From a virus (Duplodnaviria; Caudoviricetes), in IMG/VR virus record IMGVR_UViG_3300042885_001472: a stretch of 64,000 bases of DNA; one strand, written 5' to 3'. Shown here in pieces: positions 1-64,000 of this stretch. The number at the start of each line of letters is the position of its first letter. Within the stretch, counting starts at the first letter, position 1. The position numbers and the translations under genes are program-made. The notes beneath the pieces were generated by a model. The model made no database searches. It worked only from the letters and a program-made list of their open reading frames with translations, and was not told the DNA's origin.

Positions 1-118
1 TACCAAAAGACATTGAACCTTTATTTGGACTTTAGGTGATATTTGAACTTAAAAAAATGTCAAAGAGTTATCAATCCAAAGTACTTAATGAAATTAAAAA
101 CGGAATATATCCAAAAAA

Positions 119-328
119 ATGAACAAACTAAATAAAGAACTAATAACACTAACAAAAAGTGATGTAATGTTTCTTATAGCAAGTGCTATGGGTTATGGAT
201 GGAACGCGTCTGGTGGATATCGAGATGGAGAATTTGAAAAAATTCAAAAACGAAAAGAATTAGAAAAAGAAAATTTACTTAAATGGGCAACAACTATAAG
301 TCAAAACAAATATGAACAACCTAGATAA
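119..328 (+). CDS. hypothetical protein (69 aa)
   Basis: ORF whose 3' end overlaps the thyA start; no recognisable motif. Confidence 0.6.
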   Translation: MNKLNKELITLTKSDVMFLIASAMGYGWNASGGYRDGEFEKIQKRKELEKENLLKWATTISQNKYEQPR

Positions 329-1523
329 AAGTTACACAGACCTACTCCAAGACATCTTAGATAATGGAGTAACAAAAGATGACCGTACAGGTACAGGAAC
401 AATCTCAGTATTCGGAAGACAAATACGTCATAAAATGAGTGATGGGTTTCCATTGATTACTACGAAACGAATTCCTTTTAGATTAGTGGTTACTGAACTT
501 TTATGGTTCTTACGTGGTGATACTTCAATAGAGTATCTTTTAAAGAATGACTGCAATATATGGACAGGAGACGCTTATAAGAATTATATATTTAATTCAG
601 AGTGGTTTCCAATTTCAAGTGTAACTGGTGGATTTATTGGAACTAAATCTGATAGTGATGAAATAATGACTCAAGATTTATTCATCAACAAAATCAAAAC
701 AGATGATGAGTTTGCTAAGAAGTGGGGCGATTTAGGTCCTGTGTATGGTAAGCAATGGAGAAGTTGGGGTCCTATGATGAGAGATATTATTCCGTTAGAG
801 ACTGGAGGATACGTCTATAAAGGACCAATAGACCAAATAGCAAACCTAATCAACGACCTTAAAACAAATCCTGATTCAAGACGCTTAATGGTTAACGCTT
901 GGAATGTTGGCGAATTAGACCAAATGGTTCTTCCACCTTGTCATTATGGGTTCCAGCTTTACACAAGAGAGTTAACTGAACGTGAAAGAAATTCACATTC
1001 AATAGCATGTGATGTTAGAGGACAATTTCGTACAATGTTTTCCGAAGAAGAATTAAATGAATTTAATGTACCCAAAAGAGTAATCTCCCTAATGTTTAAT
1101 ATGAGAAGTACCGATGTTGGACTTGGCCTTGGATTCAATTTGGCCTCATACGGATTATTATTGATGATGATTGCTAAACAAGTTAATATGGTTCCTAACG
1201 AACTGATTTATAATGGAGGTGATGTACATTTATATTCAAATCATATTGAACAAGCAAAGGAACAGATTGGTAGAGAAATGAATCACGATGAAAAAGTTAA
1301 ATACGCTCGTTCATTGTATGGGGATAAAGATTGGTGGAATATCAATGATGATAGAGTTTTAGAGATATTACATTCTAACAAAAGAACAAGAGAACCATAT
1401 CCGTTACCAACAGTAAAATTATCTGATAGAGTTGTGAATGATATTTCAGAATATACTTTGGATGATATTGTTTTAGAAAATTATCAATCACATCCATCCA
1501 TAAAAATGCCGTTATCTAATTAA
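312..1523 (+). CDS. thyA: thymidylate synthase (ThyA) with four insertions
   Basis: DRTGTGT, TTKR..ELLWFLRG, LGPVYGKQWR, SRRLMVNAWN, LPPCHY (catalytic Cys), RSxDxxLGxxFN, GDVHLYSNH and C-terminal HPxIKxP motifs. Confidence 0.98.
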   Translation: MNNLDKSYTDLLQDILDNGVTKDDRTGTGTISVFGRQIRHKMSDGFPLITTKRIPFRLVVTELLWFLRGDTSIEYLLKNDCNIWTGDAYKNYIFNSEWFPISSVTGGFIGTKSDSDEIMTQDLFINKIKTDDEFAKKWGDLGPVYGKQWRSWGPMMRDIIPLETGGYVYKGPIDQIANLINDLKTNPDSRRLMVNAWNVGELDQMVLPPCHYGFQLYTRELTERERNSHSIACDVRGQFRTMFSEEELNEFNVPKRVISLMFNMRSTDVGLGLGFNLASYGLLLMMIAKQVNMVPNELIYNGGDVHLYSNHIEQAKEQIGREMNHDEKVKYARSLYGDKDWWNINDDRVLEILHSNKRTREPYPLPTVKLSDRVVNDISEYTLDDIVLENYQSHPSIKMPLSN

Positions 1524-1578
1524 TTTTTTCAAAATTTCCGATACTTATATTAAAGGATAAACCTTAAAGTAAATCAAT

Positions 1579-2412
1579 ATGAAGAAGTTTTTAGTGTATG
1601 AAATCAAAAACAATATAAACGGTAAATCTTATATCGGGCAATATAGTGGATTATCATTTGAGAAATATTTTGGGAGTGGAAAGTTGATTAAGTTAGCAAT
1701 AAAAAAATACGGATTAGAAAATTTCTCTAAAACTATTTTAGAGGAGTGTTCTAATAAAGACGAGTTGAATGAAAAAGAAATTTTTTGGATTGATAAACTC
1801 AAAACAATTGAGAACGGTTATAATTTAACAGAAGGTGGCACTGGTGGAGACCTATCTGAATTTATTAAGTATGATGAGAGTTGGGTTGAAAACCAAAGAC
1901 TCTCAACAAAAAAGTATTGGGACAATATAAATGATGATGAAAGAAAAATAAGAAGTGAAAATGTGTTTGGTGAGAAAAATGGGATGTATGGTAAAGACGG
2001 ATTTTGGAAGGGTAAAAAAATACCTAAAGAAATCGTTAAAAAGTCATTAGATAATAGAAGAAGTTATAAAAAAGAACTGAACCCAAATTGGAAAGGGGGT
2101 TTAACTTACGTCTATTGTGAATGTGGTAAAAGAATAGGTTACGGACACACTCATTGTAATAAGTGTAGACACCGAAGTGAAAATAATAATCCATTCTTTG
2201 GTAAAAAACATACTGAAACATATAAGAAAAAATCGTCAGATAGAATGATGGGTGTTTATAATGGAAAAAAAAACATACCAATAATAATTGATGGTGTTGA
2301 GTTCAGGTCGGCAGGAGAGGCGTCAAAAGTTCTAAATATTCCTATGGTAACTATAAGGTGGAGAGTTAAAAGTAAAAATAAAAAATTTGACAATTACAAA
2401 TATAAAGATTAA
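1579..2412 (+). CDS. free-standing GIY-YIG homing endonuclease (Seg-like) with NUMOD3, Zn-finger and HTH DNA-binding modules
   Basis: VYEIKN..KSYIG, YFGSG, E..E..WI, GYNLTEGG; NGMYGK, NPNWKGG, CECG..CNKC, NPFFGKKHTE; C-terminal IDGVEFRSAGEASKVLNI. Confidence 0.92.
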   Translation: MKKFLVYEIKNNINGKSYIGQYSGLSFEKYFGSGKLIKLAIKKYGLENFSKTILEECSNKDELNEKEIFWIDKLKTIENGYNLTEGGTGGDLSEFIKYDESWVENQRLSTKKYWDNINDDERKIRSENVFGEKNGMYGKDGFWKGKKIPKEIVKKSLDNRRSYKKELNPNWKGGLTYVYCECGKRIGYGHTHCNKCRHRSENNNPFFGKKHTETYKKKSSDRMMGVYNGKKNIPIIIDGVEFRSAGEASKVLNIPMVTIRWRVKSKNKKFDNYKYKD

Positions 2413-2420
2413 ATTAATAT

Positions 2421-2630
2421 ATGATTAGATTAAAATTAGTAAATCCAGTTGGTGACATCATTAAAGATATTGAATTGTTAGAATGGACAGATATTGAAAG
2501 TTTCATAGCGAGTCATAGATTTATATTAGAATCTAATGATGGTTCAATATTTAATTATTCATCAAAAGAATGGATGGAATTACCCCCCTCTGAATCTCAC
2601 CCCACCATTAAACCCCCCCTATCTAATTAA
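2421..2630 (+). CDS. hypothetical protein ending in a ThyA-like C-terminal peptide
   Basis: Ends ESHPTIKPPLSN*, versus ThyA QSHPSIKMPLSN*. Confidence 0.6.
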   Translation: MIRLKLVNPVGDIIKDIELLEWTDIESFIASHRFILESNDGSIFNYSSKEWMELPPSESHPTIKPPLSN

Positions 2631-2642
2631 AAATATAAAATT

Positions 2643-2792
2643 ATGTGGAATATTGAAATGATAAAACAAGTAGATAACTATTATATAGTTATGACACCGG
2701 ATGGGGAAACTCATTGTATTGATAACACAACTTTTGAACTATTTAAAAAACAAAATAGAATTATTGGGGTTATTAATGAAGTTGACATTTAA
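2643..2792 (+). CDS. small hypothetical protein (49 aa), absent from the ORF track
   Basis: Manual translation: MWNIEMIKQVDNYYIVMTPDGETHCIDNTTFELFKKQNRIIGVINEVDI*; fills the intergenic gap. Confidence 0.55.
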   Translation: MWNIEMIKQVDNYYIVMTPDGETHCIDNTTFELFKKQNRIIGVINEVDI

Positions 2793-2812
2793 AAATATTT
2801 TAACTATATTTA
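2782..2812 (+). promoter_or_regulatory. putative host-RNAP (early) promoter
   Basis: TTGACA-N17-TATATT(TA), also readable as Bacteroidota TTG-N20-TAnnTTT(A), just upstream of the ATG at 2817. Confidence 0.55.
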
Positions 2813-2816
2813 TTTT

Positions 2817-3017
2817 ATGAAAGAAAGGATATTTGAATGGTTAAAAATTATATTATTTTTTATGGTCGCCATTTTAGTGATTGGATTTTTACAAAGTTTA
2901 GGTACTGAAGATCCCCACGAAATAACCATAGATGGTAAAAAATATATTCGATCAAAAGAATATGTTGGTGATGGTCATTATCAAATAATAATTACACCCA
3001 AAGATTCCACAAAATGA
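2817..3017 (+). CDS. small membrane protein
   Basis: N-terminal hydrophobic helix LKIILFFMVAILVIGFL. Confidence 0.65.
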   Translation: MKERIFEWLKIILFFMVAILVIGFLQSLGTEDPHEITIDGKKYIRSKEYVGDGHYQIIITPKDSTK

Positions 3018-3322
3018 TAGAAGTTAAAATACAGTCTGATGTTGAATTATATTCATACTACGTTGTAAGGGATAACACTTTATTTAAGACAAAGAATTTA
3101 AATGATGTTAATGTGAATGAAGAGTTTTGTCATACATTCACCACACCATCAACACCCCCAGATGTAGCCTTATTAGTTGAAAGAAAAACTAATGAGACTA
3201 TTAAGTGGCTTAATTCTTATATTAAAGAAGTTATTAATATGGATTATTTAACTCCGGAAGGGATTAAAAATTTCTTATTGGGTATTGGTGAATTTAAAAA
3301 TTGGTGGGAAATAAAAAATTAA
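3014..3322 (+). CDS. hypothetical protein
   Basis: ATGA overlap with the previous gene. Confidence 0.65.
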   Translation: MIEVKIQSDVELYSYYVVRDNTLFKTKNLNDVNVNEEFCHTFTTPSTPPDVALLVERKTNETIKWLNSYIKEVINMDYLTPEGIKNFLLGIGEFKNWWEIKN

Positions 3323-3333
3323 AAAATTAAATT

Positions 3334-3933
3334 ATGGAAGTAACATTTACAGATGGTTTTAGTAAATCATTAAAAAGATTGATTTGGCACGAAAGCCGAT
3401 TATATAAAACATATTCTTTATTTAGATATGATTTACCAAGATTTTTTGGTAATATTTGGAGATTTAGAAAAGGTCTATGGAATCATTACTGGTGGGATCA
3501 TCATGGTGTATTAAAATTTATGGACGCTGGTTTAACCCATATGGCGGATAATCTTGAAAAGAAAGGTCTTGAAATTGAGGGACCCAGAGAGAAGAAAGTT
3601 AAATCAATACGTAGAGCTGTTGAATTAATTAGAAATTATGATCAGGATCTTTATACCGATATGGCCGAAAAAGAACTTGGGGAACTAATTCACCATCCAT
3701 TTGAATTTGAAGATGTACCGGATAAACCTGGATTTAGTAGATTGGTTGATAATGATAATGAAGAAGAACGTGAACACAATAGTAAGGTCTATGAAAGAAG
3801 TCGTGATATCCAGGAGTCTGAATGGAATGAACTTTGGGATACATTAAAAGGTCAAGACTATAGAAAATTTGATTATGATAAAGAATGGTATGACCAATTT
3901 GATGGTACTGGGTTAAGAGGTTGGTGGGATTAA
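3334..3933 (+). CDS. hypothetical protein (Trp-rich)
   Basis: 199-aa ORF with normal codon usage; no family recognised. Confidence 0.75.
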   Translation: MEVTFTDGFSKSLKRLIWHESRLYKTYSLFRYDLPRFFGNIWRFRKGLWNHYWWDHHGVLKFMDAGLTHMADNLEKKGLEIEGPREKKVKSIRRAVELIRNYDQDLYTDMAEKELGELIHHPFEFEDVPDKPGFSRLVDNDNEEEREHNSKVYERSRDIQESEWNELWDTLKGQDYRKFDYDKEWYDQFDGTGLRGWWD

Positions 3934-3970
3934 TATACCAACTTATTGTATAATAATAAATTATTTTAGT

Positions 3971-4000
3971 ATCCTCATAGAAAAATCAATCTATGGGGAT
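3971..4000 (+). terminator. possible intrinsic terminator hairpin
   Basis: atcctcataga ... tctatggggat stem (one G-U pair) followed by atttatttt. Confidence 0.4.
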
Positions 4001-4011
4001 ATTTATTTTAG

Positions 4012-4785
4012 ATGAACAATTTTAAAATGAAAAAAATTAACGAATTAGTTAAACCAGATGATATCAATTTATCATCTTTTAAAGTTAGAGACGAATTAAA
4101 CCCTAAGTTTTGGGTTAAGTTAGAAAATGGTGATTATAAATTAAAATCTAAGATAAAAAATAGACTTTTAATGATTTCTGATGATTTTTTTGAAACATTG
4201 GATATCCCTTGGGTTGACGTTGAGGATATTATTTTAACCGGTAGTATTTCTAATTTTAACTGGTCTAAGTTTTCTGATGTTGATTTACATGTCGTTATAC
4301 CTTATACTGAGGTAGATGATAATATGGACTTAGTTAAGGAATATCTTACAGCTAAAAAAACTGTATGGAATAATAAACATAATATTAAAATATATGGTCA
4401 CGATGTTGAATTATACGCTCAGGATACTGAAGAACCTCATTACTCTACTGGTGTTTATTCACTAATGTTAGATAAATGGATCATTAAACCTGAAACTGGA
4501 AAACCTAAGATTAATCATGAAAAGATAAAAGATAAATCATCTAACATAATGAACATTACTGATAGTATTGAATCAATGTATAAAGATGGTGAATACGATA
4601 AGGTTATTAGAAGAGTGAATGGGTTGATTGAAAAAATAAAAAATATGAGATCCGCTGGGTTAGAGAAGGATGGTGAATATTCATCAGAAAATTTAACGTT
4701 CAAAGTTTTACGTAGAAATGGTTACATTGAAAAATTAATGAACTTAAAAGATATTTCTTATGATAAATCTTTAACTTTAAATTAA
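4012..4785 (+). CDS. Pol-beta-superfamily nucleotidyltransferase
   Basis: DIILTGS..NFNWSKFSDVDLH (GS plus DxD), third acidic residue in DVELY; ATG 4027 is an alternative start. Confidence 0.85.
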   Translation: MNNFKMKKINELVKPDDINLSSFKVRDELNPKFWVKLENGDYKLKSKIKNRLLMISDDFFETLDIPWVDVEDIILTGSISNFNWSKFSDVDLHVVIPYTEVDDNMDLVKEYLTAKKTVWNNKHNIKIYGHDVELYAQDTEEPHYSTGVYSLMLDKWIIKPETGKPKINHEKIKDKSSNIMNITDSIESMYKDGEYDKVIRRVNGLIEKIKNMRSAGLEKDGEYSSENLTFKVLRRNGYIEKLMNLKDISYDKSLTLN

Positions 4786-4828
4786 TTTTACATATTTAGA
4801 TTATATTTATTAAGAAATACATAATAAA

Positions 4829-4993
4829 ATGACTGGTACAACTGAACAATTATTAATACAACTAATAAACCTATCTGGACCTTGTCCTAGCGTTTGTGAT
4901 GGAACAAAACAAATTGGTGGACCTGAAGGAACTAGTGACATTAATATTATCACTGGATGGCCTATAGATAATTCACCTTCTGGTGGTAGATAA
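4829..4993 (+). CDS. small hypothetical protein (54 aa), absent from the ORF track
   Basis: MTGTTEQLLIQLINLSGPCPSVCDGTKQIGGPEGTSDINIITGWPIDNSPSGGR*; preceded by ATATTTAT at 4803. Confidence 0.6.
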   Translation: MTGTTEQLLIQLINLSGPCPSVCDGTKQIGGPEGTSDINIITGWPIDNSPSGGR

Positions 4994-5024
4994 GATAAAA
5001 TAAAAATAAAATAAATCAATTAAT

Positions 5025-6725
5025 ATGAATATAAAACCAACAGGATTAAAGGGTGGAGATAAAATCCAAAGAATCCAAAATTTAATGACTAAATTAAGTC
5101 CATTAAATGAATCAACAACTAATTCTTCTTTAGAACATATAAAATATGGTCCGGATGAGACTGTTTATGGTATCATTAGAGAAAACCATACATATTTTAT
5201 TAAAACCGCTAACAAAACAAATGATAAATTAACATCAGGAGATTTTGAATATATTGGTGGACTTCAAAATAAAATGGATGAATCATATAGATCATATGAA
5301 GACGCACTTAGACATTTAAATATGAAGTTTAAAGATTTAAATGAATCTTATGGTATTAGAGAAAATATTAATTTATTTAAATCAGATTTCTTATTAGAAA
5401 CTACTAAAAAGAAAACTATTAAAAATGAACAAGATGAAGAAACAACTTTTAAATTAAAAGTTGACGCACCAGAAGCTACTCCTACACCAATGGATACTAC
5501 AACACCGGATATGGGTGAAGTACCAACTGATGATATGTCAACTGATGTACCAACAGATTTACCAACTGATGATATGGAAATGGGTGATGAAACAGATGTA
5601 CCTGATGATACTGAAGGAGATGAAGATACTGGTGATCTTGAAAAAGATATTCAAAGATTGACTGGTAAAATTGGTCAAAAAATGAGAGAATTAGATGAAC
5701 CTGACGCTGAGTTAGAAAAGTATGTATTAAACTCTATTATGTCTGCGTTAAATCTTGATGATATGGATGAAGATTTTAAAGAAGATTTAATTTCTAAATT
5801 AGAGGGTGAAACTGAAGAAACTTCTGACGAAACTGATACTGAAGAAGTTCCAGAAGAACCTATTGATGATGAAGAAGTTCCAATGGAAGAACCTACTGAT
5901 ACTGAAGAAGTTCCAGAAGAAACTCCAATGAAAGCTGAAGGTAGAGTAATTTCTAAAAAAACTTTACTTGAAAATCTTAAAAATAAAAAATCATTAGAGA
6001 TTAAATTAAAGAAAACTGTTAAGGAATCTGATGAATTTGATTACAGAAGAGACTTTTTAGGTAATAAGGAAAAACCTGAATTTGATTACAGAAGAGACTT
6101 TTTAGGTAATAAGGAAAAAGATGAATTTGATTACAGAAGAGACTTTTTAGGTAATAAGGAAGAAGAAAAATTCGTTAGAGGTGGAAGACCTAGTAAATTT
6201 TTAAAAAATCCTAATTTACCAGATGATGATGATTTTTTAGAAGAAGAAGAAACTATAACCAATTATAAGGATGTAAATGATTTTAAAACTAATAATCCTA
6301 AATTAGCACCTAAATCAAAATTTAGTGTTACTGGTGTTGAAGGTAATTTTATGAAGGAAATGAATGAAGATGAAACTATCTATGAAATTGAATTAGATGA
6401 AGATTCAATGGAAGAAGGTAACGCTTTCACTCGTATGTTATCTAAAACTAAAAAAGGTGAAAAATTTAACTTAGGTGGTAGAAGTTATACTGATAAATCA
6501 GATTATGATGAATTAGATGAGTCAGATATAGAAGAATATTATTCACCTGATGAAGATAAAGAATATCCTAAGAGTTATTATGAACCTGGAACTAGATATA
6601 AAAGTCCAAATTATGATAAAGGTATTGATATTGAGTTTAATGATGAAAAGGCGACTGATGAAAAAGAAGTTACTGAAACTAGACAAAGAAGATTTAAACC
6701 TTTTCAACCAAAAAGAAGTAGATAG
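5025..6725 (+). CDS. large acidic low-complexity protein, probable prohead core/internal protein
   Basis: Very D/E-rich; many (L/I/V)xE sites; YEIELDE motif shared with the scaffold; internal tandem repeat. Confidence 0.65.
   Translation: MNIKPTGLKGGDKIQRIQNLMTKLSPLNESTTNSSLEHIKYGPDETVYGIIRENHTYFIKTANKTNDKLTSGDFEYIGGLQNKMDESYRSYEDALRHLNMKFKDLNESYGIRENINLFKSDFLLETTKKKTIKNEQDEETTFKLKVDAPEATPTPMDTTTPDMGEVPTDDMSTDVPTDLPTDDMEMGDETDVPDDTEGDEDTGDLEKDIQRLTGKIGQKMRELDEPDAELEKYVLNSIMSALNLDDMDEDFKEDLISKLEGETEETSDETDTEEVPEEPIDDEEVPMEEPTDTEEVPEETPMKAEGRVISKKTLLENLKNKKSLEIKLKKTVKESDEFDYRRDFLGNKEKPEFDYRRDFLGNKEKDEFDYRRDFLGNKEEEKFVRGGRPSKFLKNPNLPDDDDFLEEEETITNYKDVNDFKTNNPKLAPKSKFSVTGVEGNFMKEMNEDETIYEIELDEDSMEEGNAFTRMLSKTKKGEKFNLGGRSYTDKSDYDELDESDIEEYYSPDEDKEYPKSYYEPGTRYKSPNYDKGIDIEFNDEKATDEKEVTETRQRRFKPFQPKRSR
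6033..6161 (+). repeat. in-frame tandem repeat, 3 x 39 bp identical core with 45 bp period (EFDYRRDFLGNKE)
   Basis: gaatttgattacagaagagactttttaggtaataaggaa at 6033, 6078 and 6123. Confidence 0.95.
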
Positions 6726-6727
6726 TA

Positions 6728-7153
6728 ATGGAATTATTTATAATCTATATAAATAAAATAGGTAAAAATTGGAAAGATGAATTTATGTATGAATTCATCT
6801 TTTCAAATTCTATAGAAAATATTGATGGTGATGAGTGGGATAGTTATCCAGCTTCTGGAAACCCAGGACCACCAAATCACGAATTCATAAAAAAAGTTGG
6901 TACATTAACCACTAACATCAATTTAGATGTTATCCAAAATAGTGAGTCTTTTGCGATTTGGGATGCGGTGGATGGTGTAATTTCAATGGCTTGGGAAAAT
7001 TTAGATGGGTATGAAGAATACCCTGAAACTAGATTATTTTTTAAGTTTGGTGAACAAATAAACTCTGTCGAAGATAAATTATATGAGAGAGATATGGTAT
7101 TAAAATACGATGAAAAAAATGAAAAGAAAAGTAATAAAACTGAAAGAGTCTGA
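6728..7153 (+). CDS. hypothetical protein
   Basis: Tightly packed in the operon upstream of terL. Confidence 0.75.
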   Translation: MELFIIYINKIGKNWKDEFMYEFIFSNSIENIDGDEWDSYPASGNPGPPNHEFIKKVGTLTTNINLDVIQNSESFAIWDAVDGVISMAWENLDGYEEYPETRLFFKFGEQINSVEDKLYERDMVLKYDEKNEKKSNKTERV

Positions 7154-7610
7154 TTTAGAAAAATTAGTTAAGAAAATTTTAAAAGAAGATATGGGTGGTA
7201 TGGATGATACACATCCAACATTTGGTAATTTAAATTTATCAAGAATTAGTGACGAAGAAATTATGTCTTTATTAAATAGAAATATGGGTGAAATTAAAAC
7301 TGATGGTGATGATGATTTAGAACACGGAACTTTTGATGATGAAGCTATTCATAATTATGTTTCATATAACTTAACTAATAATATGGTCCATATATTTGAT
7401 ACGATTGGACATAATATGCCTAGAGAGTTAGAAGGTAATGAATATGAAGAAACTATGGATAATGCTTATGATGACGCTTTCAAACATTTTAAAAAATTTC
7501 CAGAAACTATGACTAATAGATTTGATAGAAAATTTAATCGTTTTGATGAATCAAGTAAAAAATCTATGAGTTATAAACAAATATTATCAAATAAAAGATT
7601 AAGAAAATAA
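7110..7610 (+). CDS. putative head-internal protein
   Basis: N-terminus KVIKLKESDLEKLVKKILKE (putative capsid-targeting/cleavage leader). Confidence 0.65.
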   Translation: MKKMKRKVIKLKESDLEKLVKKILKEDMGGMDDTHPTFGNLNLSRISDEEIMSLLNRNMGEIKTDGDDDLEHGTFDDEAIHNYVSYNLTNNMVHIFDTIGHNMPRELEGNEYEETMDNAYDDAFKHFKKFPETMTNRFDRKFNRFDESSKKSMSYKQILSNKRLRK

Positions 7611-7623
7611 ATCATTAACGATA

Positions 7624-7989
7624 ATGGCGAAAAAAATGAAATTGTTATACGATGAATATTCACAAATGATGGATGAATTGTATAGTGCGGTTAAAGAAAA
7701 ACCAATAGAAGAAAAATTTGTCTCTAAAGACCAACAAAAATATTTTTATTGGAAAGCTGGTCAAAAGGGTAAAAAGGGTGAGGAATGGAAAAAAATGGCT
7801 GATGAATTTTCTAATACTATGACTAAAAAAGATTGGGAAAAATTACCAAAAAAGGTAACTAATGAATCGGTTAAGAATTTAAACCCTAAAATTAATAAAA
7901 AGTCTTTAATTGAATATGTTATAAAACAAAATGTACCGGTTAAGGTTACTAAAAAAGAAATTGTTAAACAAATAAAAAGAAATGACTAA
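7624..7989 (+). CDS. hypothetical head-associated protein
   Basis: IEE, TNE sites; FVSKDQQKYF segment. Confidence 0.65.
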   Translation: MAKKMKLLYDEYSQMMDELYSAVKEKPIEEKFVSKDQQKYFYWKAGQKGKKGEEWKKMADEFSNTMTKKDWEKLPKKVTNESVKNLNPKINKKSLIEYVIKQNVPVKVTKKEIVKQIKRND

Positions 7990-9199
7990 AATTCGTAGAA
8001 ATATCTCACTTAAACTTTTTGAACAGTATAAACGAGATTTAGGTGTTGTTGATGGGATTGAATATGATTTAAACCATTCAGAAATGATACATCCAGATAT
8101 TGAGAAAAAACTTAAAAATGGTAACCATCATTTAGGTACTCATCCATCATTCCCAGAACTTGATTCAAACCAAAATTTTGGTGAAAAATTAGCTTCAAAA
8201 AGTTTTAAAGATATTGTTAAAAAAGTTAAGAAATATTCTGGAGTTAAAGATATTACCGAAAAACAAGTTATGGAGATGAGAGATCTTTTAGAAGAAATTA
8301 TCTCAATTGAAAAAAATGAAAGAAACCTTTTAGAAAAATTAGCTATAGATATCGTAAAAAAAGAATTTGGTATTACCGATCAATTATTATTTGACGCTAA
8401 ATTAGTTGATGCTGGTAACATTAATTTTGATGAAAATGTAAGTAAAAATGATGAAATTTTTATTGATTTTGATAATGCCGCGGAGGAAGAAACTATAGTT
8501 TCTGAAGTTGAAAAACAAAAATTACTTAATGGTTTAGCTCAAGGAGCTGCCAAAAAAGGACATTATATGTTTCATAGAATTGAAGATGAATTAGATAAGA
8601 TTGACACATCTTTGAGTAATCTTTATGGTAAATTAATGTCAATTAGTGATTTCACTTACTGGATTACACCAGATGAAGCTATGATGATTATGGTTGGTGG
8701 TGATGAAAATTTAGTTGGTGGTGAAAATATTGATTTAAATACGACACCCCCTACAATAAAGGCTAAAGCTTTAACTTTTCCAATATTAGTACAAGAATTA
8801 ATTACCGGTATAATGAAAATTATGTCTATGGACGCTTTACCAGGTGATGAAAACATTAAAAAATATGTTGATAATAAATGTAAATTTGTAACTTCAGAAT
8901 TTTGGGATGTACGTTTAGGTCCAGGTTTATGGGATAGATTTAAAGAAGTTATTGGAACTAATGATCAAGATTTAAAATATTATCTTTACAATGAGATATC
9001 ATTAATACCGGCCAAAGAGTTCAATTCATTTATGAATGACTTATTTAAGGGTGATGAAACAGCTAAACAAAAATTAGTTGATATGGCGAATAACATTAGA
9101 GAGGAAATGAAAGAAGATAATTATACAGAATTAATTGGTTATTATGATAACGATAATAAAGTTGAAGATGATATTGACATCATAGACCTTTTTAGATAG
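7982..9199 (+). CDS. hypothetical protein (405 aa)
   Basis: Long ORF in the head/packaging operon; no family recognised. Confidence 0.8.
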   Translation: MTKIRRNISLKLFEQYKRDLGVVDGIEYDLNHSEMIHPDIEKKLKNGNHHLGTHPSFPELDSNQNFGEKLASKSFKDIVKKVKKYSGVKDITEKQVMEMRDLLEEIISIEKNERNLLEKLAIDIVKKEFGITDQLLFDAKLVDAGNINFDENVSKNDEIFIDFDNAAEEETIVSEVEKQKLLNGLAQGAAKKGHYMFHRIEDELDKIDTSLSNLYGKLMSISDFTYWITPDEAMMIMVGGDENLVGGENIDLNTTPPTIKAKALTFPILVQELITGIMKIMSMDALPGDENIKKYVDNKCKFVTSEFWDVRLGPGLWDRFKEVIGTNDQDLKYYLYNEISLIPAKEFNSFMNDLFKGDETAKQKLVDMANNIREEMKEDNYTELIGYYDNDNKVEDDIDIIDLFR

Positions 9200-9216
9200 T
9201 AGGGATATTTATCAAT

Positions 9217-10260
9217 ATGTTGAAGAAAATTACCCATAAATTATTAAAAGAAGAAATTACTGATAGGGAAATAAAATTTGTTAATAATTTCGCCACTAAA
9301 AGACCAGAACTTGATTGGGAAGGTGTTAGAGATGAGTTAATTGAGATGGGTTATACTAATGAGGAATCTATGTTATTAATTTTAAAGACGATTTCTTCTG
9401 AAGATACTGAATGGGTTGAAGATCCTTTAGAATTATTTGATCTTGGTCATTGGTTTTCGGCTTTTGGTAAAGATACACTAGAAATACTTAAAGAATATGG
9501 ACATGAAGTAGAATTTGATTTCAGTGATACATATAAAGTCGGTGATAAAGTATATTTAAGTACTGATGGTTGGTGTGATTTTAAACCATTTTTTGATCGT
9601 CATGATGGGAGTATTTTTGAATCATATTTTTGTGATGAAGACCATTTTAGGATGTACGATTTGAATAGATCATTTGATGAGGCTTGGGATTCATTAAATA
9701 AAAAATGTATTGACTATATTAAAGATTATTTAAAAGAAAAATTTTTAAACACAAAAGTTACTTTAAGTAATGATGGAAGTCTTGAAGATTATTTAGATTC
9801 TGATGTAGATTCTACTATCACATTATCTTCAGATCTTATTAATAAATTAACTGATGATGAGTTAAAAGATTTGATTAAAAATTCACCAGAACTTGATGAT
9901 TTGGAACATGAAATTGAAATGTCTTTAGAGGGAGCTTATAATACCGTTTCAGAAAGAGAGATCAGTGAAAAATTTATGGATGAAATAACTGATTTATTTG
10001 GTAAAGGTAAATGGGATTCAGTAGTCAGAAAAGATGGGATTCGTAAAGATAAGTTAATTTTTGAAATTACTGATCTATTTAATGGAACTACTGAAAATTA
10101 TATCTTAGATAGTGGTGATAACCCTAGTGATGTTTATAATTACTTTCTTACTTTGATACAAGATCGTATGGATAGTTCATTAAACCCTGGTAACCTTAGT
10201 TATTATGAACCATATATTACCGGTTATGATATGTATGAAGAATTAACAAATAGATTTTAA
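9217..10260 (+). CDS. acidic hypothetical protein
   Basis: Leader MLKKITHKLLKE; ATATTTAT at 9205. Confidence 0.75.
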   Translation: MLKKITHKLLKEEITDREIKFVNNFATKRPELDWEGVRDELIEMGYTNEESMLLILKTISSEDTEWVEDPLELFDLGHWFSAFGKDTLEILKEYGHEVEFDFSDTYKVGDKVYLSTDGWCDFKPFFDRHDGSIFESYFCDEDHFRMYDLNRSFDEAWDSLNKKCIDYIKDYLKEKFLNTKVTLSNDGSLEDYLDSDVDSTITLSSDLINKLTDDELKDLIKNSPELDDLEHEIEMSLEGAYNTVSEREISEKFMDEITDLFGKGKWDSVVRKDGIRKDKLIFEITDLFNGTTENYILDSGDNPSDVYNYFLTLIQDRMDSSLNPGNLSYYEPYITGYDMYEELTNRF

Positions 10261-10319
10261 AAAGAAATTACTGTTTTTAAATCGTTTACATACTATTTAA
10301 ATGAATAGAACTAATAATT

Positions 10320-12053
10320 ATGAATCGTTCAGAACAGTTACAAGAATACGCCAAATGTTTGGCTGATCCCGTTTACGCGGTAGAAACATATTTAGAAACA
10401 TTTGATCAAACCCAGAGTGGGTATGTACCATTTCAATTATTTCCAAAACAAAAGGAATTAGTACATAGTATTTTTGATAATCGATTCACAATCGTTACAA
10501 AACCAAGACAAGCTGGTATTACCACTACAACAGCCGCTTGTATGGCGATAAAGGTTTCTTTCTATGGTGACGCGAGTATTCCAGATAAGATTCTTATATT
10601 AGCGAATAGACAAGAGATAGCTCAAGAATTTTTAAAAAAAATTAAAGAATTTTTAGAACAAATACCAAGATGGGTATGGGGTATTGAATATGTTGAAGAC
10701 CCTAAAAAATCTATCTTCTTAACTGATTCTAAAAAACATATTATATTACCAACTAAATGTGAAGTTAAAGCTTTAGCGACATCAAAAGACGCGTTAAGGG
10801 GTTTTACCCCAACCACATTAGTAATGGATGAGGCGGCCTATATTGAGAATGGTTCTGATGTTTATGGAGCGGCCTTACCTTCTTTAGGTACAGGTGGAAA
10901 ATCAATTTTAATTTCAACACCAAATGGATATGACGATTTATATTATAAAATTTATGATGGGGCGGTAAATAAACGGAATAAATATAATGTGGTTGAAATG
11001 AGATGGTATCAAGATTTACGCTACAATAAAGGGTTACGCTGGCTTAAAGGTGAAGAAGTTGTTATAGAAGAAATGTATAACCTTGAAAGTTATAATAAAA
11101 TGGTTAGTGAAGGTTATAAACCAACATCTCAATGGTATGAAGATATGTGTGCGGAATACAATGGTGATACGAGAAAAATCGCCCAAGAGTTAGATGTTTC
11201 GTTTTTAGGTTCTGGTGGTAATGTGATTGATGATGAATATGTTGAAGCTCAAAATAAAGAGAATGTGATGTTACCCATTAGAACTGAAGGACATGATAAT
11301 GGTGTTTGGATTTGGAAAGATCCGGAATTAAACCATCAATATATTATGGGCTCGGATGTCAGCCGCGGAGACAGTGAAGATTTTTCTAGTATAGAGATTA
11401 TTGATTTTGAGACTAAAGAACAAGTATTAGAATATCAAGGTAAAATACCCCCAGATGTATTAGCGGAATTGGTACAACATTATGGTGACTTATATAAAGC
11501 CTACACTGTAGTTGATATCACTGGTGGTATGGGTGTTACTACCGTATTAAAATTGGAGGAGATGGAATATAAACGACTTCATTATGATGACGCTAAAAGT
11601 AAAATATTATCCGCTAGAAAAGATATTAGTAAGTATAAAAAATACGATAATAAAATACCTGGGTTTAATGTTGGAGCTAATAGATTACCTATGGTGGCTG
11701 AATTTGAAAGGTCTGTTAGACAAAATGATTTAATTGTAAGATCTAGTAGATTAATTTCTGAGATGAAAACTTTTGTTTATAAAAATGGTAGACCTGATCA
11801 TATGGATGGTTACCATGATGATTTATTAATGGCCGTAGCGATGTGTTTATGGGTATTACAAACATCATTTAAAAATCTTGAAAAAGTTAATGAACAAACT
11901 AAAGCGATATTAAATAGTTGGGTTACCAGTACTAATTTAAACACCGTAACCAATGTAAATGTAACTACAACCACCACTACAGTGACACAAACACCAGTGC
12001 CATCTAATATACCCAATGGTGAACATATGTGGTTATTAGGGGGTATGAGATAA
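10320..12053 (+). CDS. terL: terminase large subunit (T4 gp17-like)
   Basis: Walker A KPRQAGITT, Walker B VMDEAAY, coupling motif STPNG; nuclease DVSRGDSEDFS and HDDLLMA. Confidence 0.95.
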   Translation: MNRSEQLQEYAKCLADPVYAVETYLETFDQTQSGYVPFQLFPKQKELVHSIFDNRFTIVTKPRQAGITTTTAACMAIKVSFYGDASIPDKILILANRQEIAQEFLKKIKEFLEQIPRWVWGIEYVEDPKKSIFLTDSKKHIILPTKCEVKALATSKDALRGFTPTTLVMDEAAYIENGSDVYGAALPSLGTGGKSILISTPNGYDDLYYKIYDGAVNKRNKYNVVEMRWYQDLRYNKGLRWLKGEEVVIEEMYNLESYNKMVSEGYKPTSQWYEDMCAEYNGDTRKIAQELDVSFLGSGGNVIDDEYVEAQNKENVMLPIRTEGHDNGVWIWKDPELNHQYIMGSDVSRGDSEDFSSIEIIDFETKEQVLEYQGKIPPDVLAELVQHYGDLYKAYTVVDITGGMGVTTVLKLEEMEYKRLHYDDAKSKILSARKDISKYKKYDNKIPGFNVGANRLPMVAEFERSVRQNDLIVRSSRLISEMKTFVYKNGRPDHMDGYHDDLLMAVAMCLWVLQTSFKNLEKVNEQTKAILNSWVTSTNLNTVTNVNVTTTTTTVTQTPVPSNIPNGEHMWLLGGMR

Positions 12054-12055
12054 AT

Positions 12056-12547
12056 TTAATTTATATTACTGAAATAAAGTTTTAAATCATCTCCCAAATA
12101 TAAATCAACACCTTTTAATTGTTTTCCACTATTGGTTAACTGATTTTCAAATTGATATGAATGATCAAAAAATCCAGCACCATGACCATTCCTTGTTAAC
12201 CAAATATCCATACCTAACTGGAATGTCCCATTATCATCTAAAGCTTCAGAAATCGCTTGTTCTCCGGCCATATTAATAAATTTTTTAATATCAATATAAG
12301 CTTGAATTTTAGAATTATCATCCAAATCATCAACACCTAAAGAACCTAAATCAATATCTTCAGAATAATCAAACATACTTTCATACTCAGCGGTTAATTG
12401 TTCTTCCTCAGTCCATAGGGCGGATTCTAAATAACCTTTTAATATTTCAAGTAATTCCTCATCACTTACATAAAAATCATTAGATGGGGATTCCTTTATC
12501 AGTTTTAATTGATTTACCGAGTTTTTAATATGTTGTTTAATATTCAT
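12056..12547 (-). CDS. conserved hypothetical phage protein
   Basis: YLESALW and DIWLTRNGHGAGFFD motifs; LIKE leader; ATATTTAT upstream on the minus strand. Confidence 0.75.
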   Translation of the reverse strand: MNIKQHIKNSVNQLKLIKESPSNDFYVSDEELLEILKGYLESALWTEEEQLTAEYESMFDYSEDIDLGSLGVDDLDDNSKIQAYIDIKKFINMAGEQAISEALDDNGTFQLGMDIWLTRNGHGAGFFDHSYQFENQLTNSGKQLKGVDLYLGDDLKLYFSNIN

Positions 12548-12575
12548 ATATTTTTATTTATAAATATCATATTGT

Positions 12576-12794
12576 TTAAAAAACTTGATTTTGTTGGAAA
12601 CCTTTCCAATGAGATAAAACCCTTTCATCAGCGAATGGTCTACAATATTTACCTTCATTACTAACCATATGATTACCTGTTTTATTACTTAACATCCACC
12701 ATTCATAGTTAGATTCATTAAGAACCACATACATTTCACATCCATTACTTTTTGACCAAAGAAGACCTTTTTGTTTAATTTCTTGATTCATCAT
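12576..12794 (-). CDS. hypothetical protein (start revised to ATG 12794)
   Basis: The track's TTG start at 12821 lies inside the promoter; MMNQEIKQK start is more plausible. Confidence 0.6.
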   Translation of the reverse strand: MMNQEIKQKGLLWSKSNGCEMYVVLNESNYEWWMLSNKTGNHMVSNEGKYCRPFADERVLSHWKGFQQNQVF

Positions 12795-12818
12795 AATTTT
12801 ATGTTTAAGTTTATTCCA

Positions 12819-12849
12819 CAAATATATAAATTTATTTTTGATTTACAAA
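12819..12849 (-). promoter_or_regulatory. Bacteroidota primary-sigma promoter (-33/-7)
   Basis: Minus strand reads TTTG-N19-TATATTTG, matching the established TTTG-N19-21-TAnnTTTG consensus. Confidence 0.75.
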
Positions 12850-12899
12850 CATTACTTTAAAATTTATTATAATAATATGATATTTATAGGTAAACTAAT

Positions 12900-13148
12900 A
12901 TGGCTTTAGGAAGTAAAAAGGGACCTTTTTATAGGTTACCAAATGAAAAATTCATATATAAATGGTCACCACAACCTTATGATGTAAAAACAAAAACTAA
13001 AAGTGGTAGTAATAAAAAAGTACTTTGTGACGCACCTCCGGGATCACAAGGGGAGGATTTTAATACAACTTATGTATATAAATTAAGTTATATACCTAAT
13101 AATGTTGAACATAGATACGCTTATGTTGAGTGTGATTATGTGATATAA
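12900..13148 (+). CDS. hypothetical protein
   Basis: ATATTTAT at 12880; lies directly upstream of the portal gene. Confidence 0.7.
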   Translation: MALGSKKGPFYRLPNEKFIYKWSPQPYDVKTKTKSGSNKKVLCDAPPGSQGEDFNTTYVYKLSYIPNNVEHRYAYVECDYVI

Positions 13149-13198
13149 CATATTTACTTTTAATAAAAGTTTATTAACTTAAAATAAATAATTAAAAA

Positions 13199-16100
13199 AT
13201 GGCTGATAATAAAAATTTAACGGTTTGGCAGAAACTGGGGGTTCTATTTGGACCTGATAAAAAACCTATAATAGGACCAACCAAATCATATTCAATTGAT
13301 TCAAAAGAACTATTAAGAACAAAGTCTAAAGAAGAGTTTAGTACTGAGAAATTACAAAAACAACAAAATTTATATTTAAATAATCAATGGGAGAAGGTTG
13401 ATAATACATTGTACCAACAAGCGATGTTTTATGAAACAACTAGAATTTCATCTTATACCGATTTTGAGTCTATGGAATTTTTCCCAGAGATTTCAGCGGC
13501 TTTAGATATTCTAATGGAAGAATCTACAACACAAGATAGTAAGGGTAATATTTTACAAATCCATTCCGAATCTGATAGGGTTAAAAAAGTTTTAACTGAT
13601 TTATTTCATAATAGATTAGATATCCATACAACATTACCAATGTGGACAAGGAACGTTTGTAAATATGGCGATAATTTCATATATTTAGATATTGATGATG
13701 AAAATGGTATTACTAATTGTAAACAATTACCCAATATTGAGATTGAAAGACATGAAGGTGATGTTTATAATTCAATAAATGGTGTCATTGATATTAACAG
13801 AAATAAGAAAAAGGGTGATGATCTAAAATTTGTTTGGAAAAACAGAGAGTTTGAATTTAATTCTTGGCAAATAGGTCATTTTAGATTACTTGGTGATGAT
13901 AGAAGATTACCATATGGTACTTCAGTATTAGAAAAAGCTAGAAGGATTTATAAACAATTAATGTTATCTGAAGATGCTATGTTAATTTATAGAATTACCA
14001 GAGCTCCAGAACGAAGAATATTTAAAATATTCGTGGGTAATATTGATGACAAAGATGTTGAACCATATGTACAACAAATTGCGAATAAATTTAAAAGGTC
14101 ACCGGTAGTTGATCCTAAGACTGGACAAATTGATTTAAGATATAATCAAATGGCCAATGATCAGGATTTTTTCATCCCGGTTAGAGATCAAGCAGCGACA
14201 AATCCAATTGAAACATTAGCTGGTGCGTGTATATCGTTAGATAGTAGAATTCCATTATTGGATGGTAGAACACTTACATTAAATGAAATTATTAATGAAT
14301 GGGATAATGGTAATAGAAATTTATGGGTATACTCTTGTGATCCCAAAACTGGTGAATTTACCCCTGGAATAATTACTTGGGCTGGTGTTACTAGAAAAAA
14401 TACTGAAGTAATGAAAATTACATTGGATAACGGTGAAGAGATTACCGCAACGCCTGATCATAAATTTGTTCACAGAACTAATGGCTTTGTGGCGGCTAAT
14501 GAATTAAATGTTGGTGATTCGTTAATGCCTTTTTATAGTAAAAAATCAATTTATTATAAACATTATGATTATCAACAAATATTTGATAATAAAACTCAAA
14601 AATGGGTTTGGGTACATAAAGAAGTTACTAAGTTCCATAAAAATAATTTAGTGAATGAGACAACATTTTTAGAGGAATATAAAGACCAAAATCATTCTAC
14701 TATACATCATATTAATTTTAATAGGTTTGACAATTCACCAACTAATTTAACATTTATGAATAGTAAAGACCACTTTAAATTACATTGTAAAAATCAACAA
14801 ATAGGGAGTAAAGCTTTTTCCGAGAAGTATAAAAATAACCCTAATTTCGCTAAAAGAGTAAGAAAACATTTAAATGAGTGTAATAAAATATTTCACGATA
14901 AAAGAAATTCTGATCCAGAATATAAAGAATTCATTAGAAGTAAACAAAAAGAATCTATTAATAAATTTTTTAATGAATTATCGGTAGAAGAATTAAAAAA
15001 ATGGTGTGAAAGGATTAATAACCCAATAACTAAAGCTAAAACCACAAAAAAATTATTAAAATGGTGTGAGAACCCAGACAATTTAAAATTAAAAGGTCAG
15101 ATAATTAGTACCGTTAAATCAACCCCAGAAGCTAAAGAAAAAATGAGTAAGATGTCTAAAAGTATTTGGGTGAGAGAAGGATATAAAGAGTCAGTATTTA
15201 GTAAAAAACAAACTTTAATTTTCAATGATAAACTTTACAATATGTTTATTAATGAATTTGAAAAACATTTACGTTCAGATTTAACTTTACAAGTTTTAAA
15301 TAGAAGTTCTAACTTTATGTTTGAGTTTAATTCTATTAATAAAGATATTAGGAGTTCATTAACTAATTTAAATACATTCACCCATAATCATTTAGAAAAA
15401 ATGATTAAAGAAAAAGGATTTAAAAATTTTAGGGAGTGGAAAAAAGAGGAAATTATTAAAAGAGGTTTCATCAATTTACGTCAATGGCAATATTATCTCG
15501 ATAAAGAGAATGGTAAATATGGTAGTAAAGAAAGGGGTAAGTCAATTAATCAATTCTATAATCATAAAATTGTAAAAATAGAATATCTAGAACAGAGAAT
15601 TGATACGGGCACTATCACAGTAGATGGTAATGAAATGTATCATAATCATCACACATTCGCCTTAGAATCAGGTATTTATATCAAAAATTCTAATTTGTCT
15701 GAAATTGCAGATATTGAATATCTTCAAAAGAAATTATTCGCAGCACTTAGAGTTCCTAAACCATTTTTAGGTTTTGAATCAGCTGTAGGTGATGGTAAAA
15801 ATTTAGCATTACAAGACATACGTTTCACAAGAACTGTTAATAGAATTCAACAATCTATGTTACAAGAATTAAATAAAATCGCTATTATTCATTTATTCAT
15901 ATTGGGGTTAGATGAAGAATTAAGTAATTTTACTTTAACTTTAAATAACCCTTCTACACAAGCAGAAATGTTACGCACAGAACAAATGCAGGTGAAGATG
16001 CAATTATATAAAGATTCTGTTTCTGATGCCGGTAATGGGTTTGCTGCGATGTCTATGACTAGAGCTAAGAAAGAAATATTAAACTTTTCTAATGATGAAA

Positions 16101-16609
16101 TACGTCTTGATATTGAACAACAAAGACTTGAAAAAGCAGCCGCAGCTGAATTAGCTAATACATCCGCGGTAATTAAAAAGACTGGTTTATTTGATAAGAT
16201 AGATAACATTTATGGTGATACTACTGGTGAAGCTGTCACTGAAGGTGGTGGTGATGTAACACCTCCAGCTGGTGGGCCTGAAATGGGTGGTGAAGAAATG
16301 GGTGGTGCACCTCCAGAACCAACAACACCAGAAACAACAGAACCAACACCGCCTACAATGGAGTCTGGGGTTAAAAATTTAGATAAGTTATTATTAGAAA
16401 GAAAAGAATTTTTAATGAAATCGTATGATAGTAAACAAAAAAAACATAAGGCTAATTATATTAACAAATTGATTGAAAGTATTGAAATACGAGAAGAATA
16501 CAAGGTAAATATTAATGAGAGTAAAAATAATGTTTCGGATAGTAACAATAGACACAATAATGATATAACAAATATGGTTGATAATATTAATAATTTATTA
16601 AATAAATAA
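13199..16609 (+). CDS. gp20: portal protein (T4 gp20-like) precursor containing an intein
   Basis: FPEISAALD, KYGDNF, LSEDAMLIYRITRAPERRIF, DFFIPVR, ETLAGA|SNLSEIADIEYLQKKLFAALRVP motifs; about 649 aa after splicing. Confidence 0.95.
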   Translation: MADNKNLTVWQKLGVLFGPDKKPIIGPTKSYSIDSKELLRTKSKEEFSTEKLQKQQNLYLNNQWEKVDNTLYQQAMFYETTRISSYTDFESMEFFPEISAALDILMEESTTQDSKGNILQIHSESDRVKKVLTDLFHNRLDIHTTLPMWTRNVCKYGDNFIYLDIDDENGITNCKQLPNIEIERHEGDVYNSINGVIDINRNKKKGDDLKFVWKNREFEFNSWQIGHFRLLGDDRRLPYGTSVLEKARRIYKQLMLSEDAMLIYRITRAPERRIFKIFVGNIDDKDVEPYVQQIANKFKRSPVVDPKTGQIDLRYNQMANDQDFFIPVRDQAATNPIETLAGACISLDSRIPLLDGRTLTLNEIINEWDNGNRNLWVYSCDPKTGEFTPGIITWAGVTRKNTEVMKITLDNGEEITATPDHKFVHRTNGFVAANELNVGDSLMPFYSKKSIYYKHYDYQQIFDNKTQKWVWVHKEVTKFHKNNLVNETTFLEEYKDQNHSTIHHINFNRFDNSPTNLTFMNSKDHFKLHCKNQQIGSKAFSEKYKNNPNFAKRVRKHLNECNKIFHDKRNSDPEYKEFIRSKQKESINKFFNELSVEELKKWCERINNPITKAKTTKKLLKWCENPDNLKLKGQIISTVKSTPEAKEKMSKMSKSIWVREGYKESVFSKKQTLIFNDKLYNMFINEFEKHLRSDLTLQVLNRSSNFMFEFNSINKDIRSSLTNLNTFTHNHLEKMIKEKGFKNFREWKKEEIIKRGFINLRQWQYYLDKENGKYGSKERGKSINQFYNHKIVKIEYLEQRIDTGTITVDGNEMYHNHHTFALESGIYIKNSNLSEIADIEYLQKKLFAALRVPKPFLGFESAVGDGKNLALQDIRFTRTVNRIQQSMLQELNKIAIIHLFILGLDEELSNFTLTLNNPSTQAEMLRTEQMQVKMQLYKDSVSDAGNGFAAMSMTRAKKEILNFSNDEIRLDIEQQRLEKAAAAELANTSAVIKKTGLFDKIDNIYGDTTGEAVTEGGGDVTPPAGGPEMGGEEMGGAPPEPTTPETTEPTPPTMESGVKNLDKLLLERKEFLMKSYDSKQKKHKANYINKLIESIEIREEYKVNINESKNNVSDSNNRHNNDITNMVDNINNLLNK
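14228..15688 (+). mobile_element. intein (487 aa) with HNH endonuclease domain in the portal gene
   Basis: Starts CISLDS, block B ITATPDHKF, HNH IHHINFNRFDNSPTNL..H..LH, ends GIYIKN|S; removal restores the gp20 motif TLAGA-SNL. Confidence 0.92.
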
Positions 16610-16627
16610 TTTTTTTTAAAATTCAAC

Positions 16628-16635
16628 ATATTTAT
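16628..16635 (+). promoter_or_regulatory. putative late promoter ATATTTAT (representative copy)
   Basis: 13 nt upstream of ATG 16649; one of about 19 coding-strand copies upstream of genes. Confidence 0.55.
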
Positions 16636-16648
16636 AAATTATACTAAT

Positions 16649-17422
16649 ATGCACAATTTCGGTAACATAAAAAATACATTCAATAAAGTCCTATCTGAAT
16701 CCATTATACAAAAGGATAGAGGTAGAAAAACTATCTTTAAAGAGTACTTAAAAACATTAAGAGAGAGTACAATTTTAAAATCTCAATTCATTGTTTTAAC
16801 TAATATTGAATCTAAATTTATTGAAGATCCATATTTAGCTGGAGAATATGTTAAAGAAAATATTGATTCTCTAAGAAAATTTGGTCAAAAAAAGATTCTT
16901 ATAGAAAACTCTAAATTGATTAGTTTAGTTGAAAAAAATAAATTAACTCTTTCCACTGATGTTAACAAATTATATGAATCTTTAAATGATTTAATCATTT
17001 TAAAAAGAGATAGTAAAAATATTGATAGAATACAAGAATCTTTTGAATATGTTCGTACATTTGTTATGAAACCAAAGATAAATGAAAGTTCTACAACGCC
17101 TACCATATCATTACCCCCTAGTATCCTTACAAGTTTAATGACTTCTAAATTTAACGCTAAGTATGAGAATGTATCTGAATCAGAAAAAAAAGTTATTAGA
17201 GTATCATTAAATGGTGATGATAAAGAAAAAGAATCTTTATTTACTGAAATGATCCGTGAAACCATAGACATCCTTAATGTTAAATTAGAAACTAGTAATG
17301 TAGATTTAAAAGATAAATTATTAAAAACAAAAGATAAGTTACTTAGAACAGAATATAAAAGTGAAACGTTTACGAAAGATATTACTAAAATATTTTCACT
17401 TAAAGATGATTTAACTAAATAA
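16649..17422 (+). CDS. hypothetical protein of the head module
   Basis: Between portal and protease; LSE/LRE/INE sites. Confidence 0.8.
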   Translation: MHNFGNIKNTFNKVLSESIIQKDRGRKTIFKEYLKTLRESTILKSQFIVLTNIESKFIEDPYLAGEYVKENIDSLRKFGQKKILIENSKLISLVEKNKLTLSTDVNKLYESLNDLIILKRDSKNIDRIQESFEYVRTFVMKPKINESSTTPTISLPPSILTSLMTSKFNAKYENVSESEKKVIRVSLNGDDKEKESLFTEMIRETIDILNVKLETSNVDLKDKLLKTKDKLLRTEYKSETFTKDITKIFSLKDDLTK

Positions 17423-17943
17423 TGAAAAATTTCTTCAATTACATTGTTACTAATTTTGGGTTTACAAATAGTTCTGACTTCATTTGTTCCTTCTTACATA
17501 TCAATTTATTGACAATAACATTACCATTAACCGGAATCTCAGTGGGATTAGAAAAATATTTTGGGTTAGGGTATCTAACTATCATATCATTTGGTTTATT
17601 AATTTTCTTAGAATTAGTGACTGGATTACTATCCTCAAAGGTGAGAAAAGTAAAAATTGAATCCAAAAAATTTAGTAGGTTTGGTTTAAAAGTATTAATA
17701 TGGTTTTCACTAATATTCATAACAAAATCATTAATGATGGAATATAAACAATATACTGATACCGCTGGAGTATTAGCTTATTCAATGTTTAATTGGTTAC
17801 ATACATTCATATTCATTTATATTAATATGGAATATCTAATATCAGTACTTGAAAACTTAGGTGTTATTACTGGTAATAAGAAAGGTAGTGATACTTTAAT
17901 AAAAGTTATTAAAGATAAATTAATTTCTTTTTTAAAAAAATAG
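17422..17943 (+). CDS. holin-like membrane protein (phage holin 4 family-like)
   Basis: 3-4 TM helices; LELVTGLLSS..KIESKKF and EYLISVLENLG resemble the holin_4 consensus. Confidence 0.6.
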   Translation: MKNFFNYIVTNFGFTNSSDFICSFLHINLLTITLPLTGISVGLEKYFGLGYLTIISFGLLIFLELVTGLLSSKVRKVKIESKKFSRFGLKVLIWFSLIFITKSLMMEYKQYTDTAGVLAYSMFNWLHTFIFIYINMEYLISVLENLGVITGNKKGSDTLIKVIKDKLISFLKK

Positions 17944-17962
17944 TATTATTCCTTCCACCCTA

Positions 17963-17993
17963 TTGTTATCTCATTTTATTTTTACTATATTTT
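17963..17993 (+). promoter_or_regulatory. putative host-type promoter
   Basis: TTG-N20-TATATTTT upstream of ORF 18030. Confidence 0.4.
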
Positions 17994-18029
17994 AGTATAA
18001 ATAACAAGATTACATTATGAAACACTTTA

Positions 18030-18461
18030 ATGAAAAGAGGTAAGGAAATAACCATTGAATCAAATTCTAACTATACAGTTTATTCTGGTACTATAGATAA
18101 TAAAAAGGCTAAAACCATTTATCTTAACATATCTTCTTGGGGGAATCCAATAAAAGAAACTGGATTGAACTATGAGAGAATAATTAAAAATTTACGTAAA
18201 AGTGTATTACAATACACATACAACATACTTTGTGAAAGTAATTTTAAGGAAGGAAACACTATTGTTGATTTAGATATGAGATCATCCGGAGTTCATTACG
18301 GTAAAAAAAGTTTTATGTCTTGTGAGTTAACTCTATTCCAAAAAGAATATAATCAAGTTAATTCAGATATAGTAGTAGAATCAATGAAAGATATTTCAAA
18401 ATCTATTATAGAGAATGTATTAGATACAAACGAATACTTTATATTCAGTAAAACAAAATAA
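18030..18461 (+). CDS. hypothetical protein
   Basis: 143-aa ORF; no family recognised. Confidence 0.75.
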   Translation: MKRGKEITIESNSNYTVYSGTIDNKKAKTIYLNISSWGNPIKETGLNYERIIKNLRKSVLQYTYNILCESNFKEGNTIVDLDMRSSGVHYGKKSFMSCELTLFQKEYNQVNSDIVVESMKDISKSIIENVLDTNEYFIFSKTK

Positions 18462-18484
18462 ATATTTTTTTCTTTAATTCCTCA

Positions 18485-18492
18485 ATATTTAT
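18485..18492 (+). promoter_or_regulatory. putative late promoter ATATTTAT
   Basis: 15 nt upstream of the prohead protease ATG. Confidence 0.55.
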
Positions 18493-18507
18493 ATTGAAAG
18501 GATTAAT

Positions 18508-19191
18508 ATGATTAAAATATTGAAACCAGGTGAGATTGGTCATGGTGTACTAATTGAAACCGATTCAGGATATATTTCACCAAAAGATAATCAAAAATTC
18601 ATAAACGAAATTAAAAAACTTGATTCCGGACAAAGAATTATTGAAGAACCATTAATACTTTACGCTGTATTACAAAAGTGTGGTGTAGAGAATAAAAATG
18701 GTCGTATATACCCAAGAGAAATTCTTGAAAGAGAAGCGAGGAATTATCAAAAAGTTATTCAAGAAGGTAGAGCTCTTGGTGAAGCCGATCACCCAGAGTC
18801 TTCTATTATATCAGTTGATAGAGTATCTCATAATATAACTGAGATATGGTGGGAAGGTAATACCTTATTAGGTAAACTAGAAGTCCTAATGTCACCAGGG
18901 TTTGTTAATCAAGGAATTATTTCATGTAAAGGTGATCAAGTAGCCAATCTAATTAGAAAGGGTATTATGATTGGTGTATCATCAAGGGGTGTAGGTTCTT
19001 TAGATAAGAAGGAGGGTAAAAATTATGTACAAGAAGATTTTGAATTAATTTGTTGGGATGTTGTTACATCACCTTCAACACCGGGTTCTTGGATATTTAA
19101 TAGAAAAGAAGAATCAGCTCCATTTGTGGAATCAACACAAAGTAAAAAACCATTAATAATAGACACATTAGATAATTATTTAAACGACTAA
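18508..19191 (+). CDS. gp21: prohead protease (T4 gp21-like)
   Basis: NKNGRIYPREILERE, GEADHP, GVSSRGVGS, WDVVTSPS. Confidence 0.95.
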   Translation: MIKILKPGEIGHGVLIETDSGYISPKDNQKFINEIKKLDSGQRIIEEPLILYAVLQKCGVENKNGRIYPREILEREARNYQKVIQEGRALGEADHPESSIISVDRVSHNITEIWWEGNTLLGKLEVLMSPGFVNQGIISCKGDQVANLIRKGIMIGVSSRGVGSLDKKEGKNYVQEDFELICWDVVTSPSTPGSWIFNRKEESAPFVESTQSKKPLIIDTLDNYLND

Positions 19192-19194
19192 ATT

Positions 19195-19482
19195 ATGAAA
19201 TTAAAAGTAAAAATTACTGAATCTCAACTAGAAGAATTGAGAAGTAAATATTCAACACTTAAATCAATTGACTCTAATAAAAATCCATACATTAAAAAAG
19301 GATTTTTATTTATAAAATTAGATTCAACAAAATCAGTACCTGAAGACTCGTACAACTTTTCAGACGAGGAAGCTAAAGAACTTAATAAAATGGGTCACGA
19401 GTTAGAGGCTTTAAAAGCTTCTTATGAAGAAAAATTAAAATCACTAACTGGTGGTAATAAAGTTAAAAAAGAAAAAGAATAA
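19195..19482 (+). CDS. putative head-internal protein
   Basis: Leader MKLKVKITESQL. Confidence 0.6.
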   Translation: MKLKVKITESQLEELRSKYSTLKSIDSNKNPYIKKGFLFIKLDSTKSVPEDSYNFSDEEAKELNKMGHELEALKASYEEKLKSLTGGNKVKKEKE

Positions 19483-19596
19483 AAAAATTATTTTTATTAA
19501 AAAAGTAACTTTTTATAAAGTATAGATACTTATTGAATAATAAACAATATTGTTACAATATTTTTATAACATCACAATAAAAAAAAATAACAAAAA

Positions 19597-20805
19597 ATGA
19601 CAAAATCAATAATTGAAGAAGCTCTTCTTGAAGCTGAAAAGATTCAAGAGTCCCTTAAGAAAAACACAAAAGAAATACTTGCCGCTACTATGAGACAAGA
19701 AATTGATAACATCGTTAAAGAGTCATTCTTATCTGAACAAGATGAAGACATGGATGTAACAGATGTTGTGGGCAACGAAGAGCTTGAAAATGTAGAAGTT
19801 CCCGAAGATGAATCTGGGGAAGAAACTAGTGATGATGAATTTGAAGAAACTTCTGAAGAAGGATCTGAAGATGACGCTAGTATGGATATGGATGTTCCTG
19901 AAATGGAAGATGAAATTTCTGATGACGAAGTATCTGATATGGATATGGATATGGGTGATGATGAATCACACGAAATCGATTTAACTAATGGTCCAATCCA
20001 AAATGTTATAAAAGTTTTCAAAAACATGAGTGACGAAGACGAAATTGAAATCGTTAAGGACGGTAAAAATGTTAATTTGAAAGATAATAAAACTGGTGCT
20101 GAATACCAAATCCAACTTGATGAATCTACTGAACCTATGTATGAAATCGAATTAGATGAAGAAGAAGGTGTATGTAATGAGTGTGACTCAAATATGTATG
20201 GCGAATCTGATGAACCTATGTATGAAATCGAATTAGATGAAGAAGATACTATGGTTGATGGTGAAGAAGACGAAGAGGAATCTGAGGTTCGTGAGAATAA
20301 ACAACACATCAGATATAATCGTAGTTCTACTTTTGGTAATAATATGAAAACTGGTGGTAAAATGGAAGAATCTTATAAAACCAAAATGAATCAATTGATT
20401 GGTGAAAACAAGAATCTTAAAGTTTTAGTGAAAGAGTATGAAAGTAAACAAGGTGAATATAAAAACGCTTTAAAAATTTTCAGAGATAAATTAAATGAAA
20501 TCGCTCTATTCAATACTAACTTAACATACGCCACTAAATTGTTTACTGAACATTCAACTACTAAACAAGAAAAGGCTAACATTTTGAAGAGATTTGATTC
20601 TGTAGTAGATCTTAAAGAATCTAAAAATCTTCATAAGTCAATTTCAGATGAATTAGTTACTAAAACTCCAATTAACGAATCTATAGATAAAAAAGTTAAT
20701 AAAACTGTTTCTAAAGGTTCTGTGATTAAAGAATCTACTGTTTATGTAGATCCTCAAATCAAAAACATTCAAAATTTAATGGATAAGTTAGATAATAGAG
20801 TGTAA
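19597..20805 (+). CDS. prohead core scaffold protein (T4 gp22-like)
   Basis: Acidic, coiled-coil C-terminus (LNEIALFNTNLTYATKLF); immediately upstream of the MCP. Confidence 0.85.
   Translation: MTKSIIEEALLEAEKIQESLKKNTKEILAATMRQEIDNIVKESFLSEQDEDMDVTDVVGNEELENVEVPEDESGEETSDDEFEETSEEGSEDDASMDMDVPEMEDEISDDEVSDMDMDMGDDESHEIDLTNGPIQNVIKVFKNMSDEDEIEIVKDGKNVNLKDNKTGAEYQIQLDESTEPMYEIELDEEEGVCNECDSNMYGESDEPMYEIELDEEDTMVDGEEDEEESEVRENKQHIRYNRSSTFGNNMKTGGKMEESYKTKMNQLIGENKNLKVLVKEYESKQGEYKNALKIFRDKLNEIALFNTNLTYATKLFTEHSTTKQEKANILKRFDSVVDLKESKNLHKSISDELVTKTPINESIDKKVNKTVSKGSVIKESTVYVDPQIKNIQNLMDKLDNRV
20131..20246 (+). repeat. 35 bp direct repeat within the scaffold gene (EPMYEIELDEE x2)
   Basis: gaacctatgtatgaaatcgaattagatgaagaaga at 20131-20165 and 20212-20246. 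Confidence 0.9.
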
Positions 20806-20849
20806 TAAAATAATAATAACAAAAAAAACAAAAACAAAAAGATAAAAAA

Positions 20850-22664
20850 ATGGGACATCTTTTAAATTCAGGCGAGGTTGGTAACATAGGGTTAGAACAC
20901 CTTAAACAAATCCGCGTAAAAACAATCAATAAATGGGACGAATTAGGCTTCTTAAAAGGTCTTAAAGGTCACGTTAGAGAAAACATCGCTCAGTTATATG
21001 AGAATCAAGCTTCTCACTTATTAAATGAGTCTACAACTGCAGGTGACGCATCAGGTTCTTTTGAAACTGTTGTATTTCCAATCGTAAGACGTGTATTCTC
21101 TAAATTATTAGCAAATGATATCGTTTCAGTTCAAGCGATGAATATGCCAATCGGTAAATTATTCTTCTTCGTACCAGTTACGTCTGACAGAAATAACTCT
21201 GGTGAATGGCAAGACATCCCTACAAGCTCAACGGCTCAAGGTGCTACATCTAAAAACCCGATCATTAGTGGTCAATTACCTGAGTGTGTAACAGGATTTA
21301 ACTGTTCAGTTGCAACTTTCTCAGTATGTGCTAAGTCATTATATGACCGATTTTATAATGATGGTTTATTCGATCATTCTAAAGGTACAGCAACAATTAA
21401 CATTGCAACTGGTACTCCGGTAGTATGGACAGCTTGTACAACTGGTAGTGAATTTACTCCTGGTACTACAGCAACTGCTTTTGATAGTTCAGTTAGAAAA
21501 CAAATTCTTGAAGTTGAAGGTTTCAACGGTGCTAATGCTGGAAGAATGGGTAACAATTCACCTGGTTCTGATTCTCCTAACGGAAACGAAATGGATTCTG
21601 AAGAATTTTTAGCTTCTTTATCTGTAGTAGCAGCTACTGCTATTTATGATAATGATGGTAAAATGGTTCTTAACTCTGGTGATGAAGTTCCATTCCGTGT
21701 GGTAACTCAAAAATACGGTAAAGGTATCGTAGCATATAACGACATTTGTGATGCTGTAGGTAAATTATACATTGAGGTTGATTTAACTCACCCTGCTTGT
21801 GTATCTTGTGGTACAAACACAATTGATGGTTATACTGGTGCTGAATCTGGTTGGACAGCGTCTACTGATTCATTCGTAGTTGGATGGAGACAATACAGTT
21901 CATTAGAACTTTCTACTGAAATGGGTGAGGTTTCTTTCCGTTTAGATGAGGTTGTAGTTTCTGTAACTGAAAGAAAGTTAAGAGCTAGCTGGTCTCCAGA
22001 ATTAGCACAAGACGTTTCAGCGTTCCATAACATTGATGCTGAAGCTGAATTAACAGCTTTATTATCTGAGCAAGTTGCTGCTGAAATTGATCGTGAGATT
22101 TTACGTGATTTACGTAAAGGTGCTGCTTGGCAATTACGTTGGGATTATAATGGTTGGAAACGTGTTGCAACTGTTGCGACTCCATATACTCAAAAAGAAT
22201 GGAATCAAACATTAATCACTAAATTAAATCAATTATCTGCTCAGATTCACAAATCTACTTTAAGAGGTGGTGCTAACTTTATCGTTGTATCTTCTGAAGT
22301 ATCTGCGATTTTTGATGATTTAGAATATTTCCACGTATCTAATGCTAATCCTGAACAAGATCAGTATAACATGGGTATTGAGAGAATTGGTAGTTTAGGT
22401 GGTCGTTACACAGTGTATCGTGATCCTTATGCTCCAGCTAACTCAATCATCATTGGTCACAAAGGTAAATCATTGTTAGACACTGGTTATATCTACGCAC
22501 CATATGTACCATTACAATTAACTCCAACGATGTATAATCCATTTAACTTCGCGCCAGTGAAGGGTATTATGACTCGTTACGCTAAGAAAATGGTAAATAA
22601 CCGTTTCTACGGACATGTTAGAGTTGACGGTATCCAAACATTTGATACAAGAGAATTACGATAG
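20850..22664 (+). CDS. gp23: major capsid protein (T4 gp23-like)
   Basis: FPIVRRVF, DIVSVQAMNMP, RKLRASWSPELAQD, EIDREI, YAPYVPL, GIMTRY; probable maturation site LNE60|S. Confidence 0.97.
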   Translation: MGHLLNSGEVGNIGLEHLKQIRVKTINKWDELGFLKGLKGHVRENIAQLYENQASHLLNESTTAGDASGSFETVVFPIVRRVFSKLLANDIVSVQAMNMPIGKLFFFVPVTSDRNNSGEWQDIPTSSTAQGATSKNPIISGQLPECVTGFNCSVATFSVCAKSLYDRFYNDGLFDHSKGTATINIATGTPVVWTACTTGSEFTPGTTATAFDSSVRKQILEVEGFNGANAGRMGNNSPGSDSPNGNEMDSEEFLASLSVVAATAIYDNDGKMVLNSGDEVPFRVVTQKYGKGIVAYNDICDAVGKLYIEVDLTHPACVSCGTNTIDGYTGAESGWTASTDSFVVGWRQYSSLELSTEMGEVSFRLDEVVVSVTERKLRASWSPELAQDVSAFHNIDAEAELTALLSEQVAAEIDREILRDLRKGAAWQLRWDYNGWKRVATVATPYTQKEWNQTLITKLNQLSAQIHKSTLRGGANFIVVSSEVSAIFDDLEYFHVSNANPEQDQYNMGIERIGSLGGRYTVYRDPYAPANSIIIGHKGKSLLDTGYIYAPYVPLQLTPTMYNPFNFAPVKGIMTRYAKKMVNNRFYGHVRVDGIQTFDTRELR

Positions 22665-22687
22665 TCGTAATTAACAATAACAAATAT

Positions 22688-22720
22688 AAAAAGGGTGATT
22701 AATAGTCACCCTTTTTTATT
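22688..22720 (+). terminator. intrinsic terminator after the MCP
   Basis: aaaaagggtga-ttaatag-tcacccttttt perfect 11 bp stem with U-tract. Confidence 0.9.
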
Positions 22721-22739
22721 TTAACGAATATTTATTCAT

Positions 22740-23489
22740 ATGGGAAAATATCAAAAATTTATATTAGAAGCTTTAGTAATTGACACTATTTCTAACATAT
22801 CGGAAGAAGATAAAAAATTGTTAAATTTACTACATAAATTATATGGTAAAAAAAGTTCTTGGATGTTAGATGTAAATGAAATTGTCAATTTTATTGAAGA
22901 AATTGGTTTTAGTTACACTAAATCTTTAAAATTAACTACTTACTACATTAAAAATAGAGATTTATTATTTACAGAATATTCCGATGTAAGTGGTAGTATT
23001 CACACATCAAAAATTTTATATAAATTTTTAGAAAAATATTTAGCGGATGATAGAATTAATAAATGGGGTGATTTGGTCAAAGAAAAAGTTGATAATAGTG
23101 AAGAATTTAAAAAATATGAAGATAAAGTAAAAATTAGTACCACATTATGGCAACATTATGGTGATCAAATTAGTTTCTTTATTTTTAATTATATAGACTA
23201 CCAAAATCCTTTAAATTGGAGTTGTTTAATAACGTATAGTTTTAAAGATTTAGAAAAAATGGATACGAATATTGATAGAATACCATTAAAAGTAAGTATA
23301 AAAAATATTGAAGGTAATTTTCCAGTTCCAGAATTGGAAGGGTCTTTTGATATGATTGACATACCAATAGATTTTGATGTTGAAGATATAAGTAAAAAAG
23401 ATATTCATAAAATCTTATTAGGTGATAAGAATTCTATAACATCAGATTTAGAAGAAAGATTAGGTCAAATAATGTCTTTTATTGACTAA
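22740..23489 (+). CDS. hypothetical protein
   Basis: ATATTTAT at 22728; leader ends FILE. Confidence 0.7.
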   Translation: MGKYQKFILEALVIDTISNISEEDKKLLNLLHKLYGKKSSWMLDVNEIVNFIEEIGFSYTKSLKLTTYYIKNRDLLFTEYSDVSGSIHTSKILYKFLEKYLADDRINKWGDLVKEKVDNSEEFKKYEDKVKISTTLWQHYGDQISFFIFNYIDYQNPLNWSCLITYSFKDLEKMDTNIDRIPLKVSIKNIEGNFPVPELEGSFDMIDIPIDFDVEDISKKDIHKILLGDKNSITSDLEERLGQIMSFID

Positions 23490-24891
23490 CAACTTCTTCA
23501 TTAACTATTAAAAATTTCATAGTATCCTTTAATACAGACACTTCTCTATTATTAACTAATTTAATATCTAAATAATATGTATTAGGTATCATCCAGGATG
23601 TATCTAACATAAAGAAATTGTGGTTAAACGCCTTATTAACGTTATCCCAATCAATCACAGTTACTTCAGCTGTACCCTCTTTAATGTATAACCTATAGTA
23701 TAACCCATTGATAATATCTGTTTGAGATATATCGTATGGTACTTTAGATGTTACCATTACTTTCCTAATATCCCCACGTAAAATTCTTTCATCTCGTTTA
23801 ATACCATAAATGGCGAATGAGTAGTTAATTGGAAGGTATTCGTTAGTACCTAAATTATACCAAGAATCATCATTAACTAAAGCGAATTCTAATTCAACAT
23901 CCGGTCTATTAATACCATTTATTGAAATATTTTTCCATACATCAGTGAATGTAACACAATCAGTATAACCACTGGATGGTACTATAGTTTTAACACAATA
24001 TACACCTTCCATCACTTGATTAACATCTGATGGTGATATGATAGTGAATAAATTATCATTATTATCGTATATCTCCACCGTAGGGACATTATCTAAGTTT
24101 GTTGGTCTATTACCTAGGTTAACATATAAACAAAGGTCGTTGACCTTATCTAAGTAAAATTTAGATCTATCATCGTTTATAATCCCATTATATTTAGTTT
24201 CAAGGAATGGTTCAAAATATGTTTGTGTCTGTTTAGTAAAAAACCCTACATAATTGTAATTTGGTGTTTGTAATAATTCAACATTAGAAGGAAAAGCTAA
24301 ACCAAAACCATAATTAATTGTAGTACCGGTAATCAAATCATTAATTGTACTAGTAATATCCATACATAAATTTTCATTACCAAAATCAAAATGTTGTGTT
24401 ACTATTGTTAACCCACTACTACTACCAGAATATACTCCAGGTATATTCCAATTATCTATACCTTGACTATAATACCAATTACTTGGGGTTATGTTATCCC
24501 CACCACAATCTGGTGAACAATTAACACAATTCTCACAATTATATGTGAATCCACAACCCTCATCCCAATCTTGTGGTATTGGGAATAGTATTAAATCAAA
24601 TGAACAAGCTCTTTGTTTTCCATCGGAAGTTTGTTTCCCAATTAGATCAGTATTTAACGCTGATGTATTAGTCATTTTAAGTGTGTGAACAACCTCACTT
24701 AAATTACCTAAATTCCCTAAACTATATTGTTCTTTTAATTTTTGAACATCAAAATACAATAAATGTCTACTAAATTTATTACTTTTACCCTCACCACCGT
24801 AAAATAATTCGGCCACAGGGTTTCTACCAGTGTTAATTTCACTACCACCAATGATAGTATTATCCTTTTCTATGTATGTCCTTATAATCAT
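23479..24891 (-). CDS. virion structural protein (beta-rich, Cys cluster)
   Basis: YIEKDNTI..NTGRNP, FSRHLLYFD, WDEG; CGFTYNCENCVNCSPDC; late-type motif upstream at 24906. Confidence 0.7.
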   Translation of the reverse strand: MIIRTYIEKDNTIIGGSEINTGRNPVAELFYGGEGKSNKFSRHLLYFDVQKLKEQYSLGNLGNLSEVVHTLKMTNTSALNTDLIGKQTSDGKQRACSFDLILFPIPQDWDEGCGFTYNCENCVNCSPDCGGDNITPSNWYYSQGIDNWNIPGVYSGSSSGLTIVTQHFDFGNENLCMDITSTINDLITGTTINYGFGLAFPSNVELLQTPNYNYVGFFTKQTQTYFEPFLETKYNGIINDDRSKFYLDKVNDLCLYVNLGNRPTNLDNVPTVEIYDNNDNLFTIISPSDVNQVMEGVYCVKTIVPSSGYTDCVTFTDVWKNISINGINRPDVELEFALVNDDSWYNLGTNEYLPINYSFAIYGIKRDERILRGDIRKVMVTSKVPYDISQTDIINGLYYRLYIKEGTAEVTVIDWDNVNKAFNHNFFMLDTSWMIPNTYYLDIKLVNNREVSVLKDTMKFLIVNEEVVSQ

Positions 24892-24905
24892 TACTAATTT
24901 ATTAT

Positions 24906-24913
24906 ATAAATAT
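24906..24913 (-). promoter_or_regulatory. putative late promoter ATATTTAT
   Basis: ataaatat on the + strand, 14 nt upstream of the minus-strand start at 24891. Confidence 0.5.
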
Positions 24914-24923
24914 TAGTAATTAA

Positions 24924-25835
24924 TTAATTAGTCCTTACATTATTGTTTAAAATACTATTTAAATCAAAATTTAATAAGTTATTTAAATTTTCTTCCGGAT
25001 CTGACACCATCGCGTGATAAGGGTGAATATGTGTTGACGCGAAATTTTTAATTAATTGTAAAAAATCAACTAAAATGTCACCAAATGGTATGGGGTGTGT
25101 ATTCATATTGATATATGATTGATCTTTATTGGTAATCATATCTGTACGATTTGTTAAAACAAATTTACTGGATGTATTCCCCCTATGACTTAATAAATTA
25201 ATATAATTACTAACGACATTAATATTACTACCAATCGTATTACTATCCGGTGTGACATCAAGATCTTCGGTGGTTAGATAACGTAGTTGAATGTATGATG
25301 GGTCTTTACCGTTAAATTGTGTGGGTTTATTTGGTATAAACTTACCAGCTCTAAGTATTACCTCTTTATTTTTTAAAGTAATGTCAGTATTATTCCTACC
25401 TTGTATGGAAATAAACTCTTTACTAGGATAAATACCGGTAGCGTCAGCTTTAGCGTCAATACTGGTATCTAAAGCGATATAACCTGTTGGTAAATCTGAA
25501 AATGAACTGGTGTAATCACTACCCTTTAATACTTGTGGTTGTGGTATCCATGGTCCAATCCAAAATCTTGTCGCACTATTAGATGATTGGTTACCATTAG
25601 AAATAGCTGTAACTAATACGGTAACCCGTTCATTAATTTTGGGGTAAATATTTAAATACTTTGGTAATAATGGTAAAGCTATCGGTAATTCCTCATCTGG
25701 GATATTACCATCAATATCTAACCTAACTTTAATTTGACCAGTGTTATAATCATCTTTTAATGATACAACTCTACCATCAAACAATATTTGTGTTTTAAAA
25801 TTTCTTATAGAATTTTCACCAAGACCGTTTATCAT
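24924..25835 (-). CDS. baseplate hub/central spike protein (gp5/gpV-like)
   Basis: OB-fold N-terminus GRVVSLKDD..GQIKVRL..P.INERV; beta-helix-like QGRNNTDI; C-terminal THIHP (HxH). Confidence 0.7.
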   Translation of the reverse strand: MINGLGENSIRNFKTQILFDGRVVSLKDDYNTGQIKVRLDIDGNIPDEELPIALPLLPKYLNIYPKINERVTVLVTAISNGNQSSNSATRFWIGPWIPQPQVLKGSDYTSSFSDLPTGYIALDTSIDAKADATGIYPSKEFISIQGRNNTDITLKNKEVILRAGKFIPNKPTQFNGKDPSYIQLRYLTTEDLDVTPDSNTIGSNINVVSNYINLLSHRGNTSSKFVLTNRTDMITNKDQSYINMNTHPIPFGDILVDFLQLIKNFASTHIHPYHAMVSDPEENLNNLLNFDLNSILNNNVRTN

Positions 25836-26044
25836 TCAATACCTCTTTTTTTAAGTTCTTCTTTACCTTTGTTATAAACTTTTTCTAAAATTTCTAATTT
25901 ATCACAAATTTTTATTATTTCTTCTTTTAAGAAATCGTATTCTATTTTTATCTCCTTAATCTTAACATTAATACTAGTGTTAGATAAGTCATTAAAATCA
26001 TTATTGTATAATTCCATAACCTTGTGTATAATTTGTTGTAACAC
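25832..26044 (-). CDS. small coiled-coil protein (likely start ATG 26017)
   Basis: Coupled to neighbouring genes by overlaps. Confidence 0.6.
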   Translation of the reverse strand: MLQQIIHKVMELYNNDFNDLSNTSINVKIKEIKIEYDFLKEEIIKICDKLEILEKVYNKGKEELKKRGIE

Positions 26045-26393
26045 CCTGACTTATAACAGGACCACCGGCATTACCACCAACAGCTGTTATTGGTGTTCCA
26101 GCGGGAATTACTACCGTTATTTTAGCTTCACTTATTAACGCGTTTACAATTTCTTCAATTCGTACTCGTTCCATTTTCTCATCAACACTTTCAGCGCCAG
26201 ATGGTAAATTACCAATAGGAGCACCAGCTTCACTTTTTCTTGTGATAATTCTGGTTGTAATCATCCTAGCGTTCATACCAGGTCGTTGACCTCCACCCAC
26301 TAAAATTAATGGTGGTGGTATTGTTGGTACAATAGTAATACTTGTTTTCAACAACGCACCAATTACGTCTAATACTGATGTTAAATTTTTCAT
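26001..26393 (-). CDS. hypothetical baseplate-region protein
   Basis: Pro/Gly-rich; VVIPAGTPITAVGGNAGGPV. Confidence 0.7.
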   Translation of the reverse strand: MKNLTSVLDVIGALLKTSITIVPTIPPPLILVGGGQRPGMNARMITTRIITRKSEAGAPIGNLPSGAESVDEKMERVRIEEIVNALISEAKITVVIPAGTPITAVGGNAGGPVISQGVTTNYTQGYGIIQ

Positions 26394-27817
26394 ATCCCTA
26401 TACCTAAAGAAGCTATTTTATTTATCAATTCTATTTGATCAAATTTAGCTTTACCAGATAATCCGGCTAAACTAAGTTGATATTGTTTTTGTGTTTGTTT
26501 AAGATTTTTAGTGAAGTTACAAATTATCAATTCTTTTAACACATTGAATAAAAAAGATAATAATGTTTTTTGTATAGTATCAATAATAATCTTTTTAACC
26601 ATATCAAGATAAAACTTTAAATTAGTTTTAATGAATTCTTTTAAATCGTTAAAGTTTAATGTATTATAAGCCAACTTCAAATAGATACAAAATATTAATA
26701 TCATAGCTGGCCCTGCGATTGATTTTAAAATAACTAAAACTAACCCTTTAATTAAATTTAAGAAAAATGTTAACTCACCAAGTTTTTTATTTTCATCACC
26801 AACATTTTCAGTTGATTCATCAGCTAATATTTTTAAATGTTTTGTTAGTATAGTTTTTCTTTCACCTGAAGTAGTAGCGCCACTAAGAGAAACTAATAAA
26901 TCTTGAATAGAACTAAGGTTAACTTTAGATGGGGCGTATTCACATTCTTTTAAAATAACAGTCCCATTCTGTAACTCTAAAGCTCTTTCTTCTATTTTAA
27001 AACGTTCTTCATTTGAAAACTCTATGAATGTATTATCTAACTCAACTTGAGTATCATCATAATTTGATAAAATTTTATTCATTAATGTTTCAAATTCAGC
27101 ATCTTGTTTTAATGTAATGAAATTTTTTCCAGCCACACTTGATATTGTACCGAACACAGTGTTAATAATATTTGGGACTGTATTTGCTTCCGGTAAAAAT
27201 CTTATTGAATCAATAAATTTATTTAAAAATGTGAATACACTTTTATTAGTATACGATGGATCTATTTTAATATTAATTACATCATTTTTTACCTCACCAT
27301 CAACAATACCTGTTGGTGAATAAGTCACAATTAATAAATTTTTCCAATTATTTGGTGTACCTAATTCTACCGTATCACTTAAAAAATAATTAAAATCTTT
27401 ATTTGGATCACCGAATAAAATTGATCCTTCAACGGAATCCGGATTAACCTTAAGTATGTTGAAAAAATCAATTCTACTTAAATCAACATCAATACCAGTA
27501 GTGATTAAATCCATTGGTATTGTTGGACTAATACTACAAGAAAAAACTTCTTTAATTAAAGTTTTTAATACTTTTTTAATAGCTAATTCAAACCCCTCCA
27601 TTTCATAACTTAACATATTAATTAACTTATCTTTTAAAGCTTCTAAACCAACTACACTCTTAATTAAATCCATTAAAAAAGCGATAACATCTAAAAGTTT
27701 ATTTATTGATGGTAATGAATTGGATAATTTTAAATTAGGGAATCCATCACAACTAGCTTTAAAGGCCAATATCTCCTGTACAACTTTTAGTTTACCTTTT
27801 ACCGCGTCTTTTTTCAT
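26390..27817 (-). CDS. hypothetical structural-region protein (475 aa)
   Basis: Long ORF in the baseplate operon. Confidence 0.75.
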   Translation of the reverse strand: MKKDAVKGKLKVVQEILAFKASCDGFPNLKLSNSLPSINKLLDVIAFLMDLIKSVVGLEALKDKLINMLSYEMEGFELAIKKVLKTLIKEVFSCSISPTIPMDLITTGIDVDLSRIDFFNILKVNPDSVEGSILFGDPNKDFNYFLSDTVELGTPNNWKNLLIVTYSPTGIVDGEVKNDVINIKIDPSYTNKSVFTFLNKFIDSIRFLPEANTVPNIINTVFGTISSVAGKNFITLKQDAEFETLMNKILSNYDDTQVELDNTFIEFSNEERFKIEERALELQNGTVILKECEYAPSKVNLSSIQDLLVSLSGATTSGERKTILTKHLKILADESTENVGDENKKLGELTFFLNLIKGLVLVILKSIAGPAMILIFCIYLKLAYNTLNFNDLKEFIKTNLKFYLDMVKKIIIDTIQKTLLSFLFNVLKELIICNFTKNLKQTQKQYQLSLAGLSGKAKFDQIELINKIASLGIGI

Positions 27818-27821
27818 GGGT

Positions 27822-28205
27822 TTATTCTAATTCAAAATCAACATCTTTTTTTATTTTTTGTTCCTTCATCATATCTCTAAGTAATTTTTTATCATCATCT
27901 GTTAAAGCTTTTGGTGAATTAACTTTTTCTTCACTTTGATTATTATTCATTAATATTTGAGCCTGTAATTTAGCCAATGTTAATTTTTTATCAATAGCTG
28001 AGTCAATAATTTTCAAAGATTCATTATTCACTTTACCAAGTTGATACATATCATTTGAATCTTCAATTTTGAGTTGAGTTTTTCGTTCAGTAATATCCCC
28101 TTGGGCTTTTCTTTGTACGGAGACACAGTCATTATAAATTTCCTGCATCAAACCAGACATACTATCTACATCTAATTTTATTTTGGTTTTTTTAGGTCTT
28201 GGCAT
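27822..28205 (-). CDS. helical hypothetical protein
   Basis: ATATTTAT upstream (28222-28229, minus strand). Confidence 0.7.
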   Translation of the reverse strand: MPRPKKTKIKLDVDSMSGLMQEIYNDCVSVQRKAQGDITERKTQLKIEDSNDMYQLGKVNNESLKIIDSAIDKKLTLAKLQAQILMNNNQSEEKVNSPKALTDDDKKLLRDMMKEQKIKKDVDFELE

Positions 28206-28241
28206 ATCATTTCTATTTATAATAAATATATAATTAATGAT

Positions 28242-28973
28242 TTATAATAAACCTTTTTCTAATCTATCGTTTTTTATGAATTTATATAACTCTTTATATT
28301 TTTTCATAGCTATTCTGATATCTTTCGTATTCAATAATGTATATTCCCGGATATGTGATAAAATACGATTTTTATTGAATTTAGAACTACCTGAGATGTT
28401 ATCATCCAGTATGTTTTCCCAACTATTCAATAATTCAAGTAAGGCTTCCCCCACTTTTATCTCATTTTCAGACATCTTCTTATCACCATTAATCCTACCT
28501 CTAATTTTATTAGATATTTCCTTAAAAAATTCCTCAATACTACCATTAGGGTTATCTATAGTATAACTATAACTTTCATTCTCATCTATATTAGTATGTA
28601 AATCTTCATAGGATGAAAATTGTCGAATATCTTTATCATACTTAATAATTTTACCTAATAAATAGTTTTTAACGATAGTTCCATAGTAAGAATAAGCTTT
28701 CTTATTCTCACCTGGATCAAATTTATCGAATTTAGTCATTAAGAAAGATAAGGTATCACTATGTAAATCCTCAAAAGACATATCTTTTGAATATAATTTA
28801 TATCTTCTGATAATACTTTCAATCATCGTATTTAATGGTTTCCTTAAATAGGAATCATAAATCTTTGATTTTTTAACCTGATCTGTTTCTTCTATGAATT
28901 TAACTACCGCTTTTTCTTGTTCAACACCAAAATATGGAGTTCCAGAAGATACTTTTTTTTGGGGTTCTAACAT
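28242..28973 (-). CDS. gp55: phage RNA polymerase sigma factor (T4 gp55-like late sigma)
   Basis: Region 2-like LNTMIESIIRRYK..DLHSDTLSFLMTKFDKFDPGENKKAYSYYGTIVKNYL; no region 4 HTH recognised. Confidence 0.75.
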   Translation of the reverse strand: MLEPQKKVSSGTPYFGVEQEKAVVKFIEETDQVKKSKIYDSYLRKPLNTMIESIIRRYKLYSKDMSFEDLHSDTLSFLMTKFDKFDPGENKKAYSYYGTIVKNYLLGKIIKYDKDIRQFSSYEDLHTNIDENESYSYTIDNPNGSIEEFFKEISNKIRGRINGDKKMSENEIKVGEALLELLNSWENILDDNISGSSKFNKNRILSHIREYTLLNTKDIRIAMKKYKELYKFIKNDRLEKGLL

Positions 28974-28982
28974 CTTTCACCA

Positions 28983-29774
28983 TTAAATTAGGGGACTATA
29001 TGTTATGTTTCTATCTTGATTAAAGAAATATTCTTTTTTGGCTAAATTCATCCAAAATCTGGCTTCATCTGGGTTAATAAAATCTTTATAACCTTTAAAT
29101 AATGAACCATCTCTTTGGTTAGTATGTTTATAACCTAATTTAGGAATAACCATAGTGCCACAACTATTATGTGTCATTCTTAATAAGAATTCATAAATAA
29201 AACTTAATTTCATTGAAGCTTTATAACCACCACATTCTTTATATTTTTCTGTTTTAATAACCATACCACTAGTATTGAAATTAGGGTAAGCTTGAATTGT
29301 ATTCTCATCTAAGAAACCAATTTCTTCAGAGAAATCTTTAGCCCAAACCGGTTCATTGGTGAAGGATAAGAAATTACCATTAGGATCTGTCTCAACAACT
29401 AACGGTAAGAAAAGATCATTATTAGGATAAGCTCCAATGTATTCTTGGACATTCTTAAACCAAATTTTAGAATATTCATCATCAGCTTCTAAAACACTGA
29501 AAAATTCAGTATCAATATTTTCAACACCAAAATTAACTTGTGATGCGAAATCTTCTTTACCAGTTGTATTTTCAACAACTTTAACCATATCTTTAATAGT
29601 TCCAAAATCAATAGATTCTATTTGAGTTTTTAACTCTTCATTTGGTGTTCTAACAATTAATACCATGTCAGGTTTTACAACCTGATTTTCTACACTCTTA
29701 ATTGCGTTTTTTAACCAATTAACCAAATTATTTTCGGTTGTATGGATTGGGATTATTACACTTACTTTACTCAT
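28983..29774 (-). CDS. glycosyltransferase family 2 (GT-A)
   Basis: VSVIIPIH, VNFGVE, FSVLEADDEY. Confidence 0.85.
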   Translation of the reverse strand: MSKVSVIIPIHTTENNLVNWLKNAIKSVENQVVKPDMVLIVRTPNEELKTQIESIDFGTIKDMVKVVENTTGKEDFASQVNFGVENIDTEFFSVLEADDEYSKIWFKNVQEYIGAYPNNDLFLPLVVETDPNGNFLSFTNEPVWAKDFSEEIGFLDENTIQAYPNFNTSGMVIKTEKYKECGGYKASMKLSFIYEFLLRMTHNSCGTMVIPKLGYKHTNQRDGSLFKGYKDFINPDEARFWMNLAKKEYFFNQDRNITYSPLI

Positions 29775-29775
29775 C

Positions 29776-30870
29776 TTAGTTTACGTTTGTTACATTATTA
29801 TTTGTCATTAATGAAATTAGTTCCATTTTTCTTTTTTGAATTAAATTACCATAGGTGGCTTCAATACCTTTAACTTGTTCTTCAGTTGTATATTTACCTT
29901 CAATAGAAGCGTCAATTTTTTCATACAATTCAGCTGGGATATTATCTTCTAACCATAATCTAATATATGTTGCGATTAGGTCTGAAATCTTTAAGAAGTC
30001 ATTTGTCCAAATACCATTATCTTTAATAACTAAATTATTTTCACCATCATTTTCTTCCATCCATTCTGGTAACATATTAGGTATTTTACCAATAACTGGT
30101 ACACCACATTTCATAGATTCAATTGGGAAAGTACCAAATGAAGAAATATCGTCAACCCATACAGAAACACAAGATTCTGATAATGTCTTAGCGAAATTCT
30201 TTTTAGGGATTCCTCTTAAATCTCTAAATGTAACCCATTTAAATAAAGGATTTTTTAAGTAAAAAGTTTTAACAATTTTTAACATATCCTCTTGTTTACG
30301 AGTACTAATCGCAACAATTGGTTTTTGTGGTTTACTTGATTTAGCGAAATATTCTGGGATACTCACCGGGACTACATCAATATTCATTGATGGGAATAAA
30401 GACGCGATATATGATTTTTGTTTTTCAGTTGTAGTAATAACATCTGTAATACCATAATCACTCCAACTAGAACCTAAGTTAAGTATTTCTAAAATATAGT
30501 CATAACATTGTGACAATACAATTCGTTTACAAGGCATCTTAGATGTTTGTTCCATCATATTAGCGAAAATTTCTGGTATGATTAAAAAATCAGCTGGTGA
30601 AACTTTTAATTCTTGTGATTCAATTGAGATGTGTGGTAATGACGCGTATTCTTCACCTAACCAAGTACCTACACTTGAATATTCATTTTTTTCATGTAAG
30701 ATATAAGATTTATATCCTAAATCATTTAATACTTTAGCGTGTTCATAAACATTCGCTACCCATCCAACTGGATTATTTTTTGTGTCCATTACAAAAAAGT
30801 AAAAACCGAAGTTTTTATCGTCTAACTTTTTTAAGTTTTCTTGTGCTTGTTGATTTACTGTGTTTTCCAT
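29776..30870 (-). CDS. glycosyltransferase (GT-B, GT4-like)
   Basis: DFLIIPE, SSFGTFPIESMKCGVPVIG. Confidence 0.8.
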   Translation of the reverse strand: MENTVNQQAQENLKKLDDKNFGFYFFVMDTKNNPVGWVANVYEHAKVLNDLGYKSYILHEKNEYSSVGTWLGEEYASLPHISIESQELKVSPADFLIIPEIFANMMEQTSKMPCKRIVLSQCYDYILEILNLGSSWSDYGITDVITTTEKQKSYIASLFPSMNIDVVPVSIPEYFAKSSKPQKPIVAISTRKQEDMLKIVKTFYLKNPLFKWVTFRDLRGIPKKNFAKTLSESCVSVWVDDISSFGTFPIESMKCGVPVIGKIPNMLPEWMEENDGENNLVIKDNGIWTNDFLKISDLIATYIRLWLEDNIPAELYEKIDASIEGKYTTEEQVKGIEATYGNLIQKRKMELISLMTNNNVTNVN

Positions 30871-30890
30871 ATTATTATTTATTTTTATTA

Positions 30891-31301
30891 TTATTCTTCT
30901 TCTTGTAATATATCGTATTTTAATAATGTATTAAAAGCGATTTTAAATGGTATTGTTGTGTTATTATTTAAACCCGCTAATCCTAACTTATCATCAATTT
31001 CAGTGTGAGTATTCATAATAGTTTCAATCATCATCCTTAACACTTCCCATTTAGAAATGTCCACTTGGATACTTGAACCCGTGTCTGGTAAGAATAACAT
31101 ATCCTCACCCATTAGTATTTCTGGTTCTACAACCTTTTTACTTTTACTCTTTTTTACAGGAACCGGTGGTGGTAAGACTTCCATCATAGGTATCTCATTT
31201 TCGATTGGATCAATTCTAATCACTTCAATAATTGAAGCCATATTGACGTAAAATACATTACCACCAAACTCTAAATATGGTTTATCTTTCTTTCTATTCA
31301 T
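30891..31301 (-). CDS. hypothetical protein
   Basis: In operon; central Pro-rich linker. Confidence 0.7.
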   Translation of the reverse strand: MNRKKDKPYLEFGGNVFYVNMASIIEVIRIDPIENEIPMMEVLPPPVPVKKSKSKKVVEPEILMGEDMLFLPDTGSSIQVDISKWEVLRMMIETIMNTHTEIDDKLGLAGLNNNTTIPFKIAFNTLLKYDILQEEE

Positions 31302-31893
31302 CTATATCGGTATATTCTATTGTTATACTTGTTGTTAATTTTTCAATAAGATTTTGATCAATAATATCTTTAATTTTTTCAATACTATAATCAGATTTAA
31401 TTTCAGTATTATATTGACAATCCACTTTAATACTTACTTTATCATTTGGTTTTGAATTTAATACACTTGGGTTGGCTGTAATAATGATATCACTTTCAGA
31501 CCACATATCACTTGGTTTTGAAACAAATCTAATACGATCTACTTTACAACCAGTTTTACTTAAGAAAAATAGTGTGGCTGGTTTACTATTACCCATTTCA
31601 ACGCTAACGATTTCTAATTTATGACCTAAGTCTTTAATGGTATCATTTAAATTATTTAAATGAGAAATGGTATTAACTCTTAATTCATCCGCGTGACCAA
31701 ATATTTCTAAAGACGCTTCATCATATAAAAAACTTTCTATTGTTTCACCATCTTCTTCAAAAATAAAATAACGTTCTAATTCTAAACTATCTATTGGTTC
31801 AATAGGATCTAGTTCTGTATATTTAGTATACGTTTTTTTAAGTTTATTTAAGAAATCCCTTAAGACTTCATTTATATCTACTGAAATTGTCAT
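31294..31893 (-). CDS. HAD-fold 5'-nucleotidase-like protein (degenerate motifs)
   Basis: ISVDINEVLRDF (DxD to DxN); motif IV region reads DIIITAN. Confidence 0.55.
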   Translation of the reverse strand: MTISVDINEVLRDFLNKLKKTYTKYTELDPIEPIDSLELERYFIFEEDGETIESFLYDEASLEIFGHADELRVNTISHLNNLNDTIKDLGHKLEIVSVEMGNSKPATLFFLSKTGCKVDRIRFVSKPSDMWSESDIIITANPSVLNSKPNDKVSIKVDCQYNTEIKSDYSIEKIKDIIDQNLIEKLTTSITIEYTDIDE

Positions 31894-31936
31894 AAATAAT
31901 TTTATGAAATAATCTGTTATTGTAAATGGTAAATAA

Positions 31937-32710
31937 TTATTTTTTTACATTATTATTTTTAACTTCTTCTAATCCGTCAAAAATATCTTCTATAATTTTA
32001 ATAATTGGGTTTCTAACGATATCTTCAGCGTTTCTAAGTTCTACAACACCAAAACCTTTCTTACCATTAAACTTTTCAATAACAACTTCTAACGAACTCT
32101 CTCTTTTATTCTTAATGTCTTTTTGTTTAACATCACCAAGAATAATCATTTTAGAATTTTCACCAATCCTTGTCATTAATGTTCTCATATTATCTAAACT
32201 AATATTTTGAGCTTCATCAATAATGATAATTGAATTATCAATACTTCTACCCCTAACATAAGCTATAGGTTTTATTTGGATAAACCCCATTTCTCTTAAT
32301 CTATTAGTTATAGGTTCACCAATAATTTTATTAAAATTATCTAAGAATGAATCCATAAATGGTTCCATCTTCTCATCCATTGTACCTTTTAAAAAACCTA
32401 TATCTTCATCTTTAAGTGTGGTTACAGATTTAACCAAAATTATTTTTTTAAAGTTAAGATCAGGATTTTTTAATAACTTTAAAGCTTCCGCACAAGCTAA
32501 AAATGTTTTACCAGTCCCAGGAAACCCAGAAGCTATAATAATTTCATTCTTATTAATCGCGTCAACTAATTTTTTTTGATTTTCGGTTTTTGGTATTACA
32601 TTTATTTTAATACCATTAAATGGATTAGTGAAATTTAATCTTCTATTAGATTTATATTCTTCCACATCATCGTGATTATCTTGAGTTAATTTCTTAGTTT
32701 TTCTAGTCAT
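31937..32710 (-). CDS. phoH: PhoH-like ATPase
   Basis: PKTENQ, GFPGTGKT, GFLKG, YVRGRSI, IIIDEAQN, ILGDVKQKD, DIVRNP. Confidence 0.95.
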   Translation of the reverse strand: MTRKTKKLTQDNHDDVEEYKSNRRLNFTNPFNGIKINVIPKTENQKKLVDAINKNEIIIASGFPGTGKTFLACAEALKLLKNPDLNFKKIILVKSVTTLKDEDIGFLKGTMDEKMEPFMDSFLDNFNKIIGEPITNRLREMGFIQIKPIAYVRGRSIDNSIIIIDEAQNISLDNMRTLMTRIGENSKMIILGDVKQKDIKNKRESSLEVVIEKFNGKKGFGVVELRNAEDIVRNPIIKIIEDIFDGLEEVKNNNVKK

Positions 32711-32718
32711 ATTTATTT

Positions 32719-33606
32719 TTAGTAGGTTTTAATTATTTCTAAAAGAGTTTTAGATCTTTCAAAGTATGTATGGTTTTGATTTGATCTATTATAACCCGCC
32801 AACTCTATTTTTTTTCTTTCGGTTTCATTATTTAAATAATATTTAACTTTTTCATCTAAATCATTAAAATTTTCATAGACAACAATTTCTTCACCTATTT
32901 TAAATAATTTTTCTAATCCTAGTGTGTAATTTGTTAAAAGTAATGTTTTACATCCAGTTGTCTCAAAAGTCCTATAATTAATATCATTAGATATGTTTCT
33001 ATTGAAATGTATTTTATATGAATTAATTGATTTAACCATATCATCACCAATAACAAATAAATCTTTTTTAATACCAAATTTATCTAAATGGTGTACATAA
33101 TTACTTCTATTTAAAAGATTACCACAAAATCCGATATCAATAGTTTTATCTATTTCCATAGGAAAAATTAGATCGTCTGGATACGCATTAGGAAACCAAT
33201 AAGATTTTTTAACTAGATTATTAAAATAAGGTATATACGATTCAGTAGAATTTAACAATATATTAATATCTAACATCGTACAAAGTTTTTGGTGTTGGGA
33301 TAATACACAATGACTATCTATACTCCAATATATTTTTAATTTTTTACTCTCTCTTATTTCTTTTACTGGTAACCATTCTGGTGTATAATTCTCAATAACA
33401 AAAATAACATCCGCCCATTCTTCTATTTCTGTGAATGGGGTGGAGAAGTTTGGGTAATTTAAACCCCAAACAATTGCTTCAACACCATCATTTTTTAATA
33501 ACGCTCTTTGTAGATTTAAAGATTCGCGATAATTTTTATTCGCTTCGTGTCTACCACACTCTTGTATTATAACTATTTTCATATTATCCAATATCCTGTT
33601 TTCCAA
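32719..33606 (-). CDS. CgeB-like glycosyltransferase (Glyco_trans_1_2)
   Basis: DIGFCGN, YKIHFNRN..DINYRTFETTGCKTLLLT; likely start MKIVIIQ at 33582. Confidence 0.8.
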   Translation of the reverse strand: MENRILDNMKIVIIQECGRHEANKNYRESLNLQRALLKNDGVEAIVWGLNYPNFSTPFTEIEEWADVIFVIENYTPEWLPVKEIRESKKLKIYWSIDSHCVLSQHQKLCTMLDINILLNSTESYIPYFNNLVKKSYWFPNAYPDDLIFPMEIDKTIDIGFCGNLLNRSNYVHHLDKFGIKKDLFVIGDDMVKSINSYKIHFNRNISNDINYRTFETTGCKTLLLTNYTLGLEKLFKIGEEIVVYENFNDLDEKVKYYLNNETERKKIELAGYNRSNQNHTYFERSKTLLEIIKTY

Positions 33607-34112
33607 TCTTTATGACCATCTTGTTGAAAAATTTCACATTTTTTTTCATTTAAAAGTACATCACTTAACGGCCAATTTTCTAAGTTAACTGTACCTTGTT
33701 TATAGTTATCAATAATTAATATTCCACCATCTTTTAATGATTCTATTGATTGTTTTGTACATTCATCTCTCCATTCAACTGGTTCTCCATCAATGATTAT
33801 ACAATCAAATTTTTCTTCTGAGGTGAATTTTGATGGATACGATATAAATTCATTCTTATCCGTTGTAAAGTGTGACGTACATTTATTAGCCCAATCGCGA
33901 TTAGTATCAATAGAAATTACCTCTCTAACATTTTGCCTCCACCAAAAAGTAGAGTCTCCACATCCATATTCAAAAACTTTCCAGTTCTTAATATCCCAAC
34001 TACATAATTTTTCTAAAAATGGTCTTGTATACCAAGGAAAAATTGAATTAGTTCTTGGGTCTACCATCCTACCACCCACTAATGGTTTTATTTTATTAAA
34101 ATCTATTTCCAT
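33579..34112 (-). CDS. SAM-dependent methyltransferase
   Basis: VFEYGCGDST, FDCIIIDG, GGILIIDN. Confidence 0.85.
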   Translation of the reverse strand: MEIDFNKIKPLVGGRMVDPRTNSIFPWYTRPFLEKLCSWDIKNWKVFEYGCGDSTFWWRQNVREVISIDTNRDWANKCTSHFTTDKNEFISYPSKFTSEEKFDCIIIDGEPVEWRDECTKQSIESLKDGGILIIDNYKQGTVNLENWPLSDVLLNEKKCEIFQQDGHKDWKTGYWII

Positions 34113-34183
34113 TATCTATTAATTATTTGTTTAGTGAATTTTGACTTTTTAATTCAATGATAAAAATAAGAATGATAGAACCC

Positions 34184-34678
34184 TCATTCATTATTTAAAT
34201 GATTAAAAAGTTCAATGTTATTAGTCCATAATGTAGTCCAATTTTTATGGGTTTTAAAATCAATTTTCTTATAATCATTACTAGTTCTAACTCTATTCCA
34301 TCCATAACCACCTTCTTCAGTATCATGTGCAATAATAACTGGACAATTTTTATCCATCATAAAATTAATACATTCTGGTCTAGAATCTCCGTGCCCATCA
34401 ACAAATGAAAAATCTATTTTTTCTGGATAAGATAGTTCTAAAAATTTTTTTGGACCAATACTACAAAAGTATGTCCAATTTTTGTTTTCATTAAATTTAA
34501 TAACAACTTGATTAAACCATTGTTCAGATTGCATTTCAATTGACATTAATTGTTCTGAATTTTTGATTAAAAAATCTGTTGAATAGTTTCCAGTACCAAA
34601 CTCCACTGAGTTTTTTGGTTTTCCAATAAAATTAATAATTTTATCTAAGTGTTCTAAATGTGTTGAATATAAATCCAT
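34184..34678 (-). CDS. SAM-dependent methyltransferase (Methyltransf_24-like)
   Basis: VEFGTGNYST, IDFSFVDG, IIAHDTE. Confidence 0.8.
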   Translation of the reverse strand: MDLYSTHLEHLDKIINFIGKPKNSVEFGTGNYSTDFLIKNSEQLMSIEMQSEQWFNQVVIKFNENKNWTYFCSIGPKKFLELSYPEKIDFSFVDGHGDSRPECINFMMDKNCPVIIAHDTEEGGYGWNRVRTSNDYKKIDFKTHKNWTTLWTNNIELFNHLNNE

Positions 34679-34679
34679 T

Positions 34680-35372
34680 TTATTTTAGTAATTTTTCTAT
34701 TTCTTTTTTATTTTTTTGGTACGGCCTTAATAAATGTGAATCTATATAAAAACCAGAATTTAATTTATTAATATCGTAAACCCATTTACCTCTATCAATT
34801 CTTCTTGAAAAATCTCTTGTCTTTATTATAAGATTTTCTTTGAATAATTGAAGTCTATCGTACATAAAATTTTCATCAACATTCCATTTTTCACCATAAA
34901 TAGAAAATAACATTTTACAATATTCTTCAAATGACATATTTTCAATGTTTAAATATTTTTTAAAGTTTGATGAGTGTGATAAAACATAACACATTGGGTA
35001 ATATGGTACATCACCATATGGTTGACCAGAATATAATATCATATTAGTTTCAGTCAATTCTTTTAAATGTTCATTAAAATAATTAGCATTTAAAGGTAAC
35101 ATATCAATATCTGAAGTTAGTAAGTTACCATCAATAAAATTAGCCACAAATAATCTAACTACTTGTGATTGGAATCCTGTAGATACAAAATTTAATGATT
35201 TAATTTTATGGATAATCCCACGCTCAGTTTCAATGATTTCATCTTTATCTGTCACATTAATATAATAAGTTTTAAAACCTAAATCAAACCATTTTTTACT
35301 AACTATCTCATAAAAATCTTTATATAGTGGATTATCGTCAGATGAGATAATTACATAATCAATTTTTTTCAT
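34680..35372 (-). CDS. GT-A-like glycosyltransferase
   Basis: LLTSDIDMLPL (DxD), YPMCY, RRIDR, DSHLLRP. Confidence 0.6.
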   Translation of the reverse strand: MKKIDYVIISSDDNPLYKDFYEIVSKKWFDLGFKTYYINVTDKDEIIETERGIIHKIKSLNFVSTGFQSQVVRLFVANFIDGNLLTSDIDMLPLNANYFNEHLKELTETNMILYSGQPYGDVPYYPMCYVLSHSSNFKKYLNIENMSFEEYCKMLFSIYGEKWNVDENFMYDRLQLFKENLIIKTRDFSRRIDRGKWVYDINKLNSGFYIDSHLLRPYQKNKKEIEKLLK

Positions 35373-36010
35373 TATTTATCAAAATTTTTATTTATCCAAA
35401 CTTCATTGATTCCTATTTCTGAATCAAATTCAAATCCATTTAGTGATAAAATTTTTCTACACTCTTCATCTTTTGTTGGATTATATTTATCCATCTCTAT
35501 TAAAACTATGTGTACTGGTATTTTCCAATCAAATGTTTTTAGTACTTCTAACTCCCCACCTTCAACATCTATAGAAAATAGATCTACTTTTTTAATATTT
35601 AAATTTTCTAAAATTTTATTCATAGGTTTTGATTCTACCACATAACTAGGCGTTTTATCTAACCCCCAACCTTTAATATGTTTTTCGTGCATAGAATTTT
35701 TAATACCACCCAAAGCACCATTACCTAAAAATTCAATATTACCTTCAGTTTCAGATACAGCGTAATTAAAATTATAACATTTTGGTCTATTTCTAATTAA
35801 TTGACTGAATTGTGATGTCGGTTCAATAATTACGCCACCCCAATTTAAATGTCTTTCAAAAAATAAAGTATTTGAATATGTTATTCCATCCATACCACCT
35901 AATTCAATAAAAAAACCATTATGGTAATTTAAATACTTTTCGTATAATATTTTGTCTTCTTGTTGTTGACTATAAAACATAGTTATTATTTTTATTTTAT
36001 ATATTTCCAA
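35372..36010 (-). CDS. FkbM family methyltransferase
   Basis: YSQQQED, FIELGGMDG..SNT, IIEP, VDLFSIDVEGGE; likely start MFYSQ. Confidence 0.92.
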   Translation of the reverse strand: MEIYKIKIITMFYSQQQEDKILYEKYLNYHNGFFIELGGMDGITYSNTLFFERHLNWGGVIIEPTSQFSQLIRNRPKCYNFNYAVSETEGNIEFLGNGALGGIKNSMHEKHIKGWGLDKTPSYVVESKPMNKILENLNIKKVDLFSIDVEGGELEVLKTFDWKIPVHIVLIEMDKYNPTKDEECRKILSLNGFEFDSEIGINEVWINKNFDK

Positions 36011-36654
36011 TATTGTGGGTGTCTATTTTCATTATGATCAAATACATCACCGACAAATTCTTTATTTTTTCTTTCCAAAGGAAATGGTTTTTTATCTAAA
36101 TTATAATTATGAAATTCATCATGAATTATTGAATTATCTTTAACTATAGGGTAAATTATTCTAGCTAAAAAATTTTGATCTACCTGCCAAAATTCTCCTT
36201 TAACAAATTCATCAATGAGCTTTTTCATCTCAAGTAAAACACCTTTTTTAACACCCCACATACCCCCTAATATTTCTGTACCATGCCAAGGATGATCTCT
36301 CATAATATGAAATCCTTTATCTGATTCCATCCATTCATCAACCGCAGATTTTTCTCTCATACTTAACCTTGAATCACAATCTCTGGAAATCATAACATCA
36401 ACATTATCTTCAGACGCGGGGTAAAATCTCCAAAACATTCCAGACCAATTACCTTCTTCAGGCATTTCTACAATCTCTACATTTTTAAAGATTTTGAGGG
36501 TATCTATAATATCTTTTGGAACTGATTGTCCGATGTAATATCTACATATCCAACCAGGATATGTTTTTTCGGCAATAACCGCATTTTTTAAAGCACCTAA
36601 AGTATATTTTGGGTTATCCCCCCAAAGAGAAAATGTTATTAATTTTTTACCCAT
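35992..36654 (-). CDS. glycosyltransferase-like protein
   Basis: ITFSLWG, MFWRF, SRDCDSR (DxD), HIMRDHPWH, ILGGMWG, VDQNFL. Confidence 0.6.
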   Translation of the reverse strand: MGKKLITFSLWGDNPKYTLGALKNAVIAEKTYPGWICRYYIGQSVPKDIIDTLKIFKNVEIVEMPEEGNWSGMFWRFYPASEDNVDVMISRDCDSRLSMREKSAVDEWMESDKGFHIMRDHPWHGTEILGGMWGVKKGVLLEMKKLIDEFVKGEFWQVDQNFLARIIYPIVKDNSIIHDEFHNYNLDKKPFPLERKNKEFVGDVFDHNENRHPQYWKYIK

Positions 36655-37339
36655 TTAAATCAAAGTTTTTTTTATGTCTTTTATGGTAAACTATTTCATC
36701 GGACTTCATTAAAGAATCGTTTCTCATATATAATTGATCATATCTTTCACGATTATTACCTATAGAAAAATGTCTGTGTTCTATTATAACTACATCAAAA
36801 TACTTTTGTTTACCTAATCTATTGGCCACATCAGTAAATTCATTATCACAATATAATGATTTGTAATCTGGGTGATAAATATAATTAAATCTATCATAAT
36901 ATTTTTTACCTAATATACATAAAGTGTTAATTCTATTTTTTTGGAATCCATCATTAAACCAAGTTACACCATCAAAATCCGGATAATGTTCATTAAATTT
37001 ATTTCTAATAATATCATCAAACCCTAAACATACTGGTACCATATCATCCGACAATAGTACAATTATGTCCCACTCTTTTTTGAAATCATTTAAGTCCCTA
37101 TTTACAGCGTCAATTTTTGATTCACTTTTACCAAAAAAGTAATTCATATTTGGGTATGATTTTAACTTTTCTATAACAGTTTCATTATTCATAGTTATAT
37201 CATCTTCATCTAATGTTAAAAGAAATGAAAAATTTTCTTTATCATTTAGATTAGTTATTGTCGCGTCTAAAACTTCAAAAACCCTATTAGGTCTAGTTCT
37301 TGATGGTAATTTAAAAAGTATTTTACTATTTGTTTCCAT
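36647..37339 (-). CDS. glycosyltransferase family 2
   Basis: KLPSRTRP, SKIDAVNRD, VLLSDDM, LYCDNEF, IIEHRH. Confidence 0.8.
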   Translation of the reverse strand: METNSKILFKLPSRTRPNRVFEVLDATITNLNDKENFSFLLTLDEDDITMNNETVIEKLKSYPNMNYFFGKSESKIDAVNRDLNDFKKEWDIIVLLSDDMVPVCLGFDDIIRNKFNEHYPDFDGVTWFNDGFQKNRINTLCILGKKYYDRFNYIYHPDYKSLYCDNEFTDVANRLGKQKYFDVVIIEHRHFSIGNNRERYDQLYMRNDSLMKSDEIVYHKRHKKNFDLNG

Positions 37340-38869
37340 TTATCCTCTATTATTATATAATATTTGTAATTGTGATTGTACAGTTTTTTGATCAACTACC
37401 GGTGTTTCTGTTGGATACATACCATGTTTTCTCTTGTAGTATTCAGAACCACTTTTAAAGTTTTTAGTCCATTCTTCACTTCTCGCGATTGTACTATTCT
37501 CTATAGATCCTGGAATTTCTGTTAAATAATCCCAACTTCTATCAATGTCAGCGAAGTACCAAAAACTTGGATGGAATCCTTTTTTATGTGTTTCAAATGT
37601 ATGGTCAACATGTTCCCAAGCGTTTTTAAAATGTGGATCAAATAACCCAGTTTTTTCAATAACCTTTCTATGATAATATGAAAACGCACCTACTGAATTT
37701 GGGTATAAAACGATTTTAACATTCTCCTCATAACCAACAACCATTCTTGGATTAGGATCGCCAGTATTATTAAGTTTAGCTCTTTCTTCTAATGTTGAAA
37801 AACCTCCAGAATTCTTTTTATTGGCCGGACCATGTAAAGCGAAATTTAAATGTTTAACACCACTAATTAAAGAGTGTTTAATATATTCTTCAAAAACATT
37901 TTCATCTTTAATTAAAATATCATCTTCAATAATAAAGATATGTTCACAACCCTTATCCATTAACCACTGAATTGCGTCACTTTTTGATTTACCAACACAT
38001 TCATTTGTTTTATGTTGTATGATAGTAGCTTGTTTAGGATATGATCCCTCATTATAAGGTGTACCATCATTAACTATCACAAAATTTTCTACCCACTCTG
38101 GCACTTTAAACGCACTTTCTTTTATTCTATGTTCAGCGTTATATGTTACCATACCAACACCAATACTAGTTCTATCAAATTTTAATTTTTCTTCAAAAGT
38201 TTTATTTTTAGTTAATCTTACCGGTAACTTATCTTTATACTTTTCCTCAAATTGTTTTTTATTTTCTTCCCACTGATCATTAGTCATACCGATAGAAAGA
38301 TGTGTAACTTTGATATCTGTTACAACACCAACTTTAACACCTAACAAATAATTTGGAAATGAGAAAGAAATGTCATAAAAATGGAATCCTTTAAAATCTT
38401 CATCAAAGTTATGTTTTAATTTATCTTTTTGTACAGCGAAGAATAATCCATCTATTACAACCACATCTTTAATCTTTTCATTTTGATCGTCACTGTACTT
38501 ATTAGTCCATTTCTTACCATCATGTTTATGATTAACAATTCCGGTCATAGATTCTTTAAGAGTCCACCATCTACCATCTAATAGATCAGTAGTACCAGCG
38601 ATACCAATAATACCATACTCTGGATCTTTCTTAAAGTGTTTTAATACTTTTTTACCCCAATTATTAGTATCCCATAAAACATCATCGTGAGTAAAAACCA
38701 CAACGTTATGTTTGGCCATCTGTAAACCTTCATTATAAACTTGTGTTAAAGATTTCTCACCATTATTTATGAATTCTAAAATTTCAACATTAATAAGACC
38801 AATGTTTTTTTGAATTTCTTTTTGGAACTCTGGTTTATGTTCCCTTGTACTATAAACTATTGTAATCAT
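37340..38869 (-). CDS. two-domain GT2 glycosyltransferase
   Basis: Domain 1: VFTHDDV, VIDGLFFA, FHFYD. Domain 2: IVNDGT, FIIEDDI, WEHVDH. Confidence 0.88.
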   Translation of the reverse strand: MITIVYSTREHKPEFQKEIQKNIGLINVEILEFINNGEKSLTQVYNEGLQMAKHNVVVFTHDDVLWDTNNWGKKVLKHFKKDPEYGIIGIAGTTDLLDGRWWTLKESMTGIVNHKHDGKKWTNKYSDDQNEKIKDVVVIDGLFFAVQKDKLKHNFDEDFKGFHFYDISFSFPNYLLGVKVGVVTDIKVTHLSIGMTNDQWEENKKQFEEKYKDKLPVRLTKNKTFEEKLKFDRTSIGVGMVTYNAEHRIKESAFKVPEWVENFVIVNDGTPYNEGSYPKQATIIQHKTNECVGKSKSDAIQWLMDKGCEHIFIIEDDILIKDENVFEEYIKHSLISGVKHLNFALHGPANKKNSGGFSTLEERAKLNNTGDPNPRMVVGYEENVKIVLYPNSVGAFSYYHRKVIEKTGLFDPHFKNAWEHVDHTFETHKKGFHPSFWYFADIDRSWDYLTEIPGSIENSTIARSEEWTKNFKSGSEYYKRKHGMYPTETPVVDQKTVQSQLQILYNNRG

Positions 38870-39026
38870 TCGTTTTTGATATATTAAAAATTTTTAAAAA
38901 TGTTTCCGGTTTTAATTCTTTTTGTTTACTAAAAAATAGTATAGCTTCTTCCTCATTATCACAAGTATAATAACTTATAACTTCTTTTTCAAGATTATTT
39001 TTAAAATAAAAAAAATATTTTTCCAT
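38850..39026 (-). CDS. small hypothetical protein (58 aa), absent from the ORF track
   Basis: MEKYFFYFKNNLEKEVISYYTCDNEEEAILFFSKQKELKPETFLKIFNISKTNDYNSL*; TAATG coupling with dut. Confidence 0.65.
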   Translation of the reverse strand: MEKYFFYFKNNLEKEVISYYTCDNEEEAILFFSKQKELKPETFLKIFNISKTNDYNSL

Positions 39027-39670
39027 TATTTAACACCGGTACTTCCAAATTTACCATCACCTCTTTCGGATTCTGATAAAGTAAATTTCTTATAAAGATT
39101 TACAGTATTATTTGTCGCTACTGAACTAATAACACCTTGGGCGATTCTATCACCATTTTCAATAACAAAATTATTTTTAGAATGGTTAATTAATATTACT
39201 TGTATTTCACCACGATAACCAGAATCTACTGTACCAGGTGAATTTAATACCGTAACACCATAATTCATAGATAAACCACTTCTAGGTCTTACTTGTAACT
39301 CATAACCTTCAGGAATTTCAAAGTGTAATCCGGTTGGTATAGCTTTCCATTCACCAGGTTTTAAAGTTTCGGTATCTTCTAATAAATTAGCCCTTAAATC
39401 AAAACCAGAATCACCTTTATGTGAATACTTTGGATCTTCATTTTTAGATTTATTAATGAAATTAATATCAACTTTAAAGTTACTAAATTGATTCATTAAT
39501 TCATCAATATTTTTTTTAATAATATTTTCACTCTGTTCAATAGACGCTTTAATATCGTCATCATCAAATAAAGAATCTATAGTACCACCTAACAACCCTT
39601 TTATTTGTTCAATTGATAAATCATTATCATCTATAATATCTTCTGAATCCATTTTATCTATTTTTTTCAT
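39026..39670 (-). CDS. dut: trimeric dUTPase with acidic N-terminal extension
   Basis: DSGFDL, PTGL, RPRSGL, GTVDSGYRGEI, RIAQGV, RGDGKFGSTG. Confidence 0.95.
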   Translation of the reverse strand: MKKIDKMDSEDIIDDNDLSIEQIKGLLGGTIDSLFDDDDIKASIEQSENIIKKNIDELMNQFSNFKVDINFINKSKNEDPKYSHKGDSGFDLRANLLEDTETLKPGEWKAIPTGLHFEIPEGYELQVRPRSGLSMNYGVTVLNSPGTVDSGYRGEIQVILINHSKNNFVIENGDRIAQGVISSVATNNTVNLYKKFTLSESERGDGKFGSTGVK

Positions 39671-40886
39671 TTATTAATTTTAAGTATAAATCTTTTCTTT
39701 TTTCAGTCACCACATTTATATGATATCTTTCATTAACTGTTTTAAATAATGACTCACCTAATTCTTTAATTTTTTCCGGTTCATTAATTAACCACTTAAT
39801 TGATTTATACCAATCCTTATGATTTTTAACACTATCAACAAGTATTCCATTACCCTCACCAAATCCATTTTCAGAATGATTAGCGTGTTGAATATCAATT
39901 TTATATGGTCCGTAATTTTGTGCGATAATAGCTTTTTTATGGAAACCAGATTCAACAACTTTTAATTGACTTTTAACTTTATTAAAAATGTTTTCTTCAA
40001 TTGGAGCTAATGATATATCAAATAAATTGTAATTGGTGGCGTAACTACTAATTGGTTTTGTCCAAACCCTTCTATAAGGTTCATTTGTAGTATCAAACTC
40101 CTCATCCTTAGTATATCTTAATAAGTATTCTAAATATTTAGGACTAACTGATTTATATTTATTAGTAAAAATTTCTTCATACCTACACCATACAGATTCT
40201 TCCGGTTTAATTGGTCGTTGTGTTTGTTCACCAGTTTTCTGATCAATCATAGTAACAGTACCTCTAGTATCAAACCCACATAAAACGAATTGTATTTTAT
40301 CCATTAACCCATCAGATTGTAATTTAGAAACTAAACCATTTAATAGACTTAAATCGTGGAAATGTGAAGAACCACCTAACCAACCAATTCTAATTCTTTC
40401 ACTTGGTTCTGGGTTAGATTGATATTGTTTTTCTCTAGGATCAATTGCGTTTTCAAGTACAAAAACATTTTTATTATGTTTTCTAATTTCATCCGCGAAT
40501 AATGATGTTGTTGTTATAACGTTTTTAGCTACTTTAATATTATTAAGTATCATCTTATCAATACCCTTTGATTTAATCAAACTATAAGATGGATGATGTG
40601 GACCAGGCTCCCAATAATCATCAAGATCCATAACAGTAACAATACCTAAGTTATCTAATTTTTCTAAAGTTTCTTTAGTTTTAGTATAATCTCCTATAGC
40701 TCTATGGTAATGAATTAAATCATATTGTTTTAAATATTCAACATCATCTAAATTTGGATTATAGTCAATATCCACATGAAATATATCTGAATACATTTCT
40801 TGTAAATGAATGTGTGGTTTTGTGGATCTATAATACCCTACTCCGGTACGATCTGATGGGACTACTAAAATCTTACTTTTCTTCAT
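39654..40886 (-). CDS. GT-B glycosyltransferase
   Basis: GVGYYR..PH, MDLDDYW, IGWLGGSSH, DISLAP..FNKVKSQLKVVE. Confidence 0.85.
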   Translation of the reverse strand: MKKSKILVVPSDRTGVGYYRSTKPHIHLQEMYSDIFHVDIDYNPNLDDVEYLKQYDLIHYHRAIGDYTKTKETLEKLDNLGIVTVMDLDDYWEPGPHHPSYSLIKSKGIDKMILNNIKVAKNVITTTSLFADEIRKHNKNVFVLENAIDPREKQYQSNPEPSERIRIGWLGGSSHFHDLSLLNGLVSKLQSDGLMDKIQFVLCGFDTRGTVTMIDQKTGEQTQRPIKPEESVWCRYEEIFTNKYKSVSPKYLEYLLRYTKDEEFDTTNEPYRRVWTKPISSYATNYNLFDISLAPIEENIFNKVKSQLKVVESGFHKKAIIAQNYGPYKIDIQHANHSENGFGEGNGILVDSVKNHKDWYKSIKWLINEPEKIKELGESLFKTVNERYHINVVTEKRKDLYLKLINEKNR

Positions 40887-40981
40887 ATTTAACTTTTTAA
40901 TTTTACTAAAATATAGTATTGGTTATAACACTAATAATAAAATTAAAAAGAAATAAATAAAGTCTTAAATAAAAAAAATAA

Positions 40982-41581
40982 TTACTTTTTATTTAATTTT
41001 GAAGGAAGGGGTTTTAAATTACCGGAGAATAATGTATCACCAACTTTAACTTGAATTTGCTCACTGATAACTCTTTTATCAAAATATTCCGTAATAACTT
41101 TAGGTAAGATTTTACTAATCTCTTCTTTAACGATTTGTCTTAAATCACCAGTATCTGAAGAAGTATTTTGTTTCTGTTGTGAAGTCTTTTTATATGATTC
41201 AGTTAATCTACTAACTGGCATCGGTTTTTCTTCATAATCATTATCACCAGAATTAACTTCTTTTATTAAAGCTTCGGAAGCCTCAAATGAATGGAAAGGT
41301 GAATCTGGGATATCAATTCTATTATTTACCATCGCATCCACAATTGATTTTGGCATTTTAGTATTACCAATATTTCTATAACCTTGATTATTACCCATAG
41401 GTTGTGTCCTACTAGGTTGATTACTTGGTGGTGTTTGAACCCAATCATCACCATCACCTTCAGACATTAACCTAGAAGGATCAATATTACCCCTACTAAA
41501 ACTATTATCTTCTACTTTATTCATAATGGCCTTTGAACTTTTTAATAAAGTGGCTAATCGACTTTCTGTTAAATTACTCAT
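40982..41581 (-). CDS. hypothetical head-associated protein (start revised)
   Basis: MSNLTESRL start directly after the WYL gene stop; LTE/INE sites. Confidence 0.65.
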   Translation of the reverse strand: MSNLTESRLATLLKSSKAIMNKVEDNSFSRGNIDPSRLMSEGDGDDWVQTPPSNQPSRTQPMGNNQGYRNIGNTKMPKSIVDAMVNNRIDIPDSPFHSFEASEALIKEVNSGDNDYEEKPMPVSRLTESYKKTSQQKQNTSSDTGDLRQIVKEEISKILPKVITEYFDKRVISEQIQVKVGDTLFSGNLKPLPSKLNKK

Positions 41582-41582
41582 A

Positions 41583-41972
41583 TTACTGTCTTTTTCTAAA
41601 TTCTTTTTCAAAATTTGTTATTTTATACACTGATTCCATAGTATCATCACCGTTAGGGTTAAATTTAGGTCTTGGTACATTAAATCTACCACTTAATTTA
41701 TTAAAATTTAACATCCTATCAACTCTAAATAATTTCCACCCAGGTTGTATTGTCTTAGTATCACCACCTATTTGGTAGACTCTAATAACATGGTTACCAG
41801 CTGTAGATTGACCGTAACAATATACTTCAACCCATCTAGTACCCTTTCCTCCCGGATCTTCATTATCATCGTAATTTAAAGAACATATGTTTCTACCATC
41901 CATGACATCAACAATCTGTTCTTTACTTACAATTTCTAATATAAGACTTTTTAACGATTCGTAAAGTTTCAT
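41583..41972 (-). CDS. WYL-domain-like protein
   Basis: LNYD...RWVEVYCYG....VIRVYQ....GWKLFRVDRM; leader MKLYESLKSLILE. Confidence 0.7.
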   Translation of the reverse strand: MKLYESLKSLILEIVSKEQIVDVMDGRNICSLNYDDNEDPGGKGTRWVEVYCYGQSTAGNHVIRVYQIGGDTKTIQPGWKLFRVDRMLNFNKLSGRFNVPRPKFNPNGDDTMESVYKITNFEKEFRKRQ

Positions 41973-41984
41973 TGTAAAAAATTT

Positions 41985-42344
41985 TTATCCAGGGTTAACG
42001 TACTGATTTATATTAGCACCAATAATTGGTTGTGTGTATTCATTACCAGAACCATTTTTATATTTATTACCCTTAAGATTATTAATCCTACCAGTACTAA
42101 TGTCCGAGTCATTTCCAAAGATATCTTGATACCCACCAGCACCTGTGATGTTATCTGGATTAGTATCTAAATAAATACCAGTACCTTTACCTTTTAAATC
42201 TCGTGGATCGTCCGATCCGTGATCATGAGCTTTTGAGTTTGGATGTGTAGATGAATAATTTTTAGCATTATCACTACTATTATACACATTCTTAGGGGCT
42301 AATTTATCCCTTTGTTCTTTTCCGATTTCTTCTAATCTTGACAT
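41985..42344 (-). CDS. hypothetical protein
   Basis: N/G/D-rich ORF in the minus-strand operon. Confidence 0.7.
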   Translation of the reverse strand: MSRLEEIGKEQRDKLAPKNVYNSSDNAKNYSSTHPNSKAHDHGSDDPRDLKGKGTGIYLDTNPDNITGAGGYQDIFGNDSDISTGRINNLKGNKYKNGSGNEYTQPIIGANINQYVNPG

Positions 42345-42349
42345 TTTAA

Positions 42350-42763
42350 TTAAATTTTACTTTCATATATTATTAGTTTTTTGATTCGTTCTATCTCTTC
42401 ATAAATAGCTTCATCATTAAATATTCTATCAGATGTGTTAGCTACTTTTGTTGGTTTAATACCAGAATTAGTTAAATCAAAATTATTTTTATCTTTACTA
42501 TGTGTTTTCTTAAATCCATTACCTAAACCATACTCACTCTTAATTTTAGATTTTAATTTAATACCACTTCGATCACTTTTTAAATTATTTTCAACAAAAT
42601 TTTTCATACTATCACCACCATACTTTTTACAAGTAGGATCTATTTTTTCATAATGATTTTTAATTTTCTTTAAATACTCATATGAAATATCCTCTGAACC
42701 CATAATTTCACTTAGGTCTTTAGGTAATTTATATTTTTTATTTCTTAGTTTTGAATTCGCCAT
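42350..42763 (-). CDS. hypothetical protein
   Basis: C-terminal IYEEIERIKKLI. Confidence 0.7.
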   Translation of the reverse strand: MANSKLRNKKYKLPKDLSEIMGSEDISYEYLKKIKNHYEKIDPTCKKYGGDSMKNFVENNLKSDRSGIKLKSKIKSEYGLGNGFKKTHSKDKNNFDLTNSGIKPTKVANTSDRIFNDEAIYEEIERIKKLIIYESKI

Positions 42764-43376
42764 TACTAATTTTATTTATCAATTCTTCTTTATAGTCATC
42801 TGGTATTTCTACATTTGGGATCATATTCAATAAATGATTTAATATAATCGCTAATTCCTCACCGGTAACAGATTCTTTTTTCATTAAATCACCCAAAAAT
42901 AAAGTTTTTCTCGCTAAGATAGGTTTTTGATGTTTATCTTTTAATTCAGTAAATAATGGTATGTTTTCATTTCTTGATGAAACTTCATAATTATCATAAT
43001 TACTAACAAAATCATTATCATCATAAGAACTTCTTCTCATAATATCTTCAATCATATTTTTTACCTTATTCTCAGCGATAGTATCAAGATCACCCTTTGT
43101 TTTATCTTCAACACTTTCTTTATAAAATTGACGCCCATATCTAGAGTTATAATAAAATCTTGGACCTTGGGATGTTTTTCTTGAAAATTCTCTACTTGTT
43201 TGGGGATTATTCCAACCGGTAGTTATTTTATCTGTACCACTATTTTCATCACCATCTACTAACCCACCATCCTCATCAACTAATTCGTCAATAATTTTTA
43301 CCTTTTTTTTAGTATCATTCACAACCTTTTTGGTGTGAAATTCTTTTTTTAAATCTTTTTTAGTTAAAATTTTCAT
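42738..43376 (-). CDS. hypothetical protein
   Basis: ATATTTAT upstream (43397-43404, minus strand). Confidence 0.7.
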   Translation of the reverse strand: MKILTKKDLKKEFHTKKVVNDTKKKVKIIDELVDEDGGLVDGDENSGTDKITTGWNNPQTSREFSRKTSQGPRFYYNSRYGRQFYKESVEDKTKGDLDTIAENKVKNMIEDIMRRSSYDDNDFVSNYDNYEVSSRNENIPLFTELKDKHQKPILARKTLFLGDLMKKESVTGEELAIILNHLLNMIPNVEIPDDYKEELINKISNGEFKTKK

Positions 43377-43414
43377 AGGTTCAATACTTATTTATGATAA
43401 ATATGTTGATAAAG

Positions 43415-43422
43415 ATATTTAT
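43415..43422 (+). promoter_or_regulatory. putative late promoter ATATTTAT (divergent pair with the minus-strand copy at 43397)
   Basis: Two oppositely oriented copies in the divergent gap, each pointing to its gene. Confidence 0.6.
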
Positions 43423-43441
43423 TACATAAAGATATATTGAT

Positions 43442-45100
43442 ATGAGTAATTTTAGAACACAAGTTAATTTTTCGTCACAGATAAAAGAATATCCAAATAC
43501 TGATGGTACACTTTCAGGTTCTGTTAATGTCCAACAATATACTATTTTAGGGACAGACTATTTAGACCTACCTTTAGGGTTAGATAATACTAGTACCGGT
43601 ATTACTGCGACTTACGGACCAATAATTAATGGGACTTTCACAGGTACTACCGGTAGTACCACTTTTTATTTTAATGATAGTAATATGGATATTGCCGGAC
43701 CTTATTTATCCGCGATAACGGCTTCTAATAGTGGACTAACTCAACATGTTGACGCTTTTAGTATAACTAATACTATAATCGTTGATGGTAATAGTTTTGA
43801 CATCTATTATAGTGGTGTGTCTTTTGATATGACACCAACAAACCTAGATGAATATTCTCCAGGTGAGTTTTCAGGGGGAACTTTCACTAATGTATTAAAC
43901 TACCTTTCCGGAACAACATACCCTTGGTGGTTTTTAAAGTCTGGTTCAACAACTTGGAATGAAGTTAAGGGTAGAACCCAAACAGATCGTTTAACCATTA
44001 TTGATGGGGCGAATACCGATTACGTCTTAATATCATCTAACTCAAATGGTGACGCTATTTGGCGACCATTGGACTTTGTAATTTCTGGGGGTTGTTTATC
44101 GGATGTTTGTATTAAAGGAATTTTATCTTTGATAAGAGATTTATATATAAAAGGTTTAACATTTGGTACTGGTGGTAGTGATGTCGGCTCAACTGGTACA
44201 ACATATGTGACAAATACAGCTGGAGGTAAGGATGTTTTATTTTATAACTCCACTGGTATTAGAAATACTGGTTTTGGTAGTGAAGTGTTAAGTGCTAATA
44301 CTATAGGTTATTCCAATACTGGTCTTGGTACTTACGCACTTAAAAGTAATAGTACTGGTATTGATAATACTGCCATTGGTACTTATTCATTAGAATCAAA
44401 CACTATAAATGGTGGTAATACGGCCATTGGTTCTGGTTCTTTACAAAGTAATACTATTGGTTATGGTAATACTGGAATAGGTTATAATTCTATACCTAGT
44501 AATATTGATGGTTATGTTAATACTGGGTTAGGGATATATGCGTTACATGATAATGTTAGTGGTTATGAAAATGTTTCTGCTGGTCACTACTCTTTATTCC
44601 AAAATACTACTGGTTATCAAAATACTGGTATAGGGAATCAATCTATAACTTCTAATACCACTGGTAACATAAATACTGGTATTGGTTATGGTGCTTTAGG
44701 TGGTAATACAATAGGTTTAGGTAACACATCAATAGGTTGGGGTTCTGGACTTAGTAACACTACAGGTAATTATAACACTTTTTTAGGTTTAGGTAGTGAT
44801 TGTATCACCACCAACTTAACAAACGCTACCGCTGTAGGTTATAACGCCATTGTTGATCAAAACGATTCAATGGTATTAGGTAATGGTGTTATAAATGTTG
44901 GTATAGGTATAAGTACACCAACCTCAACATTACATTTAATAGGTCTTAGTGGTTTTAGTCAATTAAGATTGGAAATTCAATATACACCAACTGGTACTAC
45001 AGATAGTAATGGTAGTCAAGGTGATACAGCTTGGGATGATAGTTACATATACATCAAAACATCAGTTGGCTGGAAAAGATCTGGTTTATCAACATTCTAA
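43442..45100 (+). CDS. fibre/adhesin-like virion protein with NTxxG (YadA-head-like) repeats
   Basis: About 14-aa repeats NTGxG.xL..NT.G; NVGIG..P...LH; C-terminal GSQGDTAWDDSYIY. Confidence 0.8.
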   Translation: MSNFRTQVNFSSQIKEYPNTDGTLSGSVNVQQYTILGTDYLDLPLGLDNTSTGITATYGPIINGTFTGTTGSTTFYFNDSNMDIAGPYLSAITASNSGLTQHVDAFSITNTIIVDGNSFDIYYSGVSFDMTPTNLDEYSPGEFSGGTFTNVLNYLSGTTYPWWFLKSGSTTWNEVKGRTQTDRLTIIDGANTDYVLISSNSNGDAIWRPLDFVISGGCLSDVCIKGILSLIRDLYIKGLTFGTGGSDVGSTGTTYVTNTAGGKDVLFYNSTGIRNTGFGSEVLSANTIGYSNTGLGTYALKSNSTGIDNTAIGTYSLESNTINGGNTAIGSGSLQSNTIGYGNTGIGYNSIPSNIDGYVNTGLGIYALHDNVSGYENVSAGHYSLFQNTTGYQNTGIGNQSITSNTTGNINTGIGYGALGGNTIGLGNTSIGWGSGLSNTTGNYNTFLGLGSDCITTNLTNATAVGYNAIVDQNDSMVLGNGVINVGIGISTPTSTLHLIGLSGFSQLRLEIQYTPTGTTDSNGSQGDTAWDDSYIYIKTSVGWKRSGLSTF

Positions 45101-45123
45101 TAATTAAAAATTAAATTACAAAT

Positions 45124-45369
45124 ATGAAACTAAATCCACTTGAAATAATATTAACAGAAGATGATATACAAAAATTAATATCATCAACATTTGATAGTGT
45201 TAATTTAATCAATAATTTAAATAACATCCCCAATAAAACAGAAAATGATGTTAATAGGATTGTTGATAATAAAAAACATTTAGAAATTATATCAAAAAAA
45301 GATTGGTTTATCGCCAATTTAACACCAAGTCAAAAATCTATAGTTGAATCAATTATTTATTCTATTTAA
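45124..45369 (+). CDS. small protein following the fibre (possible fibre chaperone)
   Basis: Position after a fibre gene; NKKHLEII.KKDW. Confidence 0.5.
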   Translation: MKLNPLEIILTEDDIQKLISSTFDSVNLINNLNNIPNKTENDVNRIVDNKKHLEIISKKDWFIANLTPSQKSIVESIIYSI

Positions 45370-45393
45370 CCATTAAGTTAATATTTATATGGT

Positions 45394-46992
45394 ATGAGTA
45401 TAGTTAACAATTATGCGTTTAAAAATTTAAGGTTAAGATTAACTAATGTTAATTATTGGGATTTAGTATTAAGTTCTGACATGAGAGGGTATGATCATAC
45501 TACACTATACTGTAATAATATAATTTCAGGTGATACACTTTTAGTTTATTTTGATTTTAATGATAGTGATTGTGTTAGTGGTCGCACAATTTATAGTTTA
45601 ACCACATGGAAAGACGCCATTTTACCTAAATCTGGCTTGACATTATGTGATATTGGTTTAACTGGTGTTGATAATGGGTTTGTACCAAATTTAACCGGTG
45701 AAACTTTATACATCACTAGTGGAGATCCTAGATTCTATATGACCCAAGTAACGGGTAGCACATATGAATATCCAATTATATTTACTGGAGATTGTTCTGG
45801 TAATTACAGTCAGTTTAATGGTGGGTTTTATCAAGGGTTTTATAAACTTGAAAATTATCCTATTAAAAAAATAAGTGATAATAAATTTTTAGATTGTATT
45901 CCTCACGATAATGATTGTTTAGATAATGTTTGTACTAATGGTTGTAGTTGTCCACCACCAGAATTACCAAATCCAGTAATTGATTATCAAGTTTTACCTA
46001 ATAAATTTAGTGTTGGTTGGACATCAGAATTTTGGTTAAAAAAAGATTCTAACCCTATAATACCTAACAATATATTAAATAGTATTTACCCTAATAATAA
46101 CGGATTTTTTCATACTATGGGGTTAAGAGCTGAAAATAAATTTTGGGATTTTTTCTCCGGAGAAACTGGTCATACAACTTGTTTAGATAGTGGACATACA
46201 TTAAACCCACCTATTTTACATACAGACGCTATGAGTGGGATGAATCCATTTTTATATTACACTTTAAAAAATTGTGATAATCAAACTTGTGATACTTGTC
46301 AATGTTCTGTTTGTGAATGTACAGATACCGGTTCATATCCATATTATGGTGAAAAGGACTATATCACTGATGTTGTAGACAATATAATAGGGTTTAGAAT
46401 TAGAGATGATGGTAGTATAGGATATCGTAAATTATCTTTTAGTGGTCAATGTTCCGGTTCAACTATTGAATGTTGTAGAACAAGTGGTGGTACTTATGTT
46501 ACCGGTTATACTGTTGAAGAATCATATTCAATGTCAGGTATGGTCTCATCAGATAAATGGGTTCATGTTGTAGTTAGATATGACGCGGATTATATGATAC
46601 CGGAAGATAAATTAGATTGCCCTTGTAGTCCATTAAATCCACAATATTGTTCAAGACCTGGTCAACTATCATTTTATATTGATGGTTATTTGAAATATAG
46701 AGTTAGAGTTGTTAAAGAAATGATACCTAAAGGTTTGGATGATTGGCCAGAAAAACAATTAGGTGTTCCATACACTATGAGTTTAGGTGGTGGTACACAA
46801 GGTTTAATTGAAACAAGAACATTTGGTGGTCCTGACCCAAAAGATTATGATTTACCAATACAAGAAAATTTCGCTGGGAGTTTTATGGGGGGGATTTCTA
46901 AGTTTAGATTTTACTCTGAGCCTTTAGATGTCACCCAATTAAGATGTAATTATAAAACGGAAAAAAATAAATATAACACTAAAATTTGTTAA
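45394..46992 (+). CDS. Cys-rich virion protein with C-terminal LamG/ConA-like segment
   Basis: 24 Cys; KWVHVVVRY, LSFYIDG, GGISKFRFYSEPL. Confidence 0.7.
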   Translation: MSIVNNYAFKNLRLRLTNVNYWDLVLSSDMRGYDHTTLYCNNIISGDTLLVYFDFNDSDCVSGRTIYSLTTWKDAILPKSGLTLCDIGLTGVDNGFVPNLTGETLYITSGDPRFYMTQVTGSTYEYPIIFTGDCSGNYSQFNGGFYQGFYKLENYPIKKISDNKFLDCIPHDNDCLDNVCTNGCSCPPPELPNPVIDYQVLPNKFSVGWTSEFWLKKDSNPIIPNNILNSIYPNNNGFFHTMGLRAENKFWDFFSGETGHTTCLDSGHTLNPPILHTDAMSGMNPFLYYTLKNCDNQTCDTCQCSVCECTDTGSYPYYGEKDYITDVVDNIIGFRIRDDGSIGYRKLSFSGQCSGSTIECCRTSGGTYVTGYTVEESYSMSGMVSSDKWVHVVVRYDADYMIPEDKLDCPCSPLNPQYCSRPGQLSFYIDGYLKYRVRVVKEMIPKGLDDWPEKQLGVPYTMSLGGGTQGLIETRTFGGPDPKDYDLPIQENFAGSFMGGISKFRFYSEPLDVTQLRCNYKTEKNKYNTKIC

Positions 46993-47005
46993 ATAAAGAA
47001 AAAAA

Positions 47006-47524
47006 ATGGTAACAAAATACATAATAAATAATTTACCTAGTCAAACGATTACTGGTGATTTAAATATTTCTGAAAAAACAGTGGTAACAAGTTTCCAAAT
47101 GACCTCTGGAGCTACAGATGGTTATGTATTAACTTCTGATGTTGATGGTAATGGAACTTGGCAAGTATTAGCCGGAGGTGGTAATACTATAGATGAGTTT
47201 TATATAGAACCATCAACAACAAGTTTTACTTGGGATATTAGTGGTAATAGTACTAATTATAAAATTATTTTAACTGGTAATACAACAATAGATTTAAATA
47301 ATGTTAGAAATGGTGATTATGGTACATTAATCATTCAACAAGATGTTGTTGGTGGTTATGGAATAACACTTGGTAATTTAAATGGTAGTTCTACAAACCA
47401 TTTAGTTGTAGGTAATGGTTCTGGTACTTTAGGTTTGACTGGAACTCCTAATTCAATTGATATACTATCGTTTGTTTATGATGGTACTAATGTTTATTGG
47501 AATAATGGTTTAAATTATACATAA
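47006..47524 (+). CDS. short fibre-like virion protein
   Basis: GYVLTSD.DGNGTWQ linker; LTGNTTI..GTLIIQQD..IDILSFVYDG tip domain. Confidence 0.65.
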   Translation: MVTKYIINNLPSQTITGDLNISEKTVVTSFQMTSGATDGYVLTSDVDGNGTWQVLAGGGNTIDEFYIEPSTTSFTWDISGNSTNYKIILTGNTTIDLNNVRNGDYGTLIIQQDVVGGYGITLGNLNGSSTNHLVVGNGSGTLGLTGTPNSIDILSFVYDGTNVYWNNGLNYT

Positions 47525-47525
47525 T

Positions 47526-48392
47526 ATGAGTAATAGATATTTTTTTAATTCATTATTATCGTTAGATAGTGTTGGTATTAATCCATTGGATTTAAATCCA
47601 TATACATATTTTCAAACTTATAACCCATTATTTTTAACACCAACAACCCCTAACATTGGTGATTCAATAACAGAAATTTATAAGTACAATGATAGTTTAT
47701 ATATCGCTTCAGGGGATACTGGGTGTGTAGGTACTTGGGAAAATTTGGATGGTAAGAATATGATTTATATACCAGGAATTGATGGTGGTTGTTGGCCACC
47801 TCCTTGTTCTGGTACTTGTTCAACCTACTATACAACCAACCAAAATATTAGTTTTATGTCAATGAGTGGTTATGAGTATACAGTATATTTTGTTGGCAAA
47901 CCTTTATCTGGTAATTCTTTTTCAGATGGTCATATATTTAGTGACATTGAAACATCCGTATTATTTGGTGGTAGATACGTATCTATGTATGTTAAAGATA
48001 ATAAAGATATTTATTTTAGGTCTAAACGTTTAGGTATTAATTCTGATGTCATTGACATACCATTTGAAATAAATATTTCTGAAAATGATTTGGAAACTAA
48101 AAATACTAGAGTTTTTTCACTTAGAACTAAAGATCCATTAAATACCACATCGATAGCAGCAACTTCTTATATTAATGGGGTAGAAACAACCGCTATCACA
48201 CAAACAAATGTGAGTAATGTGACAACAGAAAGTTCTATACCATTTTTAATTGGCGCTGGAGCAACAGATGGACCTTCTTATGAAATGTATCAAGGATATT
48301 TTGGAGAATTAATAATTTTTAACACTTATCACGATTTAACAACCCATAATAGTATCATAGATTTCTTAAAAAATAGATGGGGAATTAATTAA
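47526..48392 (+). CDS. LamG/ConA-like lectin-fold virion protein
   Basis: YTVYFV, SYINGV, FLIGA, YFGELIIFN..H. Confidence 0.65.
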   Translation: MSNRYFFNSLLSLDSVGINPLDLNPYTYFQTYNPLFLTPTTPNIGDSITEIYKYNDSLYIASGDTGCVGTWENLDGKNMIYIPGIDGGCWPPPCSGTCSTYYTTNQNISFMSMSGYEYTVYFVGKPLSGNSFSDGHIFSDIETSVLFGGRYVSMYVKDNKDIYFRSKRLGINSDVIDIPFEINISENDLETKNTRVFSLRTKDPLNTTSIAATSYINGVETTAITQTNVSNVTTESSIPFLIGAGATDGPSYEMYQGYFGELIIFNTYHDLTTHNSIIDFLKNRWGIN

Positions 48393-48486
48393 AACTCTTT
48401 AGATTAAATAGGTGGAAAAATAAATTTCACTAATACTATTCTTTAAATATTTATTAATAAATAAATTATAGAATAATAATAAAAAT

Positions 48487-49821
48487 ATGTCATTACCATC
48501 GTGTTTAACGTTAAGAACAGTAAAAGGTTCTGTATTATCTTGGGTTGAGTTAGATAATAACTTCATATGTCTAAATAATTCAATAAATAATGTTGCTAGT
48601 TTAATCCATAATGGTAATATGTGGCACATCCCCTCTGGGAATACTGTCACAATAGAGACCGATTATCAATATTTTATATATGGTGATATGATTATTGAAG
48701 GGACATTACAATTAAGTGGTGGAAGTCAATTAGTTGTATTAAATGGGGATCTAATATTTAGTGGTGGTTCTGTAGTTGGTGATGGTGACATATATAACAT
48801 ATCTTTACCGGAATTTGATACAAAAATCAGTGGTTTAACTTATAGTGGTGACACTTTAACTATATATCAGAATGATGGATCAACATATAGTACAACAATA
48901 GTTAGTTCAACAGATATTACGGTGACTGGTGGTACATACAACCCCACAACCGGTACAGCGACATTTTATGATAATAATGGGGGTAATTTTGATGTTAACG
49001 GATTTTTAACAGGTTATACAGATGTGAAAGTATCTGGGTTAACATATAGTGGTAATACTTTAACTTTAACCCAAACTGATGGTAGTAATTTTAATGTCAC
49101 TATAAATTCTAGTACACCATTTACTGGTAATACATCTGGTGATTGTATTACAGATTTATATGTGACAAATTTAAATTCTTGTTCTCCATTACATATCCAA
49201 CCGGTTAACACTGGGGATGTTTATATATCTGAAAATGGTGGTAATGTCGGTATAGGTAATACATCACCCACAAAAAAATTACACGTAAGTGGTGACGCTT
49301 TATTTTCAAGTTCAACTAACAATGTTGTAACAATCATTGGTTCTGGTTCTTCAATGTCATCACCCCTATTTAACGTTCAAGGATCTTCCGGTCAATTATT
49401 CAGTGTATCTGATAGTTTGATTGGTTCATTATTCTCAGTAAATGACATATCTGGTTTACCAGTAATTGAAGCGTTTTCAGATAATACAATATTAATGGGT
49501 GATTTTAATTCACCCTCTTTAAACACCACTAAAAAAGTTGTGGTGAACTCTGGTGTTACATCAATTTATTCAATCCCTTCAAGTGGTTATACAGGAGCTT
49601 TTTATGATTATACAGTATTAAGTGACCTTGGAGCTAGAAGTGGTAATATAATGTCAATATGGAGTGGTACAAGTATTCAATATAGTGAGACCTCAACAAC
49701 AAGTATTGGTGATACTAGTGGAATAATATTTTCAGTTTCATTATCCGGTAATTCTACGATGTTATCAACATCGGCTAATACCAATTCTTGGACTGTTAAA
49801 ACAATTGTAAGATCAATATAA
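48487..49821 (+). CDS. fibre-like virion protein
   Basis: Duplicated SGLTYSG.TLT..Q.DGS unit; GNVGIG..P.KKLHV. Confidence 0.7.
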   Translation: MSLPSCLTLRTVKGSVLSWVELDNNFICLNNSINNVASLIHNGNMWHIPSGNTVTIETDYQYFIYGDMIIEGTLQLSGGSQLVVLNGDLIFSGGSVVGDGDIYNISLPEFDTKISGLTYSGDTLTIYQNDGSTYSTTIVSSTDITVTGGTYNPTTGTATFYDNNGGNFDVNGFLTGYTDVKVSGLTYSGNTLTLTQTDGSNFNVTINSSTPFTGNTSGDCITDLYVTNLNSCSPLHIQPVNTGDVYISENGGNVGIGNTSPTKKLHVSGDALFSSSTNNVVTIIGSGSSMSSPLFNVQGSSGQLFSVSDSLIGSLFSVNDISGLPVIEAFSDNTILMGDFNSPSLNTTKKVVVNSGVTSIYSIPSSGYTGAFYDYTVLSDLGARSGNIMSIWSGTSIQYSETSTTSIGDTSGIIFSVSLSGNSTMLSTSANTNSWTVKTIVRSI

Positions 49822-49822
49822 G

Positions 49823-50491
49823 ATGAGTTTTCATTTTTCACTAAAAATAGTAACAGATGGATTAGTTCTTTATTTAGATGGAGCTAACCCTAAATCATAT
49901 GTGAGTGGTTCTACTATTTGGAATGATATTAGTAAAAATAGTAATAATGGTACATTAACCAATGGACCAACATTTGATACTAGTAATAGGGGATGTATTA
50001 TATTTGATGGTGTTAATGATTATGTGGGGGTAAATAATTTTATAGGAAATCTTAACACATTTTCTGTTAATCATTTTATTTACTTAAACACATCACAAAA
50101 TGGTAAAACAATTTTTAGTAACTTTGGTAATGATAATAATGGATGGGTTACTGGGATTAGTGATAGTCAAACTAATGTTATTAAGTTTTATTTAGGTAAT
50201 ATTGTTCATTTGTATTCTAATACAGTATTACAAAACTTAATATGGTATAGTATTACAATTACTTATAATAATGGGAACCCTAAAATATATATTAATGGTG
50301 TTGAAGACAATTCTAGTTCTACTGTATTGACACCATCTTCTAGTTATTTTGGGAATGATATCGGTAGACTTGGTGATGGTTCACAACACTTTAATGGGGG
50401 AATATCTAACATTCAAGTCTATAATCGTGCTCTAACACCCTCAGAAGTACTTCAAAATTATAATAGTTTAAAAGGTAGATTTGGTTTATAA
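49823..50491 (+). CDS. LamG (laminin G_3) domain protein, paralog 1
   Basis: DGLVLYLDGAN, FDGVNDY, IYING, QVYNRALT..EVLQNY. Confidence 0.88.
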   Translation: MSFHFSLKIVTDGLVLYLDGANPKSYVSGSTIWNDISKNSNNGTLTNGPTFDTSNRGCIIFDGVNDYVGVNNFIGNLNTFSVNHFIYLNTSQNGKTIFSNFGNDNNGWVTGISDSQTNVIKFYLGNIVHLYSNTVLQNLIWYSITITYNNGNPKIYINGVEDNSSSTVLTPSSSYFGNDIGRLGDGSQHFNGGISNIQVYNRALTPSEVLQNYNSLKGRFGL

Positions 50492-50595
50492 TGTCAGGAA
50501 AAGTAAGTTCAAAAATAGTAACAGATAGTTTAGTTTTAAATTTAGATGGGGCTAACCCTAAATCATATGTGAGTGGTTCTACCATTTGGAATGAT
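49873..50595 (+). repeat. 55 bp direct repeat between LamG paralogs (53/55 identical)
   Basis: tttagatgg(a/g)gctaaccctaaatcatatgtgagtggttctac(t/c)atttggaatgat at 49873-49927 and 50541-50595. Confidence 0.9.
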
Positions 50596-51207
50596 TTAAC
50601 ATACTATAAAAACGATGGGGTTTTAACTAATAATCCAACATATAATTCAAATAATGGTGGAAGTATTGAATTTGATGGTACTAACGATTATGTTAATTGT
50701 GGAAATTCAAATTCTTTAAAATTTTTTGATGGTGATTCATTTACCATATGTTCGTGGGTTAAACCTAATCCTACAATGTCTGCTGGGGTTATTGTTCAAC
50801 ATGGGGGTGAACCAAATAGTGCCACTGGGTTTGCTCTTTATTTAGCATTTGGATATGTTGAGTTCGCTAAATCTAATGTCGCAAACACTGGACAAAATAT
50901 TACAACAACACCTTTTAATAATAATGAATGGAATCATATTTGTTGTTCAATAAAATATTCTGGTTTATCTGGTCAAATTAAATTCTATGTAAATGGTATT
51001 TTAAAATCAACATTTAATGGTTGGAGTGCTAACCCAAATATATCTGACTACACTAGACCATTAAATGTAGGTAGGTCTGAAACTGACGCCTTTTTCAATA
51101 ACCTTCCATTTAAAGGGAATATATCCAACGTGTCAATATACAATAGAATATTATCATCTCAAGAAGTTCTTCAAAATTATAACGCTTTAAAAAATAGATT
51201 TATTTAA
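50491..51207 (+). CDS. LamG domain protein, paralog 2
   Basis: LDGANPKSY, FDGTNDY, FTICSWV, WNHI, FYVNG, IYNRILS..EVLQNY. Confidence 0.88.
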   Translation: MSGKVSSKIVTDSLVLNLDGANPKSYVSGSTIWNDLTYYKNDGVLTNNPTYNSNNGGSIEFDGTNDYVNCGNSNSLKFFDGDSFTICSWVKPNPTMSAGVIVQHGGEPNSATGFALYLAFGYVEFAKSNVANTGQNITTTPFNNNEWNHICCSIKYSGLSGQIKFYVNGILKSTFNGWSANPNISDYTRPLNVGRSETDAFFNNLPFKGNISNVSIYNRILSSQEVLQNYNALKNRFI

Positions 51208-51210
51208 AAC

Positions 51211-51483
51211 ATGGAAACACAAGATTACGAAAACAGAAAATTTATGATATTCAATATGTCAGAATTACCAATGATTGATTTTACACAAGTATGTGAAACA
51301 TCTCAAGATACATTAAGGTTTTCCGTTGACGGAACTAAAACATTTGTTAAATGGGATTCAATAGAAATTCCCTCATCAGTAGATTCCCTAACAACAAAAG
51401 AGGGATTGTACACATATGAAGAAATGTTAACAATATTATCCACACCAGAATGGACTAATCCAAATCCATTTCCAATTATATGA
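51211..51483 (+). CDS. conserved small phage protein
   Basis: IDFTQVCETS.DTLR.SVDGTKTFVKW; embedded in the LamG array. Confidence 0.7.
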   Translation: METQDYENRKFMIFNMSELPMIDFTQVCETSQDTLRFSVDGTKTFVKWDSIEIPSSVDSLTTKEGLYTYEEMLTILSTPEWTNPNPFPII

Positions 51484-52217
51484 GTACAATAGGTAATTGG
51501 CGAGGTCCAAATATAATTAAAGATGGTTTATTTTTATATTTAAATCCAAATTCACCTAATTCATTTTATGATACATCAAGTACTATAATAAAAGATATTA
51601 GTGGTAATGGTAATAATGGTACATTAATAAACGGACCAACATATAATTCAAATAATGGTGGTAGTATAGTATTAGATGGTACTAACGATTACCTTAATAC
51701 TAACATAGGAATTAAACCAACCTCAACCACAATAGAAGTTGTTTGTAGTATAATAAGTAATACTTCAATTAAAACTGGTGGTAATACAGTGGCTCAATAT
51801 ATTGTCTTTAGACAAAATACAAGAACTTCTAATTTTGAGGCTGTTGTTCTTAATTATATACAATCTGGGTTAACAGGGTATTTTGAAGGTACTATGTCTT
51901 CCTCTGGTGGGTTAGCTAAACAAGTGTCAACCCCATTAATAAATCTTAATCAAATTTATTCACTCACAGCTACTTACGATTCAAATAACATTACACTATA
52001 TCTAAACGGACAATTTGTATCACAAACATCAACCGGTTTTCCAATTGATTATAATTTAGTTCACACATATAAATTGGGTAGAGCTGACGCTATAGGTCAA
52101 ACATTTGATGGTTATCTTAACGGAAAAATATATGATGTAAGATTTTACGATAGGACACTTACATCTTCAGAAATCCTTCAAAACTATAATTCAACAAAAT
52201 CAAGATTCGGATTATAA
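51480..52217 (+). CDS. LamG domain protein, paralog 3
   Basis: DGLFLYL, NNGTLINGPT, LDGTNDY, LYLNG, FYDRTLT..EILQNY. Confidence 0.88.
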   Translation: MSTIGNWRGPNIIKDGLFLYLNPNSPNSFYDTSSTIIKDISGNGNNGTLINGPTYNSNNGGSIVLDGTNDYLNTNIGIKPTSTTIEVVCSIISNTSIKTGGNTVAQYIVFRQNTRTSNFEAVVLNYIQSGLTGYFEGTMSSSGGLAKQVSTPLINLNQIYSLTATYDSNNITLYLNGQFVSQTSTGFPIDYNLVHTYKLGRADAIGQTFDGYLNGKIYDVRFYDRTLTSSEILQNYNSTKSRFGL

Positions 52218-52274
52218 AGTAAAGTAACTACATATTTATATTTAAATAATATTGGAAAGTGAAAATATTTTAAA

Positions 52275-55127
52275 ATGGGAAATGAATTTGTAATTAAAAA
52301 TGGTTTTATATCACAAGGAACATCTTATATAACTAATGAGGGTAAACTTGGTATTGGTACTCCATTACCCTCTGAAAAATTAGAAGTTAGTGGTAAAACA
52401 AAAACAACTAATTTACAAGTAACATATGGTTCTAGTGAAGGTTATATATTAACCGCTTTAGATAATCAAGGTAATGTAGGTTGGTTACCATTTAATAATG
52501 TTAATATCACTGAATTAGCTCCAGTAATATCAATAGTATCCACACCAATAAGTGGTAGTACTGATGGTGATAGATATTTGATAAGTGGGGGTACTGGTAT
52601 ATGGAGTGGAAAAACTAATTATATTGCCGAGTGGTTAAATCCTGATTGGGTATATACCACTGGTACTACAGATAACACAGTTTTTGTTACCGATACATTA
52701 ACAACTTATAGATATGATGGTACTAATTGGGTACCATATAGGGGTACTGTTATTTTACAAAATGGTAATAAATTAAATACCTCTATTAATATAGGTAGTA
52801 ACGATAATCAAGATATTAATTTTAGAGTTAGTGGTAGTACTAAAATGACTATCACAAAAAGTGGTAATGTTGGTATTGGTACTACTACGCCAGTAAGTTT
52901 ATTATCTGTTTATCATACTCGTACATCAACACCGATGGGTTCGACAATTGATGCAATTAATATGGGTGGACAATACTCAAATACTGCTGGACAGAACCCA
53001 AAAATTATAATATATGACGATGGTGGTTCTGTCATGGGATTTGGTGGTTCTGCGGGTCAATTAGATTACATAACCCCAAGCAGTTCTCACAGTCACGTAT
53101 TTTACACTGGTACAGTAAAGAGAGTTGTTTTAGGAGGAGATGGAAATAATGGTTTTAACATAGCATCACCAACAGCAAAAATTCATGTTGTTGGTAGTAG
53201 TTCCACATCTTCAAATTATGCTTTAAAAGTAGAAAATAGCGCAAATGCTAATTTATTTAATGTTAGAAATGATGGTAATTCTACGTTAAATGGATTAAAT
53301 ATTGGAAAAGGTCCATCACAAATAGTTAGTAATGTTGTATTTGGTGTCAATGCTTTAAGTGCTAACACGACGGGGGATAACAATTTTGCTTTTGGGTTTG
53401 AAACTTTATTAAAAAACATAAGTGGTGACAACAACGTAGGGATAGGACATAATGTATTAAGACAAAATATTTTAGGGAATGATAATGTCGGTATTGGTTC
53501 TCAAACCTTATTGGTTTCTTTAGGACATCAAAATACTGCGATAGGTGCATATTCTTTGATGGATTTAACTTCTGGTACACAAAACACCGCTGTTGGTAAT
53601 CAATCTATGCTTGTAATGACTACTGGAACTTTAAACACTTCTTTAGGGTATTATACGTTACGTTCTAATATATCAGGACAAAGAAATGTGGCGGTTGGAT
53701 GGAACGCTTTAAACTCAGCTTTAAATAGTTTTAACGTTGGATTAGGATATAGAGCTGGTGCGAATATTACGATAGGTGAATATAATACAGCCATTGGTAC
53801 AGATACTGCACCAACATTAACATCTGGAAATTATAACACTATTATTGGAAGAGATACAGGAAGAGGTATAACTACAGGTTCTAGAAATACAATCATAGGT
53901 GCATCTACATTGGGCTTGGACTCAGGTTTAAATGATACTATCATATTAGCAAAAGGTGATGGTGTTATTAGATATATTTGTACTTCATCAGGTAATACAG
54001 GGATTGGTACGATATTACCAACAACTAAACTAGATATTCTTTCGGATACAACAAATGATTCGGGTTTACGGCTTAGAAACTTAACAAGTGCTTCACCATC
54101 TACTAACGGTAAACCAATTGGCGTTGATGCTAACGGTAAAGTGGTTGCTATTGAAAATACTTGGCAATCAATTAATGCAGATACCGAAATTTACACAGAA
54201 TCAAATACAGATGTAGTGGCAACAGGCATGACTATTACACCACCCGCAGGAACTTATAAAGTAGATTTTAATGGAGAATACCAAGTGATAGCGGGTAACG
54301 TAGTTGCTTTGGCTCAATTAGATTTACAGACGTTATATTTATACTTAAATAATTTAACACCAACATCATCTCATGGTTTAACTTTTGGTAGTGGAGAAAT
54401 TTTAGGACCAGGAGTTTACACCGTTGCAGGAGCAGGTTCAGTTGCTGGTACATTAACTTTAAACGGTGGCGCCAATGATTTGTTTGTAATAAGAGTAGCA
54501 GGAGCAATTAACACAGGTGCTGCAACTACTATAAGTCTTACAGGAGGAGCAACATCCGCAAATGTATTTTTTGTTGCAACAGGTGGCGCAATTGGTATTG
54601 GAGCAAATAACAATATAGTTGGTAATTATATATCTAACGGTTCAGCTGCTGCATTGGGTGCTAATTGTGTTTTTAATGGCAGATTACTTACTACAGGTGG
54701 AGCATTAGCATTTGAATCAGGAGTACTTACTAAACCAACAACGGCAAGTGTTGTTAATATGGGTATTTTAGAAACTTTTCTTTGTTATACAAACGCTGGA
54801 AATGTTAGCAATACAGCGTTGGCTCAAATCACAGGTGATTTAGGAACATCATCTGGGGCAGTTTCAATATTTGTAAGCAGCACATTTAATGGAAACATTT
54901 ATGACAACTCTCAACAGTTTGGTAACAGTAGTAATTTTAGTTTATACGAAGGAGCAACTATGGTTTCAAATTCAAACAGACTTAAAGAAATAGATGCTTA
55001 CACCAGAGATATTATACTAAGCGGCATTGCAACGGTAGATGGCACACAGGCTATAACTGTTAGGTGGCGCACAAATATTGGAAGAGTATATTTAAATAAC
55101 AGAATATTAACAATAGTAAAATTATAA
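52275..55127 (+). CDS. long fibre protein: DUF2793-like domain, NTAxG repeats, C1q-like tip with inserted ice-binding (DUF3494)-like domain
   Basis: GDRYLI..TGIWSG..IAEW (DUF2793-like); GNVGIG linkers; NTAxG repeats; LGPGVY..GTLTL..LFVIRV..GATSANVFF..GRLLT. Confidence 0.85.
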   Translation: MGNEFVIKNGFISQGTSYITNEGKLGIGTPLPSEKLEVSGKTKTTNLQVTYGSSEGYILTALDNQGNVGWLPFNNVNITELAPVISIVSTPISGSTDGDRYLISGGTGIWSGKTNYIAEWLNPDWVYTTGTTDNTVFVTDTLTTYRYDGTNWVPYRGTVILQNGNKLNTSINIGSNDNQDINFRVSGSTKMTITKSGNVGIGTTTPVSLLSVYHTRTSTPMGSTIDAINMGGQYSNTAGQNPKIIIYDDGGSVMGFGGSAGQLDYITPSSSHSHVFYTGTVKRVVLGGDGNNGFNIASPTAKIHVVGSSSTSSNYALKVENSANANLFNVRNDGNSTLNGLNIGKGPSQIVSNVVFGVNALSANTTGDNNFAFGFETLLKNISGDNNVGIGHNVLRQNILGNDNVGIGSQTLLVSLGHQNTAIGAYSLMDLTSGTQNTAVGNQSMLVMTTGTLNTSLGYYTLRSNISGQRNVAVGWNALNSALNSFNVGLGYRAGANITIGEYNTAIGTDTAPTLTSGNYNTIIGRDTGRGITTGSRNTIIGASTLGLDSGLNDTIILAKGDGVIRYICTSSGNTGIGTILPTTKLDILSDTTNDSGLRLRNLTSASPSTNGKPIGVDANGKVVAIENTWQSINADTEIYTESNTDVVATGMTITPPAGTYKVDFNGEYQVIAGNVVALAQLDLQTLYLYLNNLTPTSSHGLTFGSGEILGPGVYTVAGAGSVAGTLTLNGGANDLFVIRVAGAINTGAATTISLTGGATSANVFFVATGGAIGIGANNNIVGNYISNGSAAALGANCVFNGRLLTTGGALAFESGVLTKPTTASVVNMGILETFLCYTNAGNVSNTALAQITGDLGTSSGAVSIFVSSTFNGNIYDNSQQFGNSSNFSLYEGATMVSNSNRLKEIDAYTRDIILSGIATVDGTQAITVRWRTNIGRVYLNNRILTIVKL
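54294..54905 (+). other. DUF3494 ice-binding-protein-like domain, apparently circularly permuted
   Basis: Helix ALAQLDLQTLY, then GEILGPGVY, GTLTLNG, LFVIRV, LTGGATSANVFF, GRLLTTGGAL; the normally N-terminal segment VNMG..F..NVSNT...ITGDLG follows at 54750. Confidence 0.82.
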
Positions 55128-55131
55128 AATC

Positions 55132-55278
55132 ATGGAACCAATTACTTTAGAACAACTATTTATTTTAGTAGAATCATTAAAAAATGATATTAATGAAATT
55201 AAAACAGAAATTAAAACAACACAAGAACTAATATCTAAAATTCAAACACGTCACTTTAATAAAATTATAAACCCATGA
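55132..55278 (+). CDS. small coiled-coil protein (48 aa), absent from the ORF track
   Basis: MEPITLEQLFILVESLKNDINEIKTEIKTTQELISKIQTRHFNKIINP*; ATGA overlap with 55275. Confidence 0.65.
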   Translation: MEPITLEQLFILVESLKNDINEIKTEIKTTQELISKIQTRHFNKIINP

Positions 55279-55730
55279 AAATCATTTCAAAAAACACACT
55301 AAACACTCAATTTAATACAACGTTGGCAAATATCACTCAACAAGGTGTAGTTGATGTTAATAATTTATATTCTAATTTATTAGCTCAACCATTAGTTGGT
55401 GGCGCAGTTTCAAATGCTGGCACAAATATTATTGTTGGAGATATTGGCACAAATGCAGGAGCAATTACAGGTTTTGAAAGTGTTACTTTGAGTGGTGTAA
55501 TTTACCCACCAAATCAAGGCTCATCAAACGTTCAAGTTTCAATTTATGTTGATGGAGTAATAGTACCAACATCTACAAGAGAGCACACAAATGTTATCAC
55601 TAAAGAAGATATAGCAATTGCAGATGTGGTTACATTAGCCGTTGGTCAGGTAGTAACAGCAAAGGTGTTAAACTCCATAGGTATTTCAAGATTTTACAAT
55701 AGAATTTTAACTATGAATTTAATAAACTAA
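55275..55730 (+). CDS. truncated paralog of the fibre tip (C1q-like plus partial DUF3494)
   Basis: Aligns to fibre residues ~665-700 and ~835-950: GGAVSNAGTNIIVGDIGTNAGAITGF; C-terminal NRILT. Confidence 0.75.
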   Translation: MKIISKNTLNTQFNTTLANITQQGVVDVNNLYSNLLAQPLVGGAVSNAGTNIIVGDIGTNAGAITGFESVTLSGVIYPPNQGSSNVQVSIYVDGVIVPTSTREHTNVITKEDIAIADVVTLAVGQVVTAKVLNSIGISRFYNRILTMNLIN

Positions 55731-55732
55731 TT

Positions 55733-56098
55733 ATGAATTTTTACATTAAAAAAAATAGTGAATTACCCCTCTTAACAATGGAGTTAATATTTGACGGAAG
55801 AAATGATTTTCGTAATTTTTACGAATTAATTCAAAACGCGGATATCACTTTCTCTATGTTTAACCCTGAAAACAATATAAAAAAGATTTCATGTAGACCA
55901 GCGGAAATTGTTAAAAAAATTATTCCTTGTGAGGATTTAACATCTCGTGAGGAATATTATATTGTATATAAATGGAGAAAAAAGGATACTAAAGAACCTG
56001 GAACATTTATTGGTGAATTTACCATCAATTTTTTAGATGGTATGGGTACATTGGTTACCCCAATACAAGAAAAACTATTTATCCATGTAATAAATTAA
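55733..56098 (+). CDS. virion structural protein (BppU N-terminal-like)
   Basis: FYIKKN..LP.L..EL, ITFSM, VYKW...DT..PG.F.GEF.I. Confidence 0.5.
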   Translation: MNFYIKKNSELPLLTMELIFDGRNDFRNFYELIQNADITFSMFNPENNIKKISCRPAEIVKKIIPCEDLTSREEYYIVYKWRKKDTKEPGTFIGEFTINFLDGMGTLVTPIQEKLFIHVIN

Positions 56099-56134
56099 TT
56101 TCTTCCCTTCTTTTTATTTATCAAATTTTTTTAC

Positions 56135-56142
56135 TATATTTG
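56135..56142 (+). promoter_or_regulatory. Bacteroidota-type -7 promoter element TATATTTG
   Basis: 16 nt upstream of the polymerase ATG; same TATATTTGTGG context as the 12819 promoter; -33 TTTG not evident. Confidence 0.55.
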
Positions 56143-56158
56143 TGGTAAAGTTATAAAA

Positions 56159-59100
56159 ATGGAATTAAGTAAAGAAGAAATTAAGGATTTTTTGGAGGGT
56201 AGAGACCCACAAAAGTATATTATTGGTATTGAATCAACCTACGATCAAAATTTTGTTAATCTTATTATAAATGATCCCATTACTGGGAAACGTATTGAAA
56301 AACATAAGTTTAAACCATTCCTTTGGATGAAAAGTCCGGATATGGATAAGTTTTTTAAAGGTGATCGTAGACTTATCAAAACTAAGTTAAGAGAACACAT
56401 GATTACAATTACACCCCTTAAATTAGAGGATGAAAATGGTAATATCCACAAACGTTTAGAAAATGGTTTTAAGTTCTTAGTTCAAACCAGAGGTAGTTAT
56501 AGAAATATTACTAACTTTTTTAAAGAATCCGGTATTGATATTCAAAAGGAAGAAAATAGGAAGGGTTTTTTAACCCTTGGCCCTACAGAGCAATTCTTAA
56601 TACAAAGTGGTAAAAGATTATTTAAAGGGTTTGATGATTACGCGGATTTAGTTAGATTTTCTTTTGATATTGAAACCACATCTTTAACACCAGAAACCGG
56701 TAGAATTTTACAAATTGGTATGAAAGATAATCGTGGTTTTGAACACGTATTAGATATTGATAGTGATGATGAAGAACGAAACGCGATTTATACATTTTTT
56801 AATATTATTGATGAATTAAAACCAGATATTATTTGTGGTTATAATTCAGAGAACTTTGACTGGACATATATTTTAGGTCGTTGTGAATTACTTAATTTAG
56901 ATTATAAAAAAATTACTAAGACACTTAAGAATGGTATGCCACTTTATCGTAAACAAGCTACTTTAAAATTAGGTGGTGAGATGGAGTATTATCAACAAAC
57001 TGTATTATGGGGTTATAACGTTATTGATGTGTGGCACGCGGTTAGAAGAGCTAAAGCCATTAATTCAAACATCAAAGAAACTGGTTTGAAGTATATTACA
57101 AAATATTCTAAAATCGCTAAACCTAATCGTGTATATGTTGGTCACGATAAGATCGCTAAAATTTGGGTAGATGAACGTCCTTACTTATTTAACGAATCTG
57201 ATGGTAAGTATATGGTAGTTCCGGAAGATAAAACTGGTTATGAAGGATGGGAAGAAGTGGATGGTAAATTTATAATTAAGAAATATCTAATAGATGATTT
57301 ATGGGAAACAGAACAAGTTGACTACAAATATAATCAAGCGACATTTTTATTGTCTAAATTAGTTCCATCAACATTACAAAGAACCTCTACAATGGGTACA
57401 GCGGCCTTATGGAAAGTATTGATGTGTACTTGGTCATATGAGAATGGTTTAGCTATACCTGATTATCAACCTAAAGAAAAATTTCCTGGTGGATTATCTC
57501 GTTTATTAAGAATTGGTTTCGTACCAAATGTAGTTAAATTAGATTATGGATCACTTTACCCTTCAATACAATTAACTCACGATGTATTCCCAGAAGTTGA
57601 TATTACCGGTGCGTTAAAAGGTATGTTAACTTATTTATTCGCGGAACGAGATTTATATAAGAATCTAATGAAAAAAGCTCAAAGAGAAGGGGACGATAAA
57701 GGGGCTGATATGTTTGATAAGAAACAATTACCAATTAAAATTCTTAATAACTCTAACTTTGGTTCATTATCAGCCCCAGATGTATTTCCTTGGGGTGATA
57801 CTAACATTGGTGCGATGATCACTTGTACTGGTAGACAATATCTACGATTGATGATTAAATTCTTTATGGATAAGGGGTTTGAACCAATAGTAGGTGATAG
57901 TGTGACGTATGACACACCTGTTTATATTAAATATGGTGATGATATATTAGACATTTTACCAATTTCAGATTTATTTGATATAACTGGTACTATTGAAGGT
58001 GATCAATTAAGAGATTACTCAGATAAACCATATAAGATATTAACTAGAAGTGGTTGGAAAGATATTAAGTATGTTTATAGACATGGTACAGAAAAACAAA
58101 TTAAATCAATTTCAATAAAAGATAGGGGTAATGTTGATGTGACGGAAGACCATTCACTTTTTCAAAATGGGGTTGAAATAAAACCTTCATCATTAAAAAT
58201 TGGTGAATATATTGATGTTTATGAAAATGGGGATGTCAGTCAAGGTTTAATCACTAATATATCTGATATTGACAACCCATGTCCAAATAATTTTGTCTAT
58301 GATGTTTCAACAGAAGATGGGACATTTATTATCGGTAAGGGTAAAATAATCGCCCATAATACCGATGGTTTCAACTTTAAGATACCAGAAAACGCTAAAG
58401 AATTAACATACACTGGTTTAGGTACTCACTTAACAGTTGTTAAAGATAAAATATATAATGGTATTGAAGCGGCTTTAGCTGAGTTCAATGAAAAGTATAT
58501 GAGAGGTTTTATGAAGTTAGGTATTGATGAGGTAATTGAATCAACTATTAATTTATCAAGAAAAAATTATGCGGATTTAATTGATGGTGAAGTTAAGTTA
58601 GTTGGTAATACAATTAAATCGGCTAAGATGCCAAAGTACATTGAAGATTTTTTAGATAAAGCGATTAGAATGTTATTAGAAGGTAATGGTAATGAATTCA
58701 TTGAACTTTATTATGAGAATGTTGAAATGATTTATAACCAAGAAATCCCATTACTTAAAATCGCTAGTAAAGGGAAAGTAAAACAAACATTAGAAAGTTA
58801 TAAAGAAAATACTAAAAGGAAGAATAAAGCCGGTAATCCTATGCCACGTCAGGCTCATATGGAACTTTTATTAAAAGAAAATATTAATGTTAACCTTGGT
58901 GACACAATATATTATATTAATACCGGTACTAAAAAATCTCACGCTGATGTTAAAGCTAAAAAGAATAAAGATGGTACTACTGACATTGAATTTAATTCAT
59001 CGTTAATCTTAACTAATCAAATTGAGAATAATCCAGATTTAAAGGGTGAGTATAATGTCACTAAATATTTAGTGGCTTTTAACACTAGGATTGAACCATT

Positions 59101-59368
59101 AATTGTTTGTTTTAGTCCGGAAATTAGAAGTGATATTTTAATTGATAATCCATCAAAAAGACAATATTTTACCAAGAAACAACTTGAACTATGTTCTGGT
59201 TTCCCAACAGATCCTATTGATCAGGATACATTAGATGATGTTTTTGTTATGGAACAAAAAGAAATTGACTTTTGGGAAAAGGTTGGTGCTAATCCGGAAT
59301 ATATGTATATCACGGAAATTGAACCTACTGAAATTATTAATGAACCAACTGATACAGAATACTTTTAG
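56159..59368 (+). CDS. polB: family B DNA polymerase with 3'-5' exonuclease, containing a mini-intein
   Basis: Exo FDIET, GYNSENFD, YLIDD; Pol LDYGSLYPS, KILNNSNFG, GD|TDG, KNYA. Confidence 0.96.
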   Translation: MELSKEEIKDFLEGRDPQKYIIGIESTYDQNFVNLIINDPITGKRIEKHKFKPFLWMKSPDMDKFFKGDRRLIKTKLREHMITITPLKLEDENGNIHKRLENGFKFLVQTRGSYRNITNFFKESGIDIQKEENRKGFLTLGPTEQFLIQSGKRLFKGFDDYADLVRFSFDIETTSLTPETGRILQIGMKDNRGFEHVLDIDSDDEERNAIYTFFNIIDELKPDIICGYNSENFDWTYILGRCELLNLDYKKITKTLKNGMPLYRKQATLKLGGEMEYYQQTVLWGYNVIDVWHAVRRAKAINSNIKETGLKYITKYSKIAKPNRVYVGHDKIAKIWVDERPYLFNESDGKYMVVPEDKTGYEGWEEVDGKFIIKKYLIDDLWETEQVDYKYNQATFLLSKLVPSTLQRTSTMGTAALWKVLMCTWSYENGLAIPDYQPKEKFPGGLSRLLRIGFVPNVVKLDYGSLYPSIQLTHDVFPEVDITGALKGMLTYLFAERDLYKNLMKKAQREGDDKGADMFDKKQLPIKILNNSNFGSLSAPDVFPWGDTNIGAMITCTGRQYLRLMIKFFMDKGFEPIVGDSVTYDTPVYIKYGDDILDILPISDLFDITGTIEGDQLRDYSDKPYKILTRSGWKDIKYVYRHGTEKQIKSISIKDRGNVDVTEDHSLFQNGVEIKPSSLKIGEYIDVYENGDVSQGLITNISDIDNPCPNNFVYDVSTEDGTFIIGKGKIIAHNTDGFNFKIPENAKELTYTGLGTHLTVVKDKIYNGIEAALAEFNEKYMRGFMKLGIDEVIESTINLSRKNYADLIDGEVKLVGNTIKSAKMPKYIEDFLDKAIRMLLEGNGNEFIELYYENVEMIYNQEIPLLKIASKGKVKQTLESYKENTKRKNKAGNPMPRQAHMELLLKENINVNLGDTIYYINTGTKKSHADVKAKKNKDGTTDIEFNSSLILTNQIENNPDLKGEYNVTKYLVAFNTRIEPLIVCFSPEIRSDILIDNPSKRQYFTKKQLELCSGFPTDPIDQDTLDDVFVMEQKEIDFWEKVGANPEYMYITEIEPTEIINEPTDTEYF
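57899..58360 (+). mobile_element. mini-intein (154 aa, no endonuclease) in the polymerase catalytic motif
   Basis: IVGD|SVTYDTP ... VTEDHSL (block B) ... VYDVST ... IIAHN|TDGF. Confidence 0.93.
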
Positions 59369-59374
59369 TATAAA

Positions 59375-59408
59375 CCCCCCTACTTGATTTATTTAGGGGG
59401 GATTTTTT
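59375..59408. terminator. bidirectional intrinsic terminator between convergent polB and neck gene
   Basis: ccccccta-cttgatttatt-tagggggg stem flanked by A and T tracts. Confidence 0.75.
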
Positions 59409-60561
59409 ATATTACAATAATAGGTAATGGTCTAAATTTTAATGAGTTATTTAAATGTAAAGCTTCATTAGCTTGTCTTTCTAATTGTTTTTCAGTACCC
59501 AACTTAATTAATCTACCTTCAGGTCCAGTTAATTCATCAGTTAATGTTTTAATTTCTTCTTTACCTTCAGTTAATAGACTTTCATAATCCATTGTAACAT
59601 CACCTTCAGGTACTTTTAACGCACCACTATACTTACCCCTAACTCTTCCAAGGGTAACTTTAGATTTAGCTACTAAATATTGACGAACCCAAATCTTTGT
59701 TGGTTCATTAAAATCACAATAATCTAATTTAGATAATGGAACTTCATTTGGTAATTTAATAATATCTTTATTCGCAGCTCTACAAGCGTCAACATTTTCA
59801 GCTGTAGTATCGTAATAATGATACCATACTTTAGAACCACTTAACCCAATTGATCCACCAGTACCTTGACCAAAACTAAGTTTAGAACCAGGTGTTGACA
59901 TTAAATGTAATAATCTTGTACCATCCGGTCCGGCAGTCACTTTAAATATTAAATCACTTTTAACAATTCTTCGTTTTAAATTAAAATCAGCGGCACGTAA
60001 TAATATGTCATACGCAGGGGCCATATAAAAACCACCAGTACCATATCCACCACCACCACCATCACCATAACCAGTTTGAGCACCCATACCTAAACCTCCA
60101 CCAAAACCAGCACCACCACCAAATCCATAATATGAATATAGGGCGTGATCAATTGAAGGTGGAGTCATCCATAAAACTTCATTGATTTCTCTACCACTAG
60201 GTATTTGATATACTTGTACACCATCTCTAACGGTTACGAAATCTTTTTTTAATTCCCATGGACCCCTAGTTTGATTACCAGTTATTTTAGAATACGCATA
60301 AGTAAATTGATCAACAAAATTTAAAGATCTTGTTGTTAAGGCGAAAGCTACATCCGCGTTACCAACATCAAGACCAACTAATCCAGGCCATTGATTATCA
60401 ATTAACCAGTTTTGAACTAAACGAGTATAATCTTCAATAGATATTTTAAGTAAAATATCCAACATATCGTTAGTTAACTCAATTTTCCTAATAGGTGAAC
60501 CTAACTCAGTTCTAACAATGTCATATAGACAATTTTTTTCTTCATCTGAAATACAGGCCAT
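59407..60561 (-). CDS. gp13: neck/head-completion protein (T4 gp13-like)
   Basis: ELGSP..IELT; WVRQYLVA..K..LGRVRGKY.G...P.G.VTM...LL.EG..E. Confidence 0.75.
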   Translation of the reverse strand: MACISDEEKNCLYDIVRTELGSPIRKIELTNDMLDILLKISIEDYTRLVQNWLIDNQWPGLVGLDVGNADVAFALTTRSLNFVDQFTYAYSKITGNQTRGPWELKKDFVTVRDGVQVYQIPSGREINEVLWMTPPSIDHALYSYYGFGGGAGFGGGLGMGAQTGYGDGGGGGYGTGGFYMAPAYDILLRAADFNLKRRIVKSDLIFKVTAGPDGTRLLHLMSTPGSKLSFGQGTGGSIGLSGSKVWYHYYDTTAENVDACRAANKDIIKLPNEVPLSKLDYCDFNEPTKIWVRQYLVAKSKVTLGRVRGKYSGALKVPEGDVTMDYESLLTEGKEEIKTLTDELTGPEGRLIKLGTEKQLERQANEALHLNNSLKFRPLPIIVI

Positions 60562-60576
60562 AATTATTCTTTTTTA

Positions 60577-60596
60577 ATAAATATATGGATATTTAT
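60577..60596. promoter_or_regulatory. back-to-back ATATTTAT motifs serving divergent genes
   Basis: ataaatat 60577-60584 (minus strand, for gp13) and atatttat 60589-60596 (plus strand, for ORF 60603). Confidence 0.55.
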
Positions 60597-60602
60597 CTTT
60601 TG

Positions 60603-60914
60603 ATGGATATTAAAAAAATTATACGTAAAAATTTAGTTGAACACCACGATCTAATTAGACATGATAGTTCAGTAGATCTATTAAAAAAAGCTACAAGCTC
60701 ATTAGTTGATACGGTTAGATATTTAGAAACATTAACACAACAAGTAGACCAAAAAGAATGTAATGAGACACTAATTAGGGTATTAGATATTATTCGTCAC
60801 CCAATGGGTAGTGTTAGTGATGGTGGTTTCAACCATAAAAATGATGGTAATATTTTAGCACTTTTAGAAATGATTTCTTCTATTATTAGTAGAGAGAATT
60901 ATCCAAGACAATAG
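60603..60914 (+). CDS. hypothetical protein (start revised to ATG 60603)
   Basis: Leader MDIKKIIRKNLVE. Confidence 0.65.
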   Translation: MDIKKIIRKNLVEHHDLIRHDSSVDLLKKATSSLVDTVRYLETLTQQVDQKECNETLIRVLDIIRHPMGSVSDGGFNHKNDGNILALLEMISSIISRENYPRQ

Positions 60915-60916
60915 AA

Positions 60917-61177
60917 TTAATTAAATATTAAATCGTTAATTTTTTCTACACAACCATCTATTGTTGAAAAATCTTTCTCCGGAATTAGCCAAGTACCACC
61001 AACAGAAACTAAAGGTATTAAATCAGTACCCAGTTCATTAAGTACTTTTTCATATTCATCCTTATAGATATCTATATCTTTATCAATATATTTAATATCA
61101 AGTTCTTTTAATTTTCCTTTTAATGTGGTACAATATCCACAATTTTTCATACTATAAACCAATATTCTTTTTATCAT
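60917..61177 (-). CDS. glutaredoxin/NrdH-like protein
   Basis: VYSMKNCGYC (CxxC), cis-Pro motif LIP, thioredoxin-fold size. Confidence 0.88.
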   Translation of the reverse strand: MIKRILVYSMKNCGYCTTLKGKLKELDIKYIDKDIDIYKDEYEKVLNELGTDLIPLVSVGGTWLIPEKDFSTIDGCVEKINDLIFN

Positions 61178-63078
61178 AAATCTTCAATTATATTTTCTAT
61201 TATATTTTCATCATCAATATCACCAATTATGGTATTAATAATGGTTTTTTTATTTTTAAGTACACCCCACACCAAAGTATCAACTGTATCATCAAACAAT
61301 GGGTAGTATACAATTACATTTTTTAATTGACCAATTCTATAAGCCCGATCTTCCGCTTGTTCTAAATTACCTGGAACCCAATCCAAGGAGTTTATAATTA
61401 CGACTTCCGCCTTAGTTAATGTTAAACCTACACCAGCGGCCTTTATTTGACCAACAAATACTTTTACTTTTTCATCATTTTGGAAATTATCCACAGCTTT
61501 TTGTCGATCTTTTTCTCTGGTACTACCATCCAGATAGACACCTAATTTACCAAAATGTTCTTTAAAACATTCTAACTCTTCTCTAAAATTTGTAAAAATT
61601 AAAACTTTCTTACCATTTTCAATCGCGTTCTCCGCTATCTCAATGGAATGTTTAACTTTCTCTATGGCGATAAATTTCCTTAATAAAACTAATTCAACTA
61701 AATGTTTCACAACATTACCACCTTTACCTTGTAATTTTCTCCACTCTAAATATTTGTCAAATACTTCATCATACTTAACTCTATTTTCAAGTTCCAGATA
61801 TATTGGTTCAATAATTTTTTCTGGTAAATCTAACACATCTTCCTTCTTCCTTCTTAAAATAGTATTTTTAGTTCTTTCAGATAGTTCAACTAAATTGGAC
61901 GCACCATCACTTAACCAAATAGTTCTCAATACACCTTTAATCTTTGTTTTTATTTGTCTACCACCACAATATCTTCTTATATAATAAGACCAATCTGAAG
62001 CTATAGGTACTTTAATGAGATTAAGTAAATTGTAATAATCACTAGGTCTATTTGCGATTGGAGTCCCAGTAAGTAACCACATATATTTTGGGTTACATTC
62101 CTTAACGATTTCTTGTATAATTTTTCCACGGTTAGATTTTGAATTTTTAATGTAATGTGATTCATCCAATATAATTACATCAAAATTCTCATTAATAAGT
62201 TCTCGACTAATTCTTTTTGGGTTATATTCCTTACCCTTTTGTAAAACGGTATGGAAATTTTTAAGTATATCGTAATTAATAATTGTAAATTTAGCCGGTT
62301 CCCAATTACTACCCCTAATGATACTAACATCTTCTGGTTCAGTATAAATCTCAATCTCTCGTTGCCAATTAATTTTAAGTGAAGATGGACACACAACCAA
62401 TATCCTTTTAGCCCCTGTTTCAAGGGCGGCCATAACAGATGTGGCCGTTTTAGCTAAACCCATATCTAAAGCCAAAATACATTTTTTTCTATCTAATAAG
62501 AATTTAACACCCTCTTTTTGATGATCAAAGTATTTCCTACCCAACTTATCCATTTCTTCATACTTATCAAAATCAATGGTGACATCATCATATTTAGTGT
62601 ATAAATCATCAATTAATTGGGTTTTAGGTAACCAAAATAATTTAATATCCTCTTGGTTTTTATAAAACTTACCTAAAACATGATACGCTTTATCACTTTC
62701 ACCAATAACACTTTCAACCATAATTTTTTCCGGAACTTTTTTTAAATTATATTCCTTTTGAAGTTCATTACCGAAAAATGATGTTATACCTACAATATTA
62801 TTAATTTTAACAATATCTCTGTCATAATTTTTACTAATATATTCTAATTGAGTTTTAGTTAATTGATGATTACTAGAATTTACCTTTTTTTTCAAGTAAA
62901 TAATATATGGGTTAAAACCACTATATAATAGTAATTTATCCGTAATTTTTTTTATTTTAATATCTTCCGCTTGAATCACAATAATAATATGAATTTGATT
63001 GTATAAAACAATATTTATTAATAAATAATATAATATGTCATTGAACAAAAATAAAGTCCCAATCACTAGATTAAACAA
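61174..63078 (-). CDS. SNF2-family helicase/ATPase (true start probably GTG near 62979)
   Basis: HQKEGV, LDMGLAKT, VCPSSL..NW, ILDESHYIKN, LTGTPIAN, GVGLTL, QAEDRAYRIGQ. Confidence 0.92.
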   Translation of the reverse strand: MFNLVIGTLFLFNDILYYLLINIVLYNQIHIIIVIQAEDIKIKKITDKLLLYSGFNPYIIYLKKKVNSSNHQLTKTQLEYISKNYDRDIVKINNIVGITSFFGNELQKEYNLKKVPEKIMVESVIGESDKAYHVLGKFYKNQEDIKLFWLPKTQLIDDLYTKYDDVTIDFDKYEEMDKLGRKYFDHQKEGVKFLLDRKKCILALDMGLAKTATSVMAALETGAKRILVVCPSSLKINWQREIEIYTEPEDVSIIRGSNWEPAKFTIINYDILKNFHTVLQKGKEYNPKRISRELINENFDVIILDESHYIKNSKSNRGKIIQEIVKECNPKYMWLLTGTPIANRPSDYYNLLNLIKVPIASDWSYYIRRYCGGRQIKTKIKGVLRTIWLSDGASNLVELSERTKNTILRRKKEDVLDLPEKIIEPIYLELENRVKYDEVFDKYLEWRKLQGKGGNVVKHLVELVLLRKFIAIEKVKHSIEIAENAIENGKKVLIFTNFREELECFKEHFGKLGVYLDGSTREKDRQKAVDNFQNDEKVKVFVGQIKAAGVGLTLTKAEVVIINSLDWVPGNLEQAEDRAYRIGQLKNVIVYYPLFDDTVDTLVWGVLKNKKTIINTIIGDIDDENIIENIIEDL

Positions 63079-63553
63079 ATTTTTTTCACAGGAAGATTTT
63101 GGTTTAGAAATAGATATGGGTAGAGAATACCTTGAAGGTGATTTAAATATGTCAGTAATTTTGTATCGTATTGATCCAATAGCTACTAATGTTGATTCAT
63201 TATATGGTGAAGTTAATTCATCAGAATTAAGATTTTTACCACCGGTAGAGTTAGTTGGTTTAATTAAAATTGAACTTCCTGAGAATAAAACGTGGAGTAA
63301 AGGTGGTCTTAGAAACCTTGAACCTGGTAAATTAACATTTAGTTTATATCAAGAACAATTAGATGAATTGGAAGTGGATGTTAAATATGGTGATTATATA
63401 GCGTATCCAGAAAATGAATTCACAATAAAATATTTTACGGTAGTAAATGATGGTAAAATTATATCTGATAATTCACACACAATTTTAGGTTACAAAGGAT
63501 TTTATAGAACAATTATTTGTACACCAGCTTTATCTAACGAAATCCTACCTTAA
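63035..63553 (+). CDS. neck/head-closure protein (T4 gp14-like)
   Basis: VILYRID...LYGE...F.PPVEL; GDYI; ATATTTAT at 63011. Confidence 0.65.
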   Translation: MSLNKNKVPITRLNKFFSQEDFGLEIDMGREYLEGDLNMSVILYRIDPIATNVDSLYGEVNSSELRFLPPVELVGLIKIELPENKTWSKGGLRNLEPGKLTFSLYQEQLDELEVDVKYGDYIAYPENEFTIKYFTVVNDGKIISDNSHTILGYKGFYRTIICTPALSNEILP

Positions 63554-63582
63554 CATATTTATATAGTAAACAAATAATTAAA

Positions 63583-64000
63583 ATGTCTTTACCTAAAAAA
63601 TTTTTAACAAATATAAATATTAATCCACCTAAAGAAGGGGTTGAAAGAAGACAAGAATGGTTGGATGGTATTTCCGATAATGGAACTTATTTACCAAGAG
63701 GAATTACCCATGAGGATATGGATAAAACATTTAATGATTTTGTTGAAAAAGATTTAGAAATATCTATTGATGGTCAAAAAGTTCCGGTTTATTTAATTGG
63801 TATTCAAAGATGGGTTGAGTTTGTAAGAGATTGGACTAATGTTGATGAATGGAAAAATGTTAAATTACCTTTTGTAACTATTACTAGAAAACCTGACGCC
63901 CAACGTGGTGAAAATCAAGCTGGTTATTGGAATATACCTGGGACACCTACATATACATATATGAAAGTACCAACATTTAATGATGGTGTAAAAGGATTTG
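63583..64000 (+). CDS. partial CDS, probable tail terminator/completion protein (gp15-like); runs off the window edge
   Basis: Open frame MSLPKKFL...LPRGITHEDMD..VPV..QRW...KLPFVTITR; follows the gp14-like gene; ATATTTAT at 63555. Confidence 0.55.
   Translation, partial: MSLPKKFLTNININPPKEGVERRQEWLDGISDNGTYLPRGITHEDMDKTFNDFVEKDLEISIDGQKVPVYLIGIQRWVEFVRDWTNVDEWKNVKLPFVTITRKPDAQRGENQAGYWNIPGTPTYTYMKVPTFNDGVKGF

Follow-up and report, generated by a model that had tools for sequence, protein, structure and literature searches.

Glycosyltransferase and methyltransferase genes with an exchangeable cassette inside a conserved frame in a large uncultured lake phage

Glycosyltransferase clusters in described systems

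Glycosyltransferase (GT) clusters in large aquatic phages have already been published. Core GTs are also described for the moraphages, freshwater T4-like jumbo phages with 25 genomes on record, predicted Bacteroidota hosts and four core GT orthogroups (Perez-Hernandez et al. 2025, PMC12619734). The locus described here occupies positions 28983-40886 of a 64,000-nucleotide stretch of viral DNA (IMG/VR record IMGVR_UViG_3300042885_001472; the whole stretch is termed the window) from a large uncultured lake phage, and it resembles the moraphages as described in having four conserved GT units beside a dUTPase, PhoH and a sigma factor, together with T4-like head genes and a freshwater origin. The moraphage paper lists its four GTs without locus, cassette or target and puts a DNA reading first (PMC12619734). 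The nearest GenBank capsids show 40-43% identity. The profiles of the two core GT-B enzymes (GT-B 410 and GT-B 364) found no match in the relatives by capsid that are in culture (Flavobacterium immuto phages and Mel-JY01) or in XacN1, a positive control being absent from the second of these searches. XacN1 ORF327-338 had no match anywhere in the loci.

Among mycobacteriophages, Myrna and Che8 have glycosylated virion proteins (PMC12363180; Freeman et al. 2023), Che8 gp110 is reported as essential for capsid glycosylation (PMC12363180), and the soluble phage GTs of Che8, Corndog and Myrna form clusters outside the late operons, as here (PMC12363180, PMC13445384). The present locus is likewise a cluster of soluble phage GTs without export genes, and Che8 gp108, in which a GT2 is joined to a Methyltransf_24/TylF domain, carries the same kind of methyltransferase. 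The mycobacteriophages have two or three GT genes, whereas eight are present here and more in relatives, and the swappable cassette and own sugar pathways belong to the present lineage. No homologue of the essential capsid-glycosylation GT (Che8 gp110/Corndog gp38) was found at the locus, and phmmer and profile searches with Che8 gp110 and gp109 gave no match there, leaving only a 25% match to Myrna gp234.

The 'LPS / cell-wall' and host-recognition clusters of cyanomyophages and pelagimyophages, large aquatic myophages, also form a hypervariable island rich in GT and nucleotide-sugar genes within the structural region, and modification of the host O-chain is assumed for them (PMC7029224, PMC12801897). 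They belong to another lineage, however, and the insertion here runs from dut and a 509-aa GT gene to phoH, with a conserved GT kernel on its flanks and no fibre genes inside. In the Actinobacillus NGT/Agt system, extension is soluble and lipid-independent: the Agt member from A. pleuropneumoniae acts in the cytoplasm, where it extends the glucose carried by adhesin proteins, and the related AmGGT (PDB 8XSG/8XSH) does not accept glycopeptides (PMC12159676). GT-B 364 shares this fold most closely, but no NGT-like initiator was recognised in the locus. Phage DNA glycosylation (T4 AGT/BGT; 5mYOX/TET- or ThyS-linked GTs) also involves GT-A and GT-B folds with nucleotide-metabolism genes nearby (bioRxiv 10.1101/2023.12.21.572611); unlike those systems, near-complete relatives of this phage have no base-hydroxymethylating partner and their restriction sites are purged. 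The traits of Wzx/Wzy loci (priming phosphoglycosyl transferase, flippase and membrane polymerase) were not found.

Gene content, frame and cassette

The locus spans ~12 kb and consists of a run of soluble sugar-linking and sugar-methylating enzymes, mostly abutting or overlapping, all encoded on the minus strand, with fibre-like genes on one side and baseplate genes on the other. In the direction of transcription, its features are:

39654-40886, minus: GT-B 410, core GT-B of 410 aa with a GT4-like retaining fold, left frame edge (PHROG 7162, E 1e-38)
39026-39670, minus: dUTPase (dut; PF00692), frame gene in 18 relatives
38850-39026, minus: 58-aa ORF call, no assigned function
38195-38869, minus: N-terminal GT-A domain (~residues 1-225) of the 509-aa gene (PF13712, E 7e-32)
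37340-38185, minus: C-terminal GT-A domain of the 509-aa gene, exchangeable; cassette begins here
36647-37339, minus: GT-A-like protein, 230 aa (PHROG 14945, E 9e-22), in 4 relatives at 46-49%
35992-36654, minus: tentative GT-like protein, 220 aa, from a DxD motif and Atlas feature likeness only
35372-35980, minus: FkbM-family O-methyltransferase, 202 aa from ATG (PF05050, E 3e-19)
34680-35372, minus: tentative GT-like protein, 230 aa, from a DxD motif and Atlas feature likeness only
34184-34678, minus: SAM methyltransferase, 164 aa, Methyltransf_24-like by glycine motif and structure
33579-34112, minus: SAM methyltransferase, 177 aa (PF13578, E 1e-5)
32719-33582, minus: CgeB/YkvP-like GT-B, 287 aa from ATG (PF13524, E 7e-26); cassette end
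31937-32710, minus: PhoH (PF02562), right edge of cassette, in 20 relatives
31899-31926, minus: sigma70-like promoter candidate heading the operon from the HAD-like gene to the sigma factor
31294-31893, minus: HAD/NT5C-like protein, in 21 relatives
30891-31301, minus: conserved 136-aa protein, no assigned function, kept in relatives
29776-30870, minus: GT-B 364, core GT-B of 364 aa; nearest solved relative AmGGT (Agt, alpha-1,6-glucosyltransferase family)
28983-29774, minus: GT2 263, core GT2 (GT-A) of 263 aa (PF00535), in 21 relatives
28242-28973, minus: phage sigma factor (Sigma70_r2, E 9e-5), last gene of the run, just beyond the 28983 limit

The eight GT-like genes (two of them tentative, the other six well supported) and three O-methyltransferase genes counted in the preliminary description are present and co-oriented, but transcription runs from the block towards the sigma factor and baseplate genes, which puts it upstream of them and not downstream as had been stated. 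The interleaving of phoH, dut and a HAD-like gene was also borne out, and the 136-aa and 58-aa ORFs are additions to that account. The HAD-like protein has no Pfam or PDB match, and motif I reads D-x-N in the window and S/T-x-N/D in most homologues, which do not conserve the DxD nucleophile pair of the HAD/NT5C deoxyribonucleotidases. The protein is probably without catalysis, and the dUTPase of the frame is not glycan-related.

Both core GT-B folds (39654-40886 and 29776-30870) were predicted with pLDDT ~89. The AF2 model of GT-B 410 resembles GlgM, MshA and BshA, and the protein is found at 40-66% identity in 19 relatives. An uncultured phage of 735 kb carries a further homologue, as do Phapecoctavirus and Justusliebigvirus at 24%. 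GT-B 364 matches AmGGT with a profile E of 1e-18, a Foldseek rank of 1 and a Z of 30.2 (VIA; rmsd 3.4, 314 aligned; next row 23.7), placing its fold in the Agt/AmGGT subfamily at 18-19% identity, which does not fix specificity. It is present in at least 587 viral contigs, and a search of 185,579 species genomes returned five matches, all three of those inspected showing phage gene order. GT2 263 is always paired with GT-B 364 and has F-I in place of the usual GT2 E-D base motif. The sigma factor starts 9 bases past its stop, and the order phoH-HAD-GT364-GT263-sigma is retained in 45 of 48 further loci.

The preliminary description had missed the main feature of the locus, an exchangeable cassette held within a fixed frame. 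In ~20 related jumbo phages, the frame (GT-B 410, dut and the N-domain of the 509-aa GT on one side; phoH, HAD-like, 136 aa, GT-B 364, GT2 263 and sigma on the other) encloses a cassette, 1.5-26 kb long, whose content is different in almost every genome. The swap point lies within the 509-aa gene (37340-38869, PF13712 and PF00535), where the N-domain retains 44-70% identity in 18 relatives and the C-domain is common to only 4 of the 18, the remainder having unrelated C-domains. A relative with 94% capsid identity differs already beyond the CgeB gene, which itself is found only in the closest relative (L055, 85%). The 220-aa GT-like protein is not present in 21 relatives; it and its tentative counterpart have no detectable mutual relationship, and both show Atlas likeness of 0.91-0.94 to GT8/nucleotide-diphospho-sugar transferase clusters (~130-138 shared features). 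The structure of the 164-aa methyltransferase gives TM 0.75-0.81 to Methyltransf_24/_3 clusters.

At 4.6 kb, the cassette of the window is the third smallest of 20, and 13 GTs are encoded by the cultured cyanophage S-SCSM2R (PMC12801897). Within its lineage the locus is small, and the larger-than-usual system first proposed does not hold there; it is a typical example of a recurrent island. The reported absence of nucleotide-sugar synthesis is true of the window and untrue of the lineage, since relatives add such pathways; cassette families include epimerases, RmlD, DegT, cytidylyltransferases, and acetyl- and sulfotransferases. Codon use, GC3 and TGCA content give no mark of foreignness in the cassette. 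Identical contigs were found in independent lake metagenomes.

The probable acceptor of the glycan

A cytoplasmic assembly line that needs no lipid carrier and decorates the phage's own virion proteins is the favoured reading and a fairly probable one. A soluble glycan-building and -methylating system is supported; the virion acceptor of the original proposal follows by elimination and weak homology, not directly, and on these grounds virion proteins are most likely the acceptor. The lineage-wide kernel (GT-B 410, GT-B 364 and GT2 263) would attach the first sugars to a phage protein and extend them. From there, the conserved N-domain of the 509-aa enzyme would pass the glycan on to enzymes specific to the strain, namely its own C-domain and four further GT-like proteins, with the three methyltransferases capping the sugars. 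Nucleotide sugars would come from the host, probably one of the Bacteroidota, or from phage genes beyond the window; in relatives, the phage supplies the pathways itself. The neighbouring fibre-like proteins (43442-55127), whose Ser+Thr content is 16-28% where the median is 11%, are likely acceptors, or else an insertion rich in Ser/Thr in the major capsid protein, and a cassette swap would alter the surface glycan in a serotype-like manner.

Virion decoration is suggested by the frame and cassette design, the lack of export genes and of a base-modifying partner, the purging of restriction sites, the position of the locus between fibre-like and baseplate genes, the Agt family as nearest relative of GT-B 364, and the apparent relationship of the 509-aa C-domain to Myrna gp234 (25% identity over 207 columns), a domain that also resembles cluster F mycobacteriophage GTs. 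The glycosylated virions of Myrna and Che8 and the methyltransferase type shared with Che8 gp108 point the same way. Several of these points have counterweights. AmGGT itself refuses glycopeptides (PMC12159676), the Myrna gp234 match is weak and lambdoid-phage GTs of unassigned role score about as well, Che8 gp110 appears to have no counterpart at the locus, and N-x-S/T sequons show no enrichment in structural genes. A sigma70-like motif precedes the HAD-like gene in 15 of 22 loci against ~4% in shuffles, and a generic scan was at chance level (119 against 121), the comparative count being the sole basis of the promoter claim. The GT operon promoters are unlike the late-type motif preceding structural genes and look pre-late; timing therefore lends no support to a virion target. 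Kernels without cassettes in some relatives indicate that kernel and cassette may not form one pathway.

It is conceivable, though with rather less confidence, that the lineage (at least 587 contigs) comprises 'glycotypes', in which the conserved three-enzyme kernel starts a virion glycan that is then made strain-specific by the cassette, whose exchange point falls within the two-domain GT gene. The resulting surface glycans would be methylated and in some strains fucosylated, sulfated or sialic-acid-like, and the system would be a phage counterpart of O-antigen loci and giant-virus glycosylation. Should the virion carry the glycan, large lytic phages would be altering their surface chemistry through gene-cassette swaps, with consequences for adsorption, grazing, decay and host recognition, and many genes now listed in aquatic phages as 'LPS auxiliary genes' would move from host remodelling to virion building. 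The target of such clusters becomes a testable question, as three conserved soluble enzymes are expressible and cultured E. coli phages carry distant homologues of one kernel enzyme.

Alternative targets

Known seroconverting cassettes employ membrane proteins, in contrast to the soluble set here. This contrast weighs against remodelling of the host envelope, in which the enzymes would act at the inner membrane face on undecaprenyl-linked precursors of LPS, capsule or glycoprotein for export by host flippases, blocking competing phages or grazers. The cassette families match those known from O-antigen and capsule loci, pre-late promoters would suit early action, and a host flippase would be usable even if the phage encodes none; this is also the published reading for the pelagimyophage and cyanophage clusters (PMC7029224, PMC12801897). 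However, neither a membrane anchor nor a priming transferase, flippase or polymerase was found: 297 cassette genes include no multi-pass membrane protein, and near-complete relatives have neither flippase PF01943 nor priming transferase PF02397 (positive controls recovered), in agreement with the earlier claim that Wzx/Wzy are lacking. GT-B 364 is nearly without counterpart in the 185,579 species genomes, and complete pathways serving as many as a dozen linkages would point to a new glycan rather than an altered existing one. Envelope remodelling is accordingly considered unlikely.

A division into two jobs is less probable again. Here, the old kernel (GT-B 410, GT-B 364, GT2 263, HAD-like and 136-aa) would do something else in the middle phase, for example glycosylate a small molecule or a regulatory protein of host or phage, and only the cassette would build a surface glycan. 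Consistent with this, L226 and L227 have the kernel without the 509-aa gene or a cassette, L057 has only the GT364-GT263 pair at that place, sigma is transcribed together with this pair, and the likeness of GT-B 410 to small-molecule GT4 enzymes and the altered base motif of GT2 263 fit as well. A short core glycan would, however, also appear as a kernel without a cassette, and all 20 loci that carry a cassette have it between kernel genes.

Hypermodification of DNA, in which the GTs would add sugars to modified bases and methylate them against restriction, is very improbable, despite the dut and nucleotidase-like genes inside the locus, the pre-late promoters and the known phage DNA GTs of both folds (bioRxiv 10.1101/2023.12.21.572611), because near-complete relatives have no TET/JBP or hydroxymethylase and GATC and CCGG are completely purged in most. 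Neither the window nor any of five near-complete relatives contains TET/JBP (P12024L control recovered), a hydroxymethylase or a second thymidylate-synthase-like gene, the near-complete relatives having one canonical thyA each (T4 gp42 control recovered), which upholds the earlier statement on base hydroxymethylases and leaves the DNA alternative it had kept much weaker. One of the five encodes a C5-methyltransferase, and T4 AGT/BGT and P12024L gp27 have no match at the locus. Restriction sites are purged in relatives, with no relaxed avoidance of those containing cytosine: a complete 353-kb relative has zero GATC, CCGG and CGCG (1825, 261 and 91 expected, both strands), and 34 of 43 long loci are without GATC and 34 without CCGG, whereas CCGG and CGCG in T4 are at expectation. 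Homologues of GT-B 410 also occur in the genus of the phi92-like phages, which are very restriction-sensitive (PMC8594841); Phapecoctavirus and phi92-like phages have a cluster of four GTs. The DNA reading offered first for the moraphages is made unlikely by these results.

Gene content and conserved frame of the locus

The window, which carries thyA, PolB and genes for the terminase, portal, prohead protease and major capsid protein, belongs to a T4-like jumbo phage. Its gene content is consistent with that of the moraphages, which have four core GT (glycosyltransferase) orthogroups, dUTPase, PhoH and sigma (PMC12619734). Identical DNA was found in many lake metagenome runs. The portal ORF (13199-16609) encodes 1136 aa versus ~690 in a complete relative, the extra length being likely an intein, as judged by eye, and a GIY-YIG-like ORF (1579-2412), also seen by eye, lies 3' of thyA.

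All 15 ORFs of 28983-40886 lie on the minus strand and most overlap or abut, in agreement with the single co-oriented block of the preliminary description. That description placed the block downstream of the sigma and baseplate genes, but in reading direction the locus comes before both. Its three methyltransferases are upheld, as are six of its eight GT-like genes, by Pfam, PHROG or structure models; the 220-aa and second 230-aa proteins possess a DxD motif and likeness to GT-A clusters at the feature level only. For the HAD-like gene, most homologues lack the catalytic DxD. The genes referred to by coordinates are:

28983-29774, minus strand: GT2 263 (numbers are aa), Pfam match to a GT family
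29776-30870, minus strand: GT-B 364, GT-B fold confidently predicted by structure model
30891-31301, minus strand: 136-aa protein
31294-31893, minus strand: HAD-like protein, no conserved nucleophile
31937-32710, minus strand: phoH
32719-33582, minus strand: Pfam match to a GT family
36647-37339, minus strand: PHROG match to a GT family
37340-38869, minus strand: GT 509, Pfam match to a GT family
39654-40886, minus strand: GT-B 410, PHROG match to a GT family, GT-B fold confidently predicted by structure model

GT2 263 has the metal site E-x-D-D, with F-I-Y-E-F-L-L-R replacing the E-D catalytic base motif usual in GT2, and judging from these residues the enzyme may be altered or inactive.

Loci were taken from viral contigs, joined, and then compared. 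The frame order GT-B 410, dut, GT 509, cassette, phoH, HAD-like, 136 aa, GT-B 364, GT2 263, sigma is conserved in 18 relatives and rearranged in one, and its right half (phoH to sigma) is conserved in 45 of 48 further loci. Nearly every relative has the HAD-like and 136-aa proteins together with the GT pair and sigma. Two relatives possess the three-GT kernel (GT-B 410, GT-B 364 and GT2 263) with neither the 509-aa gene nor a cassette. GT-B 364 is present in at least 587 viral contigs but in only five contigs of a species-genome collection (L224-L228), which come from genome bins labelled bacterial or archaeal. Three of the five (L225-L227) were inspected; their genes stand in the phage order, and mis-binning of phage DNA is the probable explanation.

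GT-B 410 homologues in three relatives (L036:9986-13483, L030:8483-10897 and L031:8438-10777) carry in-frame insertions that bring them to 779-1165 aa. The L036 insertion contains an intein-splicing domain and LAGLIDADG endonucleases and that of L030 a LAGLIDADG domain; a GT bearing inteins suggests a conserved, important gene. In L026 (~9950-10010) and L031 (~8380-8440), the GT-B 410 frame has an in-frame stop ~16 codons past the start with the rest intact, making read-through or ribosome hopping possible.

The exchangeable cassette

The cassette ranges from 1.5 to 26 kb (median ~13 kb), and its 297 genes across loci form ~170 families. The window cassette, with seven genes in 4.6 kb, is the third smallest of 20, and four of its genes have no homologue among 21 relatives. 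A relative with 94% capsid identity has the CgeB gene in common but a different gene past it. Exchange starts within the 509-aa gene: the N-domain exhibits 44-70% identity across 18 relatives, whereas the C-domain is common to four, the remainder having unrelated domains there. At the other edge, phoH exhibits only 48% identity with the closest relative (L055), far below the 74-85% of flanking genes, and therefore seems to have been exchanged along with the cassette edge.

Besides many methyltransferases, other cassettes encode epimerases, RmlD, GDP-mannose dehydratase-like proteins, DegT, cytidylyltransferases, radical-SAM enzymes, acetyltransferases and sulfotransferases. A conserved ~300-aa gene with no evident enzyme motif (L001:17942-18835) occurs in 11 cassettes at differing positions and in the cassette-less L057, and is absent from the window.

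Virion proteins as probable acceptor and the timing of expression

Glycosylation of virion proteins, the role given in the preliminary description, is a reasonably probable function of the locus. The GT 509 C-domain has matches among the GTs in 212 records of Mycobacterium phages, and matches Myrna gp234 at ~25% identity; Myrna and Che8 have glycosylated virions (PMC12363180). Che8 gp109 and gp110 have no match to locus proteins. Che8 gp108 (L131:3172-4347) is annotated only as a glycosyltransferase but joins a GT2 to a TylF/Methyltransf_24 domain at its C-terminus, and this domain has a match in a cassette gene of relative G005. Che8 thus provides a precedent for sugar methylation alongside virion-glycosylating GTs. 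The jumbo phage XacN1 possesses virion glycoproteins and two GTs, although these are unrelated to the locus GTs. Fibre-like genes adjoining the locus encode 16-28% Ser+Thr versus a median of 11%, and a capsid insertion 20%. Sequons are not enriched, and so O-linkage would be the better guess.

Among solved structures, AmGGT comes closest to GT-B 364 (profile E 1e-18; Z 30.2, next row 23.7). It is a homologue of Agt, a cytoplasmic enzyme that lengthens glucose chains on adhesins (PMC12159676). AmGGT accepts oligosaccharides and not glycopeptides (PMC12159676), so the likeness speaks to soluble chain extension rather than to the acceptor.

An eight-base AT-rich motif, a candidate late promoter, lies just 5' of 16 window genes, mostly structural, and the majority of the window's structural genes have it; the window portal gene has a sigma70-like pattern in its place. 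The motif precedes the 127-aa gene after sigma in 16 of 20 loci, GT-B 410 in one of 20 and the GT pair in none of 22, and this late-type motif precedes phoH in 12 of 21 loci, the window not among them. A sigma70-like -35/-10 pattern lies before GT-B 410 in 14 of 20 loci and before the HAD-like gene in 15 of 22 (shuffles, 4-5%); the window has the latter without the former. Because its last gene is sigma, the second operon (HAD-like to sigma) is probably expressed ahead of the late phase. Such timing lends no support to a virion target, though in Che8, too, the GT genes are distant from the structural genes.

Host envelope and DNA as less likely acceptors

Modification of the host envelope by the phage enzymes is unlikely. 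Hypervariable GT islands of pelagimyophages and cyanophages have been interpreted, by assumption, as modifying host O-chains (PMC7029224, PMC12801897). The locus proteins have no transmembrane-like segment, and only seven of 297 cassette genes reach the transmembrane threshold, with at most one segment each. Searches of relatives for the PF02397 priming transferase and the PF01943 flippase gave no match, although most control genomes were detected in each. A self-contained envelope pathway is thus disfavoured, whereas action on host lipid-linked precursors is compatible with these absences. Still less credible are separate jobs for kernel and cassette. A fixed kernel, an exchange point within a GT gene and evidence against DNA were not found in the literature searched.

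That the GTs place sugars on modified DNA bases is very improbable. DNA GTs require a hydroxymethylated base and usually adjoin the gene of the hydroxymethylating enzyme (bioRxiv 10.1101/2023.12.21.572611). In five near-complete relatives, TET/JBP was not found (the control phage P12024L was detected) and each has one canonical thyA (T4 gp42 was detected in the same search); T4 gp42 as query had no match. Restriction sites are broadly purged, which also argues against a DNA target: a complete 353-kb relative has zero GATC, CCGG and CGCG, and GATC and CCGG are each absent in 34 of 43 long loci, whereas in 50 kb of T4 GATC alone is low (0.30), with CCGG and CGCG at expectation. Although loss of GATC on its own has other causes, avoidance this broad would fit a genome that encounters restriction enzymes. 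Distant GT-B 410 homologues also occur in the genus of the phi92-like phages, which are very restriction-sensitive (PMC8594841).

The window itself is strongly depleted of TGCA, TCGA, CATG (26, 18 and 54 occurrences versus ~170 expected from base composition) and GCGC but not of GATC and CCGG, which most relatives have purged; candidate readings are another host restriction set or a methylase of its own.

What the first reader, a model, noticed from the sequence alone, without database searches (positions are those of the whole stretch)
54159..55127. Ice-binding-protein (DUF3494) domain at the tip of a phage fibre
Residues ~674-877 of the 950-aa fibre match the DUF3494 pattern: helix A..DL..LY, then (L)GPGVY, GTLTL.G, LFVIRV, L.GGA.SANVFF, G.....G.YI, GRLLT..GA. 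The domain is inserted into a C1q/TNF-like head (TGMTITPPAGTYKV.F before; FSLY..IILSGIATV..ITVRW..NRILT after), so a trimer would display three copies. DUF3494 proteins bind ice and are used by cold-habitat bacteria, algae and fungi (established). Inference: virions that adhere to ice, resist freeze damage, or concentrate at ice surfaces where hosts live. I know of no characterised phage structural protein doing this; a search is needed to confirm novelty.
Basis: partly seen in the sequence, partly recalled or inferred. Interest (0 to 1): 0.9.

Follow-up and report, generated by a model that had tools for sequence, protein, structure and literature searches.

The report
Ice-binding-type domain on phage fibre tip
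An uncultured lake phage ends one of its tail fibres in a three-fold head that displays a rearranged copy of the protein fold that cold-loving microbes use to grip ice; the head probably sticks the virus to a surface, and nobody has tested whether that surface is the host cell or ice.

Summary
ORF 52275-55127 (950 aa) lies in the structural module of a phage genome. It has fibre-type N-terminal and shaft regions. Its last ~320 aa match Pfam PF11999/DUF3494 (E 9e-20, 71.7 bits; cut-off 28.7) and the solved antifreeze protein IBPv (5UYT, E 7e-34).

An AlphaFold2 model (pLDDT 88.7) shows two folds. One is the IBP-1 solenoid (Z 20.9). The other is a TNF/C1q-like jelly roll (Z 16.0) whose aligned range spans the solenoid. 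It is also circularly permuted.

The same head is a mobile cassette. It occurs in several unrelated phage contigs. It also occurs on secreted, sometimes collagen-stalked, proteins of Bacteroidota, including a glacier Flavobacterium.

Ice binding itself is unproven. The face equivalent to IBPv's ice-binding site keeps small residues, and relatives lean towards cold habitats. Against this, a distal fibre tip is normally a host-receptor binder, and DUF3494 proteins also occur in warm habitats. My odds: host envelope 0.42, ice 0.35.

Viral PF11999 genes were reported before, as auxiliary metabolic genes. This scan has also noted DUF3494 in phage structural proteins on other DNA.

The parts
52275..55127 (+). 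Tail-fibre gene, 950 aa (P0001), no signal peptide
   Evidence: ORF list and translation. PHROG tail spike / virion structural / tail fiber matches. Lies on the same strand after virion structural genes 43442-52217.
52536..52733 (+). DUF2793 domain (aa 88-153) in the N-terminal, virion-proximal part
   Evidence: Pfam PF10983, E 2.6e-07, 30.8 bits (cut-off 27). phrog_7049 tail fiber and phrog_5363 match the same residues.
53082..54014 (+). Repetitive shaft (aa ~270-580) of tail-spike/fibre type
   Evidence: phrog_6002, phrog_4636 (tail spike) and phrog_23837, E 1e-18 to 2e-29. tblastn finds fibre/spike genes of Roseobacter, Pelagibacter, cyanophage and SPO1-like phages. 35% identical to the shaft of ORF 43442-45100.
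54162..54293 (+). TNF/C1q-like jelly roll, N-terminal half (aa 630-673; strands A to C)
   Evidence: AF2 strands at model residues 31-36, 40-42, 48-55 and 60-73. VIA-align gives Z 16.0 to PLTL lectin 9IB7, with an aligned range of model 30..351.
54300..54353 (+). Long alpha-helix of the DUF3494 fold (aa 676-693)
   Evidence: AF2 helix at model 77-94. It aligns to the helix of 5UYT and of single-domain ice-binding proteins.
54381..54740 (+). Beta-solenoid coils of DUF3494 (aa ~703-822). Residues equivalent to IBPv ice-binding row 1 are A744, A772, A791, A810; row 2 are N746, G774, A793, A812.
   Evidence: PF11999 profile positions 55-203. Z 20.9, rmsd 1.5 A over 153 aa to 5UYT_A. Rows mapped through the phmmer alignment and PMC5673226.
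54741..54923 (+). Permuted 'initial coil' of DUF3494 (aa ~823-883), placed after the final coil. N843 and S845 sit at the row positions.
   Evidence: Query aa 829-866 aligns to residues 6-43 of 5UYT, which is the start of a canonical domain. The paralogous segment in ORF 55275 matches PF11999 profile positions 4-61. Canonical topology is taken from PMC11645318.
54924..55127 (+). TNF/C1q-like jelly roll, C-terminal half (aa 884-950; strands D to H) and stop codon
   Evidence: AF2 strands at model 285-293, 303-307, 311-322, 328-334 and 338-350. VIA-align to TNF-like lectins, BclA, BxpB and C1q.
55275..55730 (+). Companion ORF (151 aa): an internally deleted copy of a second, stand-alone head protein
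   Evidence: 31% identity to P0001 aa 822-947. 65% identical to the ends of an intact 355-aa head protein at L009:7010-8077, which has PF11999 at E 2e-27.

Best explanation
The stretch encodes the distal, ligand-binding head of one of several tail fibres of a large uncultured freshwater phage, probably of Bacteroidota.

Shown:
- The head is a TNF/C1q-like jelly roll.
- A circularly permuted DUF3494 (IBP-1 fold) solenoid is nested between its fourth and fifth strands.
- The whole head is a cassette shared with unrelated phages and with secreted Bacteroidota surface proteins.

Inferred:
- The jelly roll trimerises at the end of the fibre shaft.
- The insertion lies in the C-D loop, which in TNF-like folds is at the end away from the termini. 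Three solenoids would then project from the far end of the fibre.
- The head works as an adhesin during adsorption.

I commit, by a small margin, to the ligand being on the host envelope. On this view the variable jelly-roll frame, lectin-like, sets specificity, and the conserved solenoid adds a flat contact surface. Ice affinity may well survive as a side property: I put about 0.55 on measurable ice binding in vitro.
For: - Fibre identity and phage context.
- Fold and nesting.
- TNF/C1q-like heads are common tips of phage fibres and knobs. Examples are the Sf6 and HS1 needle knobs, the phi812 knob, and C1q-domain proteins and a tail fibre receptor-binding protein in BFVD.
- The best structural matches to the frame are the glycan-binding trimeric lectins PLTL and BC2L-C-Nt, at Z 15-16. 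Their sugar pockets lie between protomers at the end away from the termini (PMC12914763).
- The frame is the fastest-diverging part of the head: 51% identity within the clade and 16% between clades. The solenoid values are 68% and 44%. Faster divergence fits a specificity-determining part.
- The cassette sits on different fibre bodies in at least five kinds of phage contig.
- Contigs of relatives break away from this fibre at nt 52869-52892, as expected for tip exchange.
Against: - No host, receptor or virion data exist.
- The flat face equivalent to IBPv's ice-binding site carries only Ala, Gly, Ser and Asn. It has no aromatic or charged residues, which is typical of ice-binding sites and unusual for glycan sites (PMC5673226).
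- That face is conserved between freshwater and marine/brine phage clades, which must have different hosts.
- The same head on secreted bacterial proteins is not easily explained by a phage-receptor function.
- The phage has several other fibre-like and LamG lectin-like proteins that could do host recognition.
Confidence: 0.42

Rival explanations
1. Ice adhesin. The three solenoids bind ice through the flat Ala-lined face, as in IBPv. Virions then stick to lake ice, are taken into it or protected from recrystallisation damage, and meet ice-associated Bacteroidota hosts there. Host recognition is left to the jelly-roll frame or to the other fibres.
For: - phmmer E 7e-34 and Z 20.9 to IBPv, whose thermal hysteresis and ice-binding site were shown by mutagenesis (PMC5673226).
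- Row-1 positions are Ala in four of five coils. In the marine group row 1 is nearly all Ala (a few Thr, Val, Pro or Gly) and row 2 is mostly Thr/Ser (with Gly, Asp), the pattern described for IBPv.
- The solenoid is the most conserved segment across clades.
- Relatives occur in a Tibetan-glacier psychrophile with three tandem copies and 8 PF11999 hits, in a sea-ice MAG, and in brine metagenomes.
- PF11999 is absent from 14 control genomes.
- Viral PF11999 homologues were reported to peak at -1 to +3 C in polar oceans (PMC11515562).
- A stalk with a distal ice-binding domain is the design of proposed bacterial ice adhesins, noted in PMC10796529 and PMC9957290.
Against: - No activity data exist.
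- The ice-binding site of DUF3494 proteins is poorly conserved, so it cannot be read from sequence (PMC5673226).
- The Ala positions lie on turns and may be structural.
- In this phage's own clade row 2 has lost most hydroxyl residues (N, G, A, A, S).
- DUF3494 proteins occur in tropics and hot springs (PMC7783341).
- The head also occurs in an activated-sludge Saprospiraceae MAG that has five PF11999 genes.
- The sampling season and ice cover of the source lake are unknown because the records are coded.
Confidence: 0.35
2. General environmental adhesin. The head binds some other ordered or polymeric surface, such as exopolymer, algal or particle surfaces, or mineral. It holds virions where hosts live, like Ig-like capsid decorations that hold phages in mucus.
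For: - The same head is used by free-living Bacteroidota on secreted and collagen-stalked proteins and in tandem arrays of up to 12 paralogues. This suits a general adhesin repertoire.
- Raymond proposes that DUF3494 proteins bind various repeating substrates (PMC7783341).
- Tapirin, a cellulose-binding beta-helix of a thermophile, is a structural neighbour at Z 12.0.
Against: No ligand other than ice has been shown for any DUF3494 protein in the papers read. The flat face lacks the aromatic residues usual for polysaccharide binding.
Confidence: 0.13
3. Auxiliary metabolic gene. A soluble ice-binding protein is made during infection to protect the host from freezing, as proposed for PF11999 genes on Arctic viral contigs.
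For: This interpretation was published for other viral PF11999 genes (PMC11515562).
Against: - The domain is the C-terminal third of a 950-aa protein whose N-terminus and shaft are of fibre type.
- The protein has no signal peptide, unlike the cellular homologues.
- The gene lies in the structural module.
Confidence: 0.03
4. The solenoid has no ligand of its own. It is a rigid spacer or folding/stability element of the head.
For: The solenoid is highly conserved. The companion gene, and so presumably a head, can exist without it.
Against: A 210-aa nested domain kept in about 55 of the best 150 cluster representatives, always at the extreme C-terminus, is costly for a mere spacer. The solenoid-less companion looks like a decayed remnant rather than a working variant.
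Confidence: 0.05

Closest known systems
IBPv, the two-domain DUF3494 antifreeze protein of Flavobacteriaceae isolate 3519-10 (PDB 5UYT; PMC5673226)
   Same: It is the best sequence match (E 7e-34, about 30% identity) and the best structural match (Z 20.9, rmsd 1.5 A over 153 aa). It has the same triangular solenoid with a helix alongside. The row of small residues at the ice-binding site is kept (A744, A772, A791, A810).
   Different: IBPv is a secreted soluble protein with two canonical domains in tandem. Here there is one domain, circularly permuted so that the initial coil follows the final coil, nested inside another domain and fixed to a phage fibre. The phage segment aligns from the helix of IBPv domain A into the first coil of domain B, which is the arrangement expected if the permutation arose from a tandem pair. 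No activity has been measured here.
TNF-like trimeric lectins PLTL (PDB 9IB6/9IB7; PMC12914763) and BC2L-C N-terminal domain (2WQ4); also C1q-like heads BclA and BxpB/ExsF
   Same: The frame of the head superposes at Z 15-16, rmsd 1.7-1.9 A, over 113-116 of about 133 residues. These proteins are three-fold heads that end stalks or bind glycans between protomers.
   Different: Sequence identity is only 10-13%. None of them carries a nested domain. The oligomeric state and any sugar pocket were not tested here.
Phage fibre and needle tips with TNF/C1q-like knobs (Sf6 and HS1 tail needle knobs, phi812 central spike knob, C1q-domain proteins of uncultured Caudovirales in BFVD)
   Same: They have a similar jelly-roll knob fold (weaker matches: Foldseek E about 3e-2 to 6e-2 for the Sf6/HS1 knobs, VIA Z 12.0 for the phi812 knob) at the distal end of a tail appendage, presumed or shown to contact the cell.
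   Different: None of these hits contains a DUF3494 insert. In BFVD the only named DUF3494 protein is from a giant virus (Hyperionvirus), not a phage.
Proposed bacterial ice adhesins: SfIBP_1 of Shewanella frigidimarina (PDB 6BG8) and collagen- or Ig-stalked PF11999 proteins from Arctic metagenomes (PMC9957290)
   Same: The design principle is shared: a long stalk carries a DUF3494 domain at its far end. The identical head sits on a 1344-aa collagen-repeat protein in the glacier isolate Flavobacterium sp. LB1P62.
   Different: The stalk here is a phage fibre and the anchor is a virion, not a cell. SfIBP_1 has a canonical, un-nested domain.
Viral 'ice-binding-like' auxiliary metabolic genes on Arctic viral contigs (Rahlff et al. 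2024, PMC11515562)
   Same: They are PF11999 genes on phage contigs, linked to Flavobacteriales.
   Different: There they were read as host-protecting metabolic genes, and no structural context was described. Here the domain is part of a fibre.

Membership tests
DUF3494 / Pfam PF11999 (IBP-1 fold ice-binding proteins) | Match to the family HMM above the gathering score | tested here: met
   71.7 bits (cut-off 28.7), E 9e-20. The C-terminal 311 aa alone give 81.2 bits.
DUF3494 / Pfam PF11999 (IBP-1 fold ice-binding proteins) | Right-handed triangular beta-solenoid with a long alpha-helix packed alongside | tested here: met
   AF2 model with pLDDT 88.7. VIA-align gives Z 16.6-20.9 and rmsd 1.1-1.7 A to 25 solved ice-binding protein entries. 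This rests on a predicted, not a solved, structure.
DUF3494 / Pfam PF11999 (IBP-1 fold ice-binding proteins) | [quoted passage not shown] | tested here: not met
   The helix and coils (profile positions 55-203) come first, and the initial-coil segment (profile about 4-61) follows at aa ~829-885. The same 3D arrangement is plausible, because the canonical final and initial coils are neighbours. This makes it a permuted variant.
DUF3494 / Pfam PF11999 (IBP-1 fold ice-binding proteins) | Flat face with aligned small or hydroxyl residues at about 4.8 A spacing (the ice-binding site) | tested here: inconclusive
   By alignment to IBPv, row 1 is A744, A772, A791, A810, N843 and row 2 is N746, G774, A793, A812, S845.
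DUF3494 / Pfam PF11999 (IBP-1 fold ice-binding proteins) | Ice binding (thermal hysteresis, recrystallisation inhibition, ice shaping) | not testable with these tools
   Needs recombinant protein.
TNF/C1q-like jelly-roll heads (TNF-like lectins; Pfam PF26696 PTL_trimer) | Greek-key jelly roll of TNF topology | tested here: met
   Z 16.0, rmsd 1.7 A, 113 of 133 residues of PLTL. Z 12-15.5 to BC2L-C-Nt, BxpB, BclA, C1q and EDA-A1. The aligned model range is 27-351.
TNF/C1q-like jelly-roll heads (TNF-like lectins; Pfam PF26696 PTL_trimer) | Homotrimer about a three-fold axis | not testable with these tools
   Only monomer prediction is offered. Trimerisation is inferred from the fold, from phage fibre symmetry, and from collagen triple-helix stalks on cellular homologues.
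TNF/C1q-like jelly-roll heads (TNF-like lectins; Pfam PF26696 PTL_trimer) | Sequence match to PF26696 | tested here: inconclusive
   My Pfam copy returned no such family for P0001 or for the cellular homologues. The ESM Atlas lists PF26696 in 100% of the nearest structural cluster of Bacteroidota proteins, TM 0.75.
Phage tail fibre / receptor-binding protein | Fibre-type N-terminal and shaft regions, encoded in the virion structural module | tested here: met
   PHROG tail spike, tail fiber and virion structural matches. tblastn finds annotated fibres and spikes of 97 phage records. The neighbouring genes are structural.
Phage tail fibre / receptor-binding protein | Present in virions and binds a host receptor | not testable with these tools
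   The phage is uncultured and the host is unknown.
Viral auxiliary metabolic gene for cryoprotection (soluble ice-binding protein) | Stand-alone, soluble or secreted ice-binding protein not built into the particle | tested here: not met
   The domain is fused to 620 aa of fibre and there is no signal peptide.

The most novel reading that the evidence does not exclude
Phage particles carry trimeric ice-binding heads on their tail fibres and so adhere to, or are taken up into, lake and sea ice. This would be a virion-level adaptation to the cryosphere, for overwintering in ice or for hunting ice-attached Bacteroidota. It would be built from a cassette that the hosts themselves use as an ice adhesin.
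Probability: 0.35. Interest if true: 0.85.

Novelty: new variant of a known kind. Interest (0 to 1): 0.6.

Why it matters
If the head binds ice, it would be the first structural phage protein known to target a physical phase rather than a cell. It would give a mechanism for how viruses persist in ice and are released from it in seasonally frozen lakes and sea ice.

If it binds the host instead, it shows that the DUF3494 fold has ligands other than ice. That matters because PF11999 hits are widely used as markers of cold adaptation in metagenomes, including viral 'cryoprotection' genes.

Either way, the nested and permuted architecture is a compact natural scaffold that displays three solenoids on a stable trimer, which is of interest for ice-binding protein engineering. 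The test is cheap: a 320-aa recombinant head and standard ice assays.

Tried and rejected
- tblastn of the head (aa 600-950) against 50,697 deposited phage genomes found nothing at E <= 0.01. Cultured phages therefore give no comparison.
- No whole genome is held for the window.
- Literature searches for DUF3494 with phage, and for ice-binding with tail fiber, found no description of such a fibre. Two apparent hits were only reference-list mentions.
- A search for the IMG sample numbers in papers, to learn habitats, found nothing. Run and sample names are coded, so season and ice cover of the source lake could not be established.
- Model coordinates are not exposed. I could not measure the flatness or exposure of the putative binding face, or confirm by geometry that the permuted coil stacks on the final coil. 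The apex position of the insert is inferred from TNF-fold topology only.
- I rejected the idea that Pfam's alignment of aa 621-673 to the first part of the profile marks a canonical initial coil. The model places those residues in jelly-roll strands, and the true initial-coil segment lies at aa 829-885.
- The raised G+C of 0.34-0.38 over nt 52600-55000 could mark foreign origin but may simply reflect Gly/Ala-rich coding.
- I did not use the second structure-prediction job. A monomer model of the companion ORF would not have changed the verdict.
- No tRNA genes were found to help with host assignment.
Full report
**What is there**

The window is phage DNA with about 29% G+C. It encodes a large terminase, a portal, a major head protein, thymidylate synthase and a DNA polymerase. 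No tRNA gene was found and no whole genome is held for it.

ORF 52275-55127 encodes a 950-aa protein, P0001. It follows a run of same-strand structural genes. These include another fibre-like protein (43442-45100) and three LamG-type paralogues (49823-52217).

P0001 has no signal peptide. Its regions are:
- a DUF2793 domain at aa 88-153 (Pfam E 2.6e-07);
- tail-spike / virion-structural repeats at aa ~270-580 (PHROG E 1e-18 to 2e-29);
- a C-terminal PF11999 'Ice_binding' match at E 9e-20, 71.7 bits, against a cut-off of 28.7.

tblastn of the whole protein finds annotated fibres and spikes in 97 phage records, always through the shaft. The last 351 aa find nothing in 50,697 deposited phage genomes.

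**Fold**

I aligned the last 351 aa with 24 homologues (alignment A1). The AlphaFold2 model has mean pLDDT 88.7 and pTM 0.68. VIA-align shows two separate folds.

- Model residues 74-271 match the antifreeze protein IBPv (5UYT_A) at Z 20.9, rmsd 1.5 A over 153 residues.
- Residues 74-224 match two dozen single-domain DUF3494 structures at Z 16.6-18.8, from their helix to their C-terminus.
- The TNF-like lectins PLTL and BC2L-C-Nt (Z 15-16, rmsd 1.7-1.9 A, 113-116 of about 133 residues) align over model residues 27-351. So do BxpB/ExsF, BclA, C1q domains, EDA-A1 and the phage phi812 knob. That range lies on both sides of the solenoid.

Foldseek agrees.

Four strands precede the insert and five follow it. 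With TNF strand naming, and with the termini and the B-C loop at one end (PMC12914763), the insert falls in the C-D connection. That loop lies at the end far from the fibre shaft. This last step is inference, because no coordinates or multimer model were available.

**Circular permutation**

In canonical DUF3494 proteins an initial coil leads into the helix, and the remaining coils stack back so that the final coil lies beside the initial one (PMC11645318). Here the helix and coils come first (profile positions 55-203 at aa 669-814). The initial-coil segment follows: aa 829-866 align to residues 6-43 of 5UYT.

The paralogous segment of the downstream ORF matches profile positions 4-61. The phage segment aligns continuously from the helix of IBPv domain A into the first coil of domain B. 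A permutation derived from a tandem pair would look like this.

**A mobile cassette**

The nearest proteins, at 53-63% identity, lie on phage-like contigs of 34-121 kb. These contigs are of different kinds:
- one has phage GroEL/GroES and a lysozyme;
- one has an integrase;
- one is a 34-kb contig with a tape-measure-like gene.

A second group, at 35-44% identity and about 650 aa, lies on other viral contigs. One of these is 99 kb and carries a DNA ligase and a fatty-acid desaturase.

A profile search of 1.84 billion cluster representatives gives 872 hits at E <= 1e-30. About 55 of the best 150 are single matches to the whole head, always at the extreme C-terminus, in proteins of 348-1731 aa.

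The complete head also occurs in Bacteroidota genomes: Flavobacterium, Saprospiraceae, Chitinophagaceae, Crocinitomicaceae and Parvicellaceae. There the genes have signal peptides and ordinary cellular neighbours.
- In the glacier isolate Flavobacterium sp. LB1P62 (PMC12799291), three head genes stand in tandem. One is a 1344-aa collagen-repeat protein (PF01391, E 1e-112).
- One Flavobacteriaceae genome has 12 such genes in one array.

In the population data, contigs of relatives share the first ~200 aa of this fibre and break away at nt 52869-52892, which is the GNVGIG motif. The window's own sequence recurs without a single difference in runs dated 2016 to 2024.

**Does it bind ice?**

I mapped IBPv's mutagenesis-defined site (PMC5673226) through the phmmer alignment, using an offset of SEQRES index + 21 checked on both domain-A cysteines. 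This gives row 1 as A744, A772, A791, A810, N843 and row 2 as N746, G774, A793, A812, S845. In the marine ~650-aa group, row 1 is nearly all Ala (with a few Thr, Val, Pro or Gly) and row 2 is mostly Thr/Ser, with Gly and Asp at two positions. The face is thus small and uncharged like a known ice-binding site, and unlike a usual sugar site.

The solenoid is the most conserved part of the head: 68% identity within the clade and 44% between clades. The C-terminal half of the jelly roll gives 51% and 16%.

Relatives lean towards cold places:
- a glacier isolate and a sea-ice MAG;
- 'brine' and marine metagenomes in nine studies for one viral relative.

PF11999 is absent from all 14 control genomes.

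Against the ice reading:
- the ice-binding site of this family is known to be poorly conserved, and the Ala positions lie on turns (PMC5673226);
- DUF3494 proteins occur in tropics and hot springs (PMC7783341);
- an activated-sludge Saprospiraceae MAG has the head and five PF11999 genes;
- the source is only labelled freshwater or lake water;
- a distal fibre head is, by long experience with phages, normally the host-receptor binder;
- the frame's best structural relatives are glycan lectins.

I therefore rate a host-envelope ligand at 0.42, ice at 0.35, another surface at 0.13, a ligand-less spacer at 0.05 and a soluble auxiliary gene at 0.03. Separately, I give about 0.55 to measurable ice affinity in vitro.

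**Comparison with what is known**

The domain meets the sequence and fold criteria of DUF3494 but not its canonical chain order. It is a permuted, nested variant. The frame meets the TNF/C1q-like fold criterion. Trimer state and PF26696 membership were not testable here, although the ESM Atlas lists PF26696 with PF11999 in the nearest Bacteroidota cluster.

On prior art:
- Three PF11999 genes on Arctic viral contigs were read as host-cryoprotection genes (PMC11515562).
- Collagen plus PF11999 architectures were noted in Arctic metagenomes (PMC9957290).
- A 57-member all-viral PF11999 cluster exists in the Atlas.
- BFVD holds a giant-virus DUF3494 protein but no phage one.
- I found no paper that describes the domain as part of a phage fibre, its nesting in a TNF-like head, or its permutation.

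This scan has noted DUF3494 domains in phage structural proteins on other DNA several times, with similar follow-up verdicts. I treated those notes as leads only.

**Verdict**

This is a real and well-defined feature. I class it as a new variant of known kinds (a phage fibre head and a DUF3494 domain). The test of the striking reading is cheap and decisive.

Noticed in passing
window 55275-55730 (+); L009:7010-8077: The 151-aa ORF just after the fibre gene is an internally deleted copy of a second, stand-alone 355-aa head protein (jelly roll plus DUF3494). That protein is intact in a related 34-kb phage contig. The window's copy keeps only the initial-coil segment and the last jelly-roll strands, so it is probably a decaying remnant of a tip exchange.
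   Followed up: yes
window 52869-52892: Contigs of related phages in the same lake runs match the first ~200 aa of the fibre and then run on unlike sequence at the GNVGIG motif. G+C rises from about 0.29 to 0.34-0.38 from here to the end of the gene. This suggests a recombination joint for swapping the distal two-thirds of the fibre.
   Followed up: partly
window 49823-52217 (+), also 47526-48392: Three adjacent paralogues of 222-245 aa match phrog_24074 and phrog_8510. The one scanned against Pfam (49823-50491) matches Laminin_G_3 (concanavalin-like lectin), E 1.8e-17; a fourth, weaker relative lies upstream. They could be alternative receptor-binding proteins.
   Followed up: partly
window 13199-16609 (+): The portal gene encodes 1136 aa. 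The portal profile matches mainly aa 41-343 (best of two matched stretches), and an HNH endonuclease profile matches aa 491-534. This may be an intein or a homing-endonuclease insertion.
   Followed up: no
window 20850-22664 (+) and 312-1523 (+): The major head protein (604 aa) matches its profile mainly in aa 350-581 (best of two matched stretches), so it has a long N-terminal extension. The thymidylate synthase (403 aa) is about 100 aa longer than the matched span of its profile.
   Followed up: no
L037 (Flavobacteriaceae bacterium GE-10, contig C23 about 41-62 kb of its genome): A tandem array of 12 genes of about 430-550 aa, each with a PF11999 match; the seven of them that lie inside locus L037 also match the head's C-terminal jelly-roll segment. 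Smaller arrays occur in L024, L027, L030 and L035. This looks like a diversifying surface-protein repertoire.
   Followed up: partly
L001:6582-9427: A related phage contig encodes an 859-aa Cpn60 (GroEL-like, unusually long) and a Cpn10 less than 1 kb upstream of its DUF3494 fibre gene (one small opposite-strand ORF lies between).
   Followed up: no
L005:18445-19146 and 6238-9386: The 99-kb viral contig with a ~650-aa DUF3494 head protein also carries a fatty-acid desaturase, a sugar epimerase, an aminotransferase and a Clp protease. The desaturase is a gene type linked to cold adaptation of membranes.
   Followed up: no
window 37340-38869 (-): A family-2 glycosyltransferase (Glyco_tranf_2_5, E 7e-32) lies inside the long minus-strand block that another note describes as a glycan-building locus.
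   Followed up: partly
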